Source: a virus
Length of the DNA stretch: 45,115 nucleotides
IMG/VR virus record: IMGVR_UViG_3300045988_060953
Coordinates: 1 to 45,115 of that record
Reading direction: 5' to 3' (one strand)
In this document: piece by piece, positions 1 to 45,115 of the stretch
Position numbering within the stretch: position 1 is the first letter of the stretch
Layout of the letters: each line of letters starts with the position of its first letter
Notes under the pieces: model-generated
The model's database searches: none
What the model was told of the DNA's origin: nothing
The model's input: the letters and a program-made list of their open reading frames with translations, nothing else
Position numbers and translations under genes: made by a program

Positions 1-141
1 ACACGTCTTTGAGGACGAACCACGGTTCGCCGTTCAGCTCTACGGTGCGAACTTCGCTGGACTTGTAGTGGAAAACTAAAATGTCGTTCATGTTGTCTCC
101 TTTCATGTGTCTAATTTAGACACAAGTTCTTCAAAAAAAAT
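1..141. repeat. Terminal direct repeat, left copy (circular-closure overlap)
   Basis: Bases 1-141 (acacgtctttgagg...caagttcttcaaaaaaaat) are identical to 44975-45115. The repeat cuts through the antirepressor CDS, whose 5' end is duplicated at 1..91 on the minus strand. The molecule is therefore circular or circularly permuted, with 44,974 unique bp. Confidence 0.95.
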
Positions 142-330
142 TCTATTGACCGTTTCCGGATCAAGAGAGTACCGGTCAATGATGCGCGCAATTTCACCTT
201 GCCGAAATTCCGTCCCGCGCTCATTGATTTTGTTCGACACGCTGTTCTCGGTAATGCCGAGATATGCGGCCAAACTGGCGTTGGTGTCGCCATGCAGCAC
301 CATCAGACTGCGCAGAAGCTTGCTGTTCAT
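103..330 (-). CDS. Cro-like small XRE/HTH regulator, first gene of the lytic (early) transcript
   Basis: 75 aa. HTH segment LAAYLGITENSVSNKINERGTEFRQGEIARI. RBS GGGAGGTGA. Lies directly downstream of a consensus-like promoter (378-406) and divergent from the CI-like gene. Its stop overlaps the upstream ATG of the antirepressor (ATGA). Confidence 0.75.
   Translation of the reverse strand: MNSKLLRSLMVLHGDTNASLAAYLGITENSVSNKINERGTEFRQGEIARIIDRYSLDPETVNRIFFEELVSKLDT
107..123. promoter_or_regulatory. Operator-like perfect palindrome GTGTCTAA-T-TTAGACAC at the Cro-like/antirepressor junction
   Basis: 17-bp perfect inverted repeat. One mismatch from the operator at 357-373. Sits 16 to 32 nt upstream of the antirepressor ATG (equivalent to 45081-45097 in the right terminal copy). 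Confidence 0.7.
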
Positions 331-356
331 AAACGTTTTGTCACCTCCCTTTTGTC

Positions 357-373
357 GTGTCTAATTTCGACAC
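357..373. promoter_or_regulatory. Operator GTGTCTAATTTCGACAC overlapping the start region of the lytic promoter
   Basis: 17-bp near-palindrome (one mismatch) placed immediately downstream of the -10 box of the minus-strand promoter. Same sequence family as 107-123. Confidence 0.7.
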
Positions 374-377
374 TTTT

Positions 378-406
378 ACTATAGCACAGCTTTTTGTGGG
401 AGTCAA
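378..406 (-). promoter_or_regulatory. Lytic (early) sigma70-type promoter
   Basis: Minus strand reads TTGACT (406..401), 17-nt spacer, TATAGT (383..378). It drives the Cro-like gene. Confidence 0.75.
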
Positions 407-436
407 CACTTATTTTTCCGTTTTCTGAAAAAATAA

Positions 437-465
437 TTGATTTCCAGGACACTTTATTGTATTAT
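437..465 (+). promoter_or_regulatory. Lysogenic sigma70-type promoter for the CI-like gene
   Basis: TTGATT (437-442), 17-nt spacer ending in TG, TATTAT (460-465). Back-to-back with the lytic promoter. Confidence 0.65.
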
Positions 466-492
466 AAAGACACAGGAAGGTGGTGATTCCGG

Positions 493-861
493 TTGGACGT
501 TGGAGAAATCATAAGGACTGCCCGTATAAAAAAAGGGCTGACGCAAGAAGAGCTTGGCAATATCGTCGGAGTGCAAAAGTCGGCGATTGCAAAATATGAA
601 AGCGGTCGCGTCGTGAACATAAAAAGGAGTATACTGGTAAAACTTGCGCAAGCTCTTGGGCTGAATGGATCTGACCTAATCGGTGCAAGCGCAGAAATTC
701 ACGAGTACATAAAAAAAGACCCGAAAGCAGCTGCTGCCAAAGCGGCGGAACTACTTTCGGATCAGGATTTTATAGACTTATACACCCTGTACAAATCACT
801 CCCGCAAGAAAAAAAGAATCAAATCCGCGATTTCATCCTTTTTATTGCAAATCAGCCTTGA
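493..861 (+). CDS. CI-like XRE-family repressor
   Basis: 122 aa with a TTG start and RBS GGAAGGTGGTGA. N-terminal HTH IRTARIKKGLTQEELGNIVGVQKSAIAKYESGR. The C-terminal helix LPQEKKNQIRDFILFI resembles repressor tail helices. Confidence 0.8.
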   Translation: MDVGEIIRTARIKKGLTQEELGNIVGVQKSAIAKYESGRVVNIKRSILVKLAQALGLNGSDLIGASAEIHEYIKKDPKAAAAKAAELLSDQDFIDLYTLYKSLPQEKKNQIRDFILFIANQP

Positions 862-1075
862 AAAAGTACTGAATAAAGTGGAGAATGAATTCTTTTTGCT
901 CCTTCGTCAGTGACTTGATAAGAACAAGTAATTTCCTATCAATCTTACTCATATATACTCCTTTCTGCTGCCCTGCTGATGCTTCGAGGACTTGCAGGTA
1001 AGCAATAAACTCTTTGAGTTGTTCTCTCGTCAGCTTTCGCATGAGTTCTTCAATTTCTTTTCGCGGTTCGTTCAT
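842..1075 (-). CDS. Small helical protein with two copies of the repressor-tail motif (no HTH)
   Basis: 77 aa. RBS GGAAGTGAGGT 4 nt before the ATG. There is an internal second RBS AAAGGAG before M42. Contains LTREQLKEFIAYLQ and LTKEQKEFILHFIQ, both resembling the C-terminal LPQEKKNQIRDFILFI of the CI-like protein. Convergent with the CI-like gene and overlaps it by 20 nt. Confidence 0.5.
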   Translation of the reverse strand: MNEPRKEIEELMRKLTREQLKEFIAYLQVLEASAGQQKGVYMSKIDRKLLVLIKSLTKEQKEFILHFIQYFFKADLQ

Positions 1076-1101
1076 GATTACCTCACTTCCTTATATAATG
1101 G

Positions 1102-1674
1102 GTGATTACAATGGTTGCTTTTGCTTGGGTTGTTATTATTGCCGGGCTTATCGTGGGCTTTGGAAATCGCGCAGATGAGAAGCGCGAGAACCCATCCGCC
1201 AAAGGCATGACGCGCGTACAAAAATGGTCGTTCGGTGCCGTTGCAGTAGCGGCGGTTTATGCCCTCATGATAGCACCGAGTTTGGATACGGGCACATCCG
1301 CGCCTGCAACGTCCGTGGAAGATCGTTCTGACCCCTGCACATACAAAGTCACGGCTGACTTTGAGGAGGAGTGGAACAACTCCGTGGGCCATGACTGGAA
1401 GTTTTACGCCACGGTAAACGGGGAGACAATCACCAACAGTGGCGTGGAAATCACCTGTGACGTGGGAGACCGCGTGGATTTGTACGCCCAGTGCGTTGAG
1501 CGGGACACATACCCCGATATAGGAGAGGATAACTCCTATATCATTATTGAAGAAGATGATTTATGGAATCCTTTTACTGTGTATAGTGATGTTACGGTCA
1601 CGGAAGATCGCGGGCGGTACGCCGGGAACACAGCCGGGATTGCCGTGACGTTTACGTTTGAACCTGTAGAATGA
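1102..1674 (+). CDS. Membrane protein of the lysogeny module (two N-terminal TM helices plus an extracytoplasmic domain); candidate superinfection-exclusion moron
   Basis: 190 aa. GTG start, with an alternative ATG at 1111. TM segments VAFAWVVIIAGLIVGF and WSFGAVAVAAVYALMIAP, then an acidic beta-rich domain. Function is inferred from position only. Confidence 0.55.
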   Translation: MITMVAFAWVVIIAGLIVGFGNRADEKRENPSAKGMTRVQKWSFGAVAVAAVYALMIAPSLDTGTSAPATSVEDRSDPCTYKVTADFEEEWNNSVGHDWKFYATVNGETITNSGVEITCDVGDRVDLYAQCVERDTYPDIGEDNSYIIIEEDDLWNPFTVYSDVTVTEDRGRYAGNTAGIAVTFTFEPVE

Positions 1675-1742
1675 AACCATGTACTTGTTGTCCACACAAT
1701 AGCATAAACTCGCGGCTTTTACCACGTCTAAAATTGCGTAAA

Positions 1743-1785
1743 AAAAGAGCGTTTCCCGGCATTCGACAGCTGAGAAACGCTCTTT
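1743..1785. terminator. Bidirectional rho-independent-type hairpin
   Basis: AAAAGAGCGTTTC (1743-1755) pairs with GAAACGCTCTTTT (1773-1785). A-tract upstream and T-tract (ggtattttt) downstream. Confidence 0.6.
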
Positions 1786-1814
1786 TGGTATTTTTGCACA
1801 AAGGAGGATGACAT

Positions 1815-2393
1815 ATGTTGTACGATGCAAAGAGGATTGCAGCACTCATGGCACAGGCAAGGGAAAGGTCGGGCATTGCGCAAGAGACGCTTGCCGCGCT
1901 GCTGCACGTCAGCCCGCGCACGGTGCAGAGATGGGAGCACGGGGAGAAGCCGCCCACACTGGAAGATTTTATAAACTGGTACAGAGCGTTAAGTTTGAAC
2001 TGGTTTCCAGACGTTCTCCGCCTGGCCCACCCGGAGTTGTACACCGACTTTGACGGCAGCCACGCGGATGTGGAGCAGAGGCGGAACGGGCTGTTTAAAT
2101 ACCTGGCTGATTGCCCGCCGGGGGAGGTTGACAAGCTGGCATTCCTGATCTTCGGCGCGCATGGAAGCGAATGGCCGTCCATGCTGGACGAATACGTTGC
2201 AAACGCCCATTGTAGCATGGCCAGCCGGACAGCCGTGTGCAGGCTGATAATTGACAACTACGAGCTAGAGTCCATCACCGGCGACTTGGTGGAGCCGGAG
2301 AAAGCAAAACCGAACCTGCAAAACCTGCACAGCGCCCACGATGCAGGCAGGCAAGCCGCCCAGATGAAAAAGAACGAGTACACCATGAAATGA
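1815..2393 (+). CDS. Second XRE-family HTH protein with an unknown C-terminal domain, immediately upstream of int
   Basis: 192 aa. RBS AAAGGAGG. HTH GIAQETLAALLHVSPRTVQRWEHGEKPP. About 130 aa of C-terminal sequence with no motif I recognise. Confidence 0.65.
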   Translation: MLYDAKRIAALMAQARERSGIAQETLAALLHVSPRTVQRWEHGEKPPTLEDFINWYRALSLNWFPDVLRLAHPELYTDFDGSHADVEQRRNGLFKYLADCPPGEVDKLAFLIFGAHGSEWPSMLDEYVANAHCSMASRTAVCRLIIDNYELESITGDLVEPEKAKPNLQNLHSAHDAGRQAAQMKKNEYTMK

Positions 2394-2403
2394 GGTGCAA
2401 GCC

Positions 2404-3558
2404 ATGACGTGTGTGAGATGTGCAAGAGACATCCCAGAAGGGGCGCTGTTTTGCCCGTGGTGTGGCAAACGGCAGACGGCGGCCACCCGGCCAAAGGCAA
2501 GAAGGGCAAAGGGCAACGGCTCCATTGCGCGTCTGCAAGGGCGCAGCTCGCCCTACAAGGCTGTTTACAAGGGGGCCTATATCGGTTGCTATAAAACCAA
2601 ACAAGACGCGGAGAGGGCTATTCTCGCGGCCTCAGAGCAAGAACCTGATTTGGAGTACCGAAACTACACCATGCAGCAGGTGTATGACGCGGTGATCTCT
2701 GACCGTGCTTTCCGGCAGAACACAGAGAAGTACCGGATTGACGTGGCATCCACCTGGAACTACATGACAGAGCTGCACCACGTCAAGGCAATCAACGTGC
2801 GAAAAGAAACGTTGGAGGGCATCCTGTACCGGGCAGAGGATGAAGGGAAATCGAAGTCCCACCAGCACAAGCTCCGCTCGCTCATGCACAAGCTCTGTAT
2901 GTTTTGCGTCCAGCACGGCATCCATCAGACGGATTACTCCGAGGGCCTGAAACTCACCGCCGACGTGAAGAGCCAGCGTGTGCCGTTTGCTGATGAAGAT
3001 TTGCGGTTGCTCTACCAGCACCGATATGAGCGGGTGCCCGGCATTATCTGGTTCTTGTGCATGAGTGGTTGCCGCCTTGTAGACCTTGCGAAGATCTCAC
3101 GTAATGGCTGCATTGACTTTGAGCGCCACGGCATCCGTCTGGAAGGCTCCAAAACCGCCGCCGGGAAGAACCGGTACATTCTTCTCGACCCCATCACATG
3201 GGACGTGTTTATGCACTTCTGCAACGACACAAAGCCCGGCCAGCGCATTTTCCGCAGCCCAAATGGCAGCGCCTGGAACATCCGCAATTTCCGGATACGA
3301 GAATTCTACACGGGCCTGGAAGAAATAGGTGTGCAGAATCCGCACCGCTATGTCCCTTACTCATGCCGTCACACCTTCGCCAGTCTCGCGGCCAAAGCGA
3401 ACGTGGACAAGGAAGCGCTGCAACGCGCCATCGGCCACCAGATCGGCAGTTCTGTCACGGACGATTATTATATTTCGCAAGACGCACACATCGCCGTCGC
3501 ACAAGAAGAGTTTGAAAAAATGGCAAACGAGATTAAATGTATTATTGATGCAACGTAA
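2404..3558 (+). CDS. int: Tyrosine integrase with an N-terminal zinc-ribbon
   Basis: RBS GAGGTG then ATG at 2404 (the track's GTG at 2395 is less likely). N-terminus CVRCARDIPEGALFCPWCGKR is CxxC...CxxC. Catalytic signature: CMSGCRLVDL (Arg), HRYVPYSCRHTFAS (HxxR), IGHQIGSSVTDDYY (His...Tyr). Confidence 0.9.
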   Translation: MTCVRCARDIPEGALFCPWCGKRQTAATRPKARRAKGNGSIARLQGRSSPYKAVYKGAYIGCYKTKQDAERAILAASEQEPDLEYRNYTMQQVYDAVISDRAFRQNTEKYRIDVASTWNYMTELHHVKAINVRKETLEGILYRAEDEGKSKSHQHKLRSLMHKLCMFCVQHGIHQTDYSEGLKLTADVKSQRVPFADEDLRLLYQHRYERVPGIIWFLCMSGCRLVDLAKISRNGCIDFERHGIRLEGSKTAAGKNRYILLDPITWDVFMHFCNDTKPGQRIFRSPNGSAWNIRNFRIREFYTGLEEIGVQNPHRYVPYSCRHTFASLAAKANVDKEALQRAIGHQIGSSVTDDYYISQDAHIAVAQEEFEKMANEIKCIIDAT

Positions 3559-3631
3559 TTTGTTACACTATCCGTTACACTATGCGCCAAATTCTGCGGA
3601 ATTGGAACACATTTGTTTTTGAACAAAAAAC

Positions 3632-3670
3632 AAAAGGCACCATGCAAACAACGTTGCACGGTGCCTTTTT
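3632..3670 (+). terminator. Rho-independent terminator after int
   Basis: GGCACCATGCAA / TTGCACGGTGCC stem (one mismatch) followed by TTTTT. It abuts the tRNA fragment. Confidence 0.7.
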
Positions 3671-3719
3671 GGTGCGCTGGAAGGGACTCGAACCCCCGAC
3701 CTTCTGATTCGTAGTCAGA
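3670..3719 (-). mobile_element. attP core: 3' portion of a tRNA-Arg(ACG) gene
   Basis: Minus strand reads TCTGA-CTACGAA-TCAGA (anticodon stem-loop, anticodon ACG), AGGTC, GGGGG-TTCGAGT-CCCTT (T arm), CCAGCGC-A-CCA. No matching 5' half (GCGCTGG...) is present. Lies next to int. Confidence 0.8.
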
Positions 3720-3772
3720 ATTTTTTGGTGATTTTCAACGAAAATGCGTTGAACTGTTACTCTATTGTTGCA

Positions 3773-3898
3773 TTATAAGTGCTTTACACGGTCTCGTTCT
3801 TCGGCCTTCTTTGCGTCGTTCCACTTGTCCATTGTGCCCACCAGATAGCCGGTGATCCGGCGGATACGCTCAAAGGCAATGTTGTTACCAATGTCCAT
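3773..3898 (-). CDS. 41-aa stand-alone NrdD-type glycyl-radical C-terminal motif protein
   Basis: Below the ORF-track length cutoff. Strong RBS AAAGGAG 6 nt before the ATG. Translation: MDIGNNIAFERIRRITGYLVGTMDKWNDAKKAEERDRVKHL. It matches the class III ribonucleotide reductase C-terminus pattern RR(V/I)(C/T)GYL...(F/W)N.(G/A)K..E...RVKHL, as in E. coli NrdD ...RRVCGYLGSPDARPFNAGKQEEVKRRVKHL. Confidence 0.75.
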   Translation of the reverse strand: MDIGNNIAFERIRRITGYLVGTMDKWNDAKKAEERDRVKHL

Positions 3899-3912
3899 GT
3901 GCTGCTCCTTTC

Positions 3913-6900
3913 TTACCGAGAAGATTTCCAGTTGGACGAACTCGCCGCCCAGAATGCGTCTTTCATGGCATCGCTCATGTCGCTGTCATTCAGCCATGCA
4001 CGGGCCTCGCTCTGGTTAATGCCCGTCTTGCCGTCCGTGTTCGCGTACTTCCGGTAGGCAATCCAGTTCATCAGCCCATCAATGCCATACTGATTGTAGA
4101 TGTCAACGCGCTTCCGCTCTTCGGTGCCAACGGAGAAGTCGGGCACGATGTCCAGAGCTGCAATTTTGCCTGCGGTGCCGTACAGCTCCGGGATAAGCTC
4201 CACTTGCTGCTCTTCGGTGTAGCGAGAATCCAACACGGCTTCTGCCATGTCCTTGCGCAGTTGGCCTTGCTGTGTTGCAAAGTCGGTGTACTCTTGCGGA
4301 GAAAGCTGGTAGGTGTGCTTTTCCTTGTCAACTGTCCAAGACAGCTTCTTTTCGGCAAGCTCCGGAATAACTTCGTCGTTGCCGGTGCTGTTCGCCAGAT
4401 CGAGCAAGCCAAGCTGCACCGGATCGTCCGTGGTTTCGGAATAGTAGCCGGGGGAGAACATGTTGTAGGCAAGACGGCCAACAAAGTTCCCGCCGGGGTT
4501 TTCTTCCGTGTCGCCGAATGCATCAATATACGGTTGGCTGGTTTGCGACAAAAACGGAATTTTGTTCCGCATTTTGTTGGCCGTATAACCCAAGTCTGAT
4601 TCAATGCCGGTCGTGCCGCTATAGGTGCTGCGCCGAATGGGGTCAATGGTTCGGGCAACCTGTCCCAGAGACGTTGGCACATACTGCGTTGCATACCCGG
4701 TAATCGCTTCACGTGTCAATCCAGGAATGAAACCATCTCGGGAATACCGCAGGTTTTCAAACGAGTTGTTCATGCCCTGCAGGAATGTGTTTGTAATAAG
4801 CGGCTCAAGCATGTGCGTTGTCGCATCGTAAATGTCGTTGAGCGATACATCGTCATCCGTCGTCAGGTTTGCAAATTCTGCACCGGCAAGCATTGGGATA
4901 GCCACAGAGTTGGCCCAACTAATGGTGTAACTATGCAGTTTCCCGTTCTCATCCGCTAGTTGGAGGCTGTACTCCTGTCGGCCTTCCATGTCCGCCTTTA
5001 CCTTGTCGTCGTCATCAATTCCGCCGGTGAGCAGTCCCTTGCGTGCCAATATTGCGCCAAGCACGAACAAGCTGGTACCTGTTACAGATGCTGCTGCGTG
5101 GTCAAGCATTACATTGAAATTACCGCTTCCCGTTGCCACCTTTGCGCCTTCTATCGCGGTAGAAGCAAATCCAAGCGGGCTGTACTGCATCGCTTGTTTG
5201 GCAACGTTGATGGGAGTTTTCACGAACGGGAGTTCGCCTTCGGCCAACGCATAAAAGAATTTATGGTGCCAACCGTCCGCTTCGGCAAGGCTGCGCTTTC
5301 CTTTCGCAATGATCGTCGCTGTTTCAGAATCAGCATGGAATGTGTTGATAAACGCCTGTGTCAAAGCATGAGCACGCGCCTTATCAAGGATCTGCATACT
5401 TGCTTCGTCTGTTGCGCTGAAAATGCTTTGGTCTAGGCCGTTTGCCTTGAGGTACTGAGCCAGAGATCGTGCGTAATTGTTTTTCAGACCGGCAACGCCA
5501 AGAACGCCCGCTTGGGTAGACTTGTCGCATTGAGACGTAACCCAGTCTATCGCACTATCCATTTGCTTGTTGATCCCACGCAGGCCATCCAGCATCCCAA
5601 AGAAACCTTTGTAGTCACCACTTTCCAACGACTTCGAGGAAGCTTCGGCCCGTCCGTCTAAATACGCAAACAAGCCCCGAACGATCGTTCCGCTGTCATC
5701 TGTAAGGTGACTTTGCCAGAGGTTCCCCTTTTGCTGCATGGATTGCGCAAAATCAATTTTGTCGCTTCCCGTTGCAAGCTGGCGATAGTTCGCATCTGCG
5801 TCCGCAGCGCAAGCCGAAAGCAACGCACGGCCTTTCGGAGTAAACGCACTAACAATAGATGTCGTGCGTTCAAACCCGGACTTGTCACGCCAATTGTGCT
5901 TCTTTGCAAATGGCAGGTCAAGAACCTTGTTCACAAGGACTTCTTCTCCGGCAAGTACAATGTCTTTCATGCGGGCATTTGCGCCTTGTGTAATGTTGCC
6001 TCCGGCGTTTACAAGGTTTGTGCGAGCGTTGAGAAGCATAGACGTGAACCGCAAAGAATTGATTGTATCCCACCAAGAAGAGGTTACGTTCTTTGCCGCA
6101 ATTGTCGCCGCCTTGTTTTCCAGATCCACCCGCTCCCGGCTGTTTGCGGGCAACGCTTCCGCCTGCTCCGTTAAGTCAAGGATCTGCTGGCACTGCTCCG
6201 CAGTCAAGGGCTGTACGCCAAACTTCGACGCGGCATAGGCTTTCACATCTTCGTTGTCGTAAATGCCCATGCGCAAAAGCCCCAAAAATTGGTCGTGCGT
6301 GGACTTGCTCGTTTTGCCTTTCCCGCCCCGGATGGCTTTCAGGTTTGCGTCCGCCGCTTCTGACAATGCTTTGGAATACTCGTTCATGGCCATTTCGGCA
6401 ATACGTTGTGCTTGCGTGTCGTCCATGTCGAAGGTATCCTGAATGCGCTCCTGAATTTCTCGAAGAGTGGACTGTTTGTCCCTACGCCCTTTTTTGACTA
6501 GGGTCTTGAAGTCAATCCCTTGATCTTTGGTGTACTTGGACACAAGTTGCTTTATTGTATCTTTCCCGTACAAGCCGGATTCTCCGGCATCATTAAAGAA
6601 AGCTTGCAGGCGGCTGCTCATGTCGGCATTGTCTTTATACCTTTCGACAAGTGCTTCCTTTGCCGCTTCCCATGCCTGCGTGTATGTCTCCTGATTGTCC
6701 AATGCGGTTTGCAACTTCTGTTCGACCGTCAGCTTCGGCTTTTTAGGCCGTGCGCCTTTCTCGGTGTCGCTTGTCGCCATTTTGGTCAGCTGGGAAAGCA
6801 TCTCGCTTTGCACAACGTCCTCAACGCTGGCTTCTTTCCCGTCCGTTGCGTACCGATTTACGGCAGCTGCCAGCTTGCGCCCCAACACGTCCTCAACCGA

Positions 6901-9900
6901 AGGCTGGTCAGTCTCGTCCGCAACTTGCTGCTGGACAGTTTCAATGGCTTTCTGCACAGCGTCATTAGCTTTTTGAGTGGCTGTGTCCTCTGCGTTTGCA
7001 ATGGCTGTTTCCACGTCACTTTTGTACTGATCGAATTTTCGCTTGTTTTTGCCATTCGCTACACGGTCAACAGCGGTCTTGATGCTCTTCTGCGACTGCA
7101 TCACGGCGGTCTCCGGAGTGGTAAACTCCTGCGTCATTTGCAGCGCTTGCGCGTTCATGGTGTTGGACTCACTAATCCGCTGGGTAAACTTCATCTTCTG
7201 GGCAAGGGCCTGCTTGTACGCCTCTCCGCTCTTGTCCATATCGCCCAAAGCCAAATCCCACTCGCGTAGTACGCTTCCGGCCAGCGCGGTGTCATCGGCA
7301 TCCCACTGCTCTTTACTGGTCAAGCGGGACACGATCTCGTCACGGCTTTCGGTCTCCATGCTGTTGGCCGCAATCTTCATTCGGTCTGCGTTGCTTACGC
7401 GCTCGTGGGTAAACTTTTGCTCGCCGCCTTGATCTCTCTGCACAAGAGGTTGCAGGTAATCATTGTCAGTGTCGCGCGTCATATGGCTTTGGCTAGATAC
7501 TTCGGGGCGGTCAAACTGCCGTTGTGCCGCACCTACCGTATTGGGATGATCTTCCAGTGTGGGAATGAGTTCCTGTACGCGCTGCGTGGGCATCAGTTCC
7601 GGGATGGTAGTGGCGGCTGTGGAACCCTGAGATCCTGATTCTTGCTGCCCCAATTGCGCCCTCTCGTCCAAAACACTGCGCACTGTATCAAACACCGTGT
7701 CGAAGTCATCAACAAAATCGCCGAATATGCTTTTAGCCAATTCAGGCCGATAAGCATATCCGGCAATTTGAGCAGAGAGTTCTCGTCGGAATTTTGGAAG
7801 ATTGTCTAAATCCATGAAATCCGGGTTTCGTTCATCATACCCATGCAACACTTCGTACAAATCTGTGCCTTCTCTGTACGCATTGGGATTAACCCCGGAT
7901 TCTTTCAGAGCCGCATCCACACGCGCATACAGAGCGTGGTTTTTGTGTTGAATGTTGTGCATTACCTCATGGTCGATCATGGCGGTTACAGTGTCGGGGT
8001 CAAGGGCCGCCGCATTGTTCACTACGATCGTTCCGTCCGGAAGCGTAAACATAAGACTGTTATGTTCGTTACCATCCACATAAGCAGGGCCGTCACTCAC
8101 ATCAACATCTAGCCCGTACCGTTGCTTGGCATAGTCCGCCGCCGTTCGTACCGGTGCCGTGTAGTCAGCTGCATCTGGTTGACCGTAGGTGTATCGGTGA
8201 CCATTTATTTCCCGGACCCTTTCCGGCGTTCCTCCTCCAGGTACTCGGCGAACCTGTTCAGGAACTCCCGTATTTGCTGATCCTTTTCCGGAGAAGGCGG
8301 GTTTTTCCGGTGCTTTTCCCTCAGCTCGGCGATCATCTTCGGAGAAATCCACTCCATCGAGATTCCGTCGTCCATATCCTCCTCGTGTGCCAACTTCTTC
8401 ACCTCCATCCTGCATTGCGTTGGTTTCAGTATACGGACTGTTTTCAAAGTTGTCAAACGCTTCCGTCTGCGCTTCGCGGGCCATAGCCGCATCCAGCGAA
8501 TCGCCATACAGAATATGATCCGCCACATATGCGCGCGCAGCCTTCATGCTTTCGGTGTCTACCGCTTGTACGCCGTCCTTTAGTTGGTCATATTTCTGCA
8601 CAATTTCGGCAAAAGCATCTGCGGGGTGTGCAAACAAGTCAACATCCGGAAAAGCCTCTCCCAGTTCCATAACCGCCTGGTCAAGGCCACTCGTTGAAGA
8701 ATCTCCCGCTTTCACCAGATTCAGGCCATACCTGCGGTTGATTTCGGTTCTCGTCGCGCCCAGCGCGTTTTCAAGGTCGCTCAGTTCGGCATCTGTTACA
8801 CGCACCGGTTTTTTCAGAGCTTCCCGCAATGCACGCACATAGTCAGTATCCGTATTTTCTACAAAAGCACTTTCCGGAAATATTTTTTCCGCCAGCGCCT
8901 GAGCCTCTTGCTCAATCGTGGAAGTATCTTCTCCGTTTTGCACCGCATCCAGGAAACGGTCTCTAATGTCCGCCAGCTGGCGCGTATATACGCTTTTACC
9001 GTCTTTCCCTGTGATCTCTGCCGCAATGTCGCGCGATGTTGCTCCGCCAATGTATCCAGGATCCTCTGCGTGGTACCCAGCAGGAACATAACCCGCATCC
9101 TCACTTAAAGTGGGAATTGTCTGAATTTGCGCTTCGGCTTTCAGCGTCTTTCTCGTCTCGCTGCTGGTATCCGGCAGCTTCACGCCCGTGGCCTCTTCAA
9201 ACGCCTGCCGAAGTTCCCCGCCTGGTTTCAGCTGCTCAATCTGCGCGTTGGTCAGGTTGCCGTTATGGTATGCATCCACAACCGCATCAAGTCCGGGAAG
9301 CGCTTCTTGCCCGGCTTCCAAGGGCTGCCGTGCGGCTTCGGTGTCAGGTGATACCGGTTCTGCCTGCTGTACATCCGTGTCCACAGGGGCATTCTCTTGC
9401 GCTTCACGCAAACGATTCACGCCGCTGCCAATAAGAGAGCTTCCCGCCGCGCTGATTGCGCCGCCCAGTGCGCCGCCAAGTGCCTGCTGCCCAAGTTCAG
9501 CAAGGCTGAAGTTTGCATCCGGATCTCCGGCCAAAACGTCGAGGCCGTAGTCTGCTGCATACTCAGAGGCTTCCTGCCCACCTTCGCTCAGTGCTTGACG
9601 CGCCATTGCCCGCAGTACGCCGGGGCCGCCGCCCGCAATCAGTTCCGCACCCTGTTCAAGAGGGAGCTTATTGGTCACGCCAGAGACAGCACCGGACATT
9701 GCACCGCGAAGAACCGCTTGGTTAAGCGGAATACCGCGCTGTTCCAGTTCGTTCACCCGGTTGCCTGCCGCGCTTACGCCCATGAGGGTGGGAATCAAAA
9801 CGGGGGCAGCTTCTGGCACGGCCGCCGCAGCTGCAAAGGCAGGAAGGTTCTGCGCGACACTTCCGATTGTGCCAACCACGAATCGACCGGTGTTATCAAG

Positions 9901-11100
9901 GCCAGCCTGTGCTTTCTGGTTCTGATTTTGTGCGAAGTCCAGCATATTGCCGACAACTTGATTGCGCTCGGGGGTTACTTGATTTTCAGCCCGCACACCC
10001 TTTGCGCTTGCAATGCGGTCAAGCACCTGCTGGAATTCAGGCGTAGCGACAGGGCCGTTCGGAGTGTCGGTGTAGGCCCGGCCCATCTGAATGAGAGCGT
10101 CCCGCTGCTCGTTGGCTTCTTGCAGGTCGTCCGATGCCGCCTCATACTCCGGTATGTCCATACTTGCAGACTGGCCACGGATTGCGCGGGCCGTGGCATC
10201 GCCCATGTTCGCCACGCCAGCAGCAAAGCCGGAGACTGCACCAAGTCCGGTTGCGCCTGCACGGCCAGTAAAAGAGTCCACGCCCAACGCGGTTGCATAG
10301 GTGTCATGCTGGTTTTGCAGTTGCCGGTATTCTCGGGTTTTGGTCTTTCCCTGCTTTTGCAGCTCCCGCATCCGCTGGTTTGTTGCGGTCAGACGTGCAT
10401 CCAGCTCCTGTGTCGTGAAGTTCTGCTTCGCCACAGAGGCCCGGGTTTTGGTTCTAGATCTTTGTTTTGCTGCCGTTGCTTGCGGGGTTTGGTCGCCGCC
10501 TAGATCCACGCTGTCCTCGGCAGACACGCCGCCACGCGCGGCCTTCATCCGGTTGTGCAGCGCAGTGCCTTGCACAACGCCGTCTTTGACGGCAGAAGGG
10601 CCTTTTTTTACGAGAGCTGCTGCGCCTTCTTTGATTGCGCTCCACAGGCCCTTCTTCTTTGCGCTGTCGTCCTTGACGCCGTTGTTGGTGTTGCCGGTGC
10701 CGCCGCTCTGGTTGCTGGTGCCGCCGCTCTGGTTGCCGGAGTTCGACGATTCTTCTGCCTTTTTGCGTTCGTCCTCCGCCTTTTTCTTTGCTTCCTTCGC
10801 GGCTTTCGCTGCGGCTTTTGCGGCTGCCTTTGCTTCTTTTTCTGCGGCTGCCTGGGCTGCCTTCGCTTCCTTCTCACGCTGTGCTTCAACGGCTGCCAGC
10901 TGCTTTGTGTAGGCCGTTGTAAAGCTGTTGGCGATGTCTCCATAGTCGGGCAGAGTTGTGGGCGCAGCGTTCATGGCTTGCTGGCCGGTGTACCGGGCGC
11001 TGCTCATGCCCGTTTTGCCGCTGTTTATGGCGTTCTGCTGGGCCTTTGCATAGTTTTTAAGGTAGGCGTTCAGAAACGCTTCCTGATCAGAATAGGGCAT
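3913..11100 (-). CDS. Giant (2395 aa) polyvalent virion/ejection-type protein with a zincin HExxH domain
   Basis: RBS AAGGAGGA. N-terminal Ala/Lys-rich coiled region and a G/N/S low-complexity tract. HEVMH (TAMIDHEVMHNIQHKNH) encoded at 7957-7971. Long alpha-rich C-terminal half. No tail tube, sheath or chaperone genes are nearby, so a tape-measure call is not supported. Confidence 0.6.
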   Translation of the reverse strand: MPYSDQEAFLNAYLKNYAKAQQNAINSGKTGMSSARYTGQQAMNAAPTTLPDYGDIANSFTTAYTKQLAAVEAQREKEAKAAQAAAEKEAKAAAKAAAKAAKEAKKKAEDERKKAEESSNSGNQSGGTSNQSGGTGNTNNGVKDDSAKKKGLWSAIKEGAAALVKKGPSAVKDGVVQGTALHNRMKAARGGVSAEDSVDLGGDQTPQATAAKQRSRTKTRASVAKQNFTTQELDARLTATNQRMRELQKQGKTKTREYRQLQNQHDTYATALGVDSFTGRAGATGLGAVSGFAAGVANMGDATARAIRGQSASMDIPEYEAASDDLQEANEQRDALIQMGRAYTDTPNGPVATPEFQQVLDRIASAKGVRAENQVTPERNQVVGNMLDFAQNQNQKAQAGLDNTGRFVVGTIGSVAQNLPAFAAAAAVPEAAPVLIPTLMGVSAAGNRVNELEQRGIPLNQAVLRGAMSGAVSGVTNKLPLEQGAELIAGGGPGVLRAMARQALSEGGQEASEYAADYGLDVLAGDPDANFSLAELGQQALGGALGGAISAAGSSLIGSGVNRLREAQENAPVDTDVQQAEPVSPDTEAARQPLEAGQEALPGLDAVVDAYHNGNLTNAQIEQLKPGGELRQAFEEATGVKLPDTSSETRKTLKAEAQIQTIPTLSEDAGYVPAGYHAEDPGYIGGATSRDIAAEITGKDGKSVYTRQLADIRDRFLDAVQNGEDTSTIEQEAQALAEKIFPESAFVENTDTDYVRALREALKKPVRVTDAELSDLENALGATRTEINRRYGLNLVKAGDSSTSGLDQAVMELGEAFPDVDLFAHPADAFAEIVQKYDQLKDGVQAVDTESMKAARAYVADHILYGDSLDAAMAREAQTEAFDNFENSPYTETNAMQDGGEEVGTRGGYGRRNLDGVDFSEDDRRAEGKAPEKPAFSGKGSANTGVPEQVRRVPGGGTPERVREINGHRYTYGQPDAADYTAPVRTAADYAKQRYGLDVDVSDGPAYVDGNEHNSLMFTLPDGTIVVNNAAALDPDTVTAMIDHEVMHNIQHKNHALYARVDAALKESGVNPNAYREGTDLYEVLHGYDERNPDFMDLDNLPKFRRELSAQIAGYAYRPELAKSIFGDFVDDFDTVFDTVRSVLDERAQLGQQESGSQGSTAATTIPELMPTQRVQELIPTLEDHPNTVGAAQRQFDRPEVSSQSHMTRDTDNDYLQPLVQRDQGGEQKFTHERVSNADRMKIAANSMETESRDEIVSRLTSKEQWDADDTALAGSVLREWDLALGDMDKSGEAYKQALAQKMKFTQRISESNTMNAQALQMTQEFTTPETAVMQSQKSIKTAVDRVANGKNKRKFDQYKSDVETAIANAEDTATQKANDAVQKAIETVQQQVADETDQPSVEDVLGRKLAAAVNRYATDGKEASVEDVVQSEMLSQLTKMATSDTEKGARPKKPKLTVEQKLQTALDNQETYTQAWEAAKEALVERYKDNADMSSRLQAFFNDAGESGLYGKDTIKQLVSKYTKDQGIDFKTLVKKGRRDKQSTLREIQERIQDTFDMDDTQAQRIAEMAMNEYSKALSEAADANLKAIRGGKGKTSKSTHDQFLGLLRMGIYDNEDVKAYAASKFGVQPLTAEQCQQILDLTEQAEALPANSRERVDLENKAATIAAKNVTSSWWDTINSLRFTSMLLNARTNLVNAGGNITQGANARMKDIVLAGEEVLVNKVLDLPFAKKHNWRDKSGFERTTSIVSAFTPKGRALLSACAADADANYRQLATGSDKIDFAQSMQQKGNLWQSHLTDDSGTIVRGLFAYLDGRAEASSKSLESGDYKGFFGMLDGLRGINKQMDSAIDWVTSQCDKSTQAGVLGVAGLKNNYARSLAQYLKANGLDQSIFSATDEASMQILDKARAHALTQAFINTFHADSETATIIAKGKRSLAEADGWHHKFFYALAEGELPFVKTPINVAKQAMQYSPLGFASTAIEGAKVATGSGNFNVMLDHAAASVTGTSLFVLGAILARKGLLTGGIDDDDKVKADMEGRQEYSLQLADENGKLHSYTISWANSVAIPMLAGAEFANLTTDDDVSLNDIYDATTHMLEPLITNTFLQGMNNSFENLRYSRDGFIPGLTREAITGYATQYVPTSLGQVARTIDPIRRSTYSGTTGIESDLGYTANKMRNKIPFLSQTSQPYIDAFGDTEENPGGNFVGRLAYNMFSPGYYSETTDDPVQLGLLDLANSTGNDEVIPELAEKKLSWTVDKEKHTYQLSPQEYTDFATQQGQLRKDMAEAVLDSRYTEEQQVELIPELYGTAGKIAALDIVPDFSVGTEERKRVDIYNQYGIDGLMNWIAYRKYANTDGKTGINQSEARAWLNDSDMSDAMKDAFWAASSSNWKSSR
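10696..10737. repeat. 2 x 21-bp tandem repeat inside the giant gene
   Basis: GGTGCCGCCGCTCTGGTTGC(T/C) occurs twice in tandem. It encodes SGNQSGGTSNQSGGTGN. An adjacent GC(G/T)GC-rich tract encodes (A/K/E)n. Confidence 0.9.
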
Positions 11101-11159
11101 GGAGTCCTCCTTATTTCAAAAAAATCCCGGCCGTGTTTCAGGCCGGGCGGAGAATGAAA

Positions 11160-11936
11160 TCAGTTGTAATAGTCCTCGTCGTCGTAACCCATCAGCTTAC
11201 GTAGCCATGCGCTTACGTTGCCAGCGTTGCCGCCGCTTCCCTGCGTGATGTTTACGCTTGCAGGGGTGTTAGTGGCCACAAGGTTTGCCAGCGTGGGGGC
11301 AAGGTTGGAGAGCTGCGCAGCGTCTCCGCTGGCCCGCTGGGCTTCCAGCTGTGCAAGGTTGTTTTGGTAGGTGTTCTGCAAGGTGGCCAGTTGCTTCAAG
11401 CGCTCGGTTTCCAGCTGGTTCCGGGCGTTGCCGTAGTTGTTGTTCATGCTGGCCAGTGTGGTTTCAGAAGCTCCACCGTTCAGGCCTTGAGCGCTCATCT
11501 GCTGGGGCAGGTTGCGGAGGGTCTGCATTTTGTTGATGTAAGCTTGTTTCAGCGCGTCATTGGTGGTGTCGGTCAGCTGATTTGTGGCAAAGCTGAGGTT
11601 TTCCTTCTGGGCTGCCGCTGCCTTTTGATACGCTGCTTCCCGCTGTCGCCGCTGTTCTGCCATGATAGAGGCCAATGCATCTGCATATGCGTCCGCATAG
11701 CTGGGGCCACTGGAAGCGGGTGCGGCCTGAGCGGCAGGTGCAGAATAAGAGGATCCGCCCGAATAGCTTGCCTTTTTGCTGGAATTTGCGCTTGTGCTTT
11801 TCTTTACCGGTGGGAGGTTGCTTGTGTAATTGGGCCTGCTTGTCAGATATTGCCCCGGAACCTTTTTCCCAGTCACGCGATCAACCGTGTTACCGTTCTT
11901 GTCAGACATAACAAAAGGGTTGTAATGAAGAGCCAT
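11160..11936 (-). CDS. Hypothetical virion-associated protein (Ser/Ala-rich N-terminus, Q/N-rich coiled coil)
   Basis: 258 aa. RBS AAAGGATGGG. No recognisable motif. Sits immediately upstream of the giant gene. Confidence 0.5.
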   Translation of the reverse strand: MALHYNPFVMSDKNGNTVDRVTGKKVPGQYLTSRPNYTSNLPPVKKSTSANSSKKASYSGGSSYSAPAAQAAPASSGPSYADAYADALASIMAEQRRQREAAYQKAAAAQKENLSFATNQLTDTTNDALKQAYINKMQTLRNLPQQMSAQGLNGGASETTLASMNNNYGNARNQLETERLKQLATLQNTYQNNLAQLEAQRASGDAAQLSNLAPTLANLVATNTPASVNITQGSGGNAGNVSAWLRKLMGYDDEDYYN

Positions 11937-11954
11937 ATTCCCATCCTTTCTAGA

Positions 11955-11987
11955 TAAAAAAGCTCCAAGGATTTCTCCTCAGAGCTT
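11955..11987 (-). terminator. Rho-independent terminator after the ferritin-like gene
   Basis: Minus strand reads AAGCTC...GAGCTT stem (with an inner AGG/CCT extension) followed by TTTTTT (the A-run at 11956-11961 on the plus strand). Confidence 0.6.
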
Positions 11988-11991
11988 GCTG

Positions 11992-12561
11992 TCAGGAAAA
12001 CGCTTCTCCGATTTCCTGCAATTTGTGTTTGTACTTTCGGTGCAACGCGGGTTGTCTGTCGAGAATCGCGGTCATATCATAATCAACTGCTTCCAAGTCA
12101 ATCATCATGCCCGTTGCGGTTTTCAATTCGTCCGCCACGTCCTGTGCCATGCGTCCGATGTAGTCAGCGCACACAATGTCTCCGGTGCTGTAAAGCGCTT
12201 GTGCGTGTGCCTGCAAGCTGCTCACCGTGCTGGATTCCCAATTCACCCAGCGCTTGAACAAGTCCTTTACAGCCATGCGCTTTATGCCTGTGTCAACTTC
12301 AAGCCGGGTTCGCCCCATCCAGCTTTCCGGAAGAATCGCCGGATTGCTCGCGTGTGCGCCAGGTATTATGCGGTTATACCGCTCAATGTAATATCGCACC
12401 ATGTTTCGGTGTTCGGCGGCCTCATCCATAAAGCGGAACTCTTGCAGGCGCTTGTAACCGTCCAGGTGCAGGAACGTGAAGCACTGTGCCATTTGGTCGT
12501 GCAACATAATGCCTTCGATTTGGCGAGACGATATAGCGGAGAAGATTTCTTCTCTGGTCAT
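11992..12561 (-). CDS. Ferritin-like four-helix-bundle protein
   Basis: 189 aa. SRQIEGIMLHDQMAQCFTFLHLDGYKRLQEFRFMDEAAEHRNMVRYYIE aligns by eye to the ferritin A/B helices (E...Y...ExxH ferroxidase ligands, compare FtnA LELYSS...AQEEMTHM). Later Glu residues occur in NWESS and DVADELK. Confidence 0.5.
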   Translation of the reverse strand: MTREEIFSAISSRQIEGIMLHDQMAQCFTFLHLDGYKRLQEFRFMDEAAEHRNMVRYYIERYNRIIPGAHASNPAILPESWMGRTRLEVDTGIKRMAVKDLFKRWVNWESSTVSSLQAHAQALYSTGDIVCADYIGRMAQDVADELKTATGMMIDLEAVDYDMTAILDRQPALHRKYKHKLQEIGEAFS

Positions 12562-12564
12562 GCC

Positions 12565-12906
12565 TCAGCCCTCCATAATCATGCGCACCAGCGTGTCCAC
12601 ATCCCCACGGTGGAAGGTCATTCTGCCAAGTACAGGCACATCAACCTTCAAGCCGTTGTCGGGAATGCTTTCCCGTGCCGCATCTGCCGCCAGATCAATA
12701 TCCAACTGGCCGTCAGCAGTCAGCCCAAACGCCTTCGCAATGGGGTTTTCTGCAAGAGAATTCATGGCGTTGCCGCTTCGAGCGACAAACACATATTTTG
12801 CCGCATTTGCTGCAAACCGTCCCAGACTTCCTTCCGGCAGTCGGCTAATGATCTCTTGCTCCATATAGCGGTTAATGCCCCGCTGTACCATGTCCATGCT
12901 AACCAT
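12565..12906 (-). CDS. Hypothetical protein
   Basis: 113 aa from ATG 12906 (RBS AAGGAGGA). The track's TTG at 12921 is less likely. No motif recognised. Confidence 0.5.
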   Translation of the reverse strand: MVSMDMVQRGINRYMEQEIISRLPEGSLGRFAANAAKYVFVARSGNAMNSLAENPIAKAFGLTADGQLDIDLAADAARESIPDNGLKVDVPVLGRMTFHRGDVDTLVRMIMEG

Positions 12907-12959
12907 AACATCCTCCTTCAAAGAGAATGGGGGCGAAGCCTAGCCCCGCCCCCATCGGC

Positions 12960-13526
12960 TCAGTTCCCGTTGCAGCACTCGCCGCACTTAGGCAGCGGAT
13001 TGTAAAGGGTCTGTGCGGTGGTGGTGGTTCCCGTGGTCACGTCCGCAACCATCTTCGGGTAGAAGGTGGCGTTCGCGTAGTTCACGATGGAGTTATCACC
13101 GCAGCAGCGCCGCTCGGCTTCCAGCTTGATTTTCTCGGTCAGGCTGTCGCGCACAGTGGCAATGTCCTGACGGGCCAGTACAAAGCTATCCTCGGTTTTC
13201 TGGTTGTGGACAGCTTGCGCAGCCTGCACTTCCTCAATGCCGCGCAGCCGCCCGTCAATGTACTTGTACATCTCCAGCGACTTCTGGTCATTGTGGGTGT
13301 TCGCGTCGCGCAGTGCAATGTCGGATTCCAGCTTTGCGTTCTTTTGCACGAGATCGAGCTCGTACCGGTTGATCGTCTGGTTCTCGTTGCACTCGGCACC
13401 ACGCCCGCCGTTCAGCGCCATGGCCCCAATGCCACCTGCAGAGTTCAGCACGCTAAGGATAGCTGCGCCAATGGCTGTTGCCAGGCCAGCGTTTGCCACG
13501 CCTCTGGATGCATAAGTCATTTCCAT
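12960..13526 (-). CDS. Hypothetical protein: Gly/Ala-rich hydrophobic N-terminus, coiled coil, Cys-rich C-terminus
   Basis: 188 aa. RBS AAAGGAGAA. N-terminus GVANAGLATAIGAAILSVLNSAGGIGAMALNGG. C-terminus RRCCGD...PKCGECCNGN. Confidence 0.5.
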   Translation of the reverse strand: MEMTYASRGVANAGLATAIGAAILSVLNSAGGIGAMALNGGRGAECNENQTINRYELDLVQKNAKLESDIALRDANTHNDQKSLEMYKYIDGRLRGIEEVQAAQAVHNQKTEDSFVLARQDIATVRDSLTEKIKLEAERRCCGDNSIVNYANATFYPKMVADVTTGTTTTAQTLYNPLPKCGECCNGN

Positions 13527-13552
13527 ACGGTTTTCTCCTTTCGTTTGGTTCG

Positions 13553-13586
13553 TATATCAGGGGAGGCGTTTTCCTCCCCTGATATA
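13553..13586. promoter_or_regulatory. Perfect 14-bp-stem hairpin in the leader of the post-lysis gene block
   Basis: TATATCAGGGGAGG-CGTTTT-CCTCCCCTGATATA. No U-tract on either strand. Lies between the sigma-like gene and the RBS of the 188-aa gene. Confidence 0.6.
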
Positions 13587-13657
13587 ATCCTACACCATCC
13601 AAAAGACGTAAAACCGTACTTTTTAATTCGTATTGTTATACAACTTTTGACCAAAAG

Positions 13658-13933
13658 TTAGTGCGTGTCCATGTATGTTTCTTTCGAGCTGGTTTTGCGC
13701 GGAGGTAAAATAGCGCTGTATCTTTGCACACCATCGTACTTTTCCTTTAGCCGCGCGGTGATTTTGTCCACCTTCGCCAGAGACATTCCAAGTTTCATGG
13801 ACTGCTCAACTCTAGTCCACCCAGCAACCCGTGTCCGCATCACCGCTTCTTCGTCCTTAGACAAGATGGCGAGACGTATAAACTCCTCAAGAATGATTTT
13901 ATTCCAGGGGATCTGGTGCGCCACATCAATCAC
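13658..13933 (-). CDS. Small sigma-70 region-4 / LuxR-like HTH regulator
   Basis: 91 aa. LSKDEEAVMRTRVAGWTRVEQSMKLGMSLAKVDKITARLKEKY resembles a region-4 HTH. Overlaps the holin stop by 4 nt. Confidence 0.5.
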   Translation of the reverse strand: MIDVAHQIPWNKIILEEFIRLAILSKDEEAVMRTRVAGWTRVEQSMKLGMSLAKVDKITARLKEKYDGVQRYSAILPPRKTSSKETYMDTH

Positions 13934-14190
13934 TCCCCGCCAAGCAGCTGCTTAAACACCTGGTGCAGACCGGTGGACGCAAGACCAGATGCAAGGCCCG
14001 ACAAAATCACACCAGCGTCCACGGCAGGCCAGTGCATCCACACGGCCAGAATCACGCCCAGAACAGCGCACATAGTGGGGATGTACTTGTTGTCAACATC
14101 CTTCACCCACGACTTCACGACATAGCCCACGCACAGGCAGATACCCACGATAACAGGAACCATGTACTCGGAAATGAACGAAATATCCAT
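13930..14190 (-). CDS. Holin (LL-H / phage_holin_5-like, multi-TM)
   Basis: 86 aa. TM segments VPVIVGICLCVGYVV, IPTMCAVLGVILAVWM and AGVILSGLASGLASTGL. NKYIP motif and charged C-terminus. Confidence 0.7.
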   Translation of the reverse strand: MDISFISEYMVPVIVGICLCVGYVVKSWVKDVDNKYIPTMCAVLGVILAVWMHWPAVDAGVILSGLASGLASTGLHQVFKQLLGGE

Positions 14191-14192
14191 AA

Positions 14193-14444
14193 TTATTCCT
14201 CCTCCAGCGCTTTAAGACGCTGCTCATGCTGGGCCAGCTCCTTGTCGTGGCAGTCCAGCCGCTTGTAAAAAATTTTGTGACTTTCGCGGTTTTCGCCTTC
14301 CAGCTTGTCCAACGCTCGCTGGAAGTTGTCCACTGCGACTGTCAGCTTTGTAATGTTGCTGTTGAGCTTGATGAGCGGGCCGCTCACAGAGCCGATCAGC
14401 CCTACAAGCACAACAACAACGCCAACCACCGTCCATTCTTGCAT
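14193..14444 (-). CDS. BhlA/UviB-like holin-type protein (N-terminal TM plus coiled coil)
   Basis: 83 aa. TM segment WTVVGVVVVLVGLIGSV followed by a heptad-rich charged tail. Sits between the endolysin and the holin. Confidence 0.55.
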   Translation of the reverse strand: MQEWTVVGVVVVLVGLIGSVSGPLIKLNSNITKLTVAVDNFQRALDKLEGENRESHKIFYKRLDCHDKELAQHEQRLKALEEE

Positions 14445-14445
14445 A

Positions 14446-15387
14446 TCAGCCCTCCAGCAGTGCGGGGTTCACCAGGCCCAGCAGCTTGTCCAGCTTGGCT
14501 TCAATGCGGCCCAGCTGCTCGGCAGTGTCGTCTTTGCCACTGTCCGGGGCCGGTTCAGGGGTCGGCTCTGGCACATACTCCACGCAGCCCACCGCCAGAG
14601 CGGCGGCCTTTGCGGCGATGGCCTTCCGGTCGCCTGCGCTGGCGGGGCCGATGATGAGATAGTCACCCGCGTCCTCATGGGGCAGGCCCAGGCTGTCCGC
14701 CAGGGCTGCCAGGGTCTTGCGGTCGCCGCCCGATACCGGGCCAACTTTCAGCAAATCGCTCATGGGTACGTCCTCCTTCTTTTCTCCGGTGATGATCGCC
14801 GGATAGTCCTTGTACGCATGGTTGCAGTCAACCCGCCCGGAAATGCCCGGCACGGTGCCGCTGCTGGTGTACTGCCACATACCGTAGGGGCCGGTGTAGT
14901 CGGTGCGGGCGGTGTAGTGGGCCAGCCAAAAGTCATAGCGGCTCAACGCGGCCATGTCAAGATAAGCCGCCGCGAAAGACTTGTAGGTGTACAAGATGCA
15001 GTAGCGCCCCAGCTCCTCAACGCGGCCCAAAAACGCCGCACACAGGCTTGCGTTCGCGGCCCGCGAAAAGTGCTTGTAAAGCGTCGCGTGCTCAAAGTCA
15101 AGGGCGATGGGCATATCGCAGGTAAAGCCGTCCAGCATGGCCACACAGGCGCTTGCGGCTGCCTTCATGGCGCTTTCGCTCGTGCAATAGCTGTACAGAT
15201 ACACGCCCGTATGCAGGCCCGCAGTATGTGCACTGGCCATGTTCTGCCGGTAAAAAGGGTCTTCGGTGATCGTACCATCCGAGTTAATCCAGCCCTGCCG
15301 CACCATCGCAAAGCCCATGCCGGATGCTTTTACCTTGTTCCAGTCAATGGTGCCCTGATACTTGGATACGTCAACGCCATCCATCAT
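14446..15387 (-). CDS. Endolysin: GH25 muramidase domain plus a C-terminal repeat region
   Basis: The N-terminus MMDGVDVSKYQGTIDWNKVKASGMGFAMVRQGW is the GH25 signature. ATG at 15387 is preferred over GTG at 15402. The C-terminus carries two about 21-aa repeats, VGPVSGGDRKTLAALADSLGL and IGPASAGDRKAIAAKAAALAV. Confidence 0.85.
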   Translation of the reverse strand: MMDGVDVSKYQGTIDWNKVKASGMGFAMVRQGWINSDGTITEDPFYRQNMASAHTAGLHTGVYLYSYCTSESAMKAAASACVAMLDGFTCDMPIALDFEHATLYKHFSRAANASLCAAFLGRVEELGRYCILYTYKSFAAAYLDMAALSRYDFWLAHYTARTDYTGPYGMWQYTSSGTVPGISGRVDCNHAYKDYPAIITGEKKEDVPMSDLLKVGPVSGGDRKTLAALADSLGLPHEDAGDYLIIGPASAGDRKAIAAKAAALAVGCVEYVPEPTPEPAPDSGKDDTAEQLGRIEAKLDKLLGLVNPALLEG

Positions 15388-15389
15388 GC

Positions 15390-15557
15390 TCAATCCAGCC
15401 ACCCCATTTCTTTCATGTCAGCCCGCACCTCGTCGATTTCCGCCTGCGTGATTTCAGCCAGCGCGGCGACGGGTACGCCAGCCGCATCGGCAGCTGCCTC
15501 TTCTGTGGCGCCATAGACAAGGGCTTTGATGGCCTCCTGCTTTTGCTCGTATGTCAT
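15390..15557 (-). CDS. Hypothetical 55-aa protein (below ORF-track cutoff)
   Basis: RBS GGAGGAG. MTYEQKQEAIKALVYGATEEAAADAAGVPVAALAEITQAEIDEVRADMKEMGWLD. The segment AAADAAGVPVAALAEI is HTH-like. Confidence 0.5.
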   Translation of the reverse strand: MTYEQKQEAIKALVYGATEEAAADAAGVPVAALAEITQAEIDEVRADMKEMGWLD

Positions 15558-15570
15558 AGTTCTCCTCCTC

Positions 15571-16323
15571 TCAAACGCGGTAAATCGTTACAACCCCCAG
15601 CTCAGAGTAGTCGCTGTTTCCGGTTGTGACAGAAACCCACTGCGAACCATTGAGGACGAACGTCCCAGCAGCACCCCACTGAGAGCTAAAATACTCCCGC
15701 TCTGCGCTGTAAATCCGGGTGGAAAGGGTGCCTGCATCCGCGATATAACAGCCTTTCAGGTCAGAGATTGCCCCGCACGCCCGGTAAGTGCCCGCCGGGA
15801 GCCAACAGCCCCAGCCGCCGAAGCCGGAGGTGCCGCCCACCGTGTAGGCCAGCTTGAGCCGGTTGGGGCTACCGCCGCTCCACCGGTTGTCGCCAATCGT
15901 CGCAAACATGGCCACGGCGTGGCCCCTGCCGGTGATGCCCAGCACTGTATTCCCAGCACAGAGGTTCCCGTCGTTCAGGCCGATGGTCGAGGCGACTTTG
16001 GCAAAAGTCTCGCCCACATAGCTTTCGCCGCTATAATAGCCCGCCGGGGGCTTCAGAAAGAGCCGAGACACGCCGTCCGTATTTTGGTAGGCTTGCGTGT
16101 CTCGCTCCACGGGTGTGACAGCGACGCTTGGGAAGGCGGTAGATGCACCAACAGCCCCATGCTTGCCCACCGTGTTCCGGTTCAAAATCGTGCCGGTCAC
16201 CTGCTCGCCGTCCTTGCCGTGGGCGGTGGCCCCTTCCAGCAGCTTCGCCGCCGCCACGGTGTCCTTGGTCAGGTCGATCAGCACCTTGGCGTTAAAAACG
16301 ATTTTACTGTTGCCCATAGCCAT
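15571..16323 (-). CDS. Tail fibre / receptor-binding paralog
   Basis: 250 aa. The N-terminus (NSKIVFNAKVLIDLTKDTVAAAKLLEGATAHGKDGEQVTG) is paralogous to the 16323-16910 product. The central NRNTVGKHGAVG...DGVSRLFLKPPAGYYSGESYVGETFAKVASTIGL is paralogous to the 17553-18860 product. Confidence 0.65.
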   Translation of the reverse strand: MAMGNSKIVFNAKVLIDLTKDTVAAAKLLEGATAHGKDGEQVTGTILNRNTVGKHGAVGASTAFPSVAVTPVERDTQAYQNTDGVSRLFLKPPAGYYSGESYVGETFAKVASTIGLNDGNLCAGNTVLGITGRGHAVAMFATIGDNRWSGGSPNRLKLAYTVGGTSGFGGWGCWLPAGTYRACGAISDLKGCYIADAGTLSTRIYSAEREYFSSQWGAAGTFVLNGSQWVSVTTGNSDYSELGVVTIYRV

Positions 16324-16910
16324 TACCCGATGGTCACGGTTTTGCCGCCAGATGTGTTGTCGCTCACCGCGTAGGGGATGGCGGCCACAACCACTTGTGA
16401 CAGGCAGTTATAGCCTGTATCCGGCAGCACCGTTTGCGCAGTAGCTTTGGGCGTTACACTCTTGCTTTGAGGCTTCATGCCCTCGCTCCCGGACATCGTA
16501 CCGCTGACCCCCAGCACGGTCACGCCCTTGCGGATGTTGGTAGGGATGAGCTTTGCCTGTTCGGTGCTGTCGATGGTCACTTTGCCGCTGCCGTCGTGGT
16601 AGCCCTGGGGCACGGTGTAGGCCCCGGCCTTGGTGCTGATTGTCCCGGTCACTGCGCCACGATTAGGCATTTCGCCGGAAACTTTTGTGCCTTTCACATA
16701 TGCGGTTTTCCCAGACAGAATTTCTGCCGCCGTAGCGGTGGCGTCGCCCGTTGCGGCATCGAAGTCACAGGTTCCAGTAACGGGCGCACCGTCTTTCCCG
16801 TGGGCTGTGACCCCGGCAAGCAATTTATCGGCGGTGACGGTATCGCCGGTGAGATCCATCAAGACGTCGCCGTTAAAAATCACTTTGCTGTTGTAAGTAG
16901 CTGCTGGCAT
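16323..16910 (-). CDS. Tail fibre-like paralog
   Basis: 195 aa from ATG 16910 (RBS GGGGAGG 9 nt upstream). Repeated module (SKVIFNGDVLMDLTGDTVTADKLLAGVTAHGKDGAPVTG; AAEILSGKTAYVKGTKVSGEMPNRG). Confidence 0.6.
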   Translation of the reverse strand: MPAATYNSKVIFNGDVLMDLTGDTVTADKLLAGVTAHGKDGAPVTGTCDFDAATGDATATAAEILSGKTAYVKGTKVSGEMPNRGAVTGTISTKAGAYTVPQGYHDGSGKVTIDSTEQAKLIPTNIRKGVTVLGVSGTMSGSEGMKPQSKSVTPKATAQTVLPDTGYNCLSQVVVAAIPYAVSDNTSGGKTVTIG

Positions 16911-16911
16911 G

Positions 16912-17211
16912 TTATGCATCCTCCCCGATGTACACTGTGTTCCCGCCCGACGTGTTGCCCACGTCCCAGCGTTTGATTTCTCGCACTATGATGTTGTCTG
17001 TGAGATACTTGTTTTCCGTTTCGAGTTCTTGTTCGCTGCCTTTCGGCGTTACTTCATACGGGCCGAGGTAATTCTCCGGCAATGCGGTTCCCCCACTGAA
17101 AGAGAAATCGAATGTTGCATCTGTACTACTAAGGTCAGCCGAAAACCGCACGTCTTCGACAACATCAAAGGTGGCAGCGAACGTTGCCTCTGTGCTGCTC
17201 CATCCCGGCAT
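16912..17211 (-). CDS. Hypothetical tail-associated protein
   Basis: 99 aa. Coupled to both neighbours. No motif recognised. Confidence 0.45.
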   Translation of the reverse strand: MPGWSSTEATFAATFDVVEDVRFSADLSSTDATFDFSFSGGTALPENYLGPYEVTPKGSEQELETENKYLTDNIIVREIKRWDVGNTSGGNTVYIGEDA

Positions 17212-17525
17212 TAAATCACACCGTCCTTGAGCACTTCATCGGTCTCAGCCTCAACAATATCACTTTTGAGCGCTGTGCCGTCTTTTTTGCGCAATCGGAC
17301 TTGGATTCTGATTTTGCCTGCCTTCGGGTTAAAAGCAAGGGTGTCCTCTTGCCCAAGAGGCACCAGCAAATCCGTGCCTACCATTTGGCACTCTTCCAAA
17401 CTTTTTTCCACCACGGTCTTGTTACGTTGCTCATACGTCACATACAAACTTGCCAGTTCGCTCTGCGTCACAGGCAACGTAATTCTATTCGTTACGGTTG
17501 TGCCGCTAGAGATTATGGTGCTCAT
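17211..17525 (-). CDS. Hypothetical tail-associated protein
   Basis: 104 aa from ATG 17525 (RBS AGGAGG). The track's GTG at 17534 is too close to the RBS. Confidence 0.45.
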   Translation of the reverse strand: MSTIISSGTTVTNRITLPVTQSELASLYVTYEQRNKTVVEKSLEECQMVGTDLLVPLGQEDTLAFNPKAGKIRIQVRLRKKDGTALKSDIVEAETDEVLKDGVI

Positions 17526-17552
17526 GTTTGTCACACCTCCTATTGCTTTTAA

Positions 17553-18860
17553 TCACACATAGCAGATAACGCCATATCCATGCGGTGTACCACCGCCGTA
17601 GTTGCCATCCCATTGCATATAAATGTTTTGGTTTGCAATCACAGAGAACGTAGCAACGTAAAAGTTGTTTCTCATTGGCGTTGCCACAACCTTACTACCA
17701 ATGGTAATTGATTTGATTTGCATATCGTGATTGGCGTTGCCCACGAAGAAGAAAAGCAGAGTACCAGCGGATGGAGTGGTAGCCATCATATGCGTCGAGT
17801 AGTCTTCTGGAATAGATCCATTCCAAACCGCTTTCGTCACACCGGCCCCATTTACGCCCAGCACCGTGTTCCCGGCGCAAAGCTTGCCCGCTGTCAGGCC
17901 GATTGCGCTGGCCACTTTGGCAAAAGTCTCGCCCACATAGCTGTTCCCATCGTAAAATCCAGCAGGAGGCTGCAAGCACAAGCGAGAAACCCCATCAAGG
18001 TTGTTGTTTGTTTGCGTGTTGTTGCTATTCGCTTTGGATACGGCCACCTCTGGAAAATACTGGCTGATTCCTACGGTACCGTTTTGCCCGACGGTGTTGC
18101 GTGGCAGGATTTCACCGGTTTTAAGCGTTTTGTCGCCAGAATAAAACTTTTTGCCAGAAATCACGTCTCCGGTGTCGGCAGTGGCGAGGGCGAGCTTGGT
18201 ATTCGACAGGCCCCCGCCACCATTAAAATTTATCTGCGTACCGTCCTGCGTAAAGGTCAGCCACCGGCCCGTGACGGATTCACCGGCCAGCGCATCGGCA
18301 AAGGTTTCCGCGCCCACATAGGCGGGCACTTCCTTTCCGCCCAGCATCACCGTGTCCCCGGCTTCCACGTCAGCCGTCATCTTGGCGCGGCCGCTTGTGC
18401 CAGAGCCGTTAAAGTGGTGCACGTTGTCCATCTTGGTGTGCGTGTAAGTGCTTACGCCGCGAGAGTCGGCATAGGCGAAGATGTCCCGTTGCCTGTGGGT
18501 CGGGTCATACGTGGCTTGCGTCATATCCGCACTACCAATCTGGTCAATGCGGTCGCTGATTGCTTTTTCTGTCTGGTCTTTTGTATACGCGCCGACCTGT
18601 TCCGCAGTTACATTGTGCGGATTTTCCAGGTTGTCAATGTGGCCTTGCGCTGTGCGGTTTTTGCCTTTGGCGCCGATTTGACTTGCCGCCGAAGGCCCTA
18701 AAAGTTCGTCCACTAGCTGATTGAACTTCGGCACAAGAACTTCCCGTGCTATCTGCTCAAACTTCGCCTGCATCTCGCTTGTGGAAAGGCCGGGCGTATC
18801 GGGCAGCCCCATAACGCCCTTGTCCTTCAAATCTCCGTCTGTGATTTTTGTGAAGGCCAT
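17553..18860 (-). CDS. Tail fibre / tail appendage protein
   Basis: 435 aa. The N-terminus MAFTKITDGDLKDKGVMGLPDTPGLSTSEMQAKFEQIAREVLVPKFNQLVDEL is a typical phage fibre anchor. The C-terminal half shares a module with the 15571-16323 product. Confidence 0.7.
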   Translation of the reverse strand: MAFTKITDGDLKDKGVMGLPDTPGLSTSEMQAKFEQIAREVLVPKFNQLVDELLGPSAASQIGAKGKNRTAQGHIDNLENPHNVTAEQVGAYTKDQTEKAISDRIDQIGSADMTQATYDPTHRQRDIFAYADSRGVSTYTHTKMDNVHHFNGSGTSGRAKMTADVEAGDTVMLGGKEVPAYVGAETFADALAGESVTGRWLTFTQDGTQINFNGGGGLSNTKLALATADTGDVISGKKFYSGDKTLKTGEILPRNTVGQNGTVGISQYFPEVAVSKANSNNTQTNNNLDGVSRLCLQPPAGFYDGNSYVGETFAKVASAIGLTAGKLCAGNTVLGVNGAGVTKAVWNGSIPEDYSTHMMATTPSAGTLLFFFVGNANHDMQIKSITIGSKVVATPMRNNFYVATFSVIANQNIYMQWDGNYGGGTPHGYGVICYV

Positions 18861-19442
18861 TTACCACCACCCACTTTCACTTGTAAATTCCGTGTCGATG
18901 TTTTCTGCCTGCCGGTTTTGCAGGCGCTCAAACGCCGTTTCAAACTCGTTGCGGTACGTTGTCGCAATTGCCAGATCATCGTCCTTGTACAGCTGACTCG
19001 CCATGTACATAGGCAAAAGCGCCGCCGCATCTTCCGGCAGGTCGATTTCTTGCGCGTCCGGCGTGTTCTCTGTGATTCTGGCAGGCTTTGCGTTGTAATA
19101 CACCAGCACAGATTCAATGCCTTTTGGAACCACCAGCAAATGCCCGCCCAGAAGTTTCAAGGACACAGGCCGGGGTTCGTCTCCATCCATACAGTATGTT
19201 TCAAAGTCTCCCACATTAAGGAAGTCAATGAGTTCATCTTCAAGGTCAAACGTTCTGGATTGAGCCGGGTCTTTCGTCAGCGTATCATACGAACGGATGT
19301 GTTTACCCGCATCCGTCGTCGCAATCATCTGGATCGCTTCATTGGCGGCTTGCGGCATTGCCGCGAGATAGTCCTCTGCGCCTTCATCTTCCGAGGTAAA
19401 CATCTTCTGCAAGGTTGCGGTTTTGCATTCTCCCCACGTCAT
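18861..19442 (-). CDS. Head-tail adaptor/connector candidate
   Basis: 193 aa. Start overlaps the portal stop (ATGA). Assignment is from position only. Confidence 0.4.
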   Translation of the reverse strand: MTWGECKTATLQKMFTSEDEGAEDYLAAMPQAANEAIQMIATTDAGKHIRSYDTLTKDPAQSRTFDLEDELIDFLNVGDFETYCMDGDEPRPVSLKLLGGHLLVVPKGIESVLVYYNAKPARITENTPDAQEIDLPEDAAALLPMYMASQLYKDDDLAIATTYRNEFETAFERLQNRQAENIDTEFTSESGWW

Positions 19443-21361
19443 ACGTCTGCCCCCTCCAAATGGTCACTGTCAGTCATGAGCATATCCGGCTGTATTGCTT
19501 GCTGTGCAGCCGGTTGCATGGCAGCCTGTTGCATTTGCTGCTGCTCGTCCATCTGCTGTTTGATTTCGGTTTTTACCTTCCCAGCCCCAGGGAATCCATT
19601 ATCTTCTAGATAAGTCCAGAATCGGTAGCTGGTAGTCAGGTCACCAATCGGGCCAAACGCACCTGCCTGATACTTCACGTCTGCCATATCCCACAGCCGT
19701 TCACGGTTCGCATCCATGTTCGGGGACGGGTCAACGCCAAAAATAAACTCGTCATCCCAGTACAATTCACCGGCGGCATCCCGTTTCAGGAAATCCCACC
19801 GGTTGAAATGGGCGAACGTCTGCTCTCCGCCGATTGCCGTGTAAGTCATCGGGTACGGTTGGTCAGCATAGGCCAACATGTACTTGAAGAGCAGCTTGTA
19901 CAGCCGCCCATACGCCTGATTCTTCATCTCGCGTTTGGACTGCAAACGGCCAGCCGCCTGTTGTGCAGCAAACTGCTTTGCGCTGCCGCTGGTTGCAGAT
20001 GCATCGTACTTGCCCTGATACGAATCGTTAATGCCCAGCGTACTCTTTGCCCAGCTGTAATTGCTTTCCAGCATTTGCTGTTCACGGCTTGTGTCGGGCT
20101 GAACATTGATAACAGAGATCAACGCCTTTTCCGCCGGGTTTTTCAGCCGCATGATTTTCAGCTCTTTGTCGCTGGTTTCAACCTGAACGCCTTGCGGAAG
20201 CGTAACATAGCTGCCGCCTTTGAGCAGCTTCTCTTCAATCTTCGTGCCAAACTTCTTGATCGCGTTTTGCTGATCTTCAATCACATCAACGTCGCTCACG
20301 CCCAAGAAGCGGCCGAACATCCGCACATTGCTGCGGAGAATAACGGGAATTTCTTTCGGCTCGTAGTACGGGATTTGCGTGGGCACGTTCGGGCCGGGCA
20401 TGGTAATAGCCACGCCTTCCTCGTCCACCTGCGGGGTTCCGTCCGGGTTCATCACAAGTTCGTCTTTACCCGGGGTGCTTGCCGCAACAGTTTCACCGCC
20501 AAAAATGGTGATGTCCGCGGTCAGCTCTTGCACATCCAGCGGGCCTTCCACGAACTTTTTGCTGCCGCACTCGCACACATCTCCGGACTTCGGGCGGCCG
20601 CATTTCGCGCACACCTCGCCGCGCCGTTTCTGGCAGTTGTCCAAATCTTCCAGAGTTACGTCTCCGCACCAGCTGTACATGCCAACGCCGCCTTCATCGT
20701 TACGATAATACGCGATATTTTGAGTAACAATGCCACTTACAGAACTCGGATTCTGCCCTCTGGCCGCCACATCATCCTCTGTTTCATCCTTGATTTCAAC
20801 GCCGTACCGCCGTTCAAGGTAGCGTTTCGGCTGGCTTACAAGAATGAAAATGTACTCCATCTTGTCGATGTCGTACACGCCGGGCTGCGGAATAACCTGC
20901 TTCGGGTGGCGCTCTGTCAGCGTTACGTCGCCCAACATACAGTGGTATCCGCCGTGCGGGTCCCACTCAACGTGAAAAAAGTCGCCGCCCTGAATGGGGA
21001 CGGTTCGCTCTTGCAGGTCGTTCAGCTCTTTCAGGTTGAGCTGCTTGCTCAGGTTCAGCAACAGAGCCTCAATCTTTTTTGCAAGCTCTTTGTCCTCTTC
21101 GTGGATAGCTGTGACGCGGGGGGCGGGGATAGAGGAATCCACCTGGCTTTCGATCAGCTCGTACACGATGTTGCGGACGTTGGTTGCCTTTTTTTCTGCG
21201 TCTGTACCGTTTGCGCCACGAATGTTTTTGTCGCCACGATACAGCGCTTCGCGGGTATCCATAATGGTGCGGTCGTACTGCTTTCTTGCGTCATCCAGCC
21301 GACTTTGCCATTTCCCCCGCTTTGTGGCATCGTCAGCAGCGTGTTTCAGCTTCTCGAACAT
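19439..21361 (-). CDS. Portal protein
   Basis: 640 aa. RBS GGAGGAG. N-terminal KATNVRNIVYELIESQVDSSIPAPRV-type portal motif. Acidic, Q-rich C-terminus. The size fits a portal. Confidence 0.65.
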   Translation of the reverse strand: MFEKLKHAADDATKRGKWQSRLDDARKQYDRTIMDTREALYRGDKNIRGANGTDAEKKATNVRNIVYELIESQVDSSIPAPRVTAIHEEDKELAKKIEALLLNLSKQLNLKELNDLQERTVPIQGGDFFHVEWDPHGGYHCMLGDVTLTERHPKQVIPQPGVYDIDKMEYIFILVSQPKRYLERRYGVEIKDETEDDVAARGQNPSSVSGIVTQNIAYYRNDEGGVGMYSWCGDVTLEDLDNCQKRRGEVCAKCGRPKSGDVCECGSKKFVEGPLDVQELTADITIFGGETVAASTPGKDELVMNPDGTPQVDEEGVAITMPGPNVPTQIPYYEPKEIPVILRSNVRMFGRFLGVSDVDVIEDQQNAIKKFGTKIEEKLLKGGSYVTLPQGVQVETSDKELKIMRLKNPAEKALISVINVQPDTSREQQMLESNYSWAKSTLGINDSYQGKYDASATSGSAKQFAAQQAAGRLQSKREMKNQAYGRLYKLLFKYMLAYADQPYPMTYTAIGGEQTFAHFNRWDFLKRDAAGELYWDDEFIFGVDPSPNMDANRERLWDMADVKYQAGAFGPIGDLTTSYRFWTYLEDNGFPGAGKVKTEIKQQMDEQQQMQQAAMQPAAQQAIQPDMLMTDSDHLEGADV

Positions 21362-21423
21362 GGCTCCTCCAAAAAAATGTCCCCACCATCAGGCAGGGAC
21401 ATCGGTAAATCAGGTAGGTTTAA

Positions 21424-22434
21424 TTAGGCGGTCAGAGTAGTGCCGCCAGTCACGCCGCCGCCGCACAGGGCAATGCAGCGCCAGTTGTTGAATCCGGCGC
21501 CGAAGCGGGCGCGGCCACGGAACACGTTGGCGTCGGTGTTGGGGTCAATCTCGCTCTTGACGGTCAGGGCAACACGGTCAACCCAGGGCATACACAGATA
21601 GTCGTCCTTGAACTGGCTGTCCATCATCAGGAAGAAGGGCTTGCCGCCGATGGACTTGGGCAGATAAGGCCAAATCAGTACGTTCCACAGGCCAGCCTGG
21701 AAGTTCATTGCGTTCTTGTTGCTCTCAGGATCAAGGTCGCTGGACACAGCGGCCAGGACGGCGCGCTTCAAGGAAGCCACGTTGGGAATGATGATGGTGT
21801 CGGGGGCGACGTTCAGCAGATTGCCGTCGTCGTCGGTGAAGCTCTGCATGGCCTCCTGAACCTGATCCAGAATGCTGGTGCTGAAATCAGCCTTGAAGAA
21901 GTTGCTCTGGGTCAGCTTGGTGCCCTTTGTGGCACTGGGGTGAGCGGTCGAGAACAGGGCCACGCCGTCAGCAGAAGCGGTGCTGTAGGTCTTGTTCTGA
22001 ATCTTGACGGAAGTGCCAGTGCCACCGGCCAGCAGGGAAGCGGCGAACTTCTCACGAGTGCGGTTGTAGCTGGTGGAGAAGATACCGGCGCGGCTCTTGA
22101 TCTTGCCGATCTTTGCATCCTCGATCATCTCTTGCGTAACCTCAAAGCTGGACTTCCAGGTGGTAGGCTCAATGACCTTGGAGAAACCTTCCTGCATACC
22201 AGTCTTGGGGTAAGCGCCATTCTCGCCCACGTCCTCGAAGTCACCAACGCTGGTCTCGTTGGTGTACTTCTCGGCGAAGTTGGTGGAACTTTCCATGTTG
22301 AAGATGTTGGAAATCAGGCTCTTCTCCTCGAACGCCTCAACGCCGCTCTCGATCATAGCCTTGATGGGTTCTTGGCTCTTGCCGAACACGCTGTTGGCAA
22401 CGCCGGAGCCCTCGCTGAAAATGATATTAGCCAT
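21424..22434 (-). CDS. Major capsid protein
   Basis: 336 aa. RBS AAGGAGGA. Follows the scaffold and decoration genes. Highest apparent codon quality. No direct motif proof. Confidence 0.7.
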   Translation of the reverse strand: MANIIFSEGSGVANSVFGKSQEPIKAMIESGVEAFEEKSLISNIFNMESSTNFAEKYTNETSVGDFEDVGENGAYPKTGMQEGFSKVIEPTTWKSSFEVTQEMIEDAKIGKIKSRAGIFSTSYNRTREKFAASLLAGGTGTSVKIQNKTYSTASADGVALFSTAHPSATKGTKLTQSNFFKADFSTSILDQVQEAMQSFTDDDGNLLNVAPDTIIIPNVASLKRAVLAAVSSDLDPESNKNAMNFQAGLWNVLIWPYLPKSIGGKPFFLMMDSQFKDDYLCMPWVDRVALTVKSEIDPNTDANVFRGRARFGAGFNNWRCIALCGGGVTGGTTLTA

Positions 22435-22443
22435 ATGTCCTCC

Positions 22444-22812
22444 TTACAGGAAACGGCCACGGACAATGCCGTTGGCCTTGTTCTCGGTGGAATCGACGGT
22501 AAACACACCGTCAGTGGCGGTGGCAGTCACGCTCAGAGCATCGGTGTTCAGGGTCACCTTGGTACCGGCAGAAGCCACGGCAGCGGTGCTGGTGGTCTCA
22601 AACACGGTGGTGGGCTGAACGCGAATGCAGGGGTACAGGCCGTTGCTGTCGGCAGGGCCCATGATGATGTGAGAGGGTTTTGTAGTCGCGCCGCACTTGG
22701 CCAGGCTGCCAGCGGTCAGCACAGCGGCAGAGCCGCGCGCCAGATTGGCAGCACCGGGCTGGTGCTCAAAAGGTTCCACGTCCGCAATGTCTCGCATTAC
22801 AACGATAAACAT
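22444..22812 (-). CDS. Head decoration / DUF2190-like small capsid protein
   Basis: 122 aa, beta-rich, between the scaffold and the major capsid gene. Confidence 0.45.
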   Translation of the reverse strand: MFIVVMRDIADVEPFEHQPGAANLARGSAAVLTAGSLAKCGATTKPSHIIMGPADSNGLYPCIRVQPTTVFETTSTAAVASAGTKVTLNTDALSVTATATDGVFTVDSTENKANGIVRGRFL

Positions 22813-22814
22813 GG

Positions 22815-23612
22815 TTACTTATCCTTTCCATATTTCTTGTGGTACGCCGCGATTTGGTCGCGCGTCCATTTAGGATTAAACTTGCGATACTCCGCGATGA
22901 TGTCATCGGTCAGGCCGTCGCTTGCGTCATTTCCGCCGCCAATTGGGGCCATGTGGTCTTTACTCTTGGCGGTGTTAATGGCTGCCTGCGTGGCCGCTGC
23001 GCTCTTCTTGGCGGCCAGCCGATCGAAGAAGGCCGCTTTGAAAGCGCTCACCATATCAACATTGCTCATCACAAGCTGGTTGAAAGTGTCAAATTCGGGG
23101 GCGTTACGAAGATCGCCCAGTGTCCGGAATTCGCCGTCCAGTGCGGTGATCTGCCGCATCTGCTCGTTGAATTGCCGCTGGCCGTCTGCTTCACGCTGGG
23201 CCTGAATTGCTTCTTTCGCCTGCTTGATGACGGGGCTGTTGTTGATTGCATCATCGAGAATTTTGGGGTCGATTCCCTTCTGCTGCAAGGACTGGCGGCG
23301 TTGAATGTCCGCCTGCGCGTCCAGTGCTGCGAAGTAATCGTCCATGCTTCGGATGGGATCTCCGGTGGCCGGGTTTGTCAAATGCCCGAACCGCTCAGTC
23401 ACCATACGGTCGTACTTCTGCTTGGCCTTTGCATCAGCACGTTTCCGGCTGGTTTCCCATACTTCGTTAGGGATCTCCTGCTGCTGCCCGGCTTCGGCAG
23501 CATCACCTACGCCTTCATTGGTTGCAGGTTCTCCGGTTGTCTCTTCCTGTGCAGGTGCGGCTGCCTCCTGCTCGACTTCCTCAGTCACAACGCCGCTGGT
23601 ATTCTCTTCCAT
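22815..23612 (-). CDS. Scaffolding protein
   Basis: 265 aa. Acidic N-terminus, long charged helices and a basic C-terminus. Immediately upstream of the capsid genes. Confidence 0.6.
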   Translation of the reverse strand: MEENTSGVVTEEVEQEAAAPAQEETTGEPATNEGVGDAAEAGQQQEIPNEVWETSRKRADAKAKQKYDRMVTERFGHLTNPATGDPIRSMDDYFAALDAQADIQRRQSLQQKGIDPKILDDAINNSPVIKQAKEAIQAQREADGQRQFNEQMRQITALDGEFRTLGDLRNAPEFDTFNQLVMSNVDMVSAFKAAFFDRLAAKKSAAATQAAINTAKSKDHMAPIGGGNDASDGLTDDIIAEYRKFNPKWTRDQIAAYHKKYGKDK

Positions 23613-23625
23613 AATTCCTCACTTG

Positions 23626-23733
23626 TCACTTGCTGCGCAGATCGCCGCCCTTGGTCACGGTAGGCTTCTTGCTGCTAGAGCTGTTGGTAGCCTTCACGCT
23701 GGCGGTACTCTTGTTGCCATTCTCAATCTTCAT
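23626..23733 (-). CDS. 35-aa basic peptide (below ORF-track cutoff)
   Basis: Strong RBS GGAAAGGAGGAG. MKIENGNKSTASVKATNSSSSKKPTVTKGGDLRSK. Confidence 0.45.
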   Translation of the reverse strand: MKIENGNKSTASVKATNSSSSKKPTVTKGGDLRSK

Positions 23734-23878
23734 GACGCTCCTCCTTTCCTTCCATACTAAGGTCTCTTTCTGCCTGTGCTTGGCCGTAGCCGCTGCACTG
23801 CCGATTGCGGCAAATGAACGTCAGCAGTTCACCGCTGACGTTGACCTTCATTTCAATGCCACATCTAGGACACTTCAT
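23723..23878 (-). CDS. 51-aa zinc-ribbon protein
   Basis: RBS AAGGGGTGA. MKCPRCGIEMKVNVSGELLTFICRNRQCSGYG is CxxC...CxxxxC. Confidence 0.5.
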   Translation of the reverse strand: MKCPRCGIEMKVNVSGELLTFICRNRQCSGYGQAQAERDLSMEGKEERHED

Positions 23879-23882
23879 GCTA

Positions 23883-25736
23883 TCACCCCTTGTACTTTCC
23901 GCTCTCAATAAACTCAATTGCCCATGCCATCAAACCGAACGGCTCATTCAGCGTCTTGTTTTCAAAGCGATAACGAGTTTTGTCAACCCGCTTCAACTTC
24001 GCCTTGGTGTGCAAGGTGCGTGCCGTGGTGTCGCTGGAAAAACTGAACTTCGAGAAAACAAGCTGTGCAAAGGACAGATAGCGTGAATTAAATGCATTCC
24101 GTTTCAGGGTTTTCCATTCGCCTTTGCGCAACACCCGCATATCCACACTGGTGGCAACTGCGGCCGCAACGCTAACTGCGAGATACCTGAATGTCTTGTT
24201 CTTATAGAAAAGGCGTCCCGAAATATCAGGGGTTTCCCACCATGCTTCAATCGGTTCGCCCATATCGTTGTAGCTGTCAAGGCTGGCCGGGTCGTCATAG
24301 AAACGGCATACCTTGCCGTCTGCCGTGCCGAAATACAGCCTCTCATCAATCACCCACAGGGCGCTTGCCGGTACGTTGGTACGGAAGAAACAAGCGTACT
24401 GCCGCGTGGAATACGGTTCAGAGGCCGCCCGTCCGATGTTTTGCAGTCCGTCAAGGATGTATGCATGATCGTTCACAACCAACCAATACAGGTCTTTGTG
24501 GACTACTGCCACCGCATCTTCAAGATTCTTTTCCTTTTTGAGCTTCTCGTTGATGTAGTAGCTCCGGTTCTGTGCATAGCGTTCGCCGCTAATATCCGAC
24601 GGGGTAATTGCAAACACGCCCAGCTTTGTCAAAAACACCGGCTCCGTGGACAGATACGCAAAAGAGCGCTTCGCCACGGCACCGGGGCCTTGTAACGTAT
24701 TGATAATGGGGAATGCGGGCGTGGAATTTACCAGATCGCCGCGCCGGACAATCACATTCCGGTCAGGTTCGGCATCGTCCTTGTGCGTGGCAAGGTAGTT
24801 ATTGATAATGCTGTACCCAATGATTGCGCTGCCAGCCGTGCCCAACTGCGAATATCCTGTATCGGGCCAATATGTCGTGTCGTACTGCCCGGAATACCAG
24901 TCTTGGTTAGGATAATCCGGGTTCCCGGACAAGAACAGCCGGTCAGACGCTCCATTTACGCCAAATAAAATGCCAATATCGCATTTCAAAACGCGGTCTG
25001 CGTACCCTGAAACCGTCCGGCTCGCGGAGATTTCAACATTATCCTCGCCGGATAGTGGAGAAACGCCAGGGGCGGTGTTAAATGTCACCGTTCCTTTGGT
25101 TCTGTCAACCGTAAAACCGTCGTTTTTGTCCACCCATGCGCCGTCTGAATTCAGGATTTTCACCGTTACGGGTCCATCATCCAGCCCGGAAAAGCTCAGA
25201 TGGTAAACTGTGTCGTCTTTCGTACCGGCAAAGCGCTCCCTGAATTTCGGAGAAATCAGGTTGAGCGCCTCATAATCTGTGCCGCCGCCTTTCGGGGCCT
25301 TCGCGATAGAAAACAGCGGAACCTTTGCAATTTCTGCCGCGTTCTTTACGCTGGTTCCGTCGTAAATCAGGATATGCGCGCCATCAATGATAGTCAGACT
25401 GTCGTTGAGTTGCCAGCTTTTGGAAGGGGCATTGTTCGCTTGTTCGTATAAAACCGTCCCGTTTTCACGGTACAGCTTCGTTCCTGCATGGATAATGCCT
25501 TCTTTATCCTTTTTCAGCTTGTGATACCCGTTGATTTTCCCATCAAACGTTCTCACAAGCTCATAGCCCATGGATTTTCGGACTTTCCCGGGCACGTCTC
25601 GGATCATGTTCTGCCCGTTCGGAGACTGCCGCTTATCTACGTTTCCGGGGGCGTTGCTGTAATCCACGCCCAGAAACGTATCGACCACCATTGTGCTAGG
25701 GGACACCTGGTCAGGAACTCTAAAATGTACTGCCAT
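23883..25736 (-). CDS. Large virion structural protein (beta-rich, propeller-like), possible tail tubular/nozzle protein
   Basis: 617 aa. RBS AAGGAGGGG. Occupies the slot right after terL where a portal is usually found, but the sequence lacks portal-like motifs. Function is inferred. Confidence 0.35.
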   Translation of the reverse strand: MAVHFRVPDQVSPSTMVVDTFLGVDYSNAPGNVDKRQSPNGQNMIRDVPGKVRKSMGYELVRTFDGKINGYHKLKKDKEGIIHAGTKLYRENGTVLYEQANNAPSKSWQLNDSLTIIDGAHILIYDGTSVKNAAEIAKVPLFSIAKAPKGGGTDYEALNLISPKFRERFAGTKDDTVYHLSFSGLDDGPVTVKILNSDGAWVDKNDGFTVDRTKGTVTFNTAPGVSPLSGEDNVEISASRTVSGYADRVLKCDIGILFGVNGASDRLFLSGNPDYPNQDWYSGQYDTTYWPDTGYSQLGTAGSAIIGYSIINNYLATHKDDAEPDRNVIVRRGDLVNSTPAFPIINTLQGPGAVAKRSFAYLSTEPVFLTKLGVFAITPSDISGERYAQNRSYYINEKLKKEKNLEDAVAVVHKDLYWLVVNDHAYILDGLQNIGRAASEPYSTRQYACFFRTNVPASALWVIDERLYFGTADGKVCRFYDDPASLDSYNDMGEPIEAWWETPDISGRLFYKNKTFRYLAVSVAAAVATSVDMRVLRKGEWKTLKRNAFNSRYLSFAQLVFSKFSFSSDTTARTLHTKAKLKRVDKTRYRFENKTLNEPFGLMAWAIEFIESGKYKG

Positions 25737-25747
25737 GTTCCCCCTCC

Positions 25748-27229
25748 TTAGAACGGATCTCCGAACTTCTGAATCATGTACGCCTTTCCCTCATCGTCTG
25801 CGTTGTAGTAATCCTCCCACAGGTCAGATTCCCACATGACGTGCTTCTTTGCTTGCGTGGCTTCTGCGGGTGCAGTCCACCAAACACAAAAATACCGCAA
25901 GCTATCCACGGAGTGCGTCAAGCTATGCGGTTCCTTCGCGTAAACGTCAGGTTTACGTTCGTCCTTTTGAATTTTCTGCAAGCACCGTAACAACGTTGGG
26001 GTCTTGTACATTGTCAGCCATGCTGTATTTGTCGCCGGGTCAATGCGGAACCACTCTTTCATGGCCGCGCATCCAGCGGGAAAATCACGGCTCACCTGCA
26101 CCAATTGAAGCCCCGCCTCAAGAAACAGCTGCGCCCGGCTCTTGCCGCTTTCCTGACTGCGCCCCCACAGGTCAGAGGGGGCCAGGAACAACTCAACATC
26201 CTCGCCCTTCGACAGTTTCAAGACGGTTTCTGCCGCCGCGCCGATGGGCAAATTGCTTTCGTTATACTCTTTGTACACACAGGCATGGCCTGTTACATCA
26301 ATGTTTACCCAATGGACGCTCAGCATATCAAGGCCATAGTCCATCACGCAATAGCGCCTGCCCTTTGCGGGAAGTTTATCCACACAATGGGTTTCCTTCC
26401 TCACTTCGGGGAAGAACGCGCCGCCGGGGACTTCCAATGCCTGATCTACAGTTGCGGGGTATTCCTGATAGGTCTTATCTTCGCCCAGCGCGTTCAGCGT
26501 CCGTTTGTACCACGCTTCATCCCGGCGGGGGTCAGCGCTCCACGGCAGAAACAGCTTCGTGAACCCGTTGTCCGGGTTTGTGTAAATCTCTTCAAACAGC
26601 GTCCCGCGCTTGATTGTGGACAGACCAATGACTCGGCCGCCGGTTGGGCGGTTGATGACAGGGAACGCTGCTTGCCAGATCTCTTCCGCGTACTGCTGGA
26701 ACGCCCATTCGTCAATGATAATTAAATCAGCTGTGAACGAACGGCCGGCAGAAGGGGACGAAGGGAACGCTTTGAAAACGCCTTCCGGGCCGTCTGGCCA
26801 TCGCACCCGCAATTCCAATGCGGATGCCTTAAACACAGGCCCGCTCCACCCGGCGGGTACAGCGCCCTCTTCCGCAATGAACTCCGGCATGTAGCGCAAA
26901 ATCACGCCCATACGCCGCACAAGCTCTTTTGCCTCGTCCTCTGTTCTGGACAAGCCAACGACTGTTCGGCCCGTATTCAACGCCAACAGCCTGCTCGCCT
27001 CGGCCAATGCAAGCCATGTAAAACCAAGTTGCCGCGCTTTTAGCACAACAATCAGCCGATCGTTTGCGAATGCTTGCAAGGCTTTCTTCTGCCCGTCCCA
27101 CAGCTTGAAGGGAACGATCAGTTCAGCTGCGTCCTTGTCCTCAATGTGGACATACGTTTCCACGAAGTAGGCAGGGTGCTCCATGCAGTATTTCGCTTCC
27201 GCTTTTCTTACATCTGCAAATCCTGCCAT
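25748..27229 (-). CDS. terL: Terminase large subunit
   Basis: Start at ATG 27229 (RBS GGAAAGGAAG). Walker A-like VVLKARQLGFTW. Walker B LIIIDEWAF. C-terminal nuclease Asp region RYCVMDYGLDMLS. Confidence 0.85.
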   Translation of the reverse strand: MAGFADVRKAEAKYCMEHPAYFVETYVHIEDKDAAELIVPFKLWDGQKKALQAFANDRLIVVLKARQLGFTWLALAEASRLLALNTGRTVVGLSRTEDEAKELVRRMGVILRYMPEFIAEEGAVPAGWSGPVFKASALELRVRWPDGPEGVFKAFPSSPSAGRSFTADLIIIDEWAFQQYAEEIWQAAFPVINRPTGGRVIGLSTIKRGTLFEEIYTNPDNGFTKLFLPWSADPRRDEAWYKRTLNALGEDKTYQEYPATVDQALEVPGGAFFPEVRKETHCVDKLPAKGRRYCVMDYGLDMLSVHWVNIDVTGHACVYKEYNESNLPIGAAAETVLKLSKGEDVELFLAPSDLWGRSQESGKSRAQLFLEAGLQLVQVSRDFPAGCAAMKEWFRIDPATNTAWLTMYKTPTLLRCLQKIQKDERKPDVYAKEPHSLTHSVDSLRYFCVWWTAPAEATQAKKHVMWESDLWEDYYNADDEGKAYMIQKFGDPF

Positions 27230-27361
27230 ACTTCTTCCTTTCCCTTGTGCGCAGACCCATTGCAGGGCCTTACTGGGCGGAGGCTTTCCCGCTTGCCCAT
27301 CTATTTGCACGCACAACCCCATTCCCGCCCTCCGGGCTTATCCTGTGCCCGGCTCACCCAT

Positions 27362-27435
27362 TGGTTGGGCTGGCAGGTGTCGAACCTGCTATGTGGGAGT
27401 CAAAGTCCCATGCCTTACCGTTTGGCCACAGCCCA
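27362..27435 (-). tRNA. tRNA-Gln(TTG), CCA encoded
   Basis: Hand-folded: acceptor TGGGCTG/CAGCCCA; D arm GCC-AAACGGTAA-GGC; anticodon arm TGGGA-CTTTGAC-TCCCA; T arm GCAGG-TTCGACA-CCTGC; A-CCA. Confidence 0.85.
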
Positions 27436-27539
27436 ATAAAAAAGCCCCGCATGGTACGCATTGTGAAGAGGCGCGCGGGGGTGCCTGCCGTGAACTCCCG
27501 CTTGCGCCCCGGCGGGATATTTTAACGGGTCATCGGCTT

Positions 27540-27615
27540 TGGAGCCGCCAGAAGGACTCGAACCCTCGACCTGCTGCTTACAAGACAGCCGCTCTACCAA
27601 CTGAGCTATGACGGC
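27540..27615 (-). tRNA. tRNA-Thr(TGT), CCA encoded
   Basis: Hand-folded: acceptor GCCGTCA/TGGCGGC; D arm GCTC-AGTTGGTA-GAGC; anticodon arm GCTGT-CTTGTAA-GCAGC; T arm GAGGG-TTCGAGT-CCTTC; T-CCA. Confidence 0.85.
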
Positions 27616-28073
27616 ATAATGGGGCGTTTCCGCCCCTCCTACTTTGCGTGTAGGGCCGCCCGTGTGAACTTACCCGCCACACGGCACGGGGAACAAAACC
27701 TTTAGCTTTGATTTGGGTACCAGCCTCACAAAGCCCATGGAAGCAGGCTACAATGCCGCCTGCTATGGCCGGAGAACAACAATGGTTGTGAATGGCGAAA
27801 AAATATTTTTTTCGAGTACCACCCTTTTGAGAAGAGGGGAGGGGCGAACCTTGATGGGGGGGGGATTTTGAAAAAAGTCTGGCGAGAAGCCCTTTTCGCT
27901 ACGCCCCGCCCCGTCCTCGGACACCCGCCCCTGCCCCGCAGAGGGGGGGGTGGGGGCCTCCAGAGAATAGCGGTACAGAATATCTATACTACTATATGCG
28001 GCAACCCCTCGCAGTGGTCAAAGCCCAAGCCTATTTCGCTAAATAAAGATTAAACGAAACAGTAAACAACGCT

Positions 28074-28550
28074 TTACCGTTTCTTTTTGGCCTTTTGCGC
28101 TGCTGTATCTGCACTTTTGGTGCCGGATGCGTCCAGCCGGGCCGCGACTTTGCGGGCCAGCTCCACGTCCTCAGCGCTCAACTGCTGCACCGTGACGGCC
28201 TCGCCGGGCTTGTCGCCTGCACTGTCTCGCACCCATGCAGCCGCAGCCGTGTCGCCGCTGCGAGCCTTGACCACCTGGGCGATGGCTATCGCGTCGTACT
28301 GATCCAGCGGCACAGCCTCATCCTCTGCCGTCTGGCGCACCATCTCAGCAAGCTCACGGCCCTCTGTGATGTCCGCCAGATCTGCCGGCTTGCTGAGTAT
28401 CGCGTCGAGCACGTCCCGCAGCGCTCTTTTGCGCCGGCGTTGCTCCACCAGTGCAGCTTGTCCCTTGCGCGCAAAGTCCCGCCGCTCCTCTGGGCTCATG
28501 TCCCGCGTGGTGCGCAGGTTTGCCAGCGACGCGGGATTTTTTTGTGCCAT
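28074..28550 (-). CDS. terS: Terminase small subunit
   Basis: 158 aa. NPASLANLRTTRDMSPEERRDFARKGQAALVEQRRRKRALRD followed by VVKARSGDTAAAAWVRDSAGDKP is the pattern of Firmicute phage small terminases. Confidence 0.7.
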   Translation of the reverse strand: MAQKNPASLANLRTTRDMSPEERRDFARKGQAALVEQRRRKRALRDVLDAILSKPADLADITEGRELAEMVRQTAEDEAVPLDQYDAIAIAQVVKARSGDTAAAAWVRDSAGDKPGEAVTVQQLSAEDVELARKVAARLDASGTKSADTAAQKAKKKR

Positions 28551-28607
28551 ATCCTCACCCCCTACAAAAGAGGGAGGCCCCCACGCTGTGAAGGTCTCCC
28601 CGTTGTC

Positions 28608-28928
28608 TTATGTGTCTTGTCTTGCCTGCCTGATAGCGTCAGCTAGCAGCCGTGCTGCCGCCTGTGCTGGTGTCTCGCCGTCAGCCTCTAGGCCCTGGAC
28701 TGCATCCGATCTCAGGCTAAGCCGGATCCGGTCGCCGTCTTCGGTGGCCTGTGCGCCGTGGGCCATCCGTGCCCGGACTGCCGCGAGCACGTACCCTTGT
28801 AGGCTCTGCCCGGCTGCCGCTGCCGCCGCTCTGATGCTCTCGCCCTCAGGGCGCAGCGGCTTTATCATGATCTGATCACACTTTGCATTATATTTTGCGT
28901 TGCCGCGTCGTTTTGCCTCGCTTTGCAT
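28608..28928 (-). CDS. Ribbon-helix-helix (Arc/CopG-like) DNA-binding protein
   Basis: 106 aa. KYNAKCDQIMIKPLRPEGESIRAAAAAAGQSLQGYVLAAVRARM fits the beta-alpha-alpha RHH pattern. First gene after the minus-strand promoter at 28952-28981. Confidence 0.6.
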   Translation of the reverse strand: MQSEAKRRGNAKYNAKCDQIMIKPLRPEGESIRAAAAAAGQSLQGYVLAAVRARMAHGAQATEDGDRIRLSLRSDAVQGLEADGETPAQAAARLLADAIRQARQDT

Positions 28929-28951
28929 GGTTATACCTCCTTATATAGGAG

Positions 28952-28981
28952 AGTATACCACGCTCCACCGGTTCCCGTCAA
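28952..28981 (-). promoter_or_regulatory. Sigma70-type promoter for the RHH-terS transcript
   Basis: Minus strand reads TTGACG (28981..28976), 18 nt, TATACT (28957..28952). Confidence 0.6.
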
Positions 28982-29070
28982 CGTGTACAAACTGCACAAT
29001 TTCCCGTTAACCGATTTGTGAGATTCTCCAAACTTCCCGTTAACGGGTTGACAACATACACGCTAACGGG
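28972..29070. promoter_or_regulatory. Array of TTCCCGT(C/T)AAC repeats, including the palindrome CCCGTTAACGGG
   Basis: Direct copies at 28972, 29001 and 29034. Perfect 12-bp palindrome at 29036-29047 abutting the -35 of the plus promoter. An inverted half-site TAACGGG at 29064-29070 lies inside that promoter's spacer. Confidence 0.7.
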
Positions 29071-29076
29071 TATACT
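29048..29076 (+). promoter_or_regulatory. Sigma70-type promoter of the plus-strand island
   Basis: TTGACA (29048-29053), 17 nt, TATACT (29071-29076). Confidence 0.75.
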
Positions 29077-29128
29077 CTAGTCATAGCAAGCGACACAGGG
29101 CCGCAAGCAGAAGAGCAAGGAGGACGAC

Positions 29129-29467
29129 ATGAGCAAAGCACTTACCACCGAAGAGCTCATCAAAAAGATGGCGTGGCACGTATCCCGCGAGGTCAAGCAC
29201 TACGCCTCCGACTTTGAGATCGACCGCGCCCAGCTGACCGAGGCCGTCGAAACTGGCCGCTATGGTCAGTACATCTGGATCACCCGCAACTGCGGCACGC
29301 ATCTCGTGCCGGTCGGTATCGCAGCCACAGACCCCGACCAAAGCGCCGAGCTGCTGGCAGCTATCCGGCGCACATGGTCGGACGCCGAGCGCCGCGAGTA
29401 CTGCATCACCCTGGGCCCCTGCAGCCACTCTTTCCAGCCCCTCCGGCAGAGGGAGGCGCAAGCATGA
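29129..29467 (+). CDS. Hypothetical protein (island gene 1)
   Basis: 112 aa. RBS AAGGAGGA. No motif recognised. Confidence 0.55.
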   Translation: MSKALTTEELIKKMAWHVSREVKHYASDFEIDRAQLTEAVETGRYGQYIWITRNCGTHLVPVGIAATDPDQSAELLAAIRRTWSDAERREYCITLGPCSHSFQPLRQREAQA

Positions 29468-29556
29468 GACTCACCCGCATAGAGTGCCTGGCTTTGGGCT
29501 TTGCCTGGGGGCTTACGCTCCCGGTGCTATGGCTCCATTGCCTGGGCATGATCTAA
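29464..29556 (+). CDS. 30-aa hydrophobic peptide (island gene 1b)
   Basis: ATGA-coupled to gene 1. MRLTRIECLALGFAWGLTLPVLWLHCLGMI. Its stop (CTAAGA) is the 5' edge of intergenic repeat copy A, exactly as in copy C. Confidence 0.4.
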   Translation: MRLTRIECLALGFAWGLTLPVLWLHCLGMI

Positions 29557-29587
29557 GATCCGCAAGGCCGGCGCATAACGCGCCGCA
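29554..29587 (+). ncRNA. Structured intergenic element, copy A (5' module only)
   Basis: CTAAGATCCGCAAGGCCGGCGCATAACGCGCCGC shares the 5' module and first hairpin (CGGCGC-ATAAC-GCGCCG) with copies B and C, then diverges. Confidence 0.5.
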
Positions 29588-29683
29588 TCTAACCCCGGCA
29601 CCCGGACACTTTAGCAGGGCTGCACCGACTAAAGCAACCTCGCCCCATCGTCCCAAAAACAAACACAAACGGAGGTACACAAA

Positions 29684-29899
29684 ATGGCATGGCTTTACAT
29701 CCCCGCCGAGACAGGCGAACGCCTCGAAACCATCTGCGATCAGCACTACAACCCCGGACGCGGCGCGTGTGACTGCCCGCTCTGGCCCGCCTGCAGCTAC
29801 TCGAACGATCTCACAAAATCCAGCGCAGAGAACACCCGCATTTTTGAGCAGGGCATGGCCGCCGCTCTGGCCGCTCTCGACGACGAAAACAGGAGGTAA
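29684..29899 (+). CDS. Hypothetical protein (island gene 2)
   Basis: 71 aa. RBS ACGGAGGT. Cys motif GACDCPLWPAC. Confidence 0.55.
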   Translation: MAWLYIPAETGERLETICDQHYNPGRGACDCPLWPACSYSNDLTKSSAENTRIFEQGMAAALAALDDENRR

Positions 29900-29904
29900 A
29901 CAAA

Positions 29905-30189
29905 ATGGCATCCATTGAACGCAAAATCCCCGGCATCCACGCCGACAAGCCCGGAGAGTACGCCTACTGCTACGAGATGCAGCAGGCCCCCACAGGCTGC
30001 GACCACTCCGCCGATCTTTCCTTTTATGGCAAGCACTACTTCCTGCGCCCCCTGCGTGACGACCTGCCCCCGCTCCATGGGCGCGGCATTACCTACGACG
30101 CAGCAGATGGCACCTACATGGTCACGCTCCGCGCCTATGACAAGATCAAAGCGCAATACAAGGTCAAGCGCGAAACTTGCCTTGATTGA
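29905..30189 (+). CDS. Hypothetical protein (island gene 3)
   Basis: 94 aa. RBS CAGGAGGT. Confidence 0.55.
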   Translation: MASIERKIPGIHADKPGEYAYCYEMQQAPTGCDHSADLSFYGKHYFLRPLRDDLPPLHGRGITYDAADGTYMVTLRAYDKIKAQYKVKRETCLD

Positions 30190-30260
30190 CCCGCAAGGCC
30201 GACGCATAACGCGCCGCTGGTGCAAGTCCAGCCGCCCATCCGGGCGGGCGCTCATGGGTT
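30187..30260 (+). ncRNA. Structured intergenic element, copy B
   Basis: TGACCCGCAAGGCC-[GACGC ATAAC GCGCC]-[GCTGG TGCAAGT CCAGC]-[CGCCC ATCC GGGCG]-GGCGCTCATGGGTT. Starts at the stop codon of gene 3. Confidence 0.6.
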
Positions 30261-30297
30261 GAAAGCCCTACCGCAACGCCACAAAGGAGGACACATC

Positions 30298-30654
30298 ATG
30301 AAAAGACTTTTTACCCGCGAGGACGTCACCCCGTACCGCCGGGACTACACCGCCACCGTGCCCACCGCGAAGGGTGAGCGCCTCATGGTGGAGCTTATCC
30401 GCTGCGAGGACTGCAAGAGCCCGCGCTCTACTGCCGCTATCTGGTACAAGCGCGGATACACAAATACCCGGCTTGCATCCTGGTGGGCCGTGGACACATA
30501 CGCCACGGAGCCAGACGGCAGCTGCTGGGGCCGGTATAACCCCACCCACATCCCCGGAGAGAACAAGCTCAATTTTGAGTGGGTTCTCCCCGCGACCGAG
30601 GAGAATGCCGAGAAAATTCTGGCCGAGGTTGCCCGGCTGGCGGGCATCGTGTAA
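30298..30654 (+). CDS. Hypothetical protein (island gene 4)
   Basis: 118 aa from ATG 30298 (RBS AAAGGAGGA). WWAVDTYATEPDGSCWGRYNP motif of unknown function. Confidence 0.55.
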   Translation: MKRLFTREDVTPYRRDYTATVPTAKGERLMVELIRCEDCKSPRSTAAIWYKRGYTNTRLASWWAVDTYATEPDGSCWGRYNPTHIPGENKLNFEWVLPATEENAEKILAEVARLAGIV

Positions 30655-30658
30655 GTAA

Positions 30659-30686
30659 ATAGGGAGGGGCTTCCGCCTCTCCCTAT
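30659..30686 (+). terminator. Strong hairpin (12-bp stem, no U-tract) separating two sub-operons of the island
   Basis: ATAGGGAGGGGC-TTCC-GCCTCTCCCTAT with one G-U pair. Confidence 0.45.
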
Positions 30687-30805
30687 CCTCACACCATAAA
30701 TATATCACATTCACGTGCGTTTTTGTAGTGTGGGTAGCTGTTCCCAACTGTTGCATTTGCAACGGCTGCACAAAAAAGAATCTCAAAATTTAGGCAAATT
30801 GCGAA

Positions 30806-30834
30806 TTGCACCACCACCCAATGGGTGGTATAGT
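30806..30834 (+). promoter_or_regulatory. Internal island promoter with an operator palindrome in its spacer
   Basis: TTGCAC (30806-11), 17 nt, TATAGT (30829-34). The spacer contains CCACCCA-A-TGGGTGG (30814-30828). A second palindrome GTTGCATTTGCAAC lies at 30750-30763. Confidence 0.65.
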
Positions 30835-30878
30835 GTGGACAACGAGGAAGCCAAACGAAAAAACAGGAGGACAAAGCA

Positions 30879-31082
30879 ATGACGAAGATTAAAGACGGCT
30901 GGCACCGCATTTGCGGCGCAGATGTGTACGTGGAGAATGGACGCATCCTGCGCGGCCTGAAGAACGGCGGCACGGAGCCCGCTTACCCCTACAAGCCGGC
31001 ATCGAAGAAGTACGGCGGCGGCTGGGACATCGGCACCCCGTCCGTGTCGGCATTCCGTCGCGGTCCCTGGGTACTCATGTAA
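30879..31082 (+). CDS. Hypothetical protein (island gene 5)
   Basis: 67 aa. RBS CAGGAGGA. Confidence 0.55.
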   Translation: MTKIKDGWHRICGADVYVENGRILRGLKNGGTEPAYPYKPASKKYGGGWDIGTPSVSAFRRGPWVLM

Positions 31083-31101
31083 AGAGGAAGGAGAACAGAC
31101 G

Positions 31102-31365
31102 ATGAAAAAAGCCGAGTTGAAAGACGTTGCCACCCGGTACGGGATGGGCATTATCCGCGAGGAAGTCACAAGCAAAGGCGTCGGGCTGTACCTCGTGACT
31201 GAGGAGGACATCCCGGAGCTGGATGCCCTAGCCAGCACACCCCCGTTTTCCGCAGCGCCGGGAGCGGTGGACGCAACGAAAGAATACAGCCCGTGCGACA
31301 ACACCCATACTTACCGCGTCTACTGCCCCTCAAACTGGTTTGACCTGTGGGGATGGGCAGACTAA
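31102..31365 (+). CDS. Hypothetical protein (island gene 6)
   Basis: 87 aa. RBS GGAAGGAGAA. Confidence 0.55.
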   Translation: MKKAELKDVATRYGMGIIREEVTSKGVGLYLVTEEDIPELDALASTPPFSAAPGAVDATKEYSPCDNTHTYRVYCPSNWFDLWGWAD

Positions 31366-31438
31366 GACCCGCAAGGCCGACGCGCAAGCGCCGCCGGTGC
31401 AAGCCCGGCCACCCCGTAAGGGTGGGCGCTCATGGGTT
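31363..31438 (+). ncRNA. Structured intergenic element, copy C
   Basis: TAAGACCCGCAAGGCC-[GACGC GCAA GCGCC]-[GCCGG TGCAAGC CCGGC]-[CACCC CGTAA GGGTG]-GGCGCTCATGGGTT. Hairpins 2 and 3 each differ from copy B by a compensatory base-pair change. Confidence 0.6.
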
Positions 31439-31462
31439 ATCCAAAAGAAGGAGGAAAGAACC

Positions 31463-31882
31463 ATGAAAACAGAAATCGTCGTCTCCATTGGGGGCGCTGT
31501 CAAGCGTTCGCCCAACCGTGAACCGGACGAGTTCGCCTACTTCACGCAGGTGTGCGGTTTTTCGTTCACTGCGCTCCCCGTACCTGACGGGTGGCAATGG
31601 AACATTGGCTTCCAGGGGGACGCGCCGCACCGCAAAAGAGTGACAATCTCCCTGCCGGACTTCATTCTCAAGGACAAGGTATGGGAGTTGCATTCTGAGT
31701 ACCGCACGGACGACGGGCTCGGAGACCTTGTCGTAATCACTTGCGACCCCGTCCGCGTGTGCGGAAGCGTGGAGGCGGCAATAGATGCAGCGGTCAAAAC
31801 GATTGTTGTGTCCGCGCCCACAAAGTCAGGCAAGCGGGAAAATATCCCGTTTACCATCGAGGCAGTATCACCCATCTGGTGA
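31463..31882 (+). CDS. Hypothetical protein (island gene 7), anti-CRISPR candidate by position
   Basis: 139 aa from ATG 31463 (RBS GAAGGAGGAAA). Its stop lies 4 nt before the solitary CRISPR repeat. Confidence 0.55.
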   Translation: MKTEIVVSIGGAVKRSPNREPDEFAYFTQVCGFSFTALPVPDGWQWNIGFQGDAPHRKRVTISLPDFILKDKVWELHSEYRTDDGLGDLVVITCDPVRVCGSVEAAIDAAVKTIVVSAPTKSGKRENIPFTIEAVSPIW

Positions 31883-31885
31883 TGT

Positions 31886-31918
31886 GTCGTCCCCCGTGCG
31901 GGGGACGTGGATTGAAAC
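31886..31918 (+). CRISPR. Solitary type I-C-like CRISPR repeat unit (no array, no cas genes)
   Basis: GTCGTCCCCCGTGCGGGGGACGTGGATTGAAAC, 33 nt. 8-bp stem CGTCCCCC/GGGGGACG with loop GTGC and a GTGGATTGAAAC tail, as in known I-C repeats (for example GTCGCGCCCCGCACGGGCGCGTGGATTGAAAC). Single copy, in sense orientation within the operon. Confidence 0.85.
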
Positions 31919-31944
31919 AAGATATCAACAGGAGGAAATCAAGA

Positions 31945-32262
31945 ATGTGGAACAAAGCAGAACTTTTTGCAATGGCCCAAGAGCAGCCGAAGGAAATCTT
32001 TAAAAGCAATGTAACCCTGAGCATCCCGGACAACGCGCCGGGCTGTGTTGATCTCGACGCAGAAACCGAACGCTTGTCCCGCTTTTGGGACGTTGCGCAC
32101 ATGACTGTGCGGGAACTCGCAGAAGCCACCGGAATGAGCCAATCTGCCTTTGCCCGGGCCGCTTGCATCCCTCTGCGCACCATGCAAAACTGGTGCGGGG
32201 CGCAGCGGAATTGCCCGGATTATATCCGCTTTTTGTTGGCGGAACATTTCGGGCTGATCTAA
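31945..32262 (+). CDS. HTH regulator, Aca-like (anti-CRISPR-associated type) by context
   Basis: 105 aa. RBS AGGAGG at 31931-36. HTH MTVRELAEATGMSQSAFARAACIPLRTMQNWCGAQRNCPDYIRFLL, the XRE/antitoxin-type pattern IP.RT.QNWE.G.R.P. Confidence 0.6.
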   Translation: MWNKAELFAMAQEQPKEIFKSNVTLSIPDNAPGCVDLDAETERLSRFWDVAHMTVRELAEATGMSQSAFARAACIPLRTMQNWCGAQRNCPDYIRFLLAEHFGLI

Positions 32263-32265
32263 AGT

Positions 32266-32290
32266 GAGGCGCGGGGGTGTCCCGCGCCTC
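32266..32290 (+). terminator. GC-rich hairpin (attenuator-like) after the HTH gene
   Basis: GAGGCGCGGG-GGTGT-CCCGCGCCTC followed only by TT. Confidence 0.4.
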
Positions 32291-32311
32291 TTGTCAAAAG
32301 GAGGTGCACCC

Positions 32312-33046
32312 ATGCCGAAGGCGCAAAAGAAGTACGAATTCACCGGTGAAACGAAAGAATTTTCCGGACACACCCTGCACCGCATCCGCGCAGTGCGGGA
32401 TTTTGACAACGAGGCTTGCCATGTAAAGGCGGGAGACCTGGGCGGGTGGATTGAAAGCGATAAAAACCTCGACCAAGACTATACCGCATGGGTCACAGAC
32501 GAGGCCATGGTTTACGGAAAAGCATCAGTCGCCGAAGAGGCGTTGGTGTCAGGGCATGCGCAAGTCTTTGGCGAAGCCATTGTAACAGGTGGCGCAGTGG
32601 TCACCGACAACGCCCGCATTTTCGGTGACGCGTTTATATTGGACTTTGTGAAAATTTACGGCGACACCCAATTTTGCGGTGATACAATGGTGTCCGATGC
32701 AGTGTATGACCACGGCATCGTGATGCATACAGCCGAGCGAGACGTGAAGATGTACTTTATCCGGGAGCCGGGTGTTGTGTGGAACGGCGAATGCTCTCGC
32801 GACGCAATCACCGATGACGGGCGTTACATGGAGATCACGTGCAAAGCCCCAGACTTAAAGCGAAAACCGGGCGAAAGTGAGGACGAGTACGAGGCCCGCT
32901 TGATTGACGCCACAGAATGGGAAACTCCCATCCGAGTTACTGACATCCACAAAGGCGGAAAGCGGACCGTCGTTGCGGAAAATGGCAGTGCAACATTTTC
33001 TCCGCTGTGCTCCGGCATCACTGTATGGCACCCGGATGAAGAATAA
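32312..33046 (+). CDS. Beta-helix repeat protein (hexapeptide-like A-x-V-x-G repeats), function unknown
   Basis: 244 aa from ATG 32312 (RBS AAAGGAGGTG). KAGDLGGWIESDKNL then VYGKASVAEEALVSGHAQVFGEAIVTGGAVVTDNARIFGDAFI. Confidence 0.55.
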   Translation: MPKAQKKYEFTGETKEFSGHTLHRIRAVRDFDNEACHVKAGDLGGWIESDKNLDQDYTAWVTDEAMVYGKASVAEEALVSGHAQVFGEAIVTGGAVVTDNARIFGDAFILDFVKIYGDTQFCGDTMVSDAVYDHGIVMHTAERDVKMYFIREPGVVWNGECSRDAITDDGRYMEITCKAPDLKRKPGESEDEYEARLIDATEWETPIRVTDIHKGGKRTVVAENGSATFSPLCSGITVWHPDEE

Positions 33047-33066
33047 CATTTAAGATCAAGCAAAAC

Positions 33067-33102
33067 AAAAGAGGTCACAACCTTTCGGCTGCGACCTCTT
33101 TT
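33067..33102. terminator. Bidirectional terminator between the convergent island and early operon
   Basis: AAAAGAGGTC...GACCTCTTTT stem flanked by an A-tract and a T-tract. Confidence 0.7.
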
Positions 33103-33103
33103 G

Positions 33104-33511
33104 TTATTTGTCCAGATTTTTTACAGCGGACCGATGCAAAGCATATACCCAGTCGATGCTGTAGCCGCACTTCTCCGCGACCTGCTGCCATGTGCAGCCG
33201 TCCACGTACCGCATTGCAAGCACGGTTCGCTCCGTCCTGCTTTCCAGCTTTTTCAGCGCGTCCGAAATTTCGATCAGCGCGGCCTTTGCCTCTGCCATGG
33301 CCTGGTTTGCATCCTCGCGTATGGCTTCGATCCGCTCCACCGCCGCCGGGATGTGGTCGCTTGTGCCGCCGCGTCCCAGAGTAGACGACACGCTGGCCGT
33401 GCACTTCGTGGCTTGCGTGTTGGCCTCTTCCAGCCGGGCGGTTGCCATGCGGTAGTCGCTCAGCGCGTCCTGATACCGTCTCAGCCATGCTTTGCGCTCA
33501 TCATAAGTCAC
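33104..33511 (-). CDS. Sigma-70 region-4-like late transcriptional regulator (DUF1492/ArpU-RinA-like class)
   Basis: 135 aa from GTG 33511 (RBS AAGGTGA). C-terminus ERTVLAMRYVDGCTWQQVAEKCGYSIDWVYALHRSAVKNL is a region-4 HTH. Last gene of the early operon. Confidence 0.65.
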   Translation of the reverse strand: MTYDERKAWLRRYQDALSDYRMATARLEEANTQATKCTASVSSTLGRGGTSDHIPAAVERIEAIREDANQAMAEAKAALIEISDALKKLESRTERTVLAMRYVDGCTWQQVAEKCGYSIDWVYALHRSAVKNLDK

Positions 33512-33710
33512 TAGGATCACCTTCTTTCTTCGGCTTTTCGGCCGCGAAAAGCTCAATCACCTGCGCGGCCCGCTCGGTCATCTTTGGGATGCACAGCTCA
33601 GGGTTTGGCCCCCGATAGTAAGCGCACCCCTTGCAGTCGTCCACCGTGCGGGCCTTACCGCAGCGGCGCAGAGCATCCGCCAGTTGTGCAAAAGTGATGT
33701 AGTCGCTCAT
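33501..33710 (-). CDS. Hypothetical Cys-containing protein
   Basis: 69 aa from ATG 33710, ATGA-coupled. Contains CGKARTVDDCKGCAYY. Confidence 0.45.
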   Translation of the reverse strand: MSDYITFAQLADALRRCGKARTVDDCKGCAYYRGPNPELCIPKMTERAAQVIELFAAEKPKKEGDPSDL

Positions 33711-34204
33711 ACCTCGCACCCCTTTTCACTTTTGTGCATAATTGTCCAGATGCAGCACATCACATTCCAGCAAAACGCCCGGTCGTGCGGCTCGTCCCAG
33801 TCTCCGCGCCGCCATTTAAGATAGTGCCGTACCGCGCTGTCAATGTAGCAATCGACCGGCAGCCCCTTTTCCCAGTTGCGTTCGCCGTACTTCTTCGCGC
33901 CGTCCTCCATGTGTTTCGAGACTTCCAGCAGCATGGTGGGCGTATCCCACTTTCTTTCGTAGCAAAACGCTGACACTGCTTGTTTCAGGTGCGCCAGCTT
34001 TCGGCTTTCCATGAAGCAGCTCATGTGGTACAGTACAGAGCATGGGTTGATGAAACTCGCTGCCACATCCAGCGGCAGCAGGTCGCAACGCCCTTTCCCC
34101 TCCGCCATGTCTCTAACCGCGCCGGTCGCGTACTCCCGGCGATCTCCGCTGTCTTTAATCATTGCTTGTTCTCCTCCCGAAGCCGTGTTGATGCAATCAT
34201 TCAT
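33707..34204 (-). CDS. DUF5664 / MazG-like all-alpha NTP-pyrophosphohydrolase-type protein
   Basis: GKGRCDLLPLDV...AKKYGERNWEKGLPVDCYIDSAVRHYLKWRRGDWDEPHDRAFCWNVMC matches the phage DUF5664 pattern (D.GK.R.DLLP...KYG..NW..G...RH...W..G). Start at 34204 (ATGA-coupled) or 34162. Confidence 0.5.
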   Translation of the reverse strand: MNDCINTASGGEQAMIKDSGDRREYATGAVRDMAEGKGRCDLLPLDVAASFINPCSVLYHMSCFMESRKLAHLKQAVSAFCYERKWDTPTMLLEVSKHMEDGAKKYGERNWEKGLPVDCYIDSAVRHYLKWRRGDWDEPHDRAFCWNVMCCIWTIMHKSEKGCEV

Positions 34205-34758
34205 CGTCCCGCACCCTCCGGTTTTAATTCCTCCACATAGCACCAACTCTGGGGCGGTTTTTTTACAATGCAATCTTGGCACGTCCCGCAATTTGGAATT
34301 GCAAAACCCAAGTCGTTGTATTTGCATTCCCGGTTCCACGGTTTGAACCGGTTGAGCTGTTTCGGGTCATCGTAGATTTCCAGCTTGGAAATGTGCCAAG
34401 CGTACCCGTCCTTACCGCCCAGGTATTTTTCAATTTGGGGCGTTGTTAGGCAGCTTTCGGAAAAGTCAAAGGAATCATCTATCGTGTGCCCGTTTTTCAT
34501 CGCGGCTAGCCGAATCCCAGGCAACCCGGAAAAACCGATGTGAGTTAGCCATGTGATCTTGTCGCAAAAGAACTCCCCAACAACCTTCCCGTGTTTTCCC
34601 CACATTCCCATTGCAACGCCGCTATTGGTGCAGTAGATATGGCACTTAAACGGCGTTCCCATATTTGGACGGGTCTTTCTGACTTCTAGTGTCTTTTCTC
34701 CGGCCAGAATCTTTTCCACCCACTCCGGGCGGATGCTGATAAGTACCGCTTTAGCCAT
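34201..34758 (-). CDS. ASCH domain protein
   Basis: 185 aa from ATG 34758. AVLISIRPEWVEKILAGEKTLEVRKTRP is the ASCH N-terminal signature. Confidence 0.7.
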   Translation of the reverse strand: MAKAVLISIRPEWVEKILAGEKTLEVRKTRPNMGTPFKCHIYCTNSGVAMGMWGKHGKVVGEFFCDKITWLTHIGFSGLPGIRLAAMKNGHTIDDSFDFSESCLTTPQIEKYLGGKDGYAWHISKLEIYDDPKQLNRFKPWNRECKYNDLGFAIPNCGTCQDCIVKKPPQSWCYVEELKPEGAGR

Positions 34759-34945
34759 GTTCAGCCCTCCTGTTCCACGCATCGGTGACCTGCTGCACGG
34801 CGTTTGAGCACTTCCCGGACCGAATCATAAAATCAATGTGGGAATCGGTCTGCGCACCGCACGTGAGGCACAACACCTTCACACCGTTGTGGACAAAAAC
34901 GGCAGCCTTCCCGCCGCAAAACGGGCATTTCTTTAGCTCATCCAT
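34751..34945 (-). CDS. lar: Lar-family restriction-alleviation protein
   Basis: 64 aa from ATG 34945. LKKCPFCGGKAAVF...VLCLTCGAQT...VTDAWNRRA is the Lar pattern CPFCGG...C..CGA...AWNRR. Confidence 0.7.
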   Translation of the reverse strand: MDELKKCPFCGGKAAVFVHNGVKVLCLTCGAQTDSHIDFMIRSGKCSNAVQQVTDAWNRRAEHG

Positions 34946-35207
34946 TTTCTTCTTTCCTTTCTCCCCAGCTGCAAAATCCACCAGGGTTTACAGTCAGGCC
35001 AGTCATTTTGCAATACCACCAATTAGGCACAGAATTTTGGCAATTGACGCAATCCCTGCACCGTGCCGCTTCCATAGCCTTAACAGTGGGCGCTTCCTCC
35101 ACGCATTCGATACAATCCGCAACCACGGCCCGCTGTTCTTCGTTGCTATACGCATACCCAAGGCGTATCAGCTCATTCATCAACGCATCAGCATCAATCG
35201 TGCGCAT
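34938..35207 (-). CDS. Hypothetical protein (common Firmicute-phage IDADAL...APTV...C..C...FCSWGERK type)
   Basis: 89 aa from ATG 35207 (RBS AAAGGAGG). Confidence 0.5.
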   Translation of the reverse strand: MRTIDADALMNELIRLGYAYSNEEQRAVVADCIECVEEAPTVKAMEAARCRDCVNCQNSVPNWWYCKMTGLTVNPGGFCSWGERKEENG

Positions 35208-35340
35208 CTTCCCAACCTCCTTTCGACCAGCGGCGCAGCGTCCACAGACCTGAAACAATCATACATGATACGCACAGTATAATTGGCACTGCGAGTAAAA
35301 CAAAAAGCGCAGTCAAGATTTTAATCAGCACTGCTGCCAT
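35194..35340 (-). CDS. 48-aa single-pass membrane peptide (below ORF-track cutoff)
   Basis: RBS AAAGGAGG. MAAVLIKILTALFVLLAVPIILCVSCMIVSGLWTLRRWSKGGWEDAHD. Confidence 0.45.
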   Translation of the reverse strand: MAAVLIKILTALFVLLAVPIILCVSCMIVSGLWTLRRWSKGGWEDAHD

Positions 35341-36010
35341 TTGGCGCCTCCTTTTCTAATTCTCCCCATTGCTCCGCCATAGCTTTGGCGATACCGGGAA
35401 AGGTCTTTGCACGGTTTTTCGCTCTATCTGTGGTAAACATACCTTTGTGCTGTTCTCCGTGTTTATGGCTGTAACTTCCGCTCGGACACCATGTTGCTGT
35501 TGGCTCAACAATATTGGTCGGCTCCAACGGCTGGACACCACGCTCCCACAGCAAGGTTTTTTTGCTAAACGGGTGCCCGTATTGATAGGGCTGTATGGCT
35601 TGGGTTGGCTCTGGATACTCAAAGACTTTACTCGGCGTCGGATTCTCAATCACAACTCTTTCACAATCCGCTGCCCAAATAGCTAAAAACAGCGCTTTGC
35701 CGCACAAGCCATCATAATACCGCTTGATATTGAGCTTGCCGCCCCTATACAAGTGCCGCGCTCCGGCGTTGCTGGTTTTGGTGCAGGGCGGGAAAGCAAT
35801 AATCATATCCCACCGCCCCACGTCATGCGTCTGCCCATCCATTGTTGTGACCTGCCCACCCTCAACCGCTTGCAGTGCATCGCCAAGGATGTGCCACTCA
35901 GGATGCCCGCCAGACGGCTCTTGTATGTCGCAGCTGTATGCTTCATGCCCACGCTCTCGGAAAGCTATGCACACCGTCTGCGATTCTTCACACGCGATCA
36001 GCACTTTCAT
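35321..36010 (-). CDS. DNA (cytosine-5) methyltransferase-like protein
   Basis: 229 aa from ATG 36010 (RBS GGAGGG). MKVLIACEESQ, IIAFPPCTKTS (motif IV PC) and VVIENP (motif VI ENV-like). Confidence 0.6.
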   Translation of the reverse strand: MKVLIACEESQTVCIAFRERGHEAYSCDIQEPSGGHPEWHILGDALQAVEGGQVTTMDGQTHDVGRWDMIIAFPPCTKTSNAGARHLYRGGKLNIKRYYDGLCGKALFLAIWAADCERVVIENPTPSKVFEYPEPTQAIQPYQYGHPFSKKTLLWERGVQPLEPTNIVEPTATWCPSGSYSHKHGEQHKGMFTTDRAKNRAKTFPGIAKAMAEQWGELEKEAPNGSSAD

Positions 36011-36179
36011 TGGGTTCCCTCCGTATAATCCTCTGGCCCCGCGAATTGGTCTCCCACAGGGCCGGTTTCCCGTCTCTGAGCCACGTTTGTACAAACGCAG
36101 CTCTCTCTTCGGCGGTGGCAAAACGGGCCTTTTTGAGGCTCCCTAGGTGCCGCCAGCTCACCCAAAAGCCCGGCTTCAT
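35988..36179 (-). CDS. Hypothetical protein
   Basis: 63 aa, ATGA-coupled to the DUF3310 gene. Confidence 0.35.
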   Translation of the reverse strand: MKPGFWVSWRHLGSLKKARFATAEERAAFVQTWLRDGKPALWETNSRGQRIIRREPNESADRV

Positions 36180-36541
36180 GTTTTGCCGCCCAATTCCAGG
36201 TACTTTTGCAAGTACCACACGGCTTTCTCCACGTCCTCTTCGGGCGTCTCGTGCTTCTTCTTGCAGCGCCAGAGGTACTTAAAGGCGTTGCAGAGGCAAA
36301 AACCTTTGACGTCCTCCGGCCCCATCGTGTCCAGCATCACGTCGATGCACTCGTACTTCCCCTCATAGTGGGCAGGGTGGTCAATCTCTCCTCGCTCTGC
36401 ATCTTCTGCCGGCTCAAAGAAATTTTCGCCATTGGCGAACTGGACCGTCCCGCGCACGAAAGAGTATTTGCACGTCCTGCACGGGTACCTAAAAGTCGAA
36501 GCATCTTTATATTTGCACTTTTCACACATAATATCATTCAT
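36176..36541 (-). CDS. DUF3310-family protein
   Basis: IDHPAHYEGKYECIDVM...CLCNAFKYLWRCKKK...VEKAVWYL matches the DUF3310 signature (HP.HY...ECID...NA.KYLWR...KA.WYL). Confidence 0.7.
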   Translation of the reverse strand: MNDIMCEKCKYKDASTFRYPCRTCKYSFVRGTVQFANGENFFEPAEDAERGEIDHPAHYEGKYECIDVMLDTMGPEDVKGFCLCNAFKYLWRCKKKHETPEEDVEKAVWYLQKYLELGGKT

Positions 36542-36544
36542 TTT

Positions 36545-36979
36545 TTATTCCTCCGTGTTATTGCGCGGCCTAAACACCGCCACCATGCTCGGAAAGGGCG
36601 CGCTGTTTTTGCTCCCGCCGAACTTCAGTCTCCCGCGCACGAACCTGATTTCGGCGCGACCCAGAACATAGTCATGGAACCATCGCGTGTCAGTTCTCGC
36701 TGGCAAAAGGCACACGACCGTGTTGCCGCGTTCAGCTTCGAGGCGGGCCTTGCGCACCCACTTGCCAATTTCCCGCCCATACGGCGGGTTGCACCATGTT
36801 GAGCTTGCCCAGTCCTGCTGCAAACCGTCTTGTGCGGGGGTAAAAAACAACTCGCATTTGGCGTTGCATGGCAAAGCGCACGCATCCAGCACAAACCCGA
36901 ATTCACGGTTTAACTCGTCGTAAAAGTCTTGTGGTGTGCTCCACAAATCGGATTTGCTTGAGTACATCCCCTCATTCAA
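36545..36979 (-). CDS. dam: Phage Dam-type N6-adenine DNA methyltransferase
   Basis: 144 aa. WSTPQDFYDELNREFGFVLDACA, WCNPPYG (NPPY motif) and LLPARTDTRWFH. Confidence 0.8.
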   Translation of the reverse strand: MNEGMYSSKSDLWSTPQDFYDELNREFGFVLDACALPCNAKCELFFTPAQDGLQQDWASSTWCNPPYGREIGKWVRKARLEAERGNTVVCLLPARTDTRWFHDYVLGRAEIRFVRGRLKFGGSKNSAPFPSMVAVFRPRNNTEE

Positions 36980-37328
36980 CGTCGCTCACCTCCACTGTCA
37001 CTCCGTCCCGCCCATCGTAGGCGAAACAATCCTCAAAGCCAACGACCCAGCGATTGTTATCGTTGGGCAAGAAGCCCGCCGCTTGCATCCCATCAAGCAC
37101 AAACTTTTTCCCAAATGCAACGTTGTCTTTGTCCCGTCTCCGTGTACGCTCGTGCCATGTAAAGCGGACTTTTACAGGCCCGGTTACAGGTGGCAGCCCC
37201 CGAAAGTAGAGGGCCACCGCCTGCGTGTAGTCGGCCTTGACTTTGCCGCCCGCGAAGCGGTTCTGGCGGCAAGCGTTTGTGTACTCATTTGCCCCAGGCA
37301 GGCGAAAGGGGAGATCAACTGTAATCAT
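36972..37328 (-). CDS. rusA: RusA-family Holliday junction resolvase
   Basis: 118 aa. RRRDKDNVAFGKKFVLDGM...NDNNRWV matches the RusA pattern. Confidence 0.75.
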   Translation of the reverse strand: MITVDLPFRLPGANEYTNACRQNRFAGGKVKADYTQAVALYFRGLPPVTGPVKVRFTWHERTRRRDKDNVAFGKKFVLDGMQAAGFLPNDNNRWVVGFEDCFAYDGRDGVTVEVSDVE

Positions 37329-38508
37329 TCATCGCCACCTCCTCAAACCGCTGCTGGCTTCCGACAAAATTGAACGGCAAATCGCCTGTAATACCGTCTT
37401 TGTTTTTTGCAATGCGAACGGTGTATTTGCCCGTCTCCTTGTCGTTGTGCAGCAGAATGATGTTGTCCGCATCCTGCTCAATCTGGCCGCTGTCGCGCAA
37501 GTTTTCCATCGTGGGTAAGTCTCCGGCCCCGGCACGGTTCAGCTGGCACAACGCCACAACGCAGATTTTGGTTTGCTGGGCAAAGTCGTGCAAATCCTTC
37601 GACACCATTGTGGCCCGCTCGTAGCTGTCCTTCCCACGGGAAGGGATAAGTCCCAAATAGTCGATGAAAACCACATCAAACTTCTGCGCTTGAGCGTCCA
37701 TTTTCAGCCACTGTACACCGCGCCCGTTGGCTTCCACGATTTCAAGCGGGCAAGTGGCAAAGTGGTCGAGTGCCCGCAGCTGAATCTCGTTTGCGTTGTC
37801 CATCTGCACCGCATAACGGCGCACACTGTCGTATTGCAGCCGCATGATGTTGGTGCAAATCCTCATGCTGAGACGTTCTTTGCTCGTCTCATAGCTGTAA
37901 TACCCAACGCGCTTGCCGTTCTGCGCGATCTGCCGGGCCACCTGCAATGTGAATGCCGTCTTGCCGCTGCTGGGCCGTCCGCCGATTACCACGAAGTCAC
38001 CCGGCCCCCATCCGGTGTAACGGTCAAGCCGCCCAAACCCGGTGGCGAAGTAGGGCGGCCGCCCGCCAGCCATGGCCCGCATGAACCACGTGGCACAATC
38101 CATGGCGTTGAAACGCCCGGTGCTCTGCTTGCCTGCCAGCATATGCGCCAGCTCCTGCGCCGCGCCCTCCACATCATCTTTGGAGCATCCGCTGCTTGCC
38201 AGCTTCAGGCCCACCGCCTGCGCCCGCTGCACCAGCGTATGATCTTTCACGGCGGCGATATAAGCCGGGTAGTTGCTGTACGCAATGGGGGCTTCCGCGC
38301 ACTCTGCAAGCAGCTCATTGCCCATCACAGAGGCCGCGCTCACCGTGTCCAGCTTCCGGTGCCGTGCCCACAGGCTGGCCAGCTTGTCGTACACCTCACC
38401 CAATTCCGGGTCGCTGAAATCCTCGCCGGTGATGGCGTCCAGAATGTACGGCTGTGCCTGCTGGTTTACAAGCAGGCAGCCAATGACGGCCTTTTCTGCT
38501 TCATTCAT
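37315..38508 (-). CDS. dnaB: DnaB-type replicative helicase
   Basis: 397 aa. Walker A GGRPSSGKTAF. VFIDYLGLI. LCQLNRAG. LRDSGQIEQDADNIILLH. Confidence 0.9.
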   Translation of the reverse strand: MNEAEKAVIGCLLVNQQAQPYILDAITGEDFSDPELGEVYDKLASLWARHRKLDTVSAASVMGNELLAECAEAPIAYSNYPAYIAAVKDHTLVQRAQAVGLKLASSGCSKDDVEGAAQELAHMLAGKQSTGRFNAMDCATWFMRAMAGGRPPYFATGFGRLDRYTGWGPGDFVVIGGRPSSGKTAFTLQVARQIAQNGKRVGYYSYETSKERLSMRICTNIMRLQYDSVRRYAVQMDNANEIQLRALDHFATCPLEIVEANGRGVQWLKMDAQAQKFDVVFIDYLGLIPSRGKDSYERATMVSKDLHDFAQQTKICVVALCQLNRAGAGDLPTMENLRDSGQIEQDADNIILLHNDKETGKYTVRIAKNKDGITGDLPFNFVGSQQRFEEVAMNDYS

Positions 38509-39197
38509 GGCAAATATTGCACCTCCCTTCGTTTCTGTTCAGCGGGCATTTCATCCTCCCATGCCATTGCATTCAGCCAAGTTGCGGGGTAGGGAATGTA
38601 CTGTCCTTTATCTTTTTGCCAATCAGGGCTACGTTTCTGGGCTTCGATTGCTTTCAGGATCACAACCTGTAAAGAGCTATCAGGTTTAAGTTTCTTCCAC
38701 GCTGATAATGCTTGCCCCTTGCTCTTCTTTTTGGGGTAGGCAGTCCAAAACGCCTCAAACCCCCCGCTGTTTGCGCATACGAGAGTATCTTTAGATACTC
38801 GAGTATTATTTATCTTTATATTATGGGGTGAAGATTTTTCATCACCCCCATGAAAATTCTGCATGGGGGGTGAAGCTGGCGCATTATCTTTTTCAGGTGT
38901 TTTTTCGGGTTCCGGCTCTTGTCCAGGCTCGACTGCGCGGTAGTCGCAGAAGGTCACACCGCCGACATCTCTTGTCCGCTTTTCCAGCAGCCCGCGCTCT
39001 GTCAGGGTGGAAAGCTGCTGGAAGATTGCCCGCTTGCTGCATCCGCACCAGTCAGCCAGATAAGCTGCCGTGCCAGTAAACCACTCACCAGCTTGCGAGA
39101 ATCCGAAAACACAGGCGTACACAAGCAGGGCGTTGCCGGTAAGATTCAGGCGGGAGCGCATCCACCCCTGAATCACGATGTAATTGTTATCTTTCAA
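38505..39197 (-). CDS. Replication initiator / replisome organizer
   Basis: N-terminal winged-helix pattern YIVIQGWMRSRLNLTGNALLVYACVFGFSQ...AYLADWCGCSKRAIFQQLSTLTERGLL. C-terminal FEAFWTAYPKKKSKGQALSAWKKL. The AT-rich repeat-bearing linker is a candidate ori. Confidence 0.7.
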   Translation of the reverse strand: MKDNNYIVIQGWMRSRLNLTGNALLVYACVFGFSQAGEWFTGTAAYLADWCGCSKRAIFQQLSTLTERGLLEKRTRDVGGVTFCDYRAVEPGQEPEPEKTPEKDNAPASPPMQNFHGGDEKSSPHNIKINNTRVSKDTLVCANSGGFEAFWTAYPKKKSKGQALSAWKKLKPDSSLQVVILKAIEAQKRSPDWQKDKGQYIPYPATWLNAMAWEDEMPAEQKRREVQYLP

Positions 39198-39211
39198 GGC
39201 GCTGCCTCCGA

Positions 39212-39628
39212 TTAAAAGGGCAAATCTTCGTTGTCGTCGATGACCGCAAAGTCATCCGTCGCCGCTGGCCGGGCAAATTCGCCCGCTGTGCCCTGTTTCT
39301 GGGTGCCCCCGTCATTCTTCCCGCCGCAGAAGAAAGCCCTGTCAGCGGTCATTTCCCACGCCGTGCGGCGATTGCCGCTGTTGTCGGTGTACTCGCGGCA
39401 GTGCATGGAGCCGCAGAGCGCGATCATATCTCCCTTGTGAAACCAGCCGGAGATGAACTCGGCCGTCTTGCGCCACGCCGTCACCCGGAAGAAGTCAGTG
39501 TGCTTCTCGCCGTTTCGGCTCTTCGGGCCGTCCACAGCCACGGAGAAAGAACCTACTGCGTCTCCGGCCTGCGTCTGGCGCATCTCCACGTCGGCGGTCA
39601 GGCGGCCCATAATGATGATTTGATTCAT
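39212..39628 (-). CDS. ssb: Single-stranded DNA-binding protein
   Basis: 138 aa from ATG 39628. MNQIIIMGRLTADVEMRQT OB-fold start. Acidic tail DDNEDLPF. Confidence 0.9.
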   Translation of the reverse strand: MNQIIIMGRLTADVEMRQTQAGDAVGSFSVAVDGPKSRNGEKHTDFFRVTAWRKTAEFISGWFHKGDMIALCGSMHCREYTDNSGNRRTAWEMTADRAFFCGGKNDGGTQKQGTAGEFARPAATDDFAVIDDNEDLPF

Positions 39629-39632
39629 GTTT

Positions 39633-39983
39633 TTAATCCTCCCGGTAACTTTTGCCAAATTCGGAGCGGAATTCGTCCTCGCTCCATCCATACTGCTCCA
39701 TCGCGCACTGCTGCGCGAACCATTTAAGCGCGTGGTCGGCGGTCGCGTTGTTGTGCACTGCGGAAACCCCGTCAATGTGGTGGGCGTGGTGGCAAAGGTT
39801 CACCCACAGCCCCAGCCGTTTTGATTTGTCTCTATACGGGCCGTAAAAAATCTCGTGTCGGTCTAGCTTGTCACGGTATCCATTAGCCCTGCAAATGAAA
39901 CATTCATCCATGTATTCCTGCACAATGCTAGGGGCGTACCCGTTCCGGTCAAGCCTTGCGCCGTACTCGTTTGTCAATGCCAC
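39633..39983 (-). CDS. Cys/His-motif (HNH-like) protein
   Basis: 116 aa. CFICRANG...LDRHEIFYGPYRDKSKRLGLWVNLCHHAHH. Confidence 0.45.
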   Translation of the reverse strand: MALTNEYGARLDRNGYAPSIVQEYMDECFICRANGYRDKLDRHEIFYGPYRDKSKRLGLWVNLCHHAHHIDGVSAVHNNATADHALKWFAQQCAMEQYGWSEDEFRSEFGKSYRED

Positions 39984-40468
39984 GCCTCCTTCAATCTGTC
40001 CAGTTCCGCCGGGGTGGCCGTTTCAATGCCCTGTGCCCGGCACTCCTGGACCACCAGGTCGATCAAGCGGGACATCTGGCGGGTGTCGTAGGTGCTTGAG
40101 CCTTGATAAAGCACCACGTTCTTGCATCCTTCGAGTTTGCTGTCTACCACATCGGCGGCCCAGCCAAGGCCATTCTTGCCCCAAAGCTGCACCAGCTTGT
40201 CCACGGCCTTCTCCACGCAGCACACCGTCTCGCTGTTGCCCCCAACCTCCCGGATGAGTTCCCGGTAGATTTCGGTTTTGGGCTTGTGCAGAGCGGCCGC
40301 CAGCTTGTCCAGCAGCACCCAGCAGTAGGCATTCGCATCAAGGCTTCGCCGCTGGCGGTGCTTGTCGATCTGGATGTCCAGCAGCTGGTCAGGCTCAAAG
40401 CCCTGGCATACGTGCAGCAGGTTTCCGATGTGGTCTGGGAATTGGCTGGCCTTGATGCACAGCTTCAT
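39974..40468 (-). CDS. ninB: NinB/Orf-family recombination mediator
   Basis: 164 aa from ATG 40468, ATGA-coupled. QRRSLDANAYCWVLLDKLA...GSSTYDTRQMSRLIDLVVQECRAQGIE parallels lambda NinB RSLDQNRKLWACLGDV...STSRMRVGEFAELLELIQAFG. Confidence 0.65.
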   Translation of the reverse strand: MKLCIKASQFPDHIGNLLHVCQGFEPDQLLDIQIDKHRQRRSLDANAYCWVLLDKLAAALHKPKTEIYRELIREVGGNSETVCCVEKAVDKLVQLWGKNGLGWAADVVDSKLEGCKNVVLYQGSSTYDTRQMSRLIDLVVQECRAQGIETATPAELDRLKEAWH

Positions 40469-41085
40469 GCCTTGTCCTCCGCCTTCTGTGCGGCCCGTTC
40501 GCAGTCGATGCACAGGAATTTGCCGCGCTTGTGCTTCGTCCAATCGGCCACCTGTGCAGCCGTCATAATCGTGCCGTCACGCTTCTTCACGGGCTTGATG
40601 GGCTGCTTGCAGCCCTCACACAAGATGGACTTCTCAGGGACCGGTACAGTGGGCTGCTCGTACTTCGTGCGGTCCTGCTGCCAGTAGATGTTTGCGGCAG
40701 CTCCAAGTGCTTTTGCGGCCACGCTGATTGCATCAGTGAGTGCCATTTTGAAGCACTCGTCAGATGTGTAGGGTCCGTTTTTCTCAACTTTCACGAAGCC
40801 GCTGCCGCCCGTTCCGGGGATGCCGTGGCTCTCTTCTCCGGCCACCTTATAAAACAGGGTGATGTTGCAGAAAGCTGCCACCTCGGGGCCGTTTCCGTGT
40901 TCCAGCCATTGCTTGTCGATGGTGTACCACCAGCCGATGCCGCACGGGCCAAAGGCTTCCGTGAGGGCCTTGATTCTCCACATGGGGTTGATGTCGCTCA
41001 TGCCCTTCAATCGGCCCGCGCTGATGGGCTTAATTGCCCCCTCTGGGCATTCCCGCAGCTTGTTGTAAATTTCAAGATTTTCCAT
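40465..41085 (-). CDS. Rad52/Sak-type single-strand annealing protein
   Basis: 206 aa. GRLKGMSDINPMWRIKALTEAFGPCGIGWWY is the Sak/Rad52-like signature. C-terminal CxxC...CxxC zinc finger. Confidence 0.75.
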   Translation of the reverse strand: MENLEIYNKLRECPEGAIKPISAGRLKGMSDINPMWRIKALTEAFGPCGIGWWYTIDKQWLEHGNGPEVAAFCNITLFYKVAGEESHGIPGTGGSGFVKVEKNGPYTSDECFKMALTDAISVAAKALGAAANIYWQQDRTKYEQPTVPVPEKSILCEGCKQPIKPVKKRDGTIMTAAQVADWTKHKRGKFLCIDCERAAQKAEDKA

Positions 41086-41094
41086 GTTCCCACC

Positions 41095-41559
41095 TCACTT
41101 GATTTGCACGCTCAGGCTGTCCACCAGGGCGGCCCCCGGCACCTCAATGCCGGACTTAATGGCAGCTCTGATTGCTACCTTGTCAGGGATTTCTGTCACT
41201 TTTACGGCCACATACTCCGTCGGGATCGCCCCCTCGTCAAAGATAGTCACGGCCGAGCGGCGGGAGCATCTAACGGCGCACTTGCCGCTGCTAAACGGCT
41301 TCCCTTCGAGCGCATCAAAAAGCCATTTTTCAAGCTTTTTCATCTTCCGCTCGGCAGCCTGGGCGCGGTCTGCAAAAGCCTTCTTTTCCGCCTTGCAGGC
41401 TTCCGCTTCAGCATTGAGGTTTTTGACCCAGCAGGCCACATTCTCAATTTTTTTCTCTCGCTCCATATGGAGCGCATTCAGCGCCTCTTCGTCGAGCACC
41501 TCGCCCGTCTCCGGGTCGATACAAGCCGTAATGGCCGCGTCAATCTCATAAAGGTTCAT
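41095..41559 (-). CDS. Siphovirus Gp157-family protein
   Basis: 154 aa. MNLYEIDAAITACIDPETGEV...IENVACWVKNLNAEAEACKAEKK...SVQIK. Typical Gp157 pattern and position upstream of the annealing protein. Confidence 0.7.
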   Translation of the reverse strand: MNLYEIDAAITACIDPETGEVLDEEALNALHMEREKKIENVACWVKNLNAEAEACKAEKKAFADRAQAAERKMKKLEKWLFDALEGKPFSSGKCAVRCSRRSAVTIFDEGAIPTEYVAVKVTEIPDKVAIRAAIKSGIEVPGAALVDSLSVQIK

Positions 41560-41846
41560 TTCGCTTCGTCCTCCTTTTCAGGGTCTTCGGGGATTCCGAG
41601 GCTCATAGAGATTTCCTCCACGATCAAGCGGACACGGCCCGCAAAGGCATCGAAGGGAGCTTTGCCCGCCAGGAGCTGTTTCAGAATGTTGGTCAGGTAG
41701 CGGTCGCCGAGATTCAGATCGCCGCACGACGTGTAGTACAGCTTGCCGATGTACTCGATGTCGGCAAGCCGCTTGTGCTCGGGCTGATTGCCGCTCTTAT
41801 CGAAAGCGTCCACAACTTCGTAAATTGATTTCTTAAATTCGTCCAT
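41556..41846 (-). CDS. Hypothetical protein
   Basis: 96 aa, coupled to neighbours. Confidence 0.45.
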   Translation of the reverse strand: MDEFKKSIYEVVDAFDKSGNQPEHKRLADIEYIGKLYYTSCGDLNLGDRYLTNILKQLLAGKAPFDAFAGRVRLIVEEISMSLGIPEDPEKEDEAK

Positions 41847-41847
41847 T

Positions 41848-42027
41848 TTATTTCTCCTTTACTCTTTTCCCGCACCGATTCAGCGCGGGAAGAAATTCGG
41901 GTGTCGGCCCCTCGTGGGGCTTGCGAGTTGGTATACATTCTCGGTCAGTATATGGTGTGCGGAAGTTCCCACCGTAGCACTTCCTCGCGGGCCGCTTGCA
42001 GTGCGCACAATCCATGTCACACTTCAC
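41848..42027 (-). CDS. Hypothetical Cys-rich small protein
   Basis: 59 aa from GTG 42027, which overlaps the upstream stop (GTGA). VKCDMDCAHCKRPARKCYGG. Start is uncertain. Confidence 0.35.
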   Translation of the reverse strand: MKCDMDCAHCKRPARKCYGGNFRTPYTDRECIPTRKPHEGPTPEFLPALNRCGKRVKEK

Positions 42028-42311
42028 GGTTCGTCGCCTCCCAGCCATGCACCCAGCCCGGCGGCCAGGCCGATCAAAAAGATTTCTCCGCCCACAGCCC
42101 AATAGCCGCGGGTCAGATAGGCCACCGGCACCCAGACGGCCGCAGCGGCCAGGGCGCCGAAGATGCCGCCGAAGATACCGCCCCAGTTGACGCGGGGCAG
42201 GCGGTGGGGTAAGATAGTGGCAGTGCCACGCCGCGTGGGTTTGGTGCTGTTCAGGTCGCTCTGGGTTCCAGCCGGGGCGGCCTTTTTGATTGCGATGTAA
42301 TATTCGGTCAT
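42024..42311 (-). CDS. Small membrane protein (Gly-zipper TM helices)
   Basis: 95 aa from ATG 42311 (RBS GAAGGAGGG). WGGIFGGIFGALAAAAVWVPVAY and GGEIFLIGLAAGLGAWLGG. Confidence 0.5.
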   Translation of the reverse strand: MTEYYIAIKKAAPAGTQSDLNSTKPTRRGTATILPHRLPRVNWGGIFGGIFGALAAAAVWVPVAYLTRGYWAVGGEIFLIGLAAGLGAWLGGDEP

Positions 42312-42325
42312 TGCCTTGCCCTCCT

Positions 42326-42478
42326 TCAGTTCACCCACATTGCCAGCAGCCAGGTGGCCAGAATCAGCGCCGCCGTCGGGGCTGCTTTGGGCTTTTTGTC
42401 GGCCGCCACACAAGCGGCCATGTACCAGATCAGCGCTGCCAGCCCCAGCCAGGGCAGCAGGCTCAGCAAAACCCTCAT
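42326..42478 (-). CDS. 50-aa two-TM membrane peptide (below ORF-track cutoff)
   Basis: ATGA-coupled to the upstream gene. MRVLLSLLPWLGLAALIWYMAACVAADKKPKAAPTAALILATWLLAMWVN. Confidence 0.45.
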   Translation of the reverse strand: MRVLLSLLPWLGLAALIWYMAACVAADKKPKAAPTAALILATWLLAMWVN

Positions 42479-42738
42479 CGTGCCAGCGCCTCCTTGGCCT
42501 GCGCCAGGGTGGTGATCTCCCGGTCCCAGTCGAGTGCCTTGCGGGCGGTCTCAAAGGTGGCCACCCGCGCCTGGTACCACTTGGCCACCCGGGCCGCGCT
42601 GGCGCGCTCAGCCTTCGGCAAGTGCTGGTTGTTTGCGCAGCACTCGGAGGATTCGGCGCTTTCCGCCATCCGGACCTTGGCCACATCACAGGCGGCCTGC
42701 AAGGCTATCACCTCGCAACTACTCAATTCATACAGCAT
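42475..42738 (-). CDS. 87-aa hypothetical protein, paralog A
   Basis: MLYELS...DREITTLAQAKEALAR. Same length, N-terminus and C-terminus as the 44082-44345 product. Same RBS context GAGTAAGGAGGCAA. Confidence 0.55.
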   Translation of the reverse strand: MLYELSSCEVIALQAACDVAKVRMAESAESSECCANNQHLPKAERASAARVAKWYQARVATFETARKALDWDREITTLAQAKEALAR

Positions 42739-42749
42739 GGGTTGCCTCC

Positions 42750-43394
42750 TTACTCTTCAAACTCGTTATTTCCGCCGATAACTCGGCCGTTTTCATCTAG
42801 CAAGTCCCACACAAAGCGGCCCTTGCCGCTGTTGCGCCACTGGCCAAGGCCGCGAAACTTGCCGTAGTCCAGGCACTCGCGCACCATGTCCTCCAGCTTC
42901 GGGTCAAAGCACACGACGCTGAACTCGATGGTGCTGCCCTCCGGCACACTCTCGCTCTTTGCGATGCTGGTTCGCTCTCCCATGGGGGTGTTTGCCCGCA
43001 GAATGCGCTCGCAGTGATCCATCTTGAGCCCGTGCAGGTTGTAAGGGATGCAGCGCGGCTTAACAAAAATCAGCCCATCAATGACCTGTTTATACGCCTT
43101 GATTGCCGCGCAAGCCTTGCCGCCGGGGTACCCGGCCTTACCGGCCTTCGCCAGCATCTTGCAGCTGTCCTTAAACATCCCCTTGATCTGATAGTCGTAG
43201 ACGAACGGGGTTCCGTCCGGCAGCTTCGGAAACACGGTGAGCCGTTCTTCCGCGTTCTGCGCCTTAATCGTTTCGATCTCCTGCGCCTCAAGCTCCTCTG
43301 TGGGTGCCTTGCTGGCAATGTAAGTCCCCAGCAAATCCTCGTTGCTGGGGCTGCTCCCCAGCGCCTCTTCCAGCAGAGTAATCCGTACTTTCAT
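42750..43394 (-). CDS. Hypothetical 214-aa early protein with a Gly-rich loop near the C-terminus
   Basis: ATG 43394 (RBS ACGGAGGA). MKVRITLLEEALGSSP... and ...YGKFRGLGQWRNSGKGRFVW. No family recognised. Confidence 0.5.
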   Translation of the reverse strand: MKVRITLLEEALGSSPSNEDLLGTYIASKAPTEELEAQEIETIKAQNAEERLTVFPKLPDGTPFVYDYQIKGMFKDSCKMLAKAGKAGYPGGKACAAIKAYKQVIDGLIFVKPRCIPYNLHGLKMDHCERILRANTPMGERTSIAKSESVPEGSTIEFSVVCFDPKLEDMVRECLDYGKFRGLGQWRNSGKGRFVWDLLDENGRVIGGNNEFEE

Positions 43395-43826
43395 CGTTAA
43401 ATCCTCCGTTTTTATTGTGTTTGTTTCGTTTTCTTTGCGGCTCCGTTGCTCAACAAATCGTGGATTCGCCTTTTCATTGCGAATCAGAGCTTTTCCGGCG
43501 CATTGCAAAGCTTCTCGGCGCCGTGGCATTTCCTCTCATTGCCTATCCGCTGCTTTTCCCGGCCACTCATCGCCTTTGCACGTCACATCTTTTCTTTGCC
43601 GTTCCGCTGCCCGTCCCGTCCACGCTTCGCCTTTGCGAAGCCAAGCTTTGCCATAGCAGTGCAGTGCTCAGCTATTCCATTGCGTATCATCGCCTCGCGT
43701 ATCCATTGCTCTTCTTTGCTCAGCCACAGCTTCTCGGTGGATTGCATATCCGCAGCATATCATTGCATGGCATGGCTTCGCCGTTGCCTCGCCTTGCCGT
43801 GCTTTGCCTCAGCACATTGCTTCTGC
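43395..43826. repeat. 432-bp ORF-poor region with same-strand CATTGC repeats and a degenerate ~75-bp direct repeat
   Basis: CATTGC at 43475, 43501, 43537, 43678, 43704, 43761 and 43815; GATTGC at 43740. The spacing 26 then 36 bp occurs twice, 203 bp apart, with shared AGCTTCTCGG(C/T)G and ATTGC(C/A)TATCCGC. Inverted repeat GATTCGC (43463) / GCGAATC (43479). Confidence 0.7.
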
Positions 43827-44063
43827 TTAAAGCCATTCAGGTTCGATTGCAACGGGTGTCTGACCGGTCATATCTTTCAGCCACAGGGCCAGCCGATGCT
43901 TAAAAATTTTCGGCTGGAGCTTTGCGCCGGGCGCGTTCATGGCTATCGCCCACGGGAGACGGCCAGCTTCAATGGCGGCCGCCAGCCCCTTGTTGTCCAC
44001 TGAAATGTTGTTCGCGCGAAGCACCTCACAGCACTCAGTGATGGTTAAAGTTGGTCGCGTCAT
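43827..44063 (-). CDS. Excisionase-family / MerR-like HTH_17 DNA-binding protein
   Basis: 78 aa. RBS AAGGAGGCA. LTITECCEVLRANNISVDNKGLAAAIEAGRLPWAI...KIFKHRLALWL resembles the Xis/AlpA pattern. Confidence 0.55.
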   Translation of the reverse strand: MTRPTLTITECCEVLRANNISVDNKGLAAAIEAGRLPWAIAMNAPGAKLQPKIFKHRLALWLKDMTGQTPVAIEPEWL

Positions 44064-44081
44064 TGCGGTGCCTCCTTACTC

Positions 44082-44345
44082 TCAATCCTCCAGCGCCTCC
44101 TTGACCTGCGCCAGCGTGGTAATCTCACGATCATCGGCAAGCGCATTGTAAGCGGCCTTATACTTCGCGGCCAGAGCAAGATTAAATTGGATATCTATTT
44201 TAGCCATATTTTGCATGCCCTCTGGGGTATCCGGCTCATGCAAGATGCGCTCCGCCGCTTCGGCAAATTCTATTGCTCGGATCCGCATCATGACACAGGC
44301 CATCTGTAGATCGTTCACATCAGAAGCGCTCAGTTTATAAAGCAT
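44082..44345 (-). CDS. 87-aa hypothetical protein, paralog B
   Basis: MLYKLS...DREITTLAQVKEALED. Paralog of the 42475-42738 product. Confidence 0.55.
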   Translation of the reverse strand: MLYKLSASDVNDLQMACVMMRIRAIEFAEAAERILHEPDTPEGMQNMAKIDIQFNLALAAKYKAAYNALADDREITTLAQVKEALED

Positions 44346-44357
44346 TGGTTTGCCTCC

Positions 44358-45065
44358 TTACTCATATAAGCTGGTCTGGGCGTTGGTCTGCTGAATGAGC
44401 ATCACGGAGTTGGTGCTGGGCTTCCAGCGCTGGATGTACTCCACAGCCTGGGTGAAATCCTTGCGGGGTACGTTGCACACGCTGTTGACCCGGAACCAGT
44501 CCTGAACGTCGCGGTTGCACTCGCTGAACAACTTGCCGCGCACATGGGGGTCGTTGTAGGCCGGGGCCGACTTACCGCCCAGGGCTTCCACCACTACCCG
44601 GCCAACGGCCTTTTTCAAGGTCTGCTGCTGGCTGTAATCCACCGTCATGGTGTTTTCCAGCGCGGTGATGCGGGCCTCTTGCTTTTGGGTGCGGTCATCC
44701 AGAAGGAAGAGCGCCTGCATCTCCTTGCTGAGTTTGGGCATCGTGTAGCTGCCCGTCTTGCGGATGGATGGCAACACCTCGCTAGTTACCCACTTGCGGA
44801 ATGGTTTTGCCTCCGGCTTGTCGCTGCGCAGGATGACGTTGTACAGGCCAGACTCGTTGATAACGGTAGTCTCCTGCTGGCGGCCCATGCTGTCGGTGAG
44901 GTCAGTCAGGCTTACCTCATCCGCATCAAGCCGCTGCGCCGTCATTTTGTGGTTGGAGATCCCCAGCACCGCGCACACGTCTTTGAGGACGAACCACGGT
45001 TCGCCGTTCAGCTCTACGGTGCGAACTTCGCTGGACTTGTAGTGGAAAACTAAAATGTCGTTCAT
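44358..45065 (-). CDS. Antirepressor (BRO-N domain plus C-terminal ORF6C/KilA-C-like domain)
   Basis: ATG 45065 with RBS AAAGGAGAC (alternative ATG at 45080). MNDILVFHYKSSEVRTVELNGEPWFVLKDVCAVLGISN...SGLYNVILRSDKPEAKPFRKWVTSEVLPSIRKTG is the BRO-N signature. Spans the circular junction. Confidence 0.85.
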   Translation of the reverse strand: MNDILVFHYKSSEVRTVELNGEPWFVLKDVCAVLGISNHKMTAQRLDADEVSLTDLTDSMGRQQETTVINESGLYNVILRSDKPEAKPFRKWVTSEVLPSIRKTGSYTMPKLSKEMQALFLLDDRTQKQEARITALENTMTVDYSQQQTLKKAVGRVVVEALGGKSAPAYNDPHVRGKLFSECNRDVQDWFRVNSVCNVPRKDFTQAVEYIQRWKPSTNSVMLIQQTNAQTSLYE

Positions 45066-45115
45066 GTTGTCTCCTTTCATGTGTCTAATTTAGACACAAG
45101 TTCTTCAAAAAAAAT
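44975..45115. repeat. Terminal direct repeat, right copy (circular-closure overlap)
   Basis: Exact copy of 1-141. A length of 141 bp equals a common final assembler k-mer, so this is more likely an assembly overlap than a physical DTR (inference). Confidence 0.95.

What the first reader, a model, noticed from the sequence alone, without database searches (positions are those of the whole stretch)
3773..3898. Stand-alone 41-aa NrdD glycyl-radical C-terminus at the attP-proximal end of the phage
This ORF is hidden below the ORF-track length cutoff. It has a strong AAAGGAG RBS and encodes MDIGNNIAFERIRRITGYLVGTMDKWNDAKKAEERDRVKHL. That sequence matches the glycyl-radical loop and C-terminal tail of anaerobic (class III) ribonucleotide reductase, RR(V/I)(C/T)GYL...N.(G/A)K..E...RVKHL. 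It lacks the preceding Zn-ribbon and the catalytic barrel.

In pyruvate formate-lyase, a small 'spare part' protein (GrcA/YfiD) replaces the C-terminus after oxygen cleaves the enzyme at the radical glycine. I know of no equivalent spare part for NrdD.

The gene sits in the classical moron position, as the last gene before attP.

Alternative readings:
- a decoy for the NrdG activase;
- a relic of captured host DNA that happens to retain a start codon and RBS.
Basis: partly seen in the sequence, partly recalled or inferred. Interest (0 to 1): 0.8.

Follow-up and report, generated by a model that had tools for sequence, protein, structure and literature searches.

The report
Phage copy of split-NrdD radical subunit
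A gut phage carries a conserved 41-residue gene for only the radical-bearing tip of the oxygen-sensitive (anaerobic) ribonucleotide reductase; many gut anaerobes encode this tip as a separate small gene, an arrangement not described in the papers I searched, so the phage probably supplies the enzyme's consumable part.

Summary
A 41-aa ORF lies at 3773..3898 on the minus strand, with an AAAGGAG ribosome-binding site. It matches only the last ~32 positions of NrdD profiles (Pfam PF13597, E=3.7e-9, above the curated cut-off). The window holds no NrdD body and no NrdG.

The new finding is that this is not a fragment of a long gene. Its closest relatives are short stand-alone proteins of 39-62 aa. 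In Allofournierella, a Faecalibacterium MAG, Lachnospiraceae, Succinivibrio and other gut anaerobes, that small gene sits between nrdG and an nrdD that stops after the Zn ribbon and lacks the radical glycine. Class III RNR is therefore naturally split there.

The phage gene is identical to the Allofournierella small subunit over the 32-codon core, yet differs at 11 synonymous sites. Seventeen related phage genomes show 13 nucleotide alleles and no amino-acid change. All 25 family loci examined keep the ORF intact. At least 16 unrelated viral contigs also carry a solitary copy.

Best reading: a functional radical subunit that host NrdG activates and that docks into the host large subunit. This has the logic of GrcA/Y06I or of cyanophage psbA. 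The "relic" reading is rejected. The host, the expression timing and the biochemistry remain untested.

The parts
3773..3898 (-). 41-aa CDS: stand-alone glycyl-radical subunit of class III RNR (mini-NrdD). The radical glycine G17 is encoded at 3848..3850.
   Evidence: ORF listed. Matches: Pfam NRDD E=3.7e-9, NCBIfam NrdD C-termini E=2e-15, and alignment to P. copri NrdD Gly711/Tyr712. Purifying selection. Intact in all 25 family loci examined.
3905..3911 (-). Ribosome-binding site AAAGGAG, six bases upstream of the ATG.
   Evidence: Read directly from the sequence. Host small genes carry an equivalent AAGGAGG site.
3913..11100 (-). Upstream 2395-aa ORF of unknown function. Its stop codon lies 14 nt before the mini-gene ATG, so the two are probably co-transcribed.
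   Evidence: ORF. No Pfam or PHROG hit. The same gene order recurs in all related genomes shown. No promoter-like site lies between 3900 and 4600 on the minus strand.
3670..3719 (-). 3' 50 nt of a tRNA-Arg(ACG): anticodon arm, T arm, acceptor 3' strand and CCA. Presumed attP core.
   Evidence: No complete tRNA found by ARAGORN. Rfam partial tRNA match of 22.3 bits over model positions 9-63. Sequence read.
3622..3669 (-). Intrinsic-terminator-like hairpin (16 pairs) followed by a T run. It closes the minus-strand transcription unit just past the tRNA fragment.
2395..3558 (+). Tyrosine integrase, convergent with the mini-gene across the presumed attP.
   Evidence: PF00589 on the orthologous genes. 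Adjacent to the mini-gene in 8 of the 9 IMG/VR contigs of this phage family; the ninth locus (L116) ends ~100 nt past the gene.

Best explanation
The ORF encodes a working copy of the small, radical-bearing subunit of a two-piece class III (anaerobic) ribonucleotide reductase.

In many gut anaerobes NrdD is made from two cistrons:
- A ~760-aa large chain with the ATP-cone, the barrel and the Zn ribbon. It ends in a conserved ~28-aa tail and has no radical glycine.
- A 44-60-aa peptide carrying the loop FERIRRITGYLVG..., a short helix and the C-terminal tail.

The phage encodes only this peptide.

Proposed mechanism, all steps inferred:
1. The peptide is translated during infection. It is probably co-transcribed with the upstream giant gene.
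2. Host NrdG abstracts the C-alpha hydrogen of G17.
3. The activated peptide inserts its loop into the barrel of the host large subunit, next to the catalytic cysteine.
4. dNTP synthesis for phage DNA continues.

Why a phage would carry only this piece:
- The peptide is the consumable part of the enzyme. In glycyl radical enzymes, oxygen cleaves the chain at the radical glycine.
- A very small peptide may also turn over quickly once host expression falls.
- A phage copy would replace what is lost. T4 Y06I/GrcA does this for pyruvate formate-lyase, and cyanophage psbA does it for the D1 protein.
For: **Shown by the tools**
1. All 120 best relatives among 5.8 billion proteins are 39-62 aa long. 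The best 150 of 2493 hits in the 50%-identity representative library are 48-196 aa long.
2. P0078 (48 aa) is indexed in 1966 blocks of the collection. Eight places were shown, from chromosome-scale contigs of up to 3.2 Mb, and all have the order nrdD(761 aa)-small gene-nrdG. The 761-aa protein ends after the Zn ribbon with no RxxGY motif.
3. Of the best 80 loci from GTDB species genomes, 37 have this split layout. They include the isolates Allofournierella massiliensis DSM 100451 and Succinivibrio dextrinosolvens DSM 3072.
4. A Faecalibacterium MAG has only 12 nt and an AAGGAGG site between the two cistrons.
5. The reading frames of the two cistrons differ from locus to locus, and Rfam finds no intron. 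They are therefore two separate polypeptides.
6. The window and Allofournierella are identical over the 32-codon core, with 11 synonymous and 0 nonsynonymous differences (pS=0.53). Seventeen phage genomes give 13 alleles, a mean of 3.55 synonymous differences and 0 nonsynonymous. Against 61 short host genes pN/pS is 0.087.
7. All 25 phage-family loci keep an intact ORF.
8. Sixteen further IMG/VR contigs carry a solitary small gene with no nrdD body or nrdG within 8 kb. Several sit beside endolysin or tail-fibre genes.
9. G17, Y18 and K25 align with Gly711, Tyr712 and Arg719 of P. copri NrdD. In that enzyme the glycyl radical domain is mobile and can become fully disordered.

**From the literature**
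- A phage-encoded glycyl-radical spare part exists for PFL: T4 Y06I (PMC8683613).
Against: - Nothing biochemical is known. No experiment shows that any split NrdD is active, or that a free ~45-aa peptide is an NrdG substrate.
- The phage's host was not identified. Integrase, terminase and lysin searches gave no named close relative. It is therefore not shown that the host's NrdD is the split type.
- The gene lies at the very end of the late/accessory region, not in the replication module. No promoter-like site was found directly upstream. A terminator-like hairpin precedes the giant gene. Timing and level of expression are unknown.
- AlphaFold2 on the peptide alone gives a single helix. This says nothing about docking.
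Confidence: 0.6

Rival explanations
1. A true GrcA-style emergency spare part. The host has a full-length NrdD, and the phage peptide only replaces the C-terminus after oxygen has cleaved the enzyme at the radical glycine.
For: - The host is unknown, so a full-length host NrdD is not excluded.
- Full-length NrdDs with near-identical C-termini exist in related Clostridia.
- Orphan ~100-130-aa glycyl-radical proteins lie far from any nrdD or nrdG in some Clostridia chromosomes.
- T4 Y06I is a precedent (PMC8683613).
Against: - The peptide's closest relatives are all subunits of naturally split enzymes. The 32-residue core is 100% identical and the C-terminus ends in the same KHL.
- A cleaved full-length enzyme would keep the N-terminal stub of the loop. 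That stub would have to leave before the peptide could bind, which has been shown only for PFL.
Confidence: 0.15
2. A lysogenic-conversion gene. It is expressed from the prophage to raise the lysogen's tolerance of oxygen exposure by increasing the supply of the radical subunit. The benefit goes to the host rather than to phage replication.
For: - It is the outermost gene of the prophage, next to the presumed attP, and reads outward.
- It lies in an accessory block downstream of the lysis cassette.
- A terminator-like hairpin separates that block from the upstream late genes.
Against: - No sigma-70-like promoter was found upstream on its strand within 700 nt.
- It is 14 nt downstream of a 7-kb ORF.
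- All contigs shown were free circular genomes, not prophages.
Confidence: 0.15
3. A decoy or inhibitor. The peptide titrates NrdG or occupies the large subunit unproductively, in order to remodel host nucleotide metabolism.
For: A free peptide carrying the recognition motif would be expected to bind the activase (inference only).
Against: - The radical glycine and all 32 core residues are identical to functional host subunits and are held by purifying selection.
- An inhibitor would be expected to diverge, for example by losing the glycine.
- Shutting down dNTP supply would harm a phage that carries no RNR of its own.
Confidence: 0.07
4. A non-functional relic of captured host DNA that happens to keep a start codon and a ribosome-binding site.
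For: It lies next to the integration site, where imprecise excision can capture host DNA.
Against: - The window differs from the nearest host gene by 11 synonymous and 0 nonsynonymous changes, and 17 phage genomes show 13 alleles with 0 nonsynonymous changes.
- The ORF is intact in all 25 family loci.
- Solitary copies recur in unrelated phages.
- The flanking att sequence is a tRNA, not the nrd operon.
Confidence: 0.03

Closest known systems
GrcA/YfiD of E. coli and Y06I of phage T4 (autonomous glycyl-radical cofactors, the "spare parts" for pyruvate formate-lyase)
   Same: - A small stand-alone protein that carries only the glycyl-radical loop of a large glycyl radical enzyme.
- A phage-encoded example exists.
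- The logic is to replace the oxygen-labile part rather than the whole enzyme (PMC8683613; PMC13450708).
   Different: - It is homologous to NrdD, not to PFL. Pfam reports only NRDD and no Gly_radical or GrcA model.
- It is 41 aa long, against ~127 aa.
- Its bacterial counterparts are obligate subunits encoded inside nrdD-nrdG operons whose large chain never has the loop. They are not back-ups for an intact enzyme.
- The 2026 review states that formate lyases are the only GRE class with identified spare parts.
Full-length class III RNR NrdD (P. copri 8P23, phage T4 1H7A)
   Same: The loop, helix and tail that follow the Zn ribbon. G17, Y18 and K25 align with Gly711, Tyr712 and Arg719.
   Different: It lacks the ATP-cone, the barrel, the catalytic cysteines and the Zn ribbon. 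Neither nrdG nor an nrdD body is present in the phage.
Split class II RNR NrdJa/NrdJb (Pseudomonas aeruginosa; Thermus phage YS40)
   Same: An RNR catalytic chain divided into two adjacent cistrons near its C-terminus. A 12-nt spacer is reported for YS40, as in Faecalibacterium locus L190 (PMC9669993; PMC3653736).
   Different: Class II uses adenosylcobalamin and has no glycyl radical. NrdJb is a large folded protein. No phage is reported to carry NrdJb alone.
Phage nrdD genes split by introns, inteins or homing endonucleases (T4, Lactococcus phage 949, Aeromonas phiAS4, Clostridium c-st)
   Same: nrdD coding sequence occurs in pieces in phage genomes (PMC3653736).
   Different: In those cases all pieces are in the same genome and are rejoined or co-expressed. 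Here only the last ~40 codons exist, and no mobile element is involved.
Cyanophage psbA (D1 protein); comparison drawn from my own knowledge, not tested here
   Same: A phage carries the single, damage-prone, fast-turnover component of a host enzyme complex so as to keep it running during infection.
   Different: Unrelated protein and chemistry. This is an analogy of strategy only.

Membership tests
Class III RNR catalytic protein NrdD (Pfam PF13597 / TIGR02487) | C-terminal glycyl-radical motif R-x-x-G-Y followed by a helix and tail | tested here: met
   RRITGY at residues 13-18. Pfam E=3.7e-9, above the curated cut-off. Aligns without gaps to 8P23 residues 707-739.
Class III RNR catalytic protein NrdD (Pfam PF13597 / TIGR02487) | Ten-stranded alpha/beta barrel with the catalytic cysteine loop, and a C-terminal Zn ribbon | tested here: not met
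   The ORF is 41 aa long. tblastn with a 761-aa large subunit finds nothing anywhere in the window. The NCBIfam whole-protein scores of 36-56 bits fall far below the cut-offs of 326-764.
Class III RNR catalytic protein NrdD (Pfam PF13597 / TIGR02487) | Cognate activase gene nrdG in the same genome or operon | tested here: not met
   No NrdG homologue in the window.
Small glycyl-radical subunit of split NrdD (no curated model; defined operationally here) | Stand-alone ORF of about 40-140 aa with its own start codon and ribosome-binding site | tested here: met
   The host equivalents are shown.
Small glycyl-radical subunit of split NrdD (no curated model; defined operationally here) | Conserved core G-x-x-[VI]-x-FERIRRITGYLVGTMDKWNDAKKAEERDRVKH | tested here: met
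   28 invariant columns in alignment A1. The core is 100% identical to Allofournierella L026.
Small glycyl-radical subunit of split NrdD (no curated model; defined operationally here) | Encoded between a glycine-less nrdD large gene and nrdG | tested here: not met
   It is solitary in the phage, lying between a giant ORF and the presumed attP. At least 16 other viral contigs share the solitary state.
Small glycyl-radical subunit of split NrdD (no curated model; defined operationally here) | Protein sequence under purifying selection | tested here: met
   pN/pS is 0 within the phage family and against L026, and 0.087 against 61 short host genes.
GrcA/YfiD autonomous glycyl radical cofactor (Pfam Gly_radical PF01228 / IPR011140) | Sequence match to the PFL-type glycyl-radical domain or to GrcA models | tested here: not met
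   With E up to 10 allowed, Pfam returns only NRDD and NCBIfam returns only NrdD models.
GrcA/YfiD autonomous glycyl radical cofactor (Pfam Gly_radical PF01228 / IPR011140) | Radical installed on the free protein by the cognate activase, and activity restored to an enzyme that lacks the loop | not testable with these tools
   Needs EPR and enzyme assays.
Phage moron (autonomous accessory gene cassette) | Own promoter and terminator, independent of the neighbouring operon | tested here: inconclusive
   A terminator-like hairpin lies downstream at 3669..3632. No promoter-like site lies upstream on the minus strand within 3400-4600. A consensus scan is weak evidence either way.

The most novel reading that the evidence does not exclude
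Class III RNR in a broad set of gut anaerobes is a two-component enzyme. Its glycyl radical sits on an exchangeable ~5-kDa peptide, which would be a very small glycyl-radical protein. Temperate phages of several lineages carry their own copy of that peptide to keep the host reductase loaded during infection or after oxygen exposure. This would be the first replaceable-part system for an RNR, and the first outside the formate lyases.
Probability: 0.5. Interest if true: 0.85.

Novelty: new variant of a known kind. Interest (0 to 1): 0.75.

Why it matters
- Reviews of glycyl radical enzymes state that spare-part proteins are validated only for pyruvate formate-lyase, and ask whether other GREs have them. 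This finding points to a concrete, abundant and easily cloned candidate for the anaerobic RNR.
- The split nrdD operon is widespread and was not described in any paper I could find. It offers a natural system for asking three questions:
  - how the activase reaches the glycine;
  - whether a radical-bearing peptide can be loaded in trans;
  - how strict anaerobes such as Faecalibacterium relatives recover DNA synthesis after oxygen exposure.
- For phage biology it adds a minimal auxiliary metabolic gene of 126 nt. The same peptide is nevertheless indexed in 484 blocks of the public assembly collection and is conserved across a common gut phage family.

Tried and rejected
- **Intron joining the two host cistrons.** Rfam at E<=1 finds no intron in L006 5000-9000. 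The spacer is only 12 nt in L190. Rejected.
- **Stop-codon readthrough or frameshift fusion.** The distance from the large-ORF stop to the motif takes all three values modulo 3 across loci. Rejected.
- **Split intein.** The large-subunit tail (~28 aa) and the small-subunit leader (~10-15 aa) are too short for this. Rejected by inspection.
- **Assembly artefact.** The split layout is present in isolate genomes and in polished chromosome-scale contigs. Rejected.
- **Host identification.** All attempts failed:
  - blastn and tblastn against 50,697 phage records found no close named phage;
  - the integrase and lysin searches and the integrase cluster listing returned only unnamed metagenome or "Ackermannviridae sp." virome entries;
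  - the att core is absent from all bacterial loci fetched by then;
  - repeated contig look-ups showed only free phage genomes.
- **AlphaFold2 of the peptide alone.** It gives one long helix with pLDDT 88.6. This is uninformative about the bound state, so no fold search was run.
- **First script.** One search failed because a locus file was missing. It was rerun.

Full report
**1. The observation**

The minus strand of 3773..3898 holds an ATG-initiated ORF of 41 aa, MDIGNNIAFERIRRITGYLVGTMDKWNDAKKAEERDRVKHL. AAAGGAG lies six bases upstream of the ATG. The stop codon of a 2395-aa ORF (3913..11100) lies 14 nt upstream.

The peptide matches only the extreme C-terminus of NrdD models:
- Pfam PF13597: E=3.7e-9, 36.2 bits against a cut-off of 26.2, covering profile positions 532-562 of 562.
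- NCBIfam NrdD equivalogs: E down to 2.1e-15 over their last ~35 positions.
- PHROG 487: E=1e-6.

The only solved structure matched is Prevotella copri NrdD (8P23, E=1.3e-7). Query residues 9-41 align without gaps to chain residues 707-739. The crystallised construct carries four extra N-terminal residues. G17 therefore corresponds to the radical Gly711, Y18 to the conserved Tyr712 and K25 to Arg719. The peptide covers the buried loop, the short helix and the surface tail that follow the Zn site (PMC11226230).

A tblastn of a 761-aa NrdD large chain and a 173-aa NrdG against the window finds nothing else.

**2. The surroundings**

- The window is a complete circular assembly. Its first 141 nt equal its last 141 nt, so the unit length is 44,974 bp.
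- Downstream of the ORF on the same strand lies the 3' 50 nt of a tRNA-Arg(ACG), at 3670..3719. ARAGORN finds no whole tRNA there. Rfam gives a partial tRNA match of 22.3 bits.
- A strong terminator-like hairpin follows at 3669..3632.
- A tyrosine integrase at 2395..3558 converges on this site from the other strand.
- This is the usual layout of an attP that regenerates a tRNA. I infer attP from it and did not recover attB.
- The order GH25 lysin, holin, five small ORFs, giant ORF, mini-gene, integrase (opposite strand) recurs in every related ~42-46-kb contig shown.
- No promoter-like site lies upstream of the mini-gene on its strand within 3400-4600.
- A terminator-like hairpin sits just before the giant gene, at 11147..11126.
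- Expression is therefore unresolved.

**3. What it is related to**

This is the decisive result. In a word-indexed search of 5.8 billion proteins, the 120 best hits are all 39-62 aa long. In a full HMMER scan of 1.84 billion cluster representatives there are 2493 hits at E<=1e-3, and the best 150 are all 48-196 aa long.

One relative, P0078 (48 aa), is indexed in 1966 blocks of the collection. The eight places shown come from chromosome-scale contigs of up to 3.2 Mb. In all eight it lies between an nrdD of 761 aa (ATP-cone plus NRDD) and nrdG. That 761-aa protein ends "...CPRCGRRSGEALSPEKLDELRKKYPGVPTFCGCE", just after the Zn ribbon. It has no RxxGY motif. The small gene has its own AAAGGAGG site.

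A scan of one genome per GTDB species found at least 598 matching stretches. My scripts classified the best 80:

| Class | Loci | Notes |
|---|---|---|
| Split layout: large nrdD, then small ORF (53-140 aa stop to stop); nrdG follows wherever the contig extends far enough | 37 | Allofournierella massiliensis DSM 100451, Succinivibrio dextrinosolvens DSM 3072; Oscillospiraceae, Faecousia, Lachnospiraceae, Succinatimonas, Mailhella and Muribaculaceae MAGs |
| Full-length NrdD of 630-834 aa | 21 | |
| Apparently full-length but outside my motif pattern | 5 | |
| No nrdD body or nrdG found, motif not matched | 1 | L100 |
| Short ORFs with no nrdD body nearby | 16 | |

A Faecalibacterium MAG has the split operon with only 12 nt between the cistrons. 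The two cistrons are in different relative frames in different loci, and Rfam finds no intron. They are therefore two separate polypeptides.

Large chains of the split type share a ~28-aa tail after the Zn ribbon that full-length NrdDs lack.

**4. The phage copy is maintained by selection**

- Over the 32-codon core (F9 to H40) the window and Allofournierella differ at 11 synonymous and 0 nonsynonymous sites (pS=0.53).
- Seventeen genomes of this phage family give 13 nucleotide alleles, with a mean of 3.55 synonymous and 0 nonsynonymous differences.
- Against 61 short host genes, pN/pS is 0.087.
- All 25 family loci carry the intact ORF.
- The identical peptide is indexed in 484 blocks of the public assembly collection. 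It is deposited as DAF94861.1 and DAM39943.1, [quoted passage not shown], an automatic annotation.

**5. Other phages**

IMG/VR holds at least 581 matching stretches. The best 80 break down as follows:

| Group | Contigs |
|---|---|
| This phage family | 9 |
| Other contigs with a solitary small ORF and no nrdD body or nrdG within 8 kb | 16 |
| Phage-encoded split operons: ~610-aa large gene, ~98-aa small gene; nrdG follows, and the large gene lies off the contig end in L189 | 5 |
| Host-like split operons | 2 |
| Full-length 640-aa NrdD plus NrdG | 48 |

Several of the solitary copies lie beside endolysin or tail-fibre genes. Carrying only the radical peptide is thus recurrent in phages.

**6. 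Mechanism**

Shown: homology, the solitary state, the natural split in bacteria, and purifying selection.

Inferred: host NrdG activates G17 on the free peptide. The activated peptide inserts into the host large chain. This sustains dNTP synthesis when the peptide is limiting, either because oxygen cleaves glycyl radical enzymes at the radical glycine or because host supply falls during infection.

The glycyl radical domain of a full-length NrdD is mobile and can be entirely disordered (PMC11226230). This makes loading in trans plausible. T4 Y06I is the phage precedent for PFL (PMC8683613).

The rival readings are a GrcA-like rescue of a full-length enzyme, a lysogenic-conversion role, a decoy, and a relic. 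They are weighed in their own sections. The relic reading is rejected by the selection data.

**7. What is known**

- A 2026 review says formate lyases are the only GRE class with identified spare parts (PMC13450708).
- A 2021 paper says only YfiD and Y06I are validated, and that spare parts for other GREs are speculation.
- Split class II RNR (NrdJa/b) is known.
- Phage nrdD genes split by introns, inteins or fragmentation are known (PMC3653736).
- Seven full-text searches found no description of a two-cistron class III RNR or of a solitary NrdD radical peptide.
- Absence from this library is not proof of absence.
- The peptide is not a GrcA-family member.

**8. Limits**

- The host is unidentified. 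The phage GC content is 55%. The fetched loci of candidate split-NrdD taxa range from 52% to 64% GC among those measured.
- Expression is untested.
- AlphaFold2 on the peptide alone gives one helix and is uninformative.
- No complex prediction was possible with the tools offered.

**Verdict**

The feature is real and under selection. It is best described as a phage-borne copy of the radical subunit of a naturally split anaerobic RNR. I rate it a new variant of known kinds (autonomous glycyl-radical cofactors, split RNRs), with interest 0.75.

Noticed in passing
L006 5357-8674; L026; L071; L190 2134-5114 (and about 33 further loci of L026-L105): Naturally split class III RNR operons. An nrdD of ~760 aa ends after the Zn ribbon with no radical glycine. 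A 44-60-aa gene with its own ribosome-binding site carries the glycyl-radical loop, and nrdG follows. The layout occurs in Bacillota, Pseudomonadota (Succinivibrionaceae), Desulfovibrionaceae and Bacteroidota genomes, including isolates. I found no description of it in the papers searched.
   Followed up: yes
C-termini of the large subunits in L006, L027-L047, L084, L102, L190 and others: Split-type large subunits share a ~28-aa extension after the Zn ribbon, of the form GE-x-[IL]-x-x-E-[KR]-[ILM]-x-E-L-[RK]-K-[KM]-[YF]-P-x-x-P-x-F-x-G. Full-length NrdDs lack it. It may be the docking site for the small subunit.
   Followed up: partly
L043, L049, L051, L052, L055, L057, L058, L061, L069, L073, L075 (match near position 10000 in the 20-kb loci): Orphan ORFs (97-131 aa stop to stop). 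An N-terminal module ("..LTIxxDGEFVxLxYxxxPVP") is fused to the same glycyl-radical core. They sit among ordinary chromosomal genes (aminotransferase, hydrolase, Rrf2 regulator, adenylosuccinate lyase), with no nrdD body or nrdG within 10 kb. They may be true stand-alone spare parts for NrdD.
   Followed up: partly
L121, L136, L153, L155, L189 (IMG/VR contigs): Phage-encoded split RNR operons. A ~610-aa NrdD without ATP-cone ends just after the Zn ribbon. A ~98-aa small subunit with the same N-terminal module as the bacterial orphans follows, then NrdG. In L189 the large gene lies off the contig end.
   Followed up: partly
window 3913-11100 (-): A 2395-aa ORF with no Pfam or PHROG match. It contains an HExxH-like motif (HEVMH). 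Its length varies from 2014 to 2258 aa among close relatives. It lies downstream of the lysis cassette and is preceded by a terminator-like hairpin at 11147..11126.
   Followed up: partly
L001 (Eggerthella phage EL753P1, OP172808.1) 626-4087: The nrdD (960 aa) carries what looks like an intein insertion (judged by eye, not tested) and ends after the Zn ribbon. The glycyl-radical region is encoded ~370 nt further on, after a 102-aa ORF, but a frame change between RIRRI and TTGYL breaks it. The cause could be a sequencing error, a pseudogene or recoding; this is unresolved.
   Followed up: partly
L006 7650-7810: The ~360-nt spacer between the large and small nrd genes contains two copies of a ~60-nt direct repeat (GGACCCGACCGGAGGTTTGC.CCGATTGGCTGATTCGCGGCACCCGGCTTTCCTCAGC). 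The spacer is only 12 nt in a Faecalibacterium MAG, so the repeat looks like an insertion.
   Followed up: no
window 27362-27435 and 27540-27615 (-): Two phage-encoded tRNA genes, Gln(TTG) and Thr(TGT), lie just upstream of the large terminase gene.
   Followed up: no
window 1-141 and 44975-45115: The first and last 141 nt are identical, the signature of a circular assembly. The genome is 44,974 bp.
   Followed up: yes
L002 (MT837933.1) 399-2762: A record labelled "Bacteriophage sp." holds a full-length 787-aa NrdD whose C-terminus is 74% identical to the peptide. The 5.9-kb scaffold was not checked for phage genes, so it may be bacterial DNA in a virome data set.
   Followed up: no

Follow-up and report, generated by a model that had tools for sequence, protein, structure and literature searches.

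Hammerhead ribozymes occur in clusters in prophages, where they cleave in vivo and border single genes whose identity varies, ardA among them (PMC3088659). Among solitary CRISPR repeats, RacrIC1, which inhibits type I-C, shares one transcript with acrIC5 and follows it at a distance of 11 nt (PMC10651486). The locus analysed here, a 4-kb island in a 45,115-nt stretch of viral DNA (the window), has features of both. Its repeat at 31886-31918 is already catalogued, at the same coordinates, as an I-C solitary repeat and Racr candidate (Camara-Wilpert et al. 2023, PMC10651486 supplement).

A preliminary description of this DNA had read the island as a single acr-aca locus. We favour a joint reading, with a probability of about 0.58, in which the island is a two-operon accessory module punctuated by ribozymes and its second operon is anti-CRISPR. 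The phage that carries it would be temperate and have gut Clostridia of the Oscillospiraceae type as hosts.

Layout of the island and its first operon

Outside the island and the lysogeny module (two HTH genes and an integrase), all large ORFs of the window are on the minus strand, and these same two regions, 29001-33000 and 2001-3000, are the only AT-skew-positive stretches. Skew and ORF orientation thus agree with the earlier account of a plus-strand block in a minus-strand lytic genome. The account of ten short ORFs (30-244 aa) with strong RBSs also holds, since each of the ten plus-strand ORFs (g1 to g10; 112, 30, 71, 94, 118, 67, 87, 139, 105 and 244 aa) is preceded by an AGGAGG-type RBS and the same ten are called by gene callers in the near-identical contig L121. 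Nine of them, all but the 30-aa g2, were looked up and belong to protein clusters with 36-963 members. The island proteins matched no Acr, anti-defence or defence family in Pfam, PHROGs, PADLOC or NCBIfam, and a PDB sequence search of g5-g9 gave no Acr or anti-defence match. The features of the first operon and of the island borders are as follows.

28608-28928, minus strand: divergently transcribed RHH-like gene, 106 aa, an ORF whose orthologs in relatives have NikA-like and weak TacA1 matches
28952-28981, minus strand: sigma-70-like promoter P(-) of the RHH and packaging genes (TTGACG-18-TATACT, 10/12 matches, with TG)
28998-29049, no strand assigned: operator-like repeats AATTTCCCGTTAACCGATT and AACTTCCCGTTAACGGGTT with palindromic core CCCGTTAACGGG (direct-repeat family D11)
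29048-29076, plus strand: promoter P1 of the first operon, g1-g5 (TTGACA-17-TATACT, 11/12 matches)
29129-29467, plus strand: g1, 112 aa, an ORF without significant family match
29464-29556, plus strand: g2, 30 aa, hydrophobic, its start overlapping the g1 stop (ATGA); also a gene call in L121-L124 and L128
29684-29899, plus strand: g3, 71 aa, a cysteine-rich ORF with a protein cluster
29905-30189, plus strand: g4, 94 aa, an ORF most of whose cluster members have 147 aa
30298-30654, plus strand: g5, 118 aa, an ORF with a protein cluster, in a variable cassette slot
30659-30686, plus strand: GC-rich 12-bp hairpin after g5, without a U-tract (-21.9 kcal/mol, z -5.6)
33064-33105, both strands: bidirectional intrinsic terminator closing the island (inverted repeat I3)

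The borders are those originally proposed. Both promoters of the divergent region were found, with 11/12 matches on the plus strand and 10/12 on the minus strand, and the terminator has paired 19-nt arms (33064-33082 and 33087-33105), folds on the plus strand (-24.7 kcal/mol, z -7) as on the minus strand (-31.8 kcal/mol, z -8) and is flanked by U-tracts on both. Of two promoters described as consensus-like, P2 is weaker than that description implies: its -35, TTGCAC, matches at 3/6 positions, and the promoter scanner did not list it.

The 106-aa RHH-like protein is the probable regulator of the P1/P(-) intergenic region, and operon 1 would probably be controlled by it at the CCCGTTAACGGG operators, the second copy of which adjoins the P1 -35. 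When the window is compared with L122, the RHH protein diverges in its N-terminal 60 aa but is ~95% identical at the C terminus, and the divergence extends to the operators, different repeats (GCATATATG type) occupying that position in L122. The hairpin after g5 is kept in all relatives (invariant in alignment A2) and could serve to stabilise a 3' end or to terminate transcription weakly.

The second operon, its repeat and its HTH gene

The second operon runs from P2 through g6-g10.

30806-30834, plus strand: promoter P2 with TG-extended -10 (TTGCAC-17-TATAGT; -10 TGgTATAGT)
30879-31082, plus strand: g6, 67 aa (phrog_33937, E 3e-8; no PDB match)
31102-31365, plus strand: g7, 87 aa, an acidic ORF
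31463-31882, plus strand: g8, 139 aa, mostly beta-strand (AlphaFold pLDDT 84.9)
31886-31918, plus strand (sense): solitary type I-C repeat mimic GTCGTCCCCCGTGCGGGGGACGTGGATTGAAAC between g8 and g9 (Rfam CRISPR-DR9, 25.2 bits, below cut-off)
31945-32262, plus strand: g9, 105 aa, whose C-terminal half carries an Xre-type HTH (AlphaFold pLDDT 90.8)
32312-33046, plus strand: g10, 244 aa (phrog_5070, E 5e-42; NCBIfam YdcK_fam, E 4e-16, below cut-off)

Several components named in the preliminary description were recovered here. The palindrome in the P2 spacer (CCACCCAATGGGTGG, 30814-30828, CCACCCA-A-TGGGTGG) is perfect and operator-like; the gene at 31945-32262 gives an AlphaFold model with the Xre-type HTH that had been proposed, every Pfam match of g9 falling under the curated cut-off; the beta-helix repeat protein is g10, whose N-terminal ~140 aa place it in the YdcK beta-solenoid family, its C-terminal ~100 aa being specific to the phage family; and the solitary repeat is a single copy in the whole 45 kb, even at 3 mismatches.

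The palindrome taken by itself is not rare, since the window contains 23 inverted repeats of this kind where simulations give 13.4 +/- 4.1, and it has one mismatch in 5/6 family members, which we count against the favoured reading. The same spacer-embedded operator, with the core CAC[G/C]CAATG[C/G]GTG, lies upstream of g9-homolog operons in L225-L230, and variants of it do so in L231-L235; these operons, in unrelated phages, share the operator between -35 and -10 and carry different cargo genes. We regard g9 as a candidate Aca-like autorepressor of P2, and operon 2 would probably be repressed by g9 binding CCACCCAATGGGTGG in the promoter spacer. Guilt by association gave one locus (n=1): in L235, an AcrVA2 homolog, identified by PDB 7ci1 (E 2e-9), is followed after 13 nt by the g9 homolog P0237 (57% identity).

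The repeat points to the system at which operon 2 may be aimed. It folds into a hairpin (-17.9 kcal/mol) and is one base off the repeat of the L169 array, a real type I-C repeat of Clostridia. Two Oscillospiraceae type I-C arrays, L158 and L167, hold spacers matching the window at 18265-18299 (34/35) and 20807-20841 (33/35), with the PAMs TTT and TTC, of which TTC is canonical; the L158 array is assigned to type I-C because it adjoins cas3, cas5, cas8c (Csd1), cas7, cas4 and cas1. The phage is thus under type I-C pressure, although the window repeat is 6 edits from the repeat of both spacer-bearing arrays, which again counts against the favoured reading. We infer that operon 2 is aimed at a host type I-C system, that the repeat would be transcribed as a Racr-type RNA decoy, bound and processed by Cas5c and other Cascade subunits, and that g8, possibly with g6 and g7, would supply protein inhibitors.

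The earlier proposal of anti-CRISPR candidates among the ORFs of 30879-31882 stands best for g8, which is the prime candidate for an anti-CRISPR protein because the repeat mimic starts 3 nt past its stop codon; g6 and g7 are candidates by position, and no Acr-family match was found in g6-g8. The g8 model matched no PDB fold at E<=0.001, so that its predicted fold would be one not seen before, and the family is rare (21 clusters at 90% identity and 24 representatives at 50% identity among 1.84 billion proteins). Distant relatives in the family carry an Xre-type HTH domain fused at the N terminus, an architecture that would also fit if the g8 domain were a regulator's sensor or oligomerisation domain and not an inhibitor.

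These findings bear directly on the original reading, which takes all 4 kb for a single classical acr-aca locus, with promoters under repression by g9, small ORFs that encode Acr proteins, and RNA motifs that are irrelevant passengers. The promoter palindrome with a downstream HTH gene, the repeat mimic, the type I-C spacers and the AcrVA2 neighbour are all as such a locus would have them, but they give independent support to an anti-CRISPR role for operon 2 only. The g9-type operator occurs in the island at P2 only, the differing operators at P1 change together with the divergent RHH gene rather than with g9, g1-g5 have no CRISPR link, and the ribozymes, positioned exactly at cassette junctions and under selection at the RNA level, are not passengers. 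One locus under one repressor is therefore unlikely.

Similarly unlikely, in our judgement, is a generic moron island without any anti-defence role, serving lysogenic conversion, superinfection exclusion or host takeover, with the repeat as a relic of recombination with a host CRISPR array, or a site favouring it, instead of an RNA decoy. This would suit the lack of a recognisable anti-defence domain in any island protein and the very wide distribution of the beta-solenoid family of g10 (1385 homologs, PF18836 being present in many), and recombination or other roles have been proposed for viral solitary repeats (PMC10651486). The repeat itself does not behave like a decaying relic: it is retained at the g8/g9 junction in sense orientation in 15/15 family loci spanning the junction, its stem changes by compensatory substitutions, and it diversifies while g9 stays 90-97% identical, each main variant matching a different real repeat (that of L125 is one base off the repeat of L158, L167, L177 and L200, and that of L236/L239 one base off that of L148, L150, L190 and L192). 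The type I-C pressure on the phage also argues against it.

Ribozymes at the cassette junctions

The ribozyme and RAGATH RNAs of the 45-kb genome are confined to the island.

29557-29586, plus strand: truncated twister-sister, 5' 30 nt only, with 93% identity to the 30 nt that open TS1 (direct-repeat family D2)
29602-29654, plus strand: RAGATH-5 RNA motif upstream of g3 (Rfam RF02685, 61.5 bits, E 8e-8)
30186-30264, plus strand: TS1, full-length twister-sister ribozyme of the four-way-junction type (Rfam RF02681, 79.9 bits, E 6e-17)
31364-31442, plus strand: TS2, full twister-sister ribozyme (Rfam RF02681, 78.1 bits, E 2e-16)

The family cut-offs are 34 bits for RF02681 and 50 bits for RF02685. 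The preliminary description had omitted these RNAs, the strongest feature of the island.

Ten twister-sister copies from this phage group have 98.1% canonical pairs, against 26-45% in slid controls, with 3 compensatory pair changes; these changes and the invariant catalytic core place the ribozymes under RNA-level selection. Stem P1 of TS1 begins at the final base of the g4 stop codon, and TS2 is kept in every relative. From the homologous C62-A63 step in UC^AU (PMC5660989), TS1 is predicted to cleave at C30253/A30254, leaving a 44-nt leader ahead of the g5 start codon; the predicted TS2 site, C31431/A31432, would leave 31 nt ahead of that of g8. RAGATH-5 is a ribozyme-associated intergenic RNA without demonstrated cleavage, and published tests saw no cleavage by RAGATH-type motifs outside the three named ribozyme classes (PMC6765202); in 120 viral contigs it lies a median of 7 nt past a stop codon, with the next start a median of 52 nt beyond its core.

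We infer that both transcripts are polycistronic and that the twister-sister ribozymes, which start at the upstream stop or 1 nt past it, would cut the nascent RNA in vivo. Each cut would close the upstream mRNA with a compact ribozyme fold bearing a 2',3'-cyclic phosphate and give g5 or g8 a fixed short 5'-OH leader (44 or 31 nt) containing the RBS. Each cassette would then become an independent mRNA, expressed regardless of upstream content, which fits the observation that the ribozymes and RAGATH-5 mark points of exchange between phages. Twister-sister or hammerhead ribozymes occupy the window's ribozyme slots in related phages, and the homology breakpoints of swapped genes fall within or beside ribozymes. 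Genes of 130+82 aa or 105+81 aa replace g5 in relatives, a 114-aa gene replaces g7 in L125, and genes gained in L123 and L125 bring their own hammerhead ribozyme. TS1 is an island of homology (94% identity to the L123 copy) amid unrelated flanking genes. After g2, relatives have a full twister-sister where the window retains 30 nt, comprising the P1 5' strand, the GCAAG loop, the P2 5' strand and the P3 hairpin, which an Rfam search did not match even at E<5; homology to the relatives ends at 29574-29586. This remnant is a recombination or deletion scar, presumably inactive as a ribozyme, and forms with the full TS1 a direct repeat around the RAGATH-5-g3-g4 block, which is foreign, from another phage lineage, and 79-90% identical to L084, L011 and L045. 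In 9 other viral contigs, too, RAGATH-5 is followed by a g3 homolog (94% identity).

Breakpoints inside ribozymes or at their edges, the direct repeat around a foreign block, a TS1 common to otherwise unrelated flanks and the interchange of ribozyme classes at one slot would all be expected if these sequences acted mainly at the DNA level, as recombination linkers or selfish elements whose cleavage brings no benefit in expression. We consider this improbable: compensatory changes with an invariant core denote selection on a folded RNA, the filling of one slot by unrelated classes (twister-sister, hammerhead) suggests that cleavage is what is selected, as also argued in PMC6765202, and roles in DNA and in RNA do not exclude each other.

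Separable features and described counterparts

That g9-g10 form a toxin-antitoxin or self-contained regulatory pair unrelated to CRISPR, an Xre-type antitoxin with a larger effector, is hardly credible, for although HigA2 and other Xre antitoxins are among the folds closest to the g9 HTH and g10 directly follows g9, homologs of g9 in other phages are last in the operon or followed by unrelated proteins (the 258-aa protein in L229 is unlike g10), and Pfam and NCBIfam find no toxin domain in g10.

Because g9-homolog operons elsewhere are without ribozymes and most RAGATH-5 loci have neither repeat nor g9, ribozymes and anti-CRISPR features are separable and may have come together in this island only incidentally, which counts against the joint reading. 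Proteins of the AcrIIA1 type are Acr-regulator fusions with an HTH, and the HTH-g8 fusions, with the HTH N-terminal in distant g8 members, resemble them. The repeat mimic follows the g8 stop by 3 nt much as RacrIC1 follows acrIC5 by 11 nt, and the clustered hammerheads of prophages (PMC3088659) are the published precedent for the ribozyme-flanked genes of the window.

The island and the RNAs in its gene spacers

The inverted plus-strand block at 29048-33102 is real and corresponds to its first description. It is opened by a divergent promoter region, in which a strong promoter of the form TTGACA-17-TATACT at 29048-29076 (+), P1, faces a promoter at 28981-28952 (-), and it is shut by a bidirectional terminator with a 19-bp stem at 33064-33105 (-24.7 and -31.8 kcal/mol, z -7 and -8). 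Between them lie ten plus-strand ORFs, g1 to g10 (112, 30, 71, 94, 118, 67, 87, 139, 105 and 244 aa), each behind an AGGAGG-type RBS, and gene prediction in a near-identical contig recovers all ten. These genes form two operons, P1 with g1 to g5 and a second promoter, P2, with g6 to g10. While the preliminary description was right to name two consensus-like promoters as far as P1 is concerned, P2 (30806-30834) is weaker than claimed, with a -35 of TTGCAC and an extended -10 of TGgTATAGT, and the promoter scanner does not list it. The palindrome reported in P2, CCACCCAATGGGTGG, is indeed perfect in the window and is imperfect in most relatives; inverted repeats of its size number 23, against 13.4 +/- 4.1 in simulations, which amounts to about one per 2-3 kb in the window. 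Positive AT skew is confined to the island and the left-end lysogeny module with its two HTH genes and integrase. The nine island proteins that were looked up (all except the 30-aa g2) fall in clusters of 36-963 sequences, mostly from gut phage contigs of ~44-46 kb, and a blastn search of the island against 50,697 GenBank phage records gave a single weak 256-bp match. The g4 gene (29905-30189) encodes 94 aa in the window and 147 aa in most of its 90% cluster, so that either the window copy is shortened or the others were started at an upstream codon.

The first operon is likely to be controlled by a protein of its own. P1 is flanked by CCCGTTAACGGG-type repeats, in place of which the sister phage L122 has GCATATATG-type repeats at the same region. 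The RHH protein encoded divergently from P1, at 28608-28928 (-), differs from its L122 counterpart in the N-terminal 60 residues and is ~95% identical to it in the C-terminus. Because the P1 operators and the RHH N-terminus differ together, this protein, rather than the HTH protein g9 of operon 2, is the likely regulator of P1. The interval 28608-29076, comprising the RHH gene and the operators between the two promoters, resembles an exchangeable specificity module for operon 1 and the packaging-side promoter.

Several observations concern the surroundings of the island. Just outside it, a gene at 33707-34339 (-) encodes the N-terminal domain of a dATP/dGTP diphosphohydrolase (PF18909), and Lar-type restriction-alleviation, Dam methylase and SprT-like genes are also close by in the sister phages L121, L125 and L127, which suggests that more counter-defence or nucleotide-modification functions adjoin the island on the minus strand. 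Two tRNA genes, tRNA-Gln(TTG) at 27362-27435 (-) and tRNA-Thr(TGT) at 27540-27615 (-), are flanked by a 158-aa gene and the large terminase gene; L122 and L124 keep the pair, and one is seen in L128, whose contig ends close by. The largest ORF of the window, at 3913-11100 (-), encodes 2395 aa with no Pfam match at E<0.01 and, by its position, is presumably a tail or host-interaction protein.

The gene spacers of the island, seemingly empty, are filled by structured RNAs that the preliminary description overlooked. Of the five RNAs detected by a Rfam scan of the whole window, two are tRNAs outside the island; to the three inside it we add a truncated copy.

Twister-sister ribozymes and RAGATH-5 RNA in the island
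29557-29586 (+), truncated third twister-sister: first 30 nt only, 93% identical to the start of TS1, directly 5' of RAGATH-5
29602-29654 (+), RAGATH-5: RF02685, 61.5 bits against a cut-off of 50
30186-30264 (+), twister-sister TS1, before g5: RF02681, 79.9 bits against a cut-off of 34, E 6e-17
31364-31442 (+), twister-sister TS2, before g8: RF02681, 78.1 bits against a cut-off of 34

Both TS1 and TS2 match the family model over its full length (positions 1-81 of 81) and above the RF02681 gathering cut-off. Their placement is tight, since stem P1 of the TS1 ribozyme opens on the last base of the g4 stop codon and that of TS2 opens 1 nt past the g7 stop codon. The crystallised four-way-junction twister-sister ribozyme cleaves at its C62-A63 step, UC^AU (PMC5660989), and by homology to this step cleavage is predicted at C30253/A30254 in TS1 and C31431/A31432 in TS2. 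Cleavage at these sites would give g5 a leader of 44 nt and g8 one of 31 nt, and both leaders include the RBS. Across ten copies from this phage and its relatives the twister-sister core is invariant, including the GCAAG loop, the GGUGCAAG loop and the GCUCAU strand with its C-A step. Over the same copies 98.1% of 160 pair positions are canonical, against 26-45% in slid controls, and three pairs have changed on both sides (C:G to G:C in stem P3, U:A to C:G in P4 and G:C to A:U in P5). These compensatory changes, together with pair retention far above the controls, argue that the twister-sister RNA is under selection as a folded molecule. RAGATH-5 is not mentioned in the literature searched.

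Ribozymes at the junctions of exchangeable cassettes

A second line of evidence concerns where these RNAs sit across phages. With a pattern for its core, RAGATH-5 was found in at least 120 IMG/VR contigs, with up to 8 copies per locus among the matches listed. The 190 copies in these viral contigs are, among the matches listed, always between same-strand genes, at a median of 7 nt past the stop codon and with the next start at a median of 52 nt past the core; a twister-sister ribozyme is on the same strand in 24 of the 120 loci listed. The sister phages L121-L130, which were picked up via g9, share the frame g1-g2 ... g6-g7-twister-sister-g8-repeat-g9-g10, in which the middle is variable.

Genes in the variable slot of the shared frame
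Window and L121: g3, g4, g5
L122 and L123: 130 aa and 82 aa
L124 and L128: 105 aa and 81 aa

The breakpoints of this exchange fall at ribozymes. In relatives that span the junction a complete twister-sister lies directly 3' of g2, of which 30 nt remain in the window, and homology between the window and these relatives ends within that ribozyme, at 29574-29586, to restart at 30657. The block that follows (29592-30191, with RAGATH-5, g3 and g4) is 79-90% identical to another phage lineage, represented by L084, L011 and L045; in some genomes of the L084-type lineage a twister-sister occupies the slot 5' of the RAGATH-5 block, and in others a type II hammerhead does. TS1 and the ribozyme that follows g2 in L123 share 94% identity, and their flanking genes are unrelated. 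Near TS2 and g8, L123 has gained a gene of 117 aa (between TS2 and g8) and L125 one of 83 aa, each with a hammerhead ribozyme of its own. The placement of ribozymes at junctions points to an exchangeable unit consisting of RBS, ORF and ribozyme, with the ribozymes as shared linkers.

Judged from its sequence, the 30-nt twister-sister remnant fused to RAGATH-5 is a recombination scar, because only 2 of the 190 RAGATH-5 copies listed have such a motif upstream. A composite ribozyme, built from a twister-sister 5' half and RAGATH-5, was rejected on the same count; in addition, a full twister-sister occupies the site in relatives, and no Rfam match covers it.

Breakpoints of this kind fit the view that ribozymes act purely as linkers at the level of DNA. 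This view is contradicted by the compensatory base-pair changes and by the swapping of ribozyme classes at one slot, and a dual role, in RNA and in DNA, is likely.

Further observations were made on the genes next to RAGATH-5. Among the L001-L120 matches listed, the commonest gene directly 3' of it (27 of 143 distinct proteins) encodes a 542-aa protein with the N6-adenine methyltransferase motifs EPSAGDGAL and NPPF together with a DUF4942 domain (E 9e-39); it may be an orphan methylase such as phages employ against restriction. Among the proteins 3' of RAGATH-5 in these matches, DUF4942, on this methyltransferase-like protein, was the only known anti-defence domain. DUF3800-VIII RNA (RF03075, 68-85 bits) lies just 3' of g9 homologs on the opposite strand (L225, 5333-5396 (-); L226, 5329-5392 (-)) and also occurs in two RAGATH-5 loci (L045, 14401-14467; L084, 1373-1439); it is absent from the window.

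The second operon: g9, the solitary repeat and g8

The Xre-type HTH protein announced for g9 (31945-32262, 105 aa) was borne out by a structure model. All Pfam matches of g9 are under the cut-off, and its AlphaFold model (pLDDT 90.8) is all-helical, with C-terminal ~50 residues that superpose at ~2 A on Xre-type HTH domains, among them those of HigA2, C-proteins, Aca1 and Aca10. In sequence, no solved Aca protein was matched significantly, Aca10 (7xi5) coming closest with E 0.73 for the single sequence and 0.21 for a profile. Homologs of g9 with 55-63% identity are found in unrelated phages (L225-L235), where they end short operons with differing small cargo or stand one gene before the end. 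The same element recurs between -35 and -10 in the promoters of these operons, so that operator and gene family are inherited together across phages that are not related.

Promoters of g9 and its homologs
L226: TTTGCACGCAATGCGTGTATAAT
L229: TTGCACGCAATGCGTATAAAAT, plus a second copy
L225: TTGCACGCGATGCGTATAAAAT
L235: TTGCACCATATTGGTGTAATCT
Window: TTGCACCACCACCCAATGGGTGGTATAGT

The operator core, CAC[G/C]CAATG[C/G]GTG, differs between L226 and the window by one symmetric pair of changes and is confined to these promoters in the loci where the pattern found it (window, L122, L125 and L226-L230). Guilt by association, which had been proposed as a check, turned up one informative neighbour: in L235 a homolog of AcrVA2 (PDB 7ci1, E 2e-9) ends 13 nt upstream of a 57%-identical g9 homolog. 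That protein also has a precomputed match to PF26125 (AcrVA2-like), which was not reproduced with the local Pfam, homology being confirmed by the PDB 7ci1 search. The other contexts of g9 homologs are uncharacterised small cargo genes. With this one Acr association, g9 is a candidate Aca-type autorepressor of P2. In L221 a g9 homolog occurs near a solitary repeat, which is uninformative because the repeat is 2.8 kb away on the other strand.

Several proposed companions of g9 were discarded. Ribozymes as general companions of g9-type operons were ruled out, since none was found in L225-L235; neither g8 nor the 117-aa gene gained in L123 has any similarity to the 115-117-aa gene found 5' of g9 homologs elsewhere; and g10 is not a conserved partner, the gene after g9 homologs varying between phages.

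The preliminary description had read the whole island as one acr-aca locus. The P2 palindrome, the downstream HTH gene and the Acr-adjacent g9 homolog all speak for an acr-aca reading. A single classical locus with its RNAs as passengers is nevertheless contradicted on two counts, because P1 appears to be regulated separately and because the ribozymes are under structural selection.

The solitary CRISPR repeat of operon 2, GTCGTCCCCCGTGCGGGGGACGTGGATTGAAAC at 31886-31918 (+), is, as first described, the only copy in 45 kb, even at 3 mismatches, and there are no cas genes in the window. It stands in sense orientation between two genes of the plus-strand operon, starting 3 nt after the stop codon of g8 (31463-31882) and ending 26 nt before the start of g9, and can form a hairpin of -17.9 kcal/mol (z -3). 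Each of the 15 family loci that cover the g8/g9 junction has the repeat at this position. While the neighbouring g9 stays 90-97% identical across the family, the repeat varies, with compensatory substitutions in its stem, and its variants track real CRISPR repeats. A loosened repeat pattern, with one genome per species, found 94 loci, mostly true arrays in Clostridia.

Repeat variants of the phage family and the nearest CRISPR arrays
Window variant: one base from the L169 array (Eubacteriales genome)
L125 variant, stem TCCTCC/GGAGGA, loop ACAC: one base from the L158, L167, L177 and L200 arrays
L236 and L239 variant, loop GCAC: one base from the L148, L150, L190 and L192 arrays

The repeat could in principle be a recombination relic in a generic accessory island. 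This explanation is contradicted by its fixed position and orientation, by its compensatory changes and by its tracking of real repeats.

The same arrays record immunity against this phage family. L158 adjoins cas3, cas5, cas8c (Csd1, 592 bits), cas7, cas4 and cas1, a set that identifies its system as type I-C. Two of the 1236 spacers taken from the repeat-matched arrays match the window: one from L158 (SFJO01000020, Oscillospiraceae) at 34 of 35 bases, 18265-18299 (-), with the PAM TTT, and one from L167 (CAKSWY010000029, Oscillospiraceae) at 33 of 35 bases, 20807-20841 (-), next to TTC, the canonical PAM of type I-C. Type I-C immunity of Oscillospiraceae-type hosts therefore targets the phage family, which mimics the repeats of these hosts. 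Each protospacer is inside a large minus-strand ORF without a Pfam match (17553-18860 and 19439-21361, respectively), and as type I-C protospacers the two point to a host clade. The repeat is already present in the supplementary list of PMC10651486, typed I-C, as UGV-GENOME-0293773_31886_31918 and DTR_880546_31886_31918; it is therefore a catalogued Racr candidate and not a new discovery, and its sequence matches the published Racr class at that candidate level.

Some further features of the repeats deserve mention. The repeat mimics of the family end in ...GAAAC, except that of L125, and the matching arrays (L169, L148, L150) end in ...GAAAT; this consistent difference, at 31918 in the window, concerns the last base of the 5'-handle region. 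In an unrelated viral contig, L237, there is a two-repeat type I-C mini-array as well as a separate solitary repeat on the opposite strand (4369-4402 (-) and 6129-6228 (+)), and other solitary type I-C repeats occur in L240 and L243.

The protein encoded just upstream of the repeat, g8, is confined to this phage family: a search of 1.84 billion proteins yields 21 clusters of it at 90% identity and, at 50% identity, 24 representatives. Its model (pLDDT 84.9) has no match in a PDB fold search. Three distant members are longer: two of them (P0366 and P0382) have an N-terminal Xre/Cro-type HTH by Pfam, and the third is a 207-aa BFVD entry named HTH regulator (TM 0.91). Acr-regulator fusions such as AcrIIA1 join an HTH to an inhibitor. 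The HTH-g8 fusions would fit this architecture, and would also fit a repressor with a g8-like sensor domain. No validated Acr family was matched by g6, g7 or g8 in Pfam, PHROGs (named function), PADLOC, NCBIfam or a PDB sequence search. More generally, the suggested check for Acr and anti-defence families found no island protein with a known anti-defence domain: scans of Pfam, PHROGs, PADLOC and NCBIfam gave no informative function, PDB sequence searches with g5-g9 gave nothing significant, and g1, g3, g4, g5, g6 and g7 had no informative match. The beta-helix protein noted earlier is g10 (32312-33046), a YdcK-type beta-solenoid from a very widespread family. That g9 and g10, adjacent as they are, form a toxin-antitoxin pair is contradicted by the variability of the gene 3' of g9 in other phages.

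A possible mechanism and its relation to known systems

How might these elements work together? We infer that co-transcriptional ribozyme cleavage would split each polycistronic RNA, leaving an upstream fragment that retains the folded ribozyme and a cyclic phosphate as a protective 3' end, and giving the downstream gene a fixed leader with a 5'-OH, so that the translation and stability of that gene would, by analogy with RiboJ, be independent of the upstream cassette. Such insulation would account for the interchangeability of unrelated ribozyme classes and for their association with fast-swapping accessory genes. As ribozyme stem P1 lies at the stop codon, ribosomes terminating there would hide it, and cleavage may depend on whether the upstream ORF is being translated. 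In type I-C processing, Cas5c cuts 11 nt from the 3' end of the repeat. The repeat RNA of the window would be bound, and probably cut at the same distance from its 3' end, by Cas5c, acting as a decoy like RacrIC1, for which RNA decoy action has been shown (PMC10651486). The g8 protein, and perhaps g6 and g7, may inhibit type I-C proteins, and g9 may switch P2 off after an early burst.

A more far-reaching joint reading is improbable as a whole, with a probability of roughly 15%. On this reading, ribozymes and RAGATH-5 would be natural junction modules of exchangeable anti-defence cassettes in gut phages, with a double role, as RNA in insulating expression and as DNA in providing linkers for recombination. 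The TS2 cut at 31431/31432 and a Cas5c cut at ~31907/31908 would free a defined g8 mRNA ending in the Racr hairpin, and the same cut by host Cas5c would detach a g9 mRNA that begins with a crRNA-like 5' handle. In this way an active type I-C system in the infected cell would influence the level of the repressor and, through it, what the anti-CRISPR operon produces. Since ribozymes and g9-type operons occur apart elsewhere, their union in the window could also be incidental.

Every component of the locus is of a known kind, namely twister-sister and RAGATH-5 in prophage clusters, a catalogued solitary type I-C repeat and an acr-aca-like layout. In the literature searched, we found no description of these components combined in one operon and no earlier description of visible recombination scars within a ribozyme. 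The significance of the locus is that it bears on a question standing since 2011-2015, which is why hammerhead, twister, twister-sister, pistol and hatchet ribozymes adjoin a recurring set of phage genes. Here, twister-sister and RAGATH-5 are in an operon for which three independent features point towards anti-CRISPR function: its repeat mimic follows the variation of real type I-C repeats, its Aca-like regulator is inherited along with an operator, and type I-C spacers of the hosts match the phage. With host clade, CRISPR type, protospacers and predicted cleavage sites defined, it is a concrete system for testing two ideas, that ribozymes insulate and delimit swappable counter-defence cassettes, and that g8 and the catalogued repeat are inhibitors. 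If true, ribozyme positions could guide the search for new anti-defence genes in uncultured phages.

Among the closest known systems are the acr-racr operon of a Bifidobacterium pseudocatenulatum prophage, with an AcrIC5 homolog and RacrIC1, and viral solitary repeat units at large (Camara-Wilpert et al. 2023, PMC10651486). That operon and the window share a single type I-C-like repeat without cas genes, on the same strand and in the same operon as a small upstream phage gene (11 nt away in the prophage, 3 nt here) and near-identical to real host repeats. The window differs from that operon (PMC10651486) in that g8 has no similarity to any known Acr, that an HTH regulator gene follows the repeat in the same operon, and that a twister-sister predicted to cut the transcript lies just 5' of g8. 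Aca HTH repressors such as Aca1, Aca2 and Aca10 bind inverted repeats in the acr promoter (PMC9410881). Like acr-aca operons, the window has a small Xre-type HTH gene 3' of small variable cargo and an inverted repeat in the promoter, and the g9 family recurs with differing cargo across phages, once beside a homolog of the validated AcrVA2. Unlike the solved Aca proteins, g9 adds an N-terminal helical part of ~45 aa, and unlike in acr-aca operons a further gene, g10, follows it.

As for the ribozymes, several hammerheads were reported by Perreault et al. in 2011 to flank single prophage genes of varying identity, and a cluster at the anti-restriction gene ardA cleaves in vivo (PMC3088659). The gene neighbourhoods of twister, twister-sister and RAGATH RNAs were described by Weinberg et al. 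2015, as far as they are relayed in PMC6765202, a 2019 review that calls the reason for ribozyme-gene associations undetermined and notes that processing of polycistronic mRNA has been suggested. As in the hammerhead clusters (PMC3088659), same-strand ribozymes of the window flank single genes or short blocks of varying identity, and the interchangeable ribozyme classes and the Clostridia prophage setting also have published parallels (PMC3088659, PMC6765202). Unlike the published clusters, the window operon also has a CRISPR repeat mimic and an Aca-like regulator, and a scar is visible inside one of its ribozymes, as the 30-nt remnant fused to RAGATH-5. In synthetic insulators of the RiboJ type, reportedly introduced by Lou and colleagues in 2012, a self-cleaving ribozyme just 5' of the RBS is said to strip variable upstream RNA and leave a fixed short leader. 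RiboJ is engineered, whereas the ribozymes here are natural, and an insulator role in the phage would rest on this analogy. Mosaic phage genomes are said to be the subject of the modular theory of Susskind and Botstein, and the boundary sequences of lambdoid phages are short conserved intergenic stretches between unrelated genes that coincide with recombination breakpoints. Like such boundary or linker sequences, the ribozymes of the window are shared between unrelated genes and lie at breakpoints; unlike them, these linkers go beyond conserved DNA, being ribozymes under structural selection.

Follow-up and report, generated by a model that had tools for sequence, protein, structure and literature searches.

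The repeated element of about 75 nt that separates small genes in this DNA is, by sequence, a twister-sister self-cleaving ribozyme (Rfam RF02681), that is, a real functional RNA of a family already described. The window, by which we mean the whole stretch of 45,115 nt that was analysed, contains two complete copies (B and C) and one broken remnant (A). It belongs to a temperate (gut) phage with genes for an integrase, large terminase, portal, major head protein and DnaB helicase. Copies B and C very probably operate as twister-sister ribozymes in polycistronic early or accessory transcripts of this phage, and their likely role is to cut the polycistronic mRNA between gene cassettes.

Family assignment and structure of the repeats

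Both complete copies match RF02681 over the whole model (positions 1–81), with 79.9 bits for copy B and 78.1 bits for copy C compared to a gathering score of 34 bits. The corresponding E-values over the whole window, 6e-17 and 2e-16, are far beyond chance. The initial annotation had been unable to match the element to any known RNA family; these full-length matches show that it belongs to one. Our own model, R1, gives 86.5 bits (copy B) and 82.6 bits (copy C) on the + strand, compared to 18–23 bits on the – strand. No further ribozyme copies or classes were found in the window with Rfam at E<=1, and no further copies with R1 with the filters off. More than 150 twister-sister copies, lying between unrelated flanks, were detected in a set of at least 120 viral contigs.

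The initial description of the sequence itself (spacer starts, tail, compensatory pairs and loops) holds throughout the window. Spacers A, B and C open at the stop codon with (C)TAAGA/TGA followed by (C/T)CCGCAAGGCCG(A/G)CGC. The 15-mer CCGCAAGGCCGRCGC occurs exactly three times, at 29560, 30191 and 31369, always on the + strand, and the tail GGCGCTCATGGGTT exactly twice, at 30247 and 31425. Between B and C, a U-A pair in hairpin 2 is replaced by C-G and a G-C pair in hairpin 3 by A-U, and hairpin 1 has AUAAC as its loop in B, and GCAA in C. These three hairpins correspond to P3, P4 and P5 of the ribozyme, and pairing of the 5' module with the 3' tail (P1 and P2) closes the four-way junction. 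The 5' module and the tail are present as described, not as separate modules but as the two strands of P1/P2 and of the catalytic internal loop.

In a solved four-way-junction structure of twister-sister, cleavage takes place at the C62-A63 step, and an A63U change abolishes activity (PMC5660989). The loop nucleotides conserved according to that study, G5, C6, A8, G9, G59, C60, U61, A63 and the G29-C37 loop, are all present here. Both B and C contain the internal-loop strands GCAAG and GCUCAU with the C-A scissile step. The conserved P4 loop (G-UGCAAGY-C), which makes long-range contacts, reads GGUGCAAGUCC in B and GGUGCAAGCCC in C, and its variable position is C in the Rfam consensus. At first sight GGUGCAAGUCC is reminiscent of the box of a cobalamin riboswitch or of the T-loop of a tRNA; there is no such Rfam match in the region. 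The family identity of B and C is thus established at the level of sequence and homology to solved structures, and the same homology places the predicted cut in each copy (Table 1).

Covariation was assessed in 50 diverse phage copies from viral contigs, aligned with MAFFT without reference to structure. Paired cells amount to 95.2%, G-U pairs included, compared to 32–54% in slid controls; 16 of the 23 pairs change on both sides, and none of 500 shuffles matched the observed covariation. The set was gathered by a pattern fixing 25 core bases, so the invariance of those columns is imposed, while no such constraint was placed on P1, P3, most of P4 and P5. This check on homologous copies, which the initial annotation had proposed, together with the strand asymmetry of the model score, bears out its view that structure is conserved over sequence and that the element represents a functional RNA rather than mere duplication. 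The annotation had also named folding energies no better than those of shuffled sequences as a sign against such a fold, and formally this is what was found: z-scores were –0.90 and +0.21, not significant. The consensus fold nevertheless costs only 2.6–3.0 kcal/mol more than the optimum. We judge the minimum-energy test uninformative, as it has little power on an RNA of 70% G+C and is outweighed by the covariation. Homologues of g5 and g8 retain their N-termini even where another ribozyme sequence or a hammerhead lies upstream, and the element is therefore not coding.

Table 1 Positions of the ribozymes, their parts and the neighbouring features in the window
Feature	Position	Strand	Remarks
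Sigma-70-like promoter TTGACA-17-TATACT	29048..29076	+	11/12 consensus matches; consensus match only
Copy A, truncated twister-sister relic	29558..29586	+	No Rfam match at E<=10; R1 15 bits, E 0.07
Orphan TAA, putative leftover stop of a lost gene that once preceded RAGATH-5	29590..29592	+	11-codon 'ORF' here
RAGATH-5 RNA motif	29602..29654	+	Rfam RF02685 61.5 bits, model 1-53, gathering score 50
g4 (94 aa)	29905..30189	+	Last base of TGA stop is first base of copy B P1
Twister-sister ribozyme, copy B	30189..30259	+	Rfam RF02681 79.9 bits; R1 86.5 bits
Copy B P1	30189-92/30256-59	+	
Copy B loop L1	GCAAG 30193-97, GCUCAU 30250-55	+	
Copy B P2	30198-200/30247-49	+	
Copy B hairpins	P3 30203-13, P4 30216-32, P5 30233-46	+	
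Predicted scissile bond, copy B (GCUC^AU)	30253..30254 (C30253/A30254)	+	Mapped from C62-A63 in PMC5660989
g5 (118 aa)	30298..30654	+	Start 44 nt after predicted copy B cut; ribosome-binding site AAAGGAGG
g7 (87 aa)	31102..31365	+	TAA stop ends 1 nt before copy C P1
Twister-sister ribozyme, copy C	31367..31437	+	Rfam RF02681 78.1 bits; R1 82.6 bits
Copy C P1	31367-70/31434-37	+	
Copy C loop L1	31371-75/31428-33	+	
Copy C P2	31376-78/31425-27	+	
Copy C hairpins	P3 31381-90, P4 31393-409, P5 31410-24	+	
Predicted scissile bond, copy C	31431..31432 (C31431/A31432)	+	Mapped as for copy B, from PMC5660989
g8 (139 aa)	31463..31882	+	Start codon 31 nt after predicted copy C cut

The truncated copy and the adjoining RAGATH-5 motif

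Copy A keeps the 5' strands of P1, L1 and P2 together with P3, and its sequence ends after this hairpin. It lacks P4, P5 and the cleavage-site strand and has no Rfam match even at E<=10. The initial annotation had correctly noted that only the 5' module and hairpin 1 are kept; we read the copy not as a short version of the element but as a dead, non-functional remnant outside the family. A deletion would have taken the 3' two-thirds of the ribozyme together with the following gene. In relatives L049 and L079 a complete ribozyme follows the homologue of g2, the gene upstream of copy A; in L022 and L088 only about 10 ribozyme nucleotides separate the g2 homologue from the next gene. These relics show that the ribozyme is dispensable at a given junction.

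The RAGATH-5 motif lies between the copy A relic and g3, 29 nt from the start codon of the latter. Elsewhere, RAGATH-5 copies begin 4–18 nt past the stop codon of a long ORF. A composite motif made up of copy A and RAGATH-5 was considered and rejected, as elsewhere RAGATH-5 directly follows a stop with no twister-sister 5' module. A search for an intact ancestor of the copy A junction gave 0 exact matches to the RAGATH-5 variant of the window in viral contigs.

Gene layout, exchange at the junctions and proposed role

Ribozymes B and C are situated just past a stop codon and about 30–45 nt before the next start codon. In 91% of 114 non-redundant twister-sister contexts, an ORF of 40 codons or more on the same strand has its stop 2–24 nt ahead of P1 (mode –2). 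The median spacing between the cut and the following start codon in these contexts is 45 nt, and the ribozyme copies are always co-oriented with the genes. The sigma-70-like promoter would drive g1-g2-relic-RAGATH-5-g3-g4-ribozyme B-g5. Among the neighbouring small proteins, the only match in Pfam and PHROGs is a weak helix-turn-helix in g9, and the PHROG families matched by g10 (244 aa) have no assigned function. Compared to catalogued phages, the island has one weak 256-nt match and the structural genes have none; this phage and its relatives are known from metagenomes only. A solitary CRISPR repeat at 31885-31917, 450 nt downstream of the ribozyme element, is a candidate RNA anti-CRISPR.

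We propose that each complete copy folds into a four-way junction, with P1 and P2 formed by the 5' module and the 3' tail, plus P3, P4 and P5. In the active site the P4 loop (GGUGCAAGYCC) would contact the internal loop (GCAAG/GCUCAU), and the 2'-OH of the C in GCUC^AU would attack its own phosphate. The upstream mRNA product would have the compact ribozyme body at its end, terminating in a 2',3'-cyclic phosphate, and the downstream product would begin with 5'-OH-AUGGGUU, 31–44 nt before the start codon. We infer that B and C cleave in vivo and that their purpose is to separate neighbouring gene cassettes, a natural insulator through which every cassette would have a defined 5' end, stability and translation of its own. 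Of the functions initially suggested, a processing element was the right kind, and a put-like antiterminator and a Cas decoy have no support.

Different motifs occupy the same positions in related phages. In the phage and its relatives g8 is preceded by twister-sister, a hammerhead or a gutted relic, the hammerhead being of type II (59.6 bits) in L011, at 7258-7321, and in L079, and in relatives either twister-sister or RAGATH-5 lies upstream of g3. Given this interchange, cleavage and not the fold would appear to be what matters. That motifs are interchangeable at the same positions is already discussed in the literature: a review takes the same view for hammerhead and twister, and processing of polycistronic transcripts has been proposed (PMC6765202). 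As to which gene the ribozyme travels with, the evidence is mixed. Identical ribozymes are found in 17.5% of the pairs that share only the downstream flank, compared to 3.2% of those sharing only the upstream flank; in the window, however, it is the upstream gene that P3 of copy B goes with.

The initial annotation had also suggested a cassette-boundary recombination site. Such a site would act at the DNA level, either as an attC-like folded single strand or as a conserved homology patch for cassette swaps between phages. The suggestion has a real correlate. Among 339 pairs of ribozyme contexts with at least one common flank, 196 share only one, and the element is therefore often located at mosaic junctions. 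The g4 flank upstream of copy B is common to 13 loci whose downstream flanks are unrelated, the g5 flank on its other side is common to L079, whose upstream flank is unrelated, and some breakpoints fall inside ribozymes, as in copy A and in a gutted relic in L022 (between ACCGCAAG and CTCATGGG). Recombination is nevertheless not likely to be the primary function. The G-U pairs, the score about 60 bits lower on the reverse strand and the constant co-orientation with transcription fit RNA, not duplex DNA, and as the unrelated hammerhead and RAGATH-5 sit at the same junctions, shared sequence is not required for mosaicism. The sole integrase match, to a general phage integrase family (PHROG; one ORF scanned), is 26 kb away. 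We consider a dedicated recombination site very unlikely, and it is plausible that the conserved core helps shuffling as a by-product.

Even less probable is a structured non-catalytic RNA, whether it stabilises a 3' end, serves as a decoy for a protein or Cas, or acts as a put-like antiterminator. The compact G+C-rich fold directly after stop codons would suit such an RNA, as would an island that also holds a separate CRISPR-repeat mimic, but all the nucleotides that make up the catalytic core of a proven ribozyme class are conserved, and a hammerhead, also a self-cleaver, replaces the element at the same position in relatives. Furthermore, the element resembles no CRISPR repeat, and it lacks both a U-tract and a terminator-like arrangement. 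Two full copies in the window that differ at few positions could also suggest chance similarity or a recent, local and functionless duplication; this is refuted by E-values of about 1e-16, by the strong covariation and by the numerous viral contigs that carry copies between unrelated flanks.

If the twister-sister copies cleave as proposed, ribozyme-bounded segments with 5'-OH and 2',3'-cyclic phosphate ends might conceivably, though we give this little credence, be rejoined or circularised into stable circular or reshuffled cassette mRNAs. This could occur by a reversed ribozyme reaction, with the AUGGGU 5' end pairing with the ACCC strand of the next ribozyme, or through a host RtcB-type ligase. 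Several related loci have single genes of 270–970 nt bounded by two ribozymes. The sole hint is a weak one: in 29 of 32 cases neighbouring copies have cross-compatible P1 strands, compared to 74% for random pairs, and the pairs are non-independent and P1 has only 4 bp.

Comparison with known systems

For annotation, the identity of the repeat is settled and exact predicted RNA ends are available for four phage genes; no new class is added to ribozyme biology. The phage and its relatives form a natural comparison set for the purpose of phage-borne ribozymes through their g8 and g3 junction variants, which could show whether cleavage alters downstream gene expression and whether RAGATH-5 does the same job.

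Twister-sister was reportedly first described by Weinberg et al. in 2015 (Nat Chem Biol 11:606). The copies in the window have the same five helices, internal-loop and P4-loop sequences, predicted C-A step and four-way junction as RF02681 (PMC5660989). There is no substantive difference, as the P3 and P5 loops differ among all members, and the phage-associated setting is also shared. The twister ribozyme resembles twister-sister in how its helices are connected and shares some of the conserved loop nucleotides with it (PMC5660989). It has no match in the window at E<=1, nor in the region at E<=10. Twister contains two pseudoknots, and its cleavage site is on the other strand compared to twister-sister.

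The type II hammerhead (RF02276), found in phage and prophage intergenic regions, takes the same position before g8 in L011 and L079 and is also a self-cleaver leaving 5'-OH and 2',3'-cyclic phosphate ends. Its fold and active site are unrelated, and it cuts mid-motif, whereas twister-sister cuts near the 3' end. RAGATH-5 (RF02685) has the same layout, starting about 10 nt past a stop and ending 29–76 nt before the next start on the gene strand, and alternates with twister-sister before g3 homologues. Unlike twister-sister, it consists of a single hairpin with a pseudoknot between the 5' tail and the loop. According to the review, the structures other than ribozymes that the same approach yielded showed no cleavage in experiments (PMC6765202).

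Integron attC sites, too, are structured repeats, found where small gene cassettes without promoters adjoin, but they act as folded single-stranded DNA and require an integron integrase, whereas the element here points to RNA; its RNA-type strand asymmetry would argue against an attC identity. In RiboJ-type synthetic insulators, which are engineered, hammerhead-based and placed after promoters, a self-cleaving ribozyme between the upstream context and the ribosome-binding site fixes the downstream 5' end. To our knowledge, no natural equivalent has been demonstrated, and it is this same role that we propose for the phage ribozymes.

Copies B and C and the twister-sister family

Reading of 28800–32400 bore out each statement that the initial annotation had made about the sequence of the repeat. 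The three copies share the 15-mer CCGCAAGGCCGRCGC, for which the 45 kb window has just these three occurrences (29560, 30191 and 31369, all + strand); the tail GGCGCTCATGGGTT has exactly two. All three copies begin at, or a few bases from, a stop codon. Between B and C, hairpins 2 and 3 each show a single compensatory double change, and hairpin 1 differs in its loop. The annotation could match the element to no known RNA family, but it does belong to one. The whole window, scanned with the curated Rfam thresholds, gives five hits, two of them tRNA genes; copies B and C match the twister-sister ribozyme RF02681 over the full model (threshold 34 bits). We are highly confident that B and C are twister-sister ribozymes.

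Features of the island and its upstream region, in window coordinates
Feature	Position	Strand	Remarks
Half-site CCCGTTAAC	29003–29011 and 29036–29044		Second copy inside palindrome CCCGTTAACGGG
Half-site GCTAACGGG	29062–29070		
g2	29464–29556	+	ORF whose stop adjoins copy A
Copy A	29558–29586	+	5' strands of P1, loop and P2, and P3 only
RAGATH-5 motif, RF02685	29602–29654	+	61.5 bits, threshold 50
g4	29905–30189	+	ORF whose stop adjoins copy B
Copy B, RF02681 match	30186–30264	+	79.9 bits, E 6e-17
g7	31102–31365	+	ORF whose stop adjoins copy C
Copy C, RF02681 match	31364–31442	+	78.1 bits, E 2e-16

In the Rfam alignment the 5' module and the 3' tail each supply one strand of helix P1 (ACCC/GGGU), of an internal loop (GCAAG/GCUCAU) and of P2 (GCC/GGC), which together close a four-way junction; the three hairpins described initially are P3, P4 and P5. 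The loop strands of the four-way form are numbered G5-C6-A7-A8-G9 and G59-C60-U61-C62-A63-U64, the P4 loop is named G29...C37, and cleavage is placed at C62-A63 (PMC5660989). Because all of these residues are found in both copies, cuts are predicted by homology at C30253^A30254 in B and C31431^A31432 in C.

The initial annotation had held that folding energies no better than those of shuffled controls would count against the fold, and formally this is the outcome, with z-scores of –0.90 (B) and +0.21 (C). The RNA is ~70% G+C, so shuffles fold almost equally well, and the four-way consensus fold lies just 2.6–3.0 kcal/mol above the optimum. Covariation, unlike folding energy, is an informative test of the structure. 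A conserved-core pattern scan of viral contigs gave at least 154 matches in at least 120 loci, and 50 maximally diverse copies among the matches listed were aligned with MAFFT, blind to structure. Standard pairs fill 95.2% of cells (78.5% in shuffles), both partners change in 16 of the 23 pairs, and none of 500 shuffles reaches any of five measures. Sliding the partners by 1–3 columns reduces pairing to 32–54%. The invariance of 25 core bases is imposed, since the search pattern fixes them, and the covariation is carried by P1, P3, most of P4 and P5, the helices that the pattern leaves free. A covariance model built from this alignment scores B at 86.5 and C at 82.6 bits on the + strand and 18–23 bits on the – strand, and finds no further copies in the window. 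Family identity, fold and intercistronic placement on the coding strand are thereby shown, as is, by homology, where the scissile bond lies.

The ribozyme island and its deletion junctions

The window is a temperate phage, with PHROG matches to integrase, large terminase, portal, major head protein and a DnaB-type helicase. The ribozyme island comprises ten mostly small + strand ORFs (g1–g10, 29129–33046) downstream of a near-consensus promoter at 29048–29076; none has an informative family match, bar a weak helix-turn-helix in g9. The divergent promoters at 29000–29076 are surrounded and overlapped by three copies of an operator-like half-site; a repressor probably binds this region and controls the island. 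Perfect G+C-rich hairpins directly follow g5 (TAGGGAGGGGCTTCCGCCTCTCCCTA, 30661–30686, +) and g9 (GAGGCGCGGGGGTGTCCCGCGCCTC, 32266–32290, +). They have no U-tract and a terminator scan picked up neither; they may split the island into separate transcription units, of which a second could start at a TGG-TATAGT extended –10 at about 30826–30834. Just upstream of the large terminase gene, near-threshold Rfam matches to D12-methyl RNA (27320–27393, –, 50.4 bits, threshold 57) and abiF RNA (27444–27480, –, 34.1 bits, threshold 37) adjoin or overlap tRNA-Gln(TTG) (27362–27435) and tRNA-Thr(TGT) (27540–27615).

Copy A has no match in Rfam even at E ≤ 10, and scores 15 bits (E 0.07) with our model. 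The gene before it, g2, has an ATG that overlaps the g1 TGA (ATGA) and encodes a hydrophobic 30-residue peptide, MRLTRIECLALGFAWGLTLPVLWLHCLGMI, 80–93% identical in the related viral loci L022, L049, L079 and L088. Its homologues are followed by a complete twister-sister ribozyme in L049 and L079 and by only ~10 nt of one in L022 and L088. Homologues of g3, the gene downstream of copy A, are preceded by a twister-sister ribozyme in three loci and by RAGATH-5 in six, there beginning ~12 nt beyond a long ORF's stop codon; in the window a TAA (29590–29592) 12 nt before RAGATH-5 ends an "ORF" of just 11 codons. The simplest reading of the copy A junction is a deletion of the 3' two-thirds of the ribozyme and nearly the whole of the next gene, which would have fused the g2-relic unit to RAGATH-5-g3. 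An exact scan of viral contigs with the window's RAGATH-5 variant found no intact ancestor of this junction. Deletions repeatedly end within ribozymes, as in copy A, the ~10-nt stubs of L022 and L088, and a further relic in L022. The latter (~5590–5610, +) has lost its entire core, so that ACGACCGCAAG abuts CTCATGGGA, and sits roughly 100–125 nt upstream of the g8 homologue (start 5713); a CTGATGA-containing stretch after it might be a degenerate hammerhead.

RAGATH-5 copies share the intercistronic layout of the ribozymes and alternate with twister-sister upstream of g3 homologues, and may therefore do an equivalent job. Across the window and eight loci (L003, L010, L014, L017, L028, L037, L055 and L060), the RAGATH-5 5' tail covaries with the hairpin loop (CCGG/CCGG, GCGG/CCGC, TGGG/CCCA, GGCGG/CCGCC), which implies a pseudoknot absent from the Rfam structure line.

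A CRISPR-repeat mimic beside g8

A solitary CRISPR-repeat mimic, GTCGTCCCCCGTGCGGGGGACGTGGATTGAAAC (31885–31917, +), begins 2 nt past g8 (stop at 31882) and precedes the helix-turn-helix gene g9 (start 31945). It matches Rfam CRISPR-DR9 weakly (25.2 bits, below threshold) and is conserved at the corresponding position in L011, L034, L079 and L022, with stem changes that compensate one another. Within the genome collection it matches only L121 (gut Clostridiales MAG UMGS1206), where a real CRISPR array has at least 12 repeat copies at 67–68 nt spacing. The L121 repeat is the same 33-nt sequence with the loop GCAC in place of GTGC, and its commonest form ends in T, not C. The repeat appears to be type I-C-like. 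The mimic's placement resembles the acrIC5-RacrIC1 operon (PMC10651486). We regard it as a candidate RNA anti-CRISPR; g8 then becomes a candidate anti-CRISPR protein, and the host is hinted at as well.

Possible roles of the ribozymes

Among the matches listed, 114 non-redundant ribozyme contexts from viral contigs were compared. In 91% the stop of a same-strand ORF (40 codons or longer) starts 2–24 nt before P1, and in 48% a stop lies within 8 nt, compared with 6% for random positions. Copy B has the offset seen most often, –2, its stop codon sharing its final base with the start of P1. From the cut to the following start codon the median distance is 45 nt. The RNA would cut itself during or after transcription, leaving an upstream message that would keep its stop codon and end in a compact ribozyme body with a cyclic phosphate, and a downstream message that would begin 5'-OH-AUGGGUU followed by a short leader.

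The initial suggestion of a cassette boundary stands as a correlate: among the matches listed, 196 of 339 context pairs sharing at least one 150-nt flank share one only, and the upstream flank of copy B recurs in at least 13 loci with unrelated downstream flanks while its downstream flank is common to L079 only. Identical ribozymes accompany 17.5% of downstream-flank pairs and 3.2% of upstream-flank pairs, which are not independent pairs; ribozyme identity tracks the downstream flank somewhat more often, the window itself being mixed. The conserved core may act as a patch of homology. A DNA-level role as the primary function is argued against by strand asymmetry of the RNA type, by G-U pairing and by the fact that unrelated motifs replace the element. 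Religation or circularisation of ribozyme-bounded cassettes seems very improbable to us. Cassettes between two ribozymes have the end chemistry needed, and neighbouring copies have cross-compatible P1 strands in 29 of 32 cases, compared with 74% of random pairs. With just 4 base pairs in P1 and pairs that are related to one another, this evidence is weak.

Processing of polycistronic transcripts is a proposed role for such ribozymes, and gene neighbourhoods common to unrelated classes suggest that what counts is cleavage, not the particular motif; other structures from the same discovery approach did not cleave in experiments (PMC6765202). The orthologous slot upstream of g8 illustrates the point about cleavage, with twister-sister in the window (copy C) and L034, a type II hammerhead (59.6 bits, threshold 37) directly upstream in L011 (7258–7321, +) and L079 (4068–4131, –), and in L022 the gutted relic noted above, ACCGCAAG abutting CTCATGGG. 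We therefore favour a purpose as cassette separator or insulator, a reading about evenly poised between right and wrong; such a separator would make the 5' end of every accessory gene independent of its context. That a junction can do without its ribozyme is shown by the relics in L022 and L088 and counts against any essential role. As a natural set for comparison, the phage and its relatives are of some use in asking what phage ribozymes do. No tested feature of the element departs from the family definition: its family, its setting and its neighbours (hammerhead and RAGATH motifs) have all been described, and as such it is already known.

Follow-up and report, generated by a model that had tools for sequence, protein, structure and literature searches.

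The concept of the solitary repeat unit (SRU) was described by Faure et al. (2019), and for type I-C the closest tested example is RacrIC1, a solitary repeat that lies 11 nt after acrIC5 and forms one transcript with it (Camara-Wilpert et al. 2023, Nature 623:601; PMC10651486). RacrIC1 is active in PAO1::IC at only 29/34 identity to the tested repeat, its tail is of the ATCGAAAC variant, and it shows that a predicted promoter within 250 bp upstream, a feature of most catalogued solitary repeats and one by which candidates for testing were chosen, is not obligatory (PMC10651486). The repeats of type I-C are 32-33 nt long and consist of a 2-nt 5' overhang, a GC-rich stem of 7-8 bp, a loop of 4-5 nt and an 11-nt 3' tail, UGGAUUGAAA(C/U) (PMC8524198). 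Their nuclease, Cas5c, recognises the cut site together with the downstream handle and remains on that handle; with the substitution U22G, B. halodurans Cas5c lost nearly all cleavage, while a change at the cut-site U caused only a slight loss of cleavage in another characterised Cas5c (PMC8524198). Viral crlRNAs directed against I-C loci have also been reported (bioRxiv 10.1101/2024.10.29.618823).

The repeat described here is closely related to one already on record, as the repeat of the sister phage Ga0129314_1000874 (16229-16261; L005/L072) is listed as a I-C solitary repeat in the SRUFinder table (PMC10651486 supplement). The two repeats occupy the same junction and differ by one base. 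Because the sister repeat is already catalogued, the present one is another case of a known element type. The entry for it in that table, as far as the text shows, consists of coordinates and subtype, whereas alleles, host match, targeting spacers and ribozyme context are added here. Taken as a whole, the comparisons below make it probable that the repeat works as an RNA anti-CRISPR (Racr) of the RacrIC type, a reading drawn from sequence data.

The solitary repeat and its flanking genes

The window, that is the whole stretch of DNA analysed, comprises 45,115 bases (positions 1 to 45,115 of IMG/VR record IMGVR_UViG_3300045988_060953) and represents a temperate phage of about 45 kb with integrase, terminase, portal and DnaB genes. 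The repeat, GTCGTCCCCCGTGCGGGGGACGTGGATTGAAAC, is located at 31886-31918 on the plus strand. It is composed of a 2-nt overhang, an 8-bp stem (31888-31895 paired with 31900-31907; seven G-C pairs and one U-A), the loop GTGC (31896-31899) and an 11-nt tail resembling a 5' handle, TGGATTGAAAC (31908-31918), and so has the layout described for type I-C substrates (PMC8524198). By the cut-site rule given in the same work, the predicted Cas5c cut falls between 31907 and 31908. The 33-mer does not reach the gathering score of any Rfam CRISPR-DR family (best CRISPR-DR9, 25.2 bits against a cut-off of 45, E = 0.037), which weighs little because these families are narrow, and no ribozyme covariance model matches 31860-31960, even at E values up to 5. 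An intrinsic terminator was considered and rejected because no U-tract follows the hairpin; the tail reads UGGAUUGAAAC, and the terminator scan made no call.

At up to three mismatches the 33-mer occurs once in the 45,115 bases (0 copies expected in 100 shuffles), and a looser regular-expression scan of both strands found no other I-C-like repeat in the window. The best local alignments within 150 nt on either side score 13 and 8 of 33, well below 70% identity, and comparable scores are obtained in 3.8% and 65% of 500 shuffles, respectively. An SRU is defined by the absence of an array and of any further repeat, complete or partial, of more than 70% identity within 100 bp, and this is the situation found here. 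A 12-mer, GTGGATTGAAAG, at 32446 is situated inside a coding region and is at chance level. The definition of an SRU further places it on a virus or plasmid without cas genes, and a tblastn search of the window with the I-C Cas proteins of one host locus found nothing at an E value below 0.03.

Directly upstream of the repeat lies gene F (31463-31882, plus strand), which encodes a candidate anti-defence (Acr-like) protein of 139 aa. Its stop codon ends at 31882, and the repeat begins at +4, leaving 3 nt between them, in sense orientation. The 26-nt linker behind the repeat (31919-31944, plus strand) contains the ribosome-binding site AGGAGG (31930-31935) of gene G (31945-32262, plus strand, ATG at 31945), encoding a helix-turn-helix (HTH) protein of 105 aa with weak HTH matches and assigned to phrog_25567. 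The initial annotation had described a I-C-like 33-mer with an 8-bp GC stem, a 4-nt loop and a typical tail, present in one copy, with no second, even degenerate, repeat nearby and no cas genes, starting 4 nt after the stop of a 139-aa ORF in sense within a plus-strand operon, and followed by 26 nt carrying the RBS of an HTH gene; the sequence, the mismatch search, the flank alignments and the tblastn search agree with it on all of these points.

Protein F is an orphan, belonging to a small conserved family that is metagenomic only. It matches no Pfam, PHROG or NCBIfam entry, shows no detectable similarity to any known Acr, and is predicted to be mostly beta-strand (AlphaFold2 pLDDT 76.7), with no match in the PDB either by sequence profile or by Foldseek of the model (best E = 0.26). 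In the BFVD viral library, matches are confined to the family of F itself and a single HTH fusion. An F-like domain occurs in another phage as part of a fusion with an HTH regulator, and the most distant F homologue is found without the repeat. Protein G gives no PDB or NCBIfam match, while its homologues in other phage islands constitute a conserved gene behind unrelated, variable small genes. The designation of gene G as Aca-like, also put forward in the initial annotation, is a tentative one that has its sole basis in this gene order, the pattern seen for Aca genes; the protein fits no named Aca family.

No promoter was found within 250 nt upstream of the repeat. The only strong one on the plus strand, 2.8 kb upstream, is the likely operon promoter at 29048-29076 (TTGACA, 17 nt, TATACT; 11/12 hexamer matches), which is surrounded by operator-like CCCGTTAACGGG palindromes (28974-29070), and no terminator was found between it and the repeat. 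The last gene of the operon, gene H (32312-33046, plus strand), encodes a YdcK-like beta-solenoid protein of 244 aa and is followed by a convergent, terminator-like inverted repeat (33064-33105). The accessory operon thus delimited is about 4 kb long, and a blastn search of GenBank phages with 4.4 kb covering it gave only a weak match of 256 nt.

Host type I-C systems and repeat alleles

Repeats nearly identical to that of the window occur in type I-C arrays of gut Oscillospiraceae and other Clostridia, the window 33-mer having one mismatch to the array repeat of L036 and three mismatches to those of L026, L044 and L046, while the second and last of two repeats in an L046 mini-array differs at two positions. 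Candidate hosts with a matching I-C system, on which the proposal of an anti-CRISPR in the initial annotation depended, accordingly exist. Arrays of the matching repeat class adjoin cas5c-cas8c-cas7-cas4-cas1 in the same orientation, as verified by Pfam and tblastn in loci other than L036, a sequence of 603 nt. The phage is also a target of such systems. The minus strand at 18265-18299 matches (34/35) a spacer of the I-C array in the Oscillospiraceae MAG W1P33.020 (L028), with the PAM TTT, and the minus strand at 20808-20841 matches (33/34) a spacer of the I-C array in an uncultured Oscillospiraceae MAG (L035), with the PAM TTC. The repeat of the arrays holding spacers against the window differs by six bases from the window allele, and Oscillospiraceae I-C arrays hold spacers against relatives of the phage as well. 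The repeat mimics that of a CRISPR type present in the host range, one of the properties expected of a Racr, and host I-C spacers target the phage. None of the representative-genome loci returned by the repeat-pattern scan contains this prophage; the single-match loci of that scan, examined as possible prophage copies, were small arrays or unrelated solitary repeats instead.

Conservation was followed in 22 distinct contigs showing the F-G junction, the window and 21 others, and the solitary repeat is kept at this junction in all 22. The hairpin is the best-conserved part of the element, paired in 98.3% of alignment cells and with C-G/U-A compensatory changes at two pairs. Conservation is not limited to the hairpin, as would be expected of a terminator-like structure, since the TTGAAA core of the tail is intact in 19/22 (TTGAAG in L003, TCGAAA in L068/L069), although the adjacent linker shows insertions and deletions. 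This linker is 17-26 nt long in all relatives and always contains GGAGGAAAT (GGAGAAAAT in L073). An exact search of IMG/VR with the 33-mer gave no match, the relatives differing by at least one base.

The repeat itself varies in a particular manner. In phages that are 93-97% identical over the 300-nt flanks, the identity of the repeat alleles falls to about 70%, and in L065 the allele is swapped at the boundary of the repeat. The phage alleles each have their own counterpart among the host repeat variants, to which they show 0-3 mismatches, the loop included. A second kind of change concerns the U that follows the Cas5c cut site, which is G or A in 12/22 phage repeats, whereas T is found in 425/426 host repeats. 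The window allele keeps the U-G-G recognition triplet.

The decoy reading and its alternatives

The repeat would, on the favoured reading, be transcribed in sense within the accessory operon of a temperate gut Oscillospiraceae phage, and its hairpin and tail would mimic the host pre-crRNA repeat and so be bound by host Cas5c. The window allele would be cut at the predicted site, and since Cas5c would stay on the 5' handle, Cas5c and subsequently Cas7 and Cas8c would be drawn onto a spacerless phage RNA, so that the crRNAs by which the host targets this phage would be left with fewer Cas proteins. After such a cut, the F-G linker would take the place of spacer RNA directly behind the 5' handle. 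The flanks, with an orphan small protein upstream and a conserved HTH gene downstream, appear to resemble an acr-racr-aca arrangement; acr or aca genes are frequent, though not obligatory, neighbours of Racrs. The match to host repeats, the conserved tail, the targeting spacers and the precedent of RacrIC1 lend support to the candidate RNA anti-CRISPR proposed in the initial annotation. Against a decoy stand the lack of similarity of F to any known Acr, the distant F homologue without a repeat, the position of G outside the known Aca families, the absence of a nearby promoter, the absence of this prophage from the loci of the repeat-pattern scan and the six-base difference between the window allele and the repeat of the targeting arrays, and the abundance of ribozymes nearby is a hint that selection may act on RNA cleavage itself.

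Most of the long junctions of the operon contain a self-cleaving ribozyme. Twister-sister ribozymes fill the junction between genes E and F (31364-31442, plus strand, 78.1 bits against a gathering score of 34) and that between genes B and C (30186-30264, plus strand, 79.9 bits), and the junction before gene A holds a RAGATH-5 RNA motif (29602-29654, plus strand, 61.5 bits against a gathering score of 50), preceded by a stretch resembling the 5' half of a twister-sister ribozyme (29559-29590). The classes represented at the operon's other junctions are twister-sister, hammerhead and pistol, all on the sense strand. Ribozymes and repeat share a common junction layout, starting no more than 4 nt from the upstream stop and ending 20-33 nt before the next start. 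The junction upstream of F changes class between relatives and is occupied by a twister-sister ribozyme in six genomes and by a type II hammerhead in twelve. Apart from the known relatives, a degenerate repeat scan of IMG/VR recovered only an unrelated mini-array (L078) and a Turicibacter contig with a solitary copy (L083, the same contig as L061), and no ribozymes were found in L078 or L083; the arrangement of a repeat in a ribozyme operon therefore looks lineage-specific. A putative second case, L058, with a solitary repeat 1.4 kb from a pistol ribozyme, was discarded, the repeat being antisense with respect to both the ribozyme and the neighbouring genes.

This context bears on the proposal that the primary function is Cas-dependent processing of the operon or a Cas-sensing switch, by which the expression of F and G depends on host I-C activity. 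Cas5c would cut in trans and free an F message with a protective 3' hairpin, while the 5' end of the G message, with its RBS, would stay covered by Cas5c and then by Cas7. The shared junction layout and the sense orientation of every ribozyme are in line with this, the swap of ribozyme class upstream of F suggests that cleavage as such is selected, and Cas5c recognises cut site and handle and stays on the latter (PMC8524198), with the RBS and AUG of G never farther than 17-26 nt from the handle. The altered cut-site U in 12/22 alleles points the other way, for considering the effect of U22G on B. halodurans Cas5c, cleavage may not be a conserved property. Furthermore, the junction before G homologues in other phages carries a plain GC-rich hairpin or nothing and never a ribozyme, so that an equivalence of the junctions, sought by way of these phages, is unsupported, and there seems little gain in tying routine mRNA processing to a defence system that many hosts lack. 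The initial annotation had likewise suggested that Cas5d cleavage uncouples the HTH message from the upstream genes; the ribozymes at other junctions provide a context for this suggestion, and the altered cut-site alleles take away some of its support, the change having had a strong effect on one characterised Cas5c and a slight one on another. As the primary function, such a switch is considered unlikely, and it is compatible with a decoy, since any cleavage would also titrate Cas5c.

The two properties might also be combined, the repeat belonging to a set of intercistronic RNA-cleavage modules that can replace one another, being the one among them that depends on the host, and acting both as decoy and as sensor, so that the accessory operon would be retuned to the CRISPR status of the host. 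The site at the F-G junction may then be cut or occupied only in a host with I-C Cas5c. There, the F message, once released, would carry a capped hairpin at its 3' end, and Cas5c would seed a Cas7 filament burying the RBS and start codon of G, 12-27 nt behind the handle. The alleles with a U-to-G change at the cut site would represent non-cleavable 'trap' versions. We give this combination, too, a low probability.

Alternatively, the element could be a generic RNA hairpin having no interaction with Cas proteins, either a 3' stabiliser or attenuator of the F message or a neutral relic that recombination captured from a host array. That the hairpin is the best-conserved part, that some copies (L068/L069, L071/L074) have stem or tail defects and that an ordinary GC-rich hairpin precedes the G homologue in other phage islands would be consistent with this. 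However, the single-stranded TTGAAA core, which is of no use to a stabiliser, is kept, there is no U-tract for termination, and the ATCGAAAC tail variant of L068/L069 is the one present in the tested RacrIC1 (PMC10651486). Moreover, the matching of alleles to distinct host variants, loop included, would need repeated copying from, or selection towards, the hosts. A generic hairpin is regarded as quite improbable.

A crRNA-like regulatory guide (Cracr), in which the handle and the sequence downstream would direct Cascade to a partly matching host cas or creT promoter and repress it, is very unlikely. Although viral crlRNAs against I-C loci exist and the downstream product would bear the correct 5' handle, no second repeat, even a degenerate one, closes a mini-array, and the 'spacer' would be the RBS and start of G, which changes in both length and sequence from one allele to another. 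A comparison of the pseudo-spacers flanking the repeat with 41 host loci (including few cas3-proximal promoters) yielded at most 12 exact bases, which is at chance level, and no seed match adjoining a TTC PAM was found in these loci. Least probable of all, and hardly credible for this phage, is a recombination handle by which it recombines with or integrates into host CRISPR arrays, as proposed for solitary repeats in the literature (PMC10651486 introduction), for although the allele swap in L065 shows that recombination does occur at the repeat boundary, the phage encodes a tyrosine integrase of its own, 29 kb from the repeat, none of the host loci returned by the repeat-pattern scan shows the phage adjoining an array, and a 33-bp homology offers little for recombination.

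Comparison with described systems and significance

The RNA decoy favoured here has its nearest counterpart in RacrIC1. Both are solitary I-C repeats of prophages, situated in sense a few nt after a small gene (11 nt in RacrIC1, 3 nt here), both have a tail of the GGATYGAAAC kind, and both are similar, not identical, to the host repeat. Neither has a promoter of its own, and because of this, co-transcription with the upstream gene is to be expected here as in RacrIC1. The two differ in that the upstream gene here is an orphan and not an AcrIC5 homologue, in the host clade (Oscillospiraceae as opposed to Bifidobacterium), and in that the RBS of an HTH gene directly follows the present repeat, in an operon with several self-cleaving ribozymes. 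RacrIC1 has been tested for activity, whereas the repeat of the window is known from its sequence. The phage-borne I-C repeats of the Cracr/crlRNA mini-arrays and of L078 resemble it in not being associated with cas genes. These mini-arrays, however, have at least two repeats, of which one may be degenerate, around a spacer-like guide and their own promoter and terminator, in contrast to the single repeat without a guide in the window.

A further comparison is offered by RacrIF1, also a repeat mimic; the crRNA endonuclease of the host binds and processes it, and it serves as the nucleus of an aberrant Cas7 complex (PMC10651486). In type I-F it is the piece upstream of the cut, retained by Cas6f, that inhibits, whereas Cas5c keeps the downstream 5' handle. 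The active product here would for this reason more likely be the fragment that starts the G message, and as Cas5c would remain on this downstream fragment, it would sit on the RBS of gene G. In general terms, since Cas5c, unlike Cas6f, keeps the downstream fragment, I-C Racrs may act via a 5'-handle product, which would set them apart from the I-F mechanism, the only one worked out so far.

In relation to these systems, three features are new: the recurrent replacement, in phage repeats, of the U behind the cut site that is critical for Cas5c, the presence of ribozymes at the operon's other junctions with a class swap just upstream of F, and the position of the repeat, which would place Cas5c on the RBS of an HTH gene. 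The locus adds a well-documented candidate for a type I-C Racr from uncultured gut Oscillospiraceae phages, and its natural allele series, with host-tracking stem variants and the cut-site change, constitutes a mutational panel for the requirements of binding, cutting and inhibition. What the many twister-sister, hammerhead and pistol ribozymes of phage operons are for is a question of long standing, and an operon in which a class-swapping ribozyme junction is followed by a putatively protein-cut RNA site provides a test system for the separation of cistrons among accessory and anti-defence genes.

RiboJ-type parts are ribozyme insulators placed between cistrons. Csy4/Cas6f hairpins serve as synthetic cistron insulators as well (PMC4604432). 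A natural operon combining a CRISPR-nuclease hairpin with ribozymes was not met in the literature searched, in which the combination itself was not a direct query. On paper, the present operon is similar to the synthetic designs in having such a hairpin and ribozymes between its cistrons, at equal distances to the stop and start codons, but those insulators are engineered, while the nuclease expected to act here belongs to the defence system of the host.

The repeat and its conservation

The 33-mer GTCGTCCCCCGTGCGGGGGACGTGGATTGAAAC (31886-31918, + strand) comprises a 2-nt 5' overhang, an 8-bp stem (31888-31895/31900-31907) with a GTGC loop, and an 11-nt tail (TGGATTGAAAC). It is separated by a 3-base gap from the stop codon of the upstream gene F (ORF 31463-31882), and 26 nt, including AGGAGG at 31930-31935, lead from its end to the ATG of the HTH gene G (31945-32262), which encodes 105 aa. 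When up to three mismatches are allowed, the 33-mer still occurs only once in the window, and shuffles predict none; a more permissive regular-expression search on both strands recovered no further I-C-like repeat, and no partial copy lies within 150 nt on either side. A 12-mer (GTGGATTGAAAG) at 32446 lies in coding sequence and is at chance level. No cas genes are found in the window, a temperate phage of ~45 kb that encodes an integrase, a repressor-like protein, an anti-repressor, DnaB, terminase and portal. All descriptive statements of the initial annotation are correct: a hairpin of this anatomy, present once, lacking degenerate neighbours and cas genes, and placed between a 139-aa ORF and the ribosome-binding site of an HTH gene. 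The sole weak point of the type I-C assignment is the Rfam score, the best CRISPR-DR model reaching 25 bits where 45 are required, which is discounted because these models are narrow.

The F family is small (21 clusters, all metagenomic), and the F-G junction was recovered in 21 distinct related contigs (10 from IMG/VR, one from Logan assemblies and 10 from a metagenome collection). Together with the window, 22 of 22 distinct contigs carry a solitary I-C-like repeat at this junction. Across 15 distinct sequences, 98.3% of the hairpin cells are paired, a level reached by 0 of 500 shuffles, and two base pairs show compensatory changes from C-G to U-A. The linker that leads to the ribosome-binding site varies by insertions and deletions, and the single-stranded TTGAAA core of the tail is conserved. 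Conservation of the hairpin alone, which would have spoken against the initial reading, is therefore not what the relatives show.

Host arrays and repeat alleles

A scan of one genome per prokaryotic species, using a degenerate form of the 33-mer as query, returned 41 loci, mostly arrays, from gut Oscillospiraceae, Ruminococcaceae and other Clostridia. The array repeat of an Eubacteriales MAG (L036) differs from the window 33-mer in the last base only, while those of three Clostridia MAGs (L026, L044 and L046) are three mismatches away and, the last base excepted, equal the copy of the sister phages L009/L010; candidate hosts with near-identical I-C repeats do exist. Directly upstream of arrays of this repeat class lie cas5c-cas8c(Csd1)-cas7-cas4-cas1 (Pfam, tblastn), and the orientation of the array repeats relative to these genes is that of the repeat in the phage operon. 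A spacer of the Oscillospiraceae MAG W1P33.020 (L028) matches window 18265-18299 at 34 of 35 bases (PAM TTT), another L028 spacer matches four relatives, and a spacer of a further Oscillospiraceae array (L035) matches 20808-20841 at 33 of 34 bases (PAM TTC). These matches indicate that I-C systems attack the phage lineage, which copies their repeats. About 470 nt downstream of its main I-C array, L046 (MAG UMGS1206) also holds a two-repeat mini-array (400-560, - strand), the last repeat of which ends in C and equals the solitary repeat of L009/L010; this may be a host mini-array of the crRNA-like (crlRNA) type.

The phage repeats fall into two allele classes, class 1 (including the window) with stem CCCCC/GGGGG and tail TGGATTGAAAC, and class 2, in which the stem reads TCTCC or CCTCC and the tail (G/A)GGNTTGAAAT. 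Phages 93-97% identical over 300-nt flanks may differ by 30% inside the 33-mer, an identical repeat can occur in phages whose F genes share only 75% identity, and one relative (L065) combines a class-2 repeat with a class-1 linker. For every phage allele, a different variant among the host arrays lies within 0-3 mismatches, counting the loop. The repeat behaves like a fast-changing cassette tracking host variants. A systematic departure from the hosts concerns the first base after the stem, which is T in all but one of 426 host repeats (the search pattern placed no constraint on it) and G or A in 12 of the 22 phage copies; the window allele retains U-G-G. The substitution U22G almost abolished cleavage by Cas5c of B. 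halodurans and affected the S. mutans enzyme only mildly (PMC8524198). As class 2 alters the base that impaired the former enzyme, class-2 alleles may bind Cas5c without being cut efficiently.

The operon, its ribozymes and the flanking proteins

The repeat sits in a + strand operon, opposite in direction to nearly all other genes, which encodes about ten small proteins without assigned function, starts from a strong promoter (29048-29076, +) and ends at a convergent terminator-like inverted repeat (33064-33105). Rfam identifies two twister-sister ribozymes (30186-30264 and 31364-31442) and a RAGATH-5 motif (29602-29654), all in sense (+), and relatives also have hammerhead (type II) and pistol ribozymes, likewise in sense throughout. 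At the junction upstream of F (31364-31442 in the window, ~3900-3990 in the relatives L001-L010 and equivalent positions in L063-L074), six of 21 readable genomes have twister-sister, 12 hammerhead II and three no ribozyme; the classes thus substitute for one another in otherwise syntenic phages. Ribozymes and repeat have a common layout, starting at most 4 nt past a stop codon and ending 20-33 nt ahead of the next start. The three ribozyme-less relatives have a common, unrelated gene immediately ahead of F; in one (L008, 4001-4416) F is split by a frameshift, and in the others (L068 3922-3954, L069 3893-3925) the stem of the repeat contains a mismatch and its tail reads ATCGAAAT, this ATCGAAAC-type tail being present also in RacrIC1, an active RNA anti-CRISPR (Racr).

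Directly upstream of RAGATH-5, 29559-29590 (ATCCGCAAGGCCGGCGCATAACGCGCCGC) is very similar to the twister-sister consensus in its 5' half, with the RAGATH-5 motif in place of the 3' half, and by this likeness 29559-29654 could be a hybrid or undescribed ribozyme variant. Strong GC-rich hairpins without U-tracts occur at 32268-32292 (G-H junction) and 30659-30686, the latter at the start of a 224-nt gap between genes C and D which folds better than shuffles (z = -3.8) and matches no Rfam family. A 30-codon ORF (29465-29557), overlapping the stop codon of the operon's first gene (29129-29467), encodes a hydrophobic product (MRLTRIECLALGFAWGLTLPVLWLHCLGMI) that may be a small membrane peptide. 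Genes for tRNA-Gln(TTG) and tRNA-Thr(TGT), also present in relatives, lie between the terminase module and the operon (27362-27615, - strand).

Protein F is conserved and its predicted model is mostly beta-strand (pLDDT 76.7), without a counterpart in the PDB, whether in sequence or in fold. Its only matches among viral models are its own family and a 207-aa protein (A0A8S5SFD7) that joins an F-like domain to an HTH regulator. A 77-aa RHH-like gene precedes and overlaps the most distant homologue (L062 185-858, 55% identity), a layout resembling a toxin-antitoxin or regulator pair, and an ordinary terminator, with no repeat, follows that homologue. This neighbour and the HTH fusion tie the F fold to DNA-binding regulators. 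Protein G gives weak HTH matches and belongs to a bigger family (82 clusters), whose members in other phages end short islands with an unrelated first gene (e.g. for a 94-aa acidic or a 117-aa protein), palindromes in the promoter, and a plain hairpin or nothing at the junction before the G homologue. Aca genes, the HTH regulators accompanying anti-CRISPR genes, are recognised by a pattern in which small genes that vary are followed by an HTH gene that is conserved. G shows this pattern, but it belongs to no named Aca family. In the window, four copies of operator-like palindromes (CCCGTTAACGGG and variants, 28974-29070) span the operon promoter and a divergent one (28981-28952, - strand), and G is a candidate binder of these. 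In another phage lineage, a DUF3800-VIII RNA motif directly follows the G homologues on the opposite strand (L084 5329-5392, L086 2958-3021, L087 5333-5396; all -), and these loci also hold a reverse-transcriptase gene (RVT_1).

Function and comparison with known solitary repeats

By analogy, the window repeat is best explained as a Racr-type decoy, which we regard as fairly probable. This reading is ranked first because of the close RacrIC1 precedent and because a sister-phage repeat is already catalogued. RacrIC1 is a I-C solitary repeat located 11 nt after an acrIC5 homologue and co-transcribed with it, and is active against a I-C system despite only 29/34 identity to its repeat; in the supplement of the same study, Ga0129314_1000874:16229-16261 is entered among the solitary repeats of subtype I-C (PMC10651486), the exact coordinates and sequence of the repeat in the sister phage L005/L072. 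In type I-F the inhibitory fragment is that upstream of the cut, held by Cas6f, whereas in type I-C Cas5c keeps the downstream 5' handle (PMC8524198), and for this reason the fragment loaded with Cas proteins would here be the beginning of the G message.

A main role in Cas5c-dependent processing or sensing, the second possibility of the initial annotation, agrees with the ribozyme context, but is weakened by the cut-site variants and by the G homologues elsewhere that lack preceding ribozymes, and is considered unlikely; equally doubtful is a decoy acting in addition as a Cas-sensing switch on G. A generic stabilising hairpin or neutral relic is slightly less probable still, as it would leave both the conserved tail and the matching of host variants unexplained. 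A Cracr-type guide, i.e. a crRNA-like one, is very improbable given that neither a second repeat nor, in the 41 host loci compared, a target match above chance level was found, and a recombination handle for CRISPR arrays, for which allele swapping is the sole support, is the most improbable.

Compared with the operon-embedded copy of the window, further I-C repeats of this class that stand alone in Firmicutes contigs are arranged differently: L025 (413-445) has the classical layout of TATAAT promoter, repeat, ~20 nt and terminator, and in Turicibacter (L061/L083) a TATAAT-like sequence lies ahead of the repeat. An Eubacteriales MAG contig (L058) holds a solitary I-C repeat (3008-3040) 1.4 kb from a pistol ribozyme (1537-1604), near a distant G-like HTH gene and antisense to both the local genes and the ribozyme. 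No paper was found on a natural operon pairing ribozymes and a CRISPR repeat intercistronically, a combination not directly queried. Solitary repeat units of the Racr kind are known and tested for subtype I-C, the repeat of this lineage among those catalogued, while the spacer-based host link, the allele series tracking host repeats, the recurrent change at a Cas5c-critical base and the operon shared with a series of self-cleaving ribozymes that are interchangeable are, as far as checked, new.
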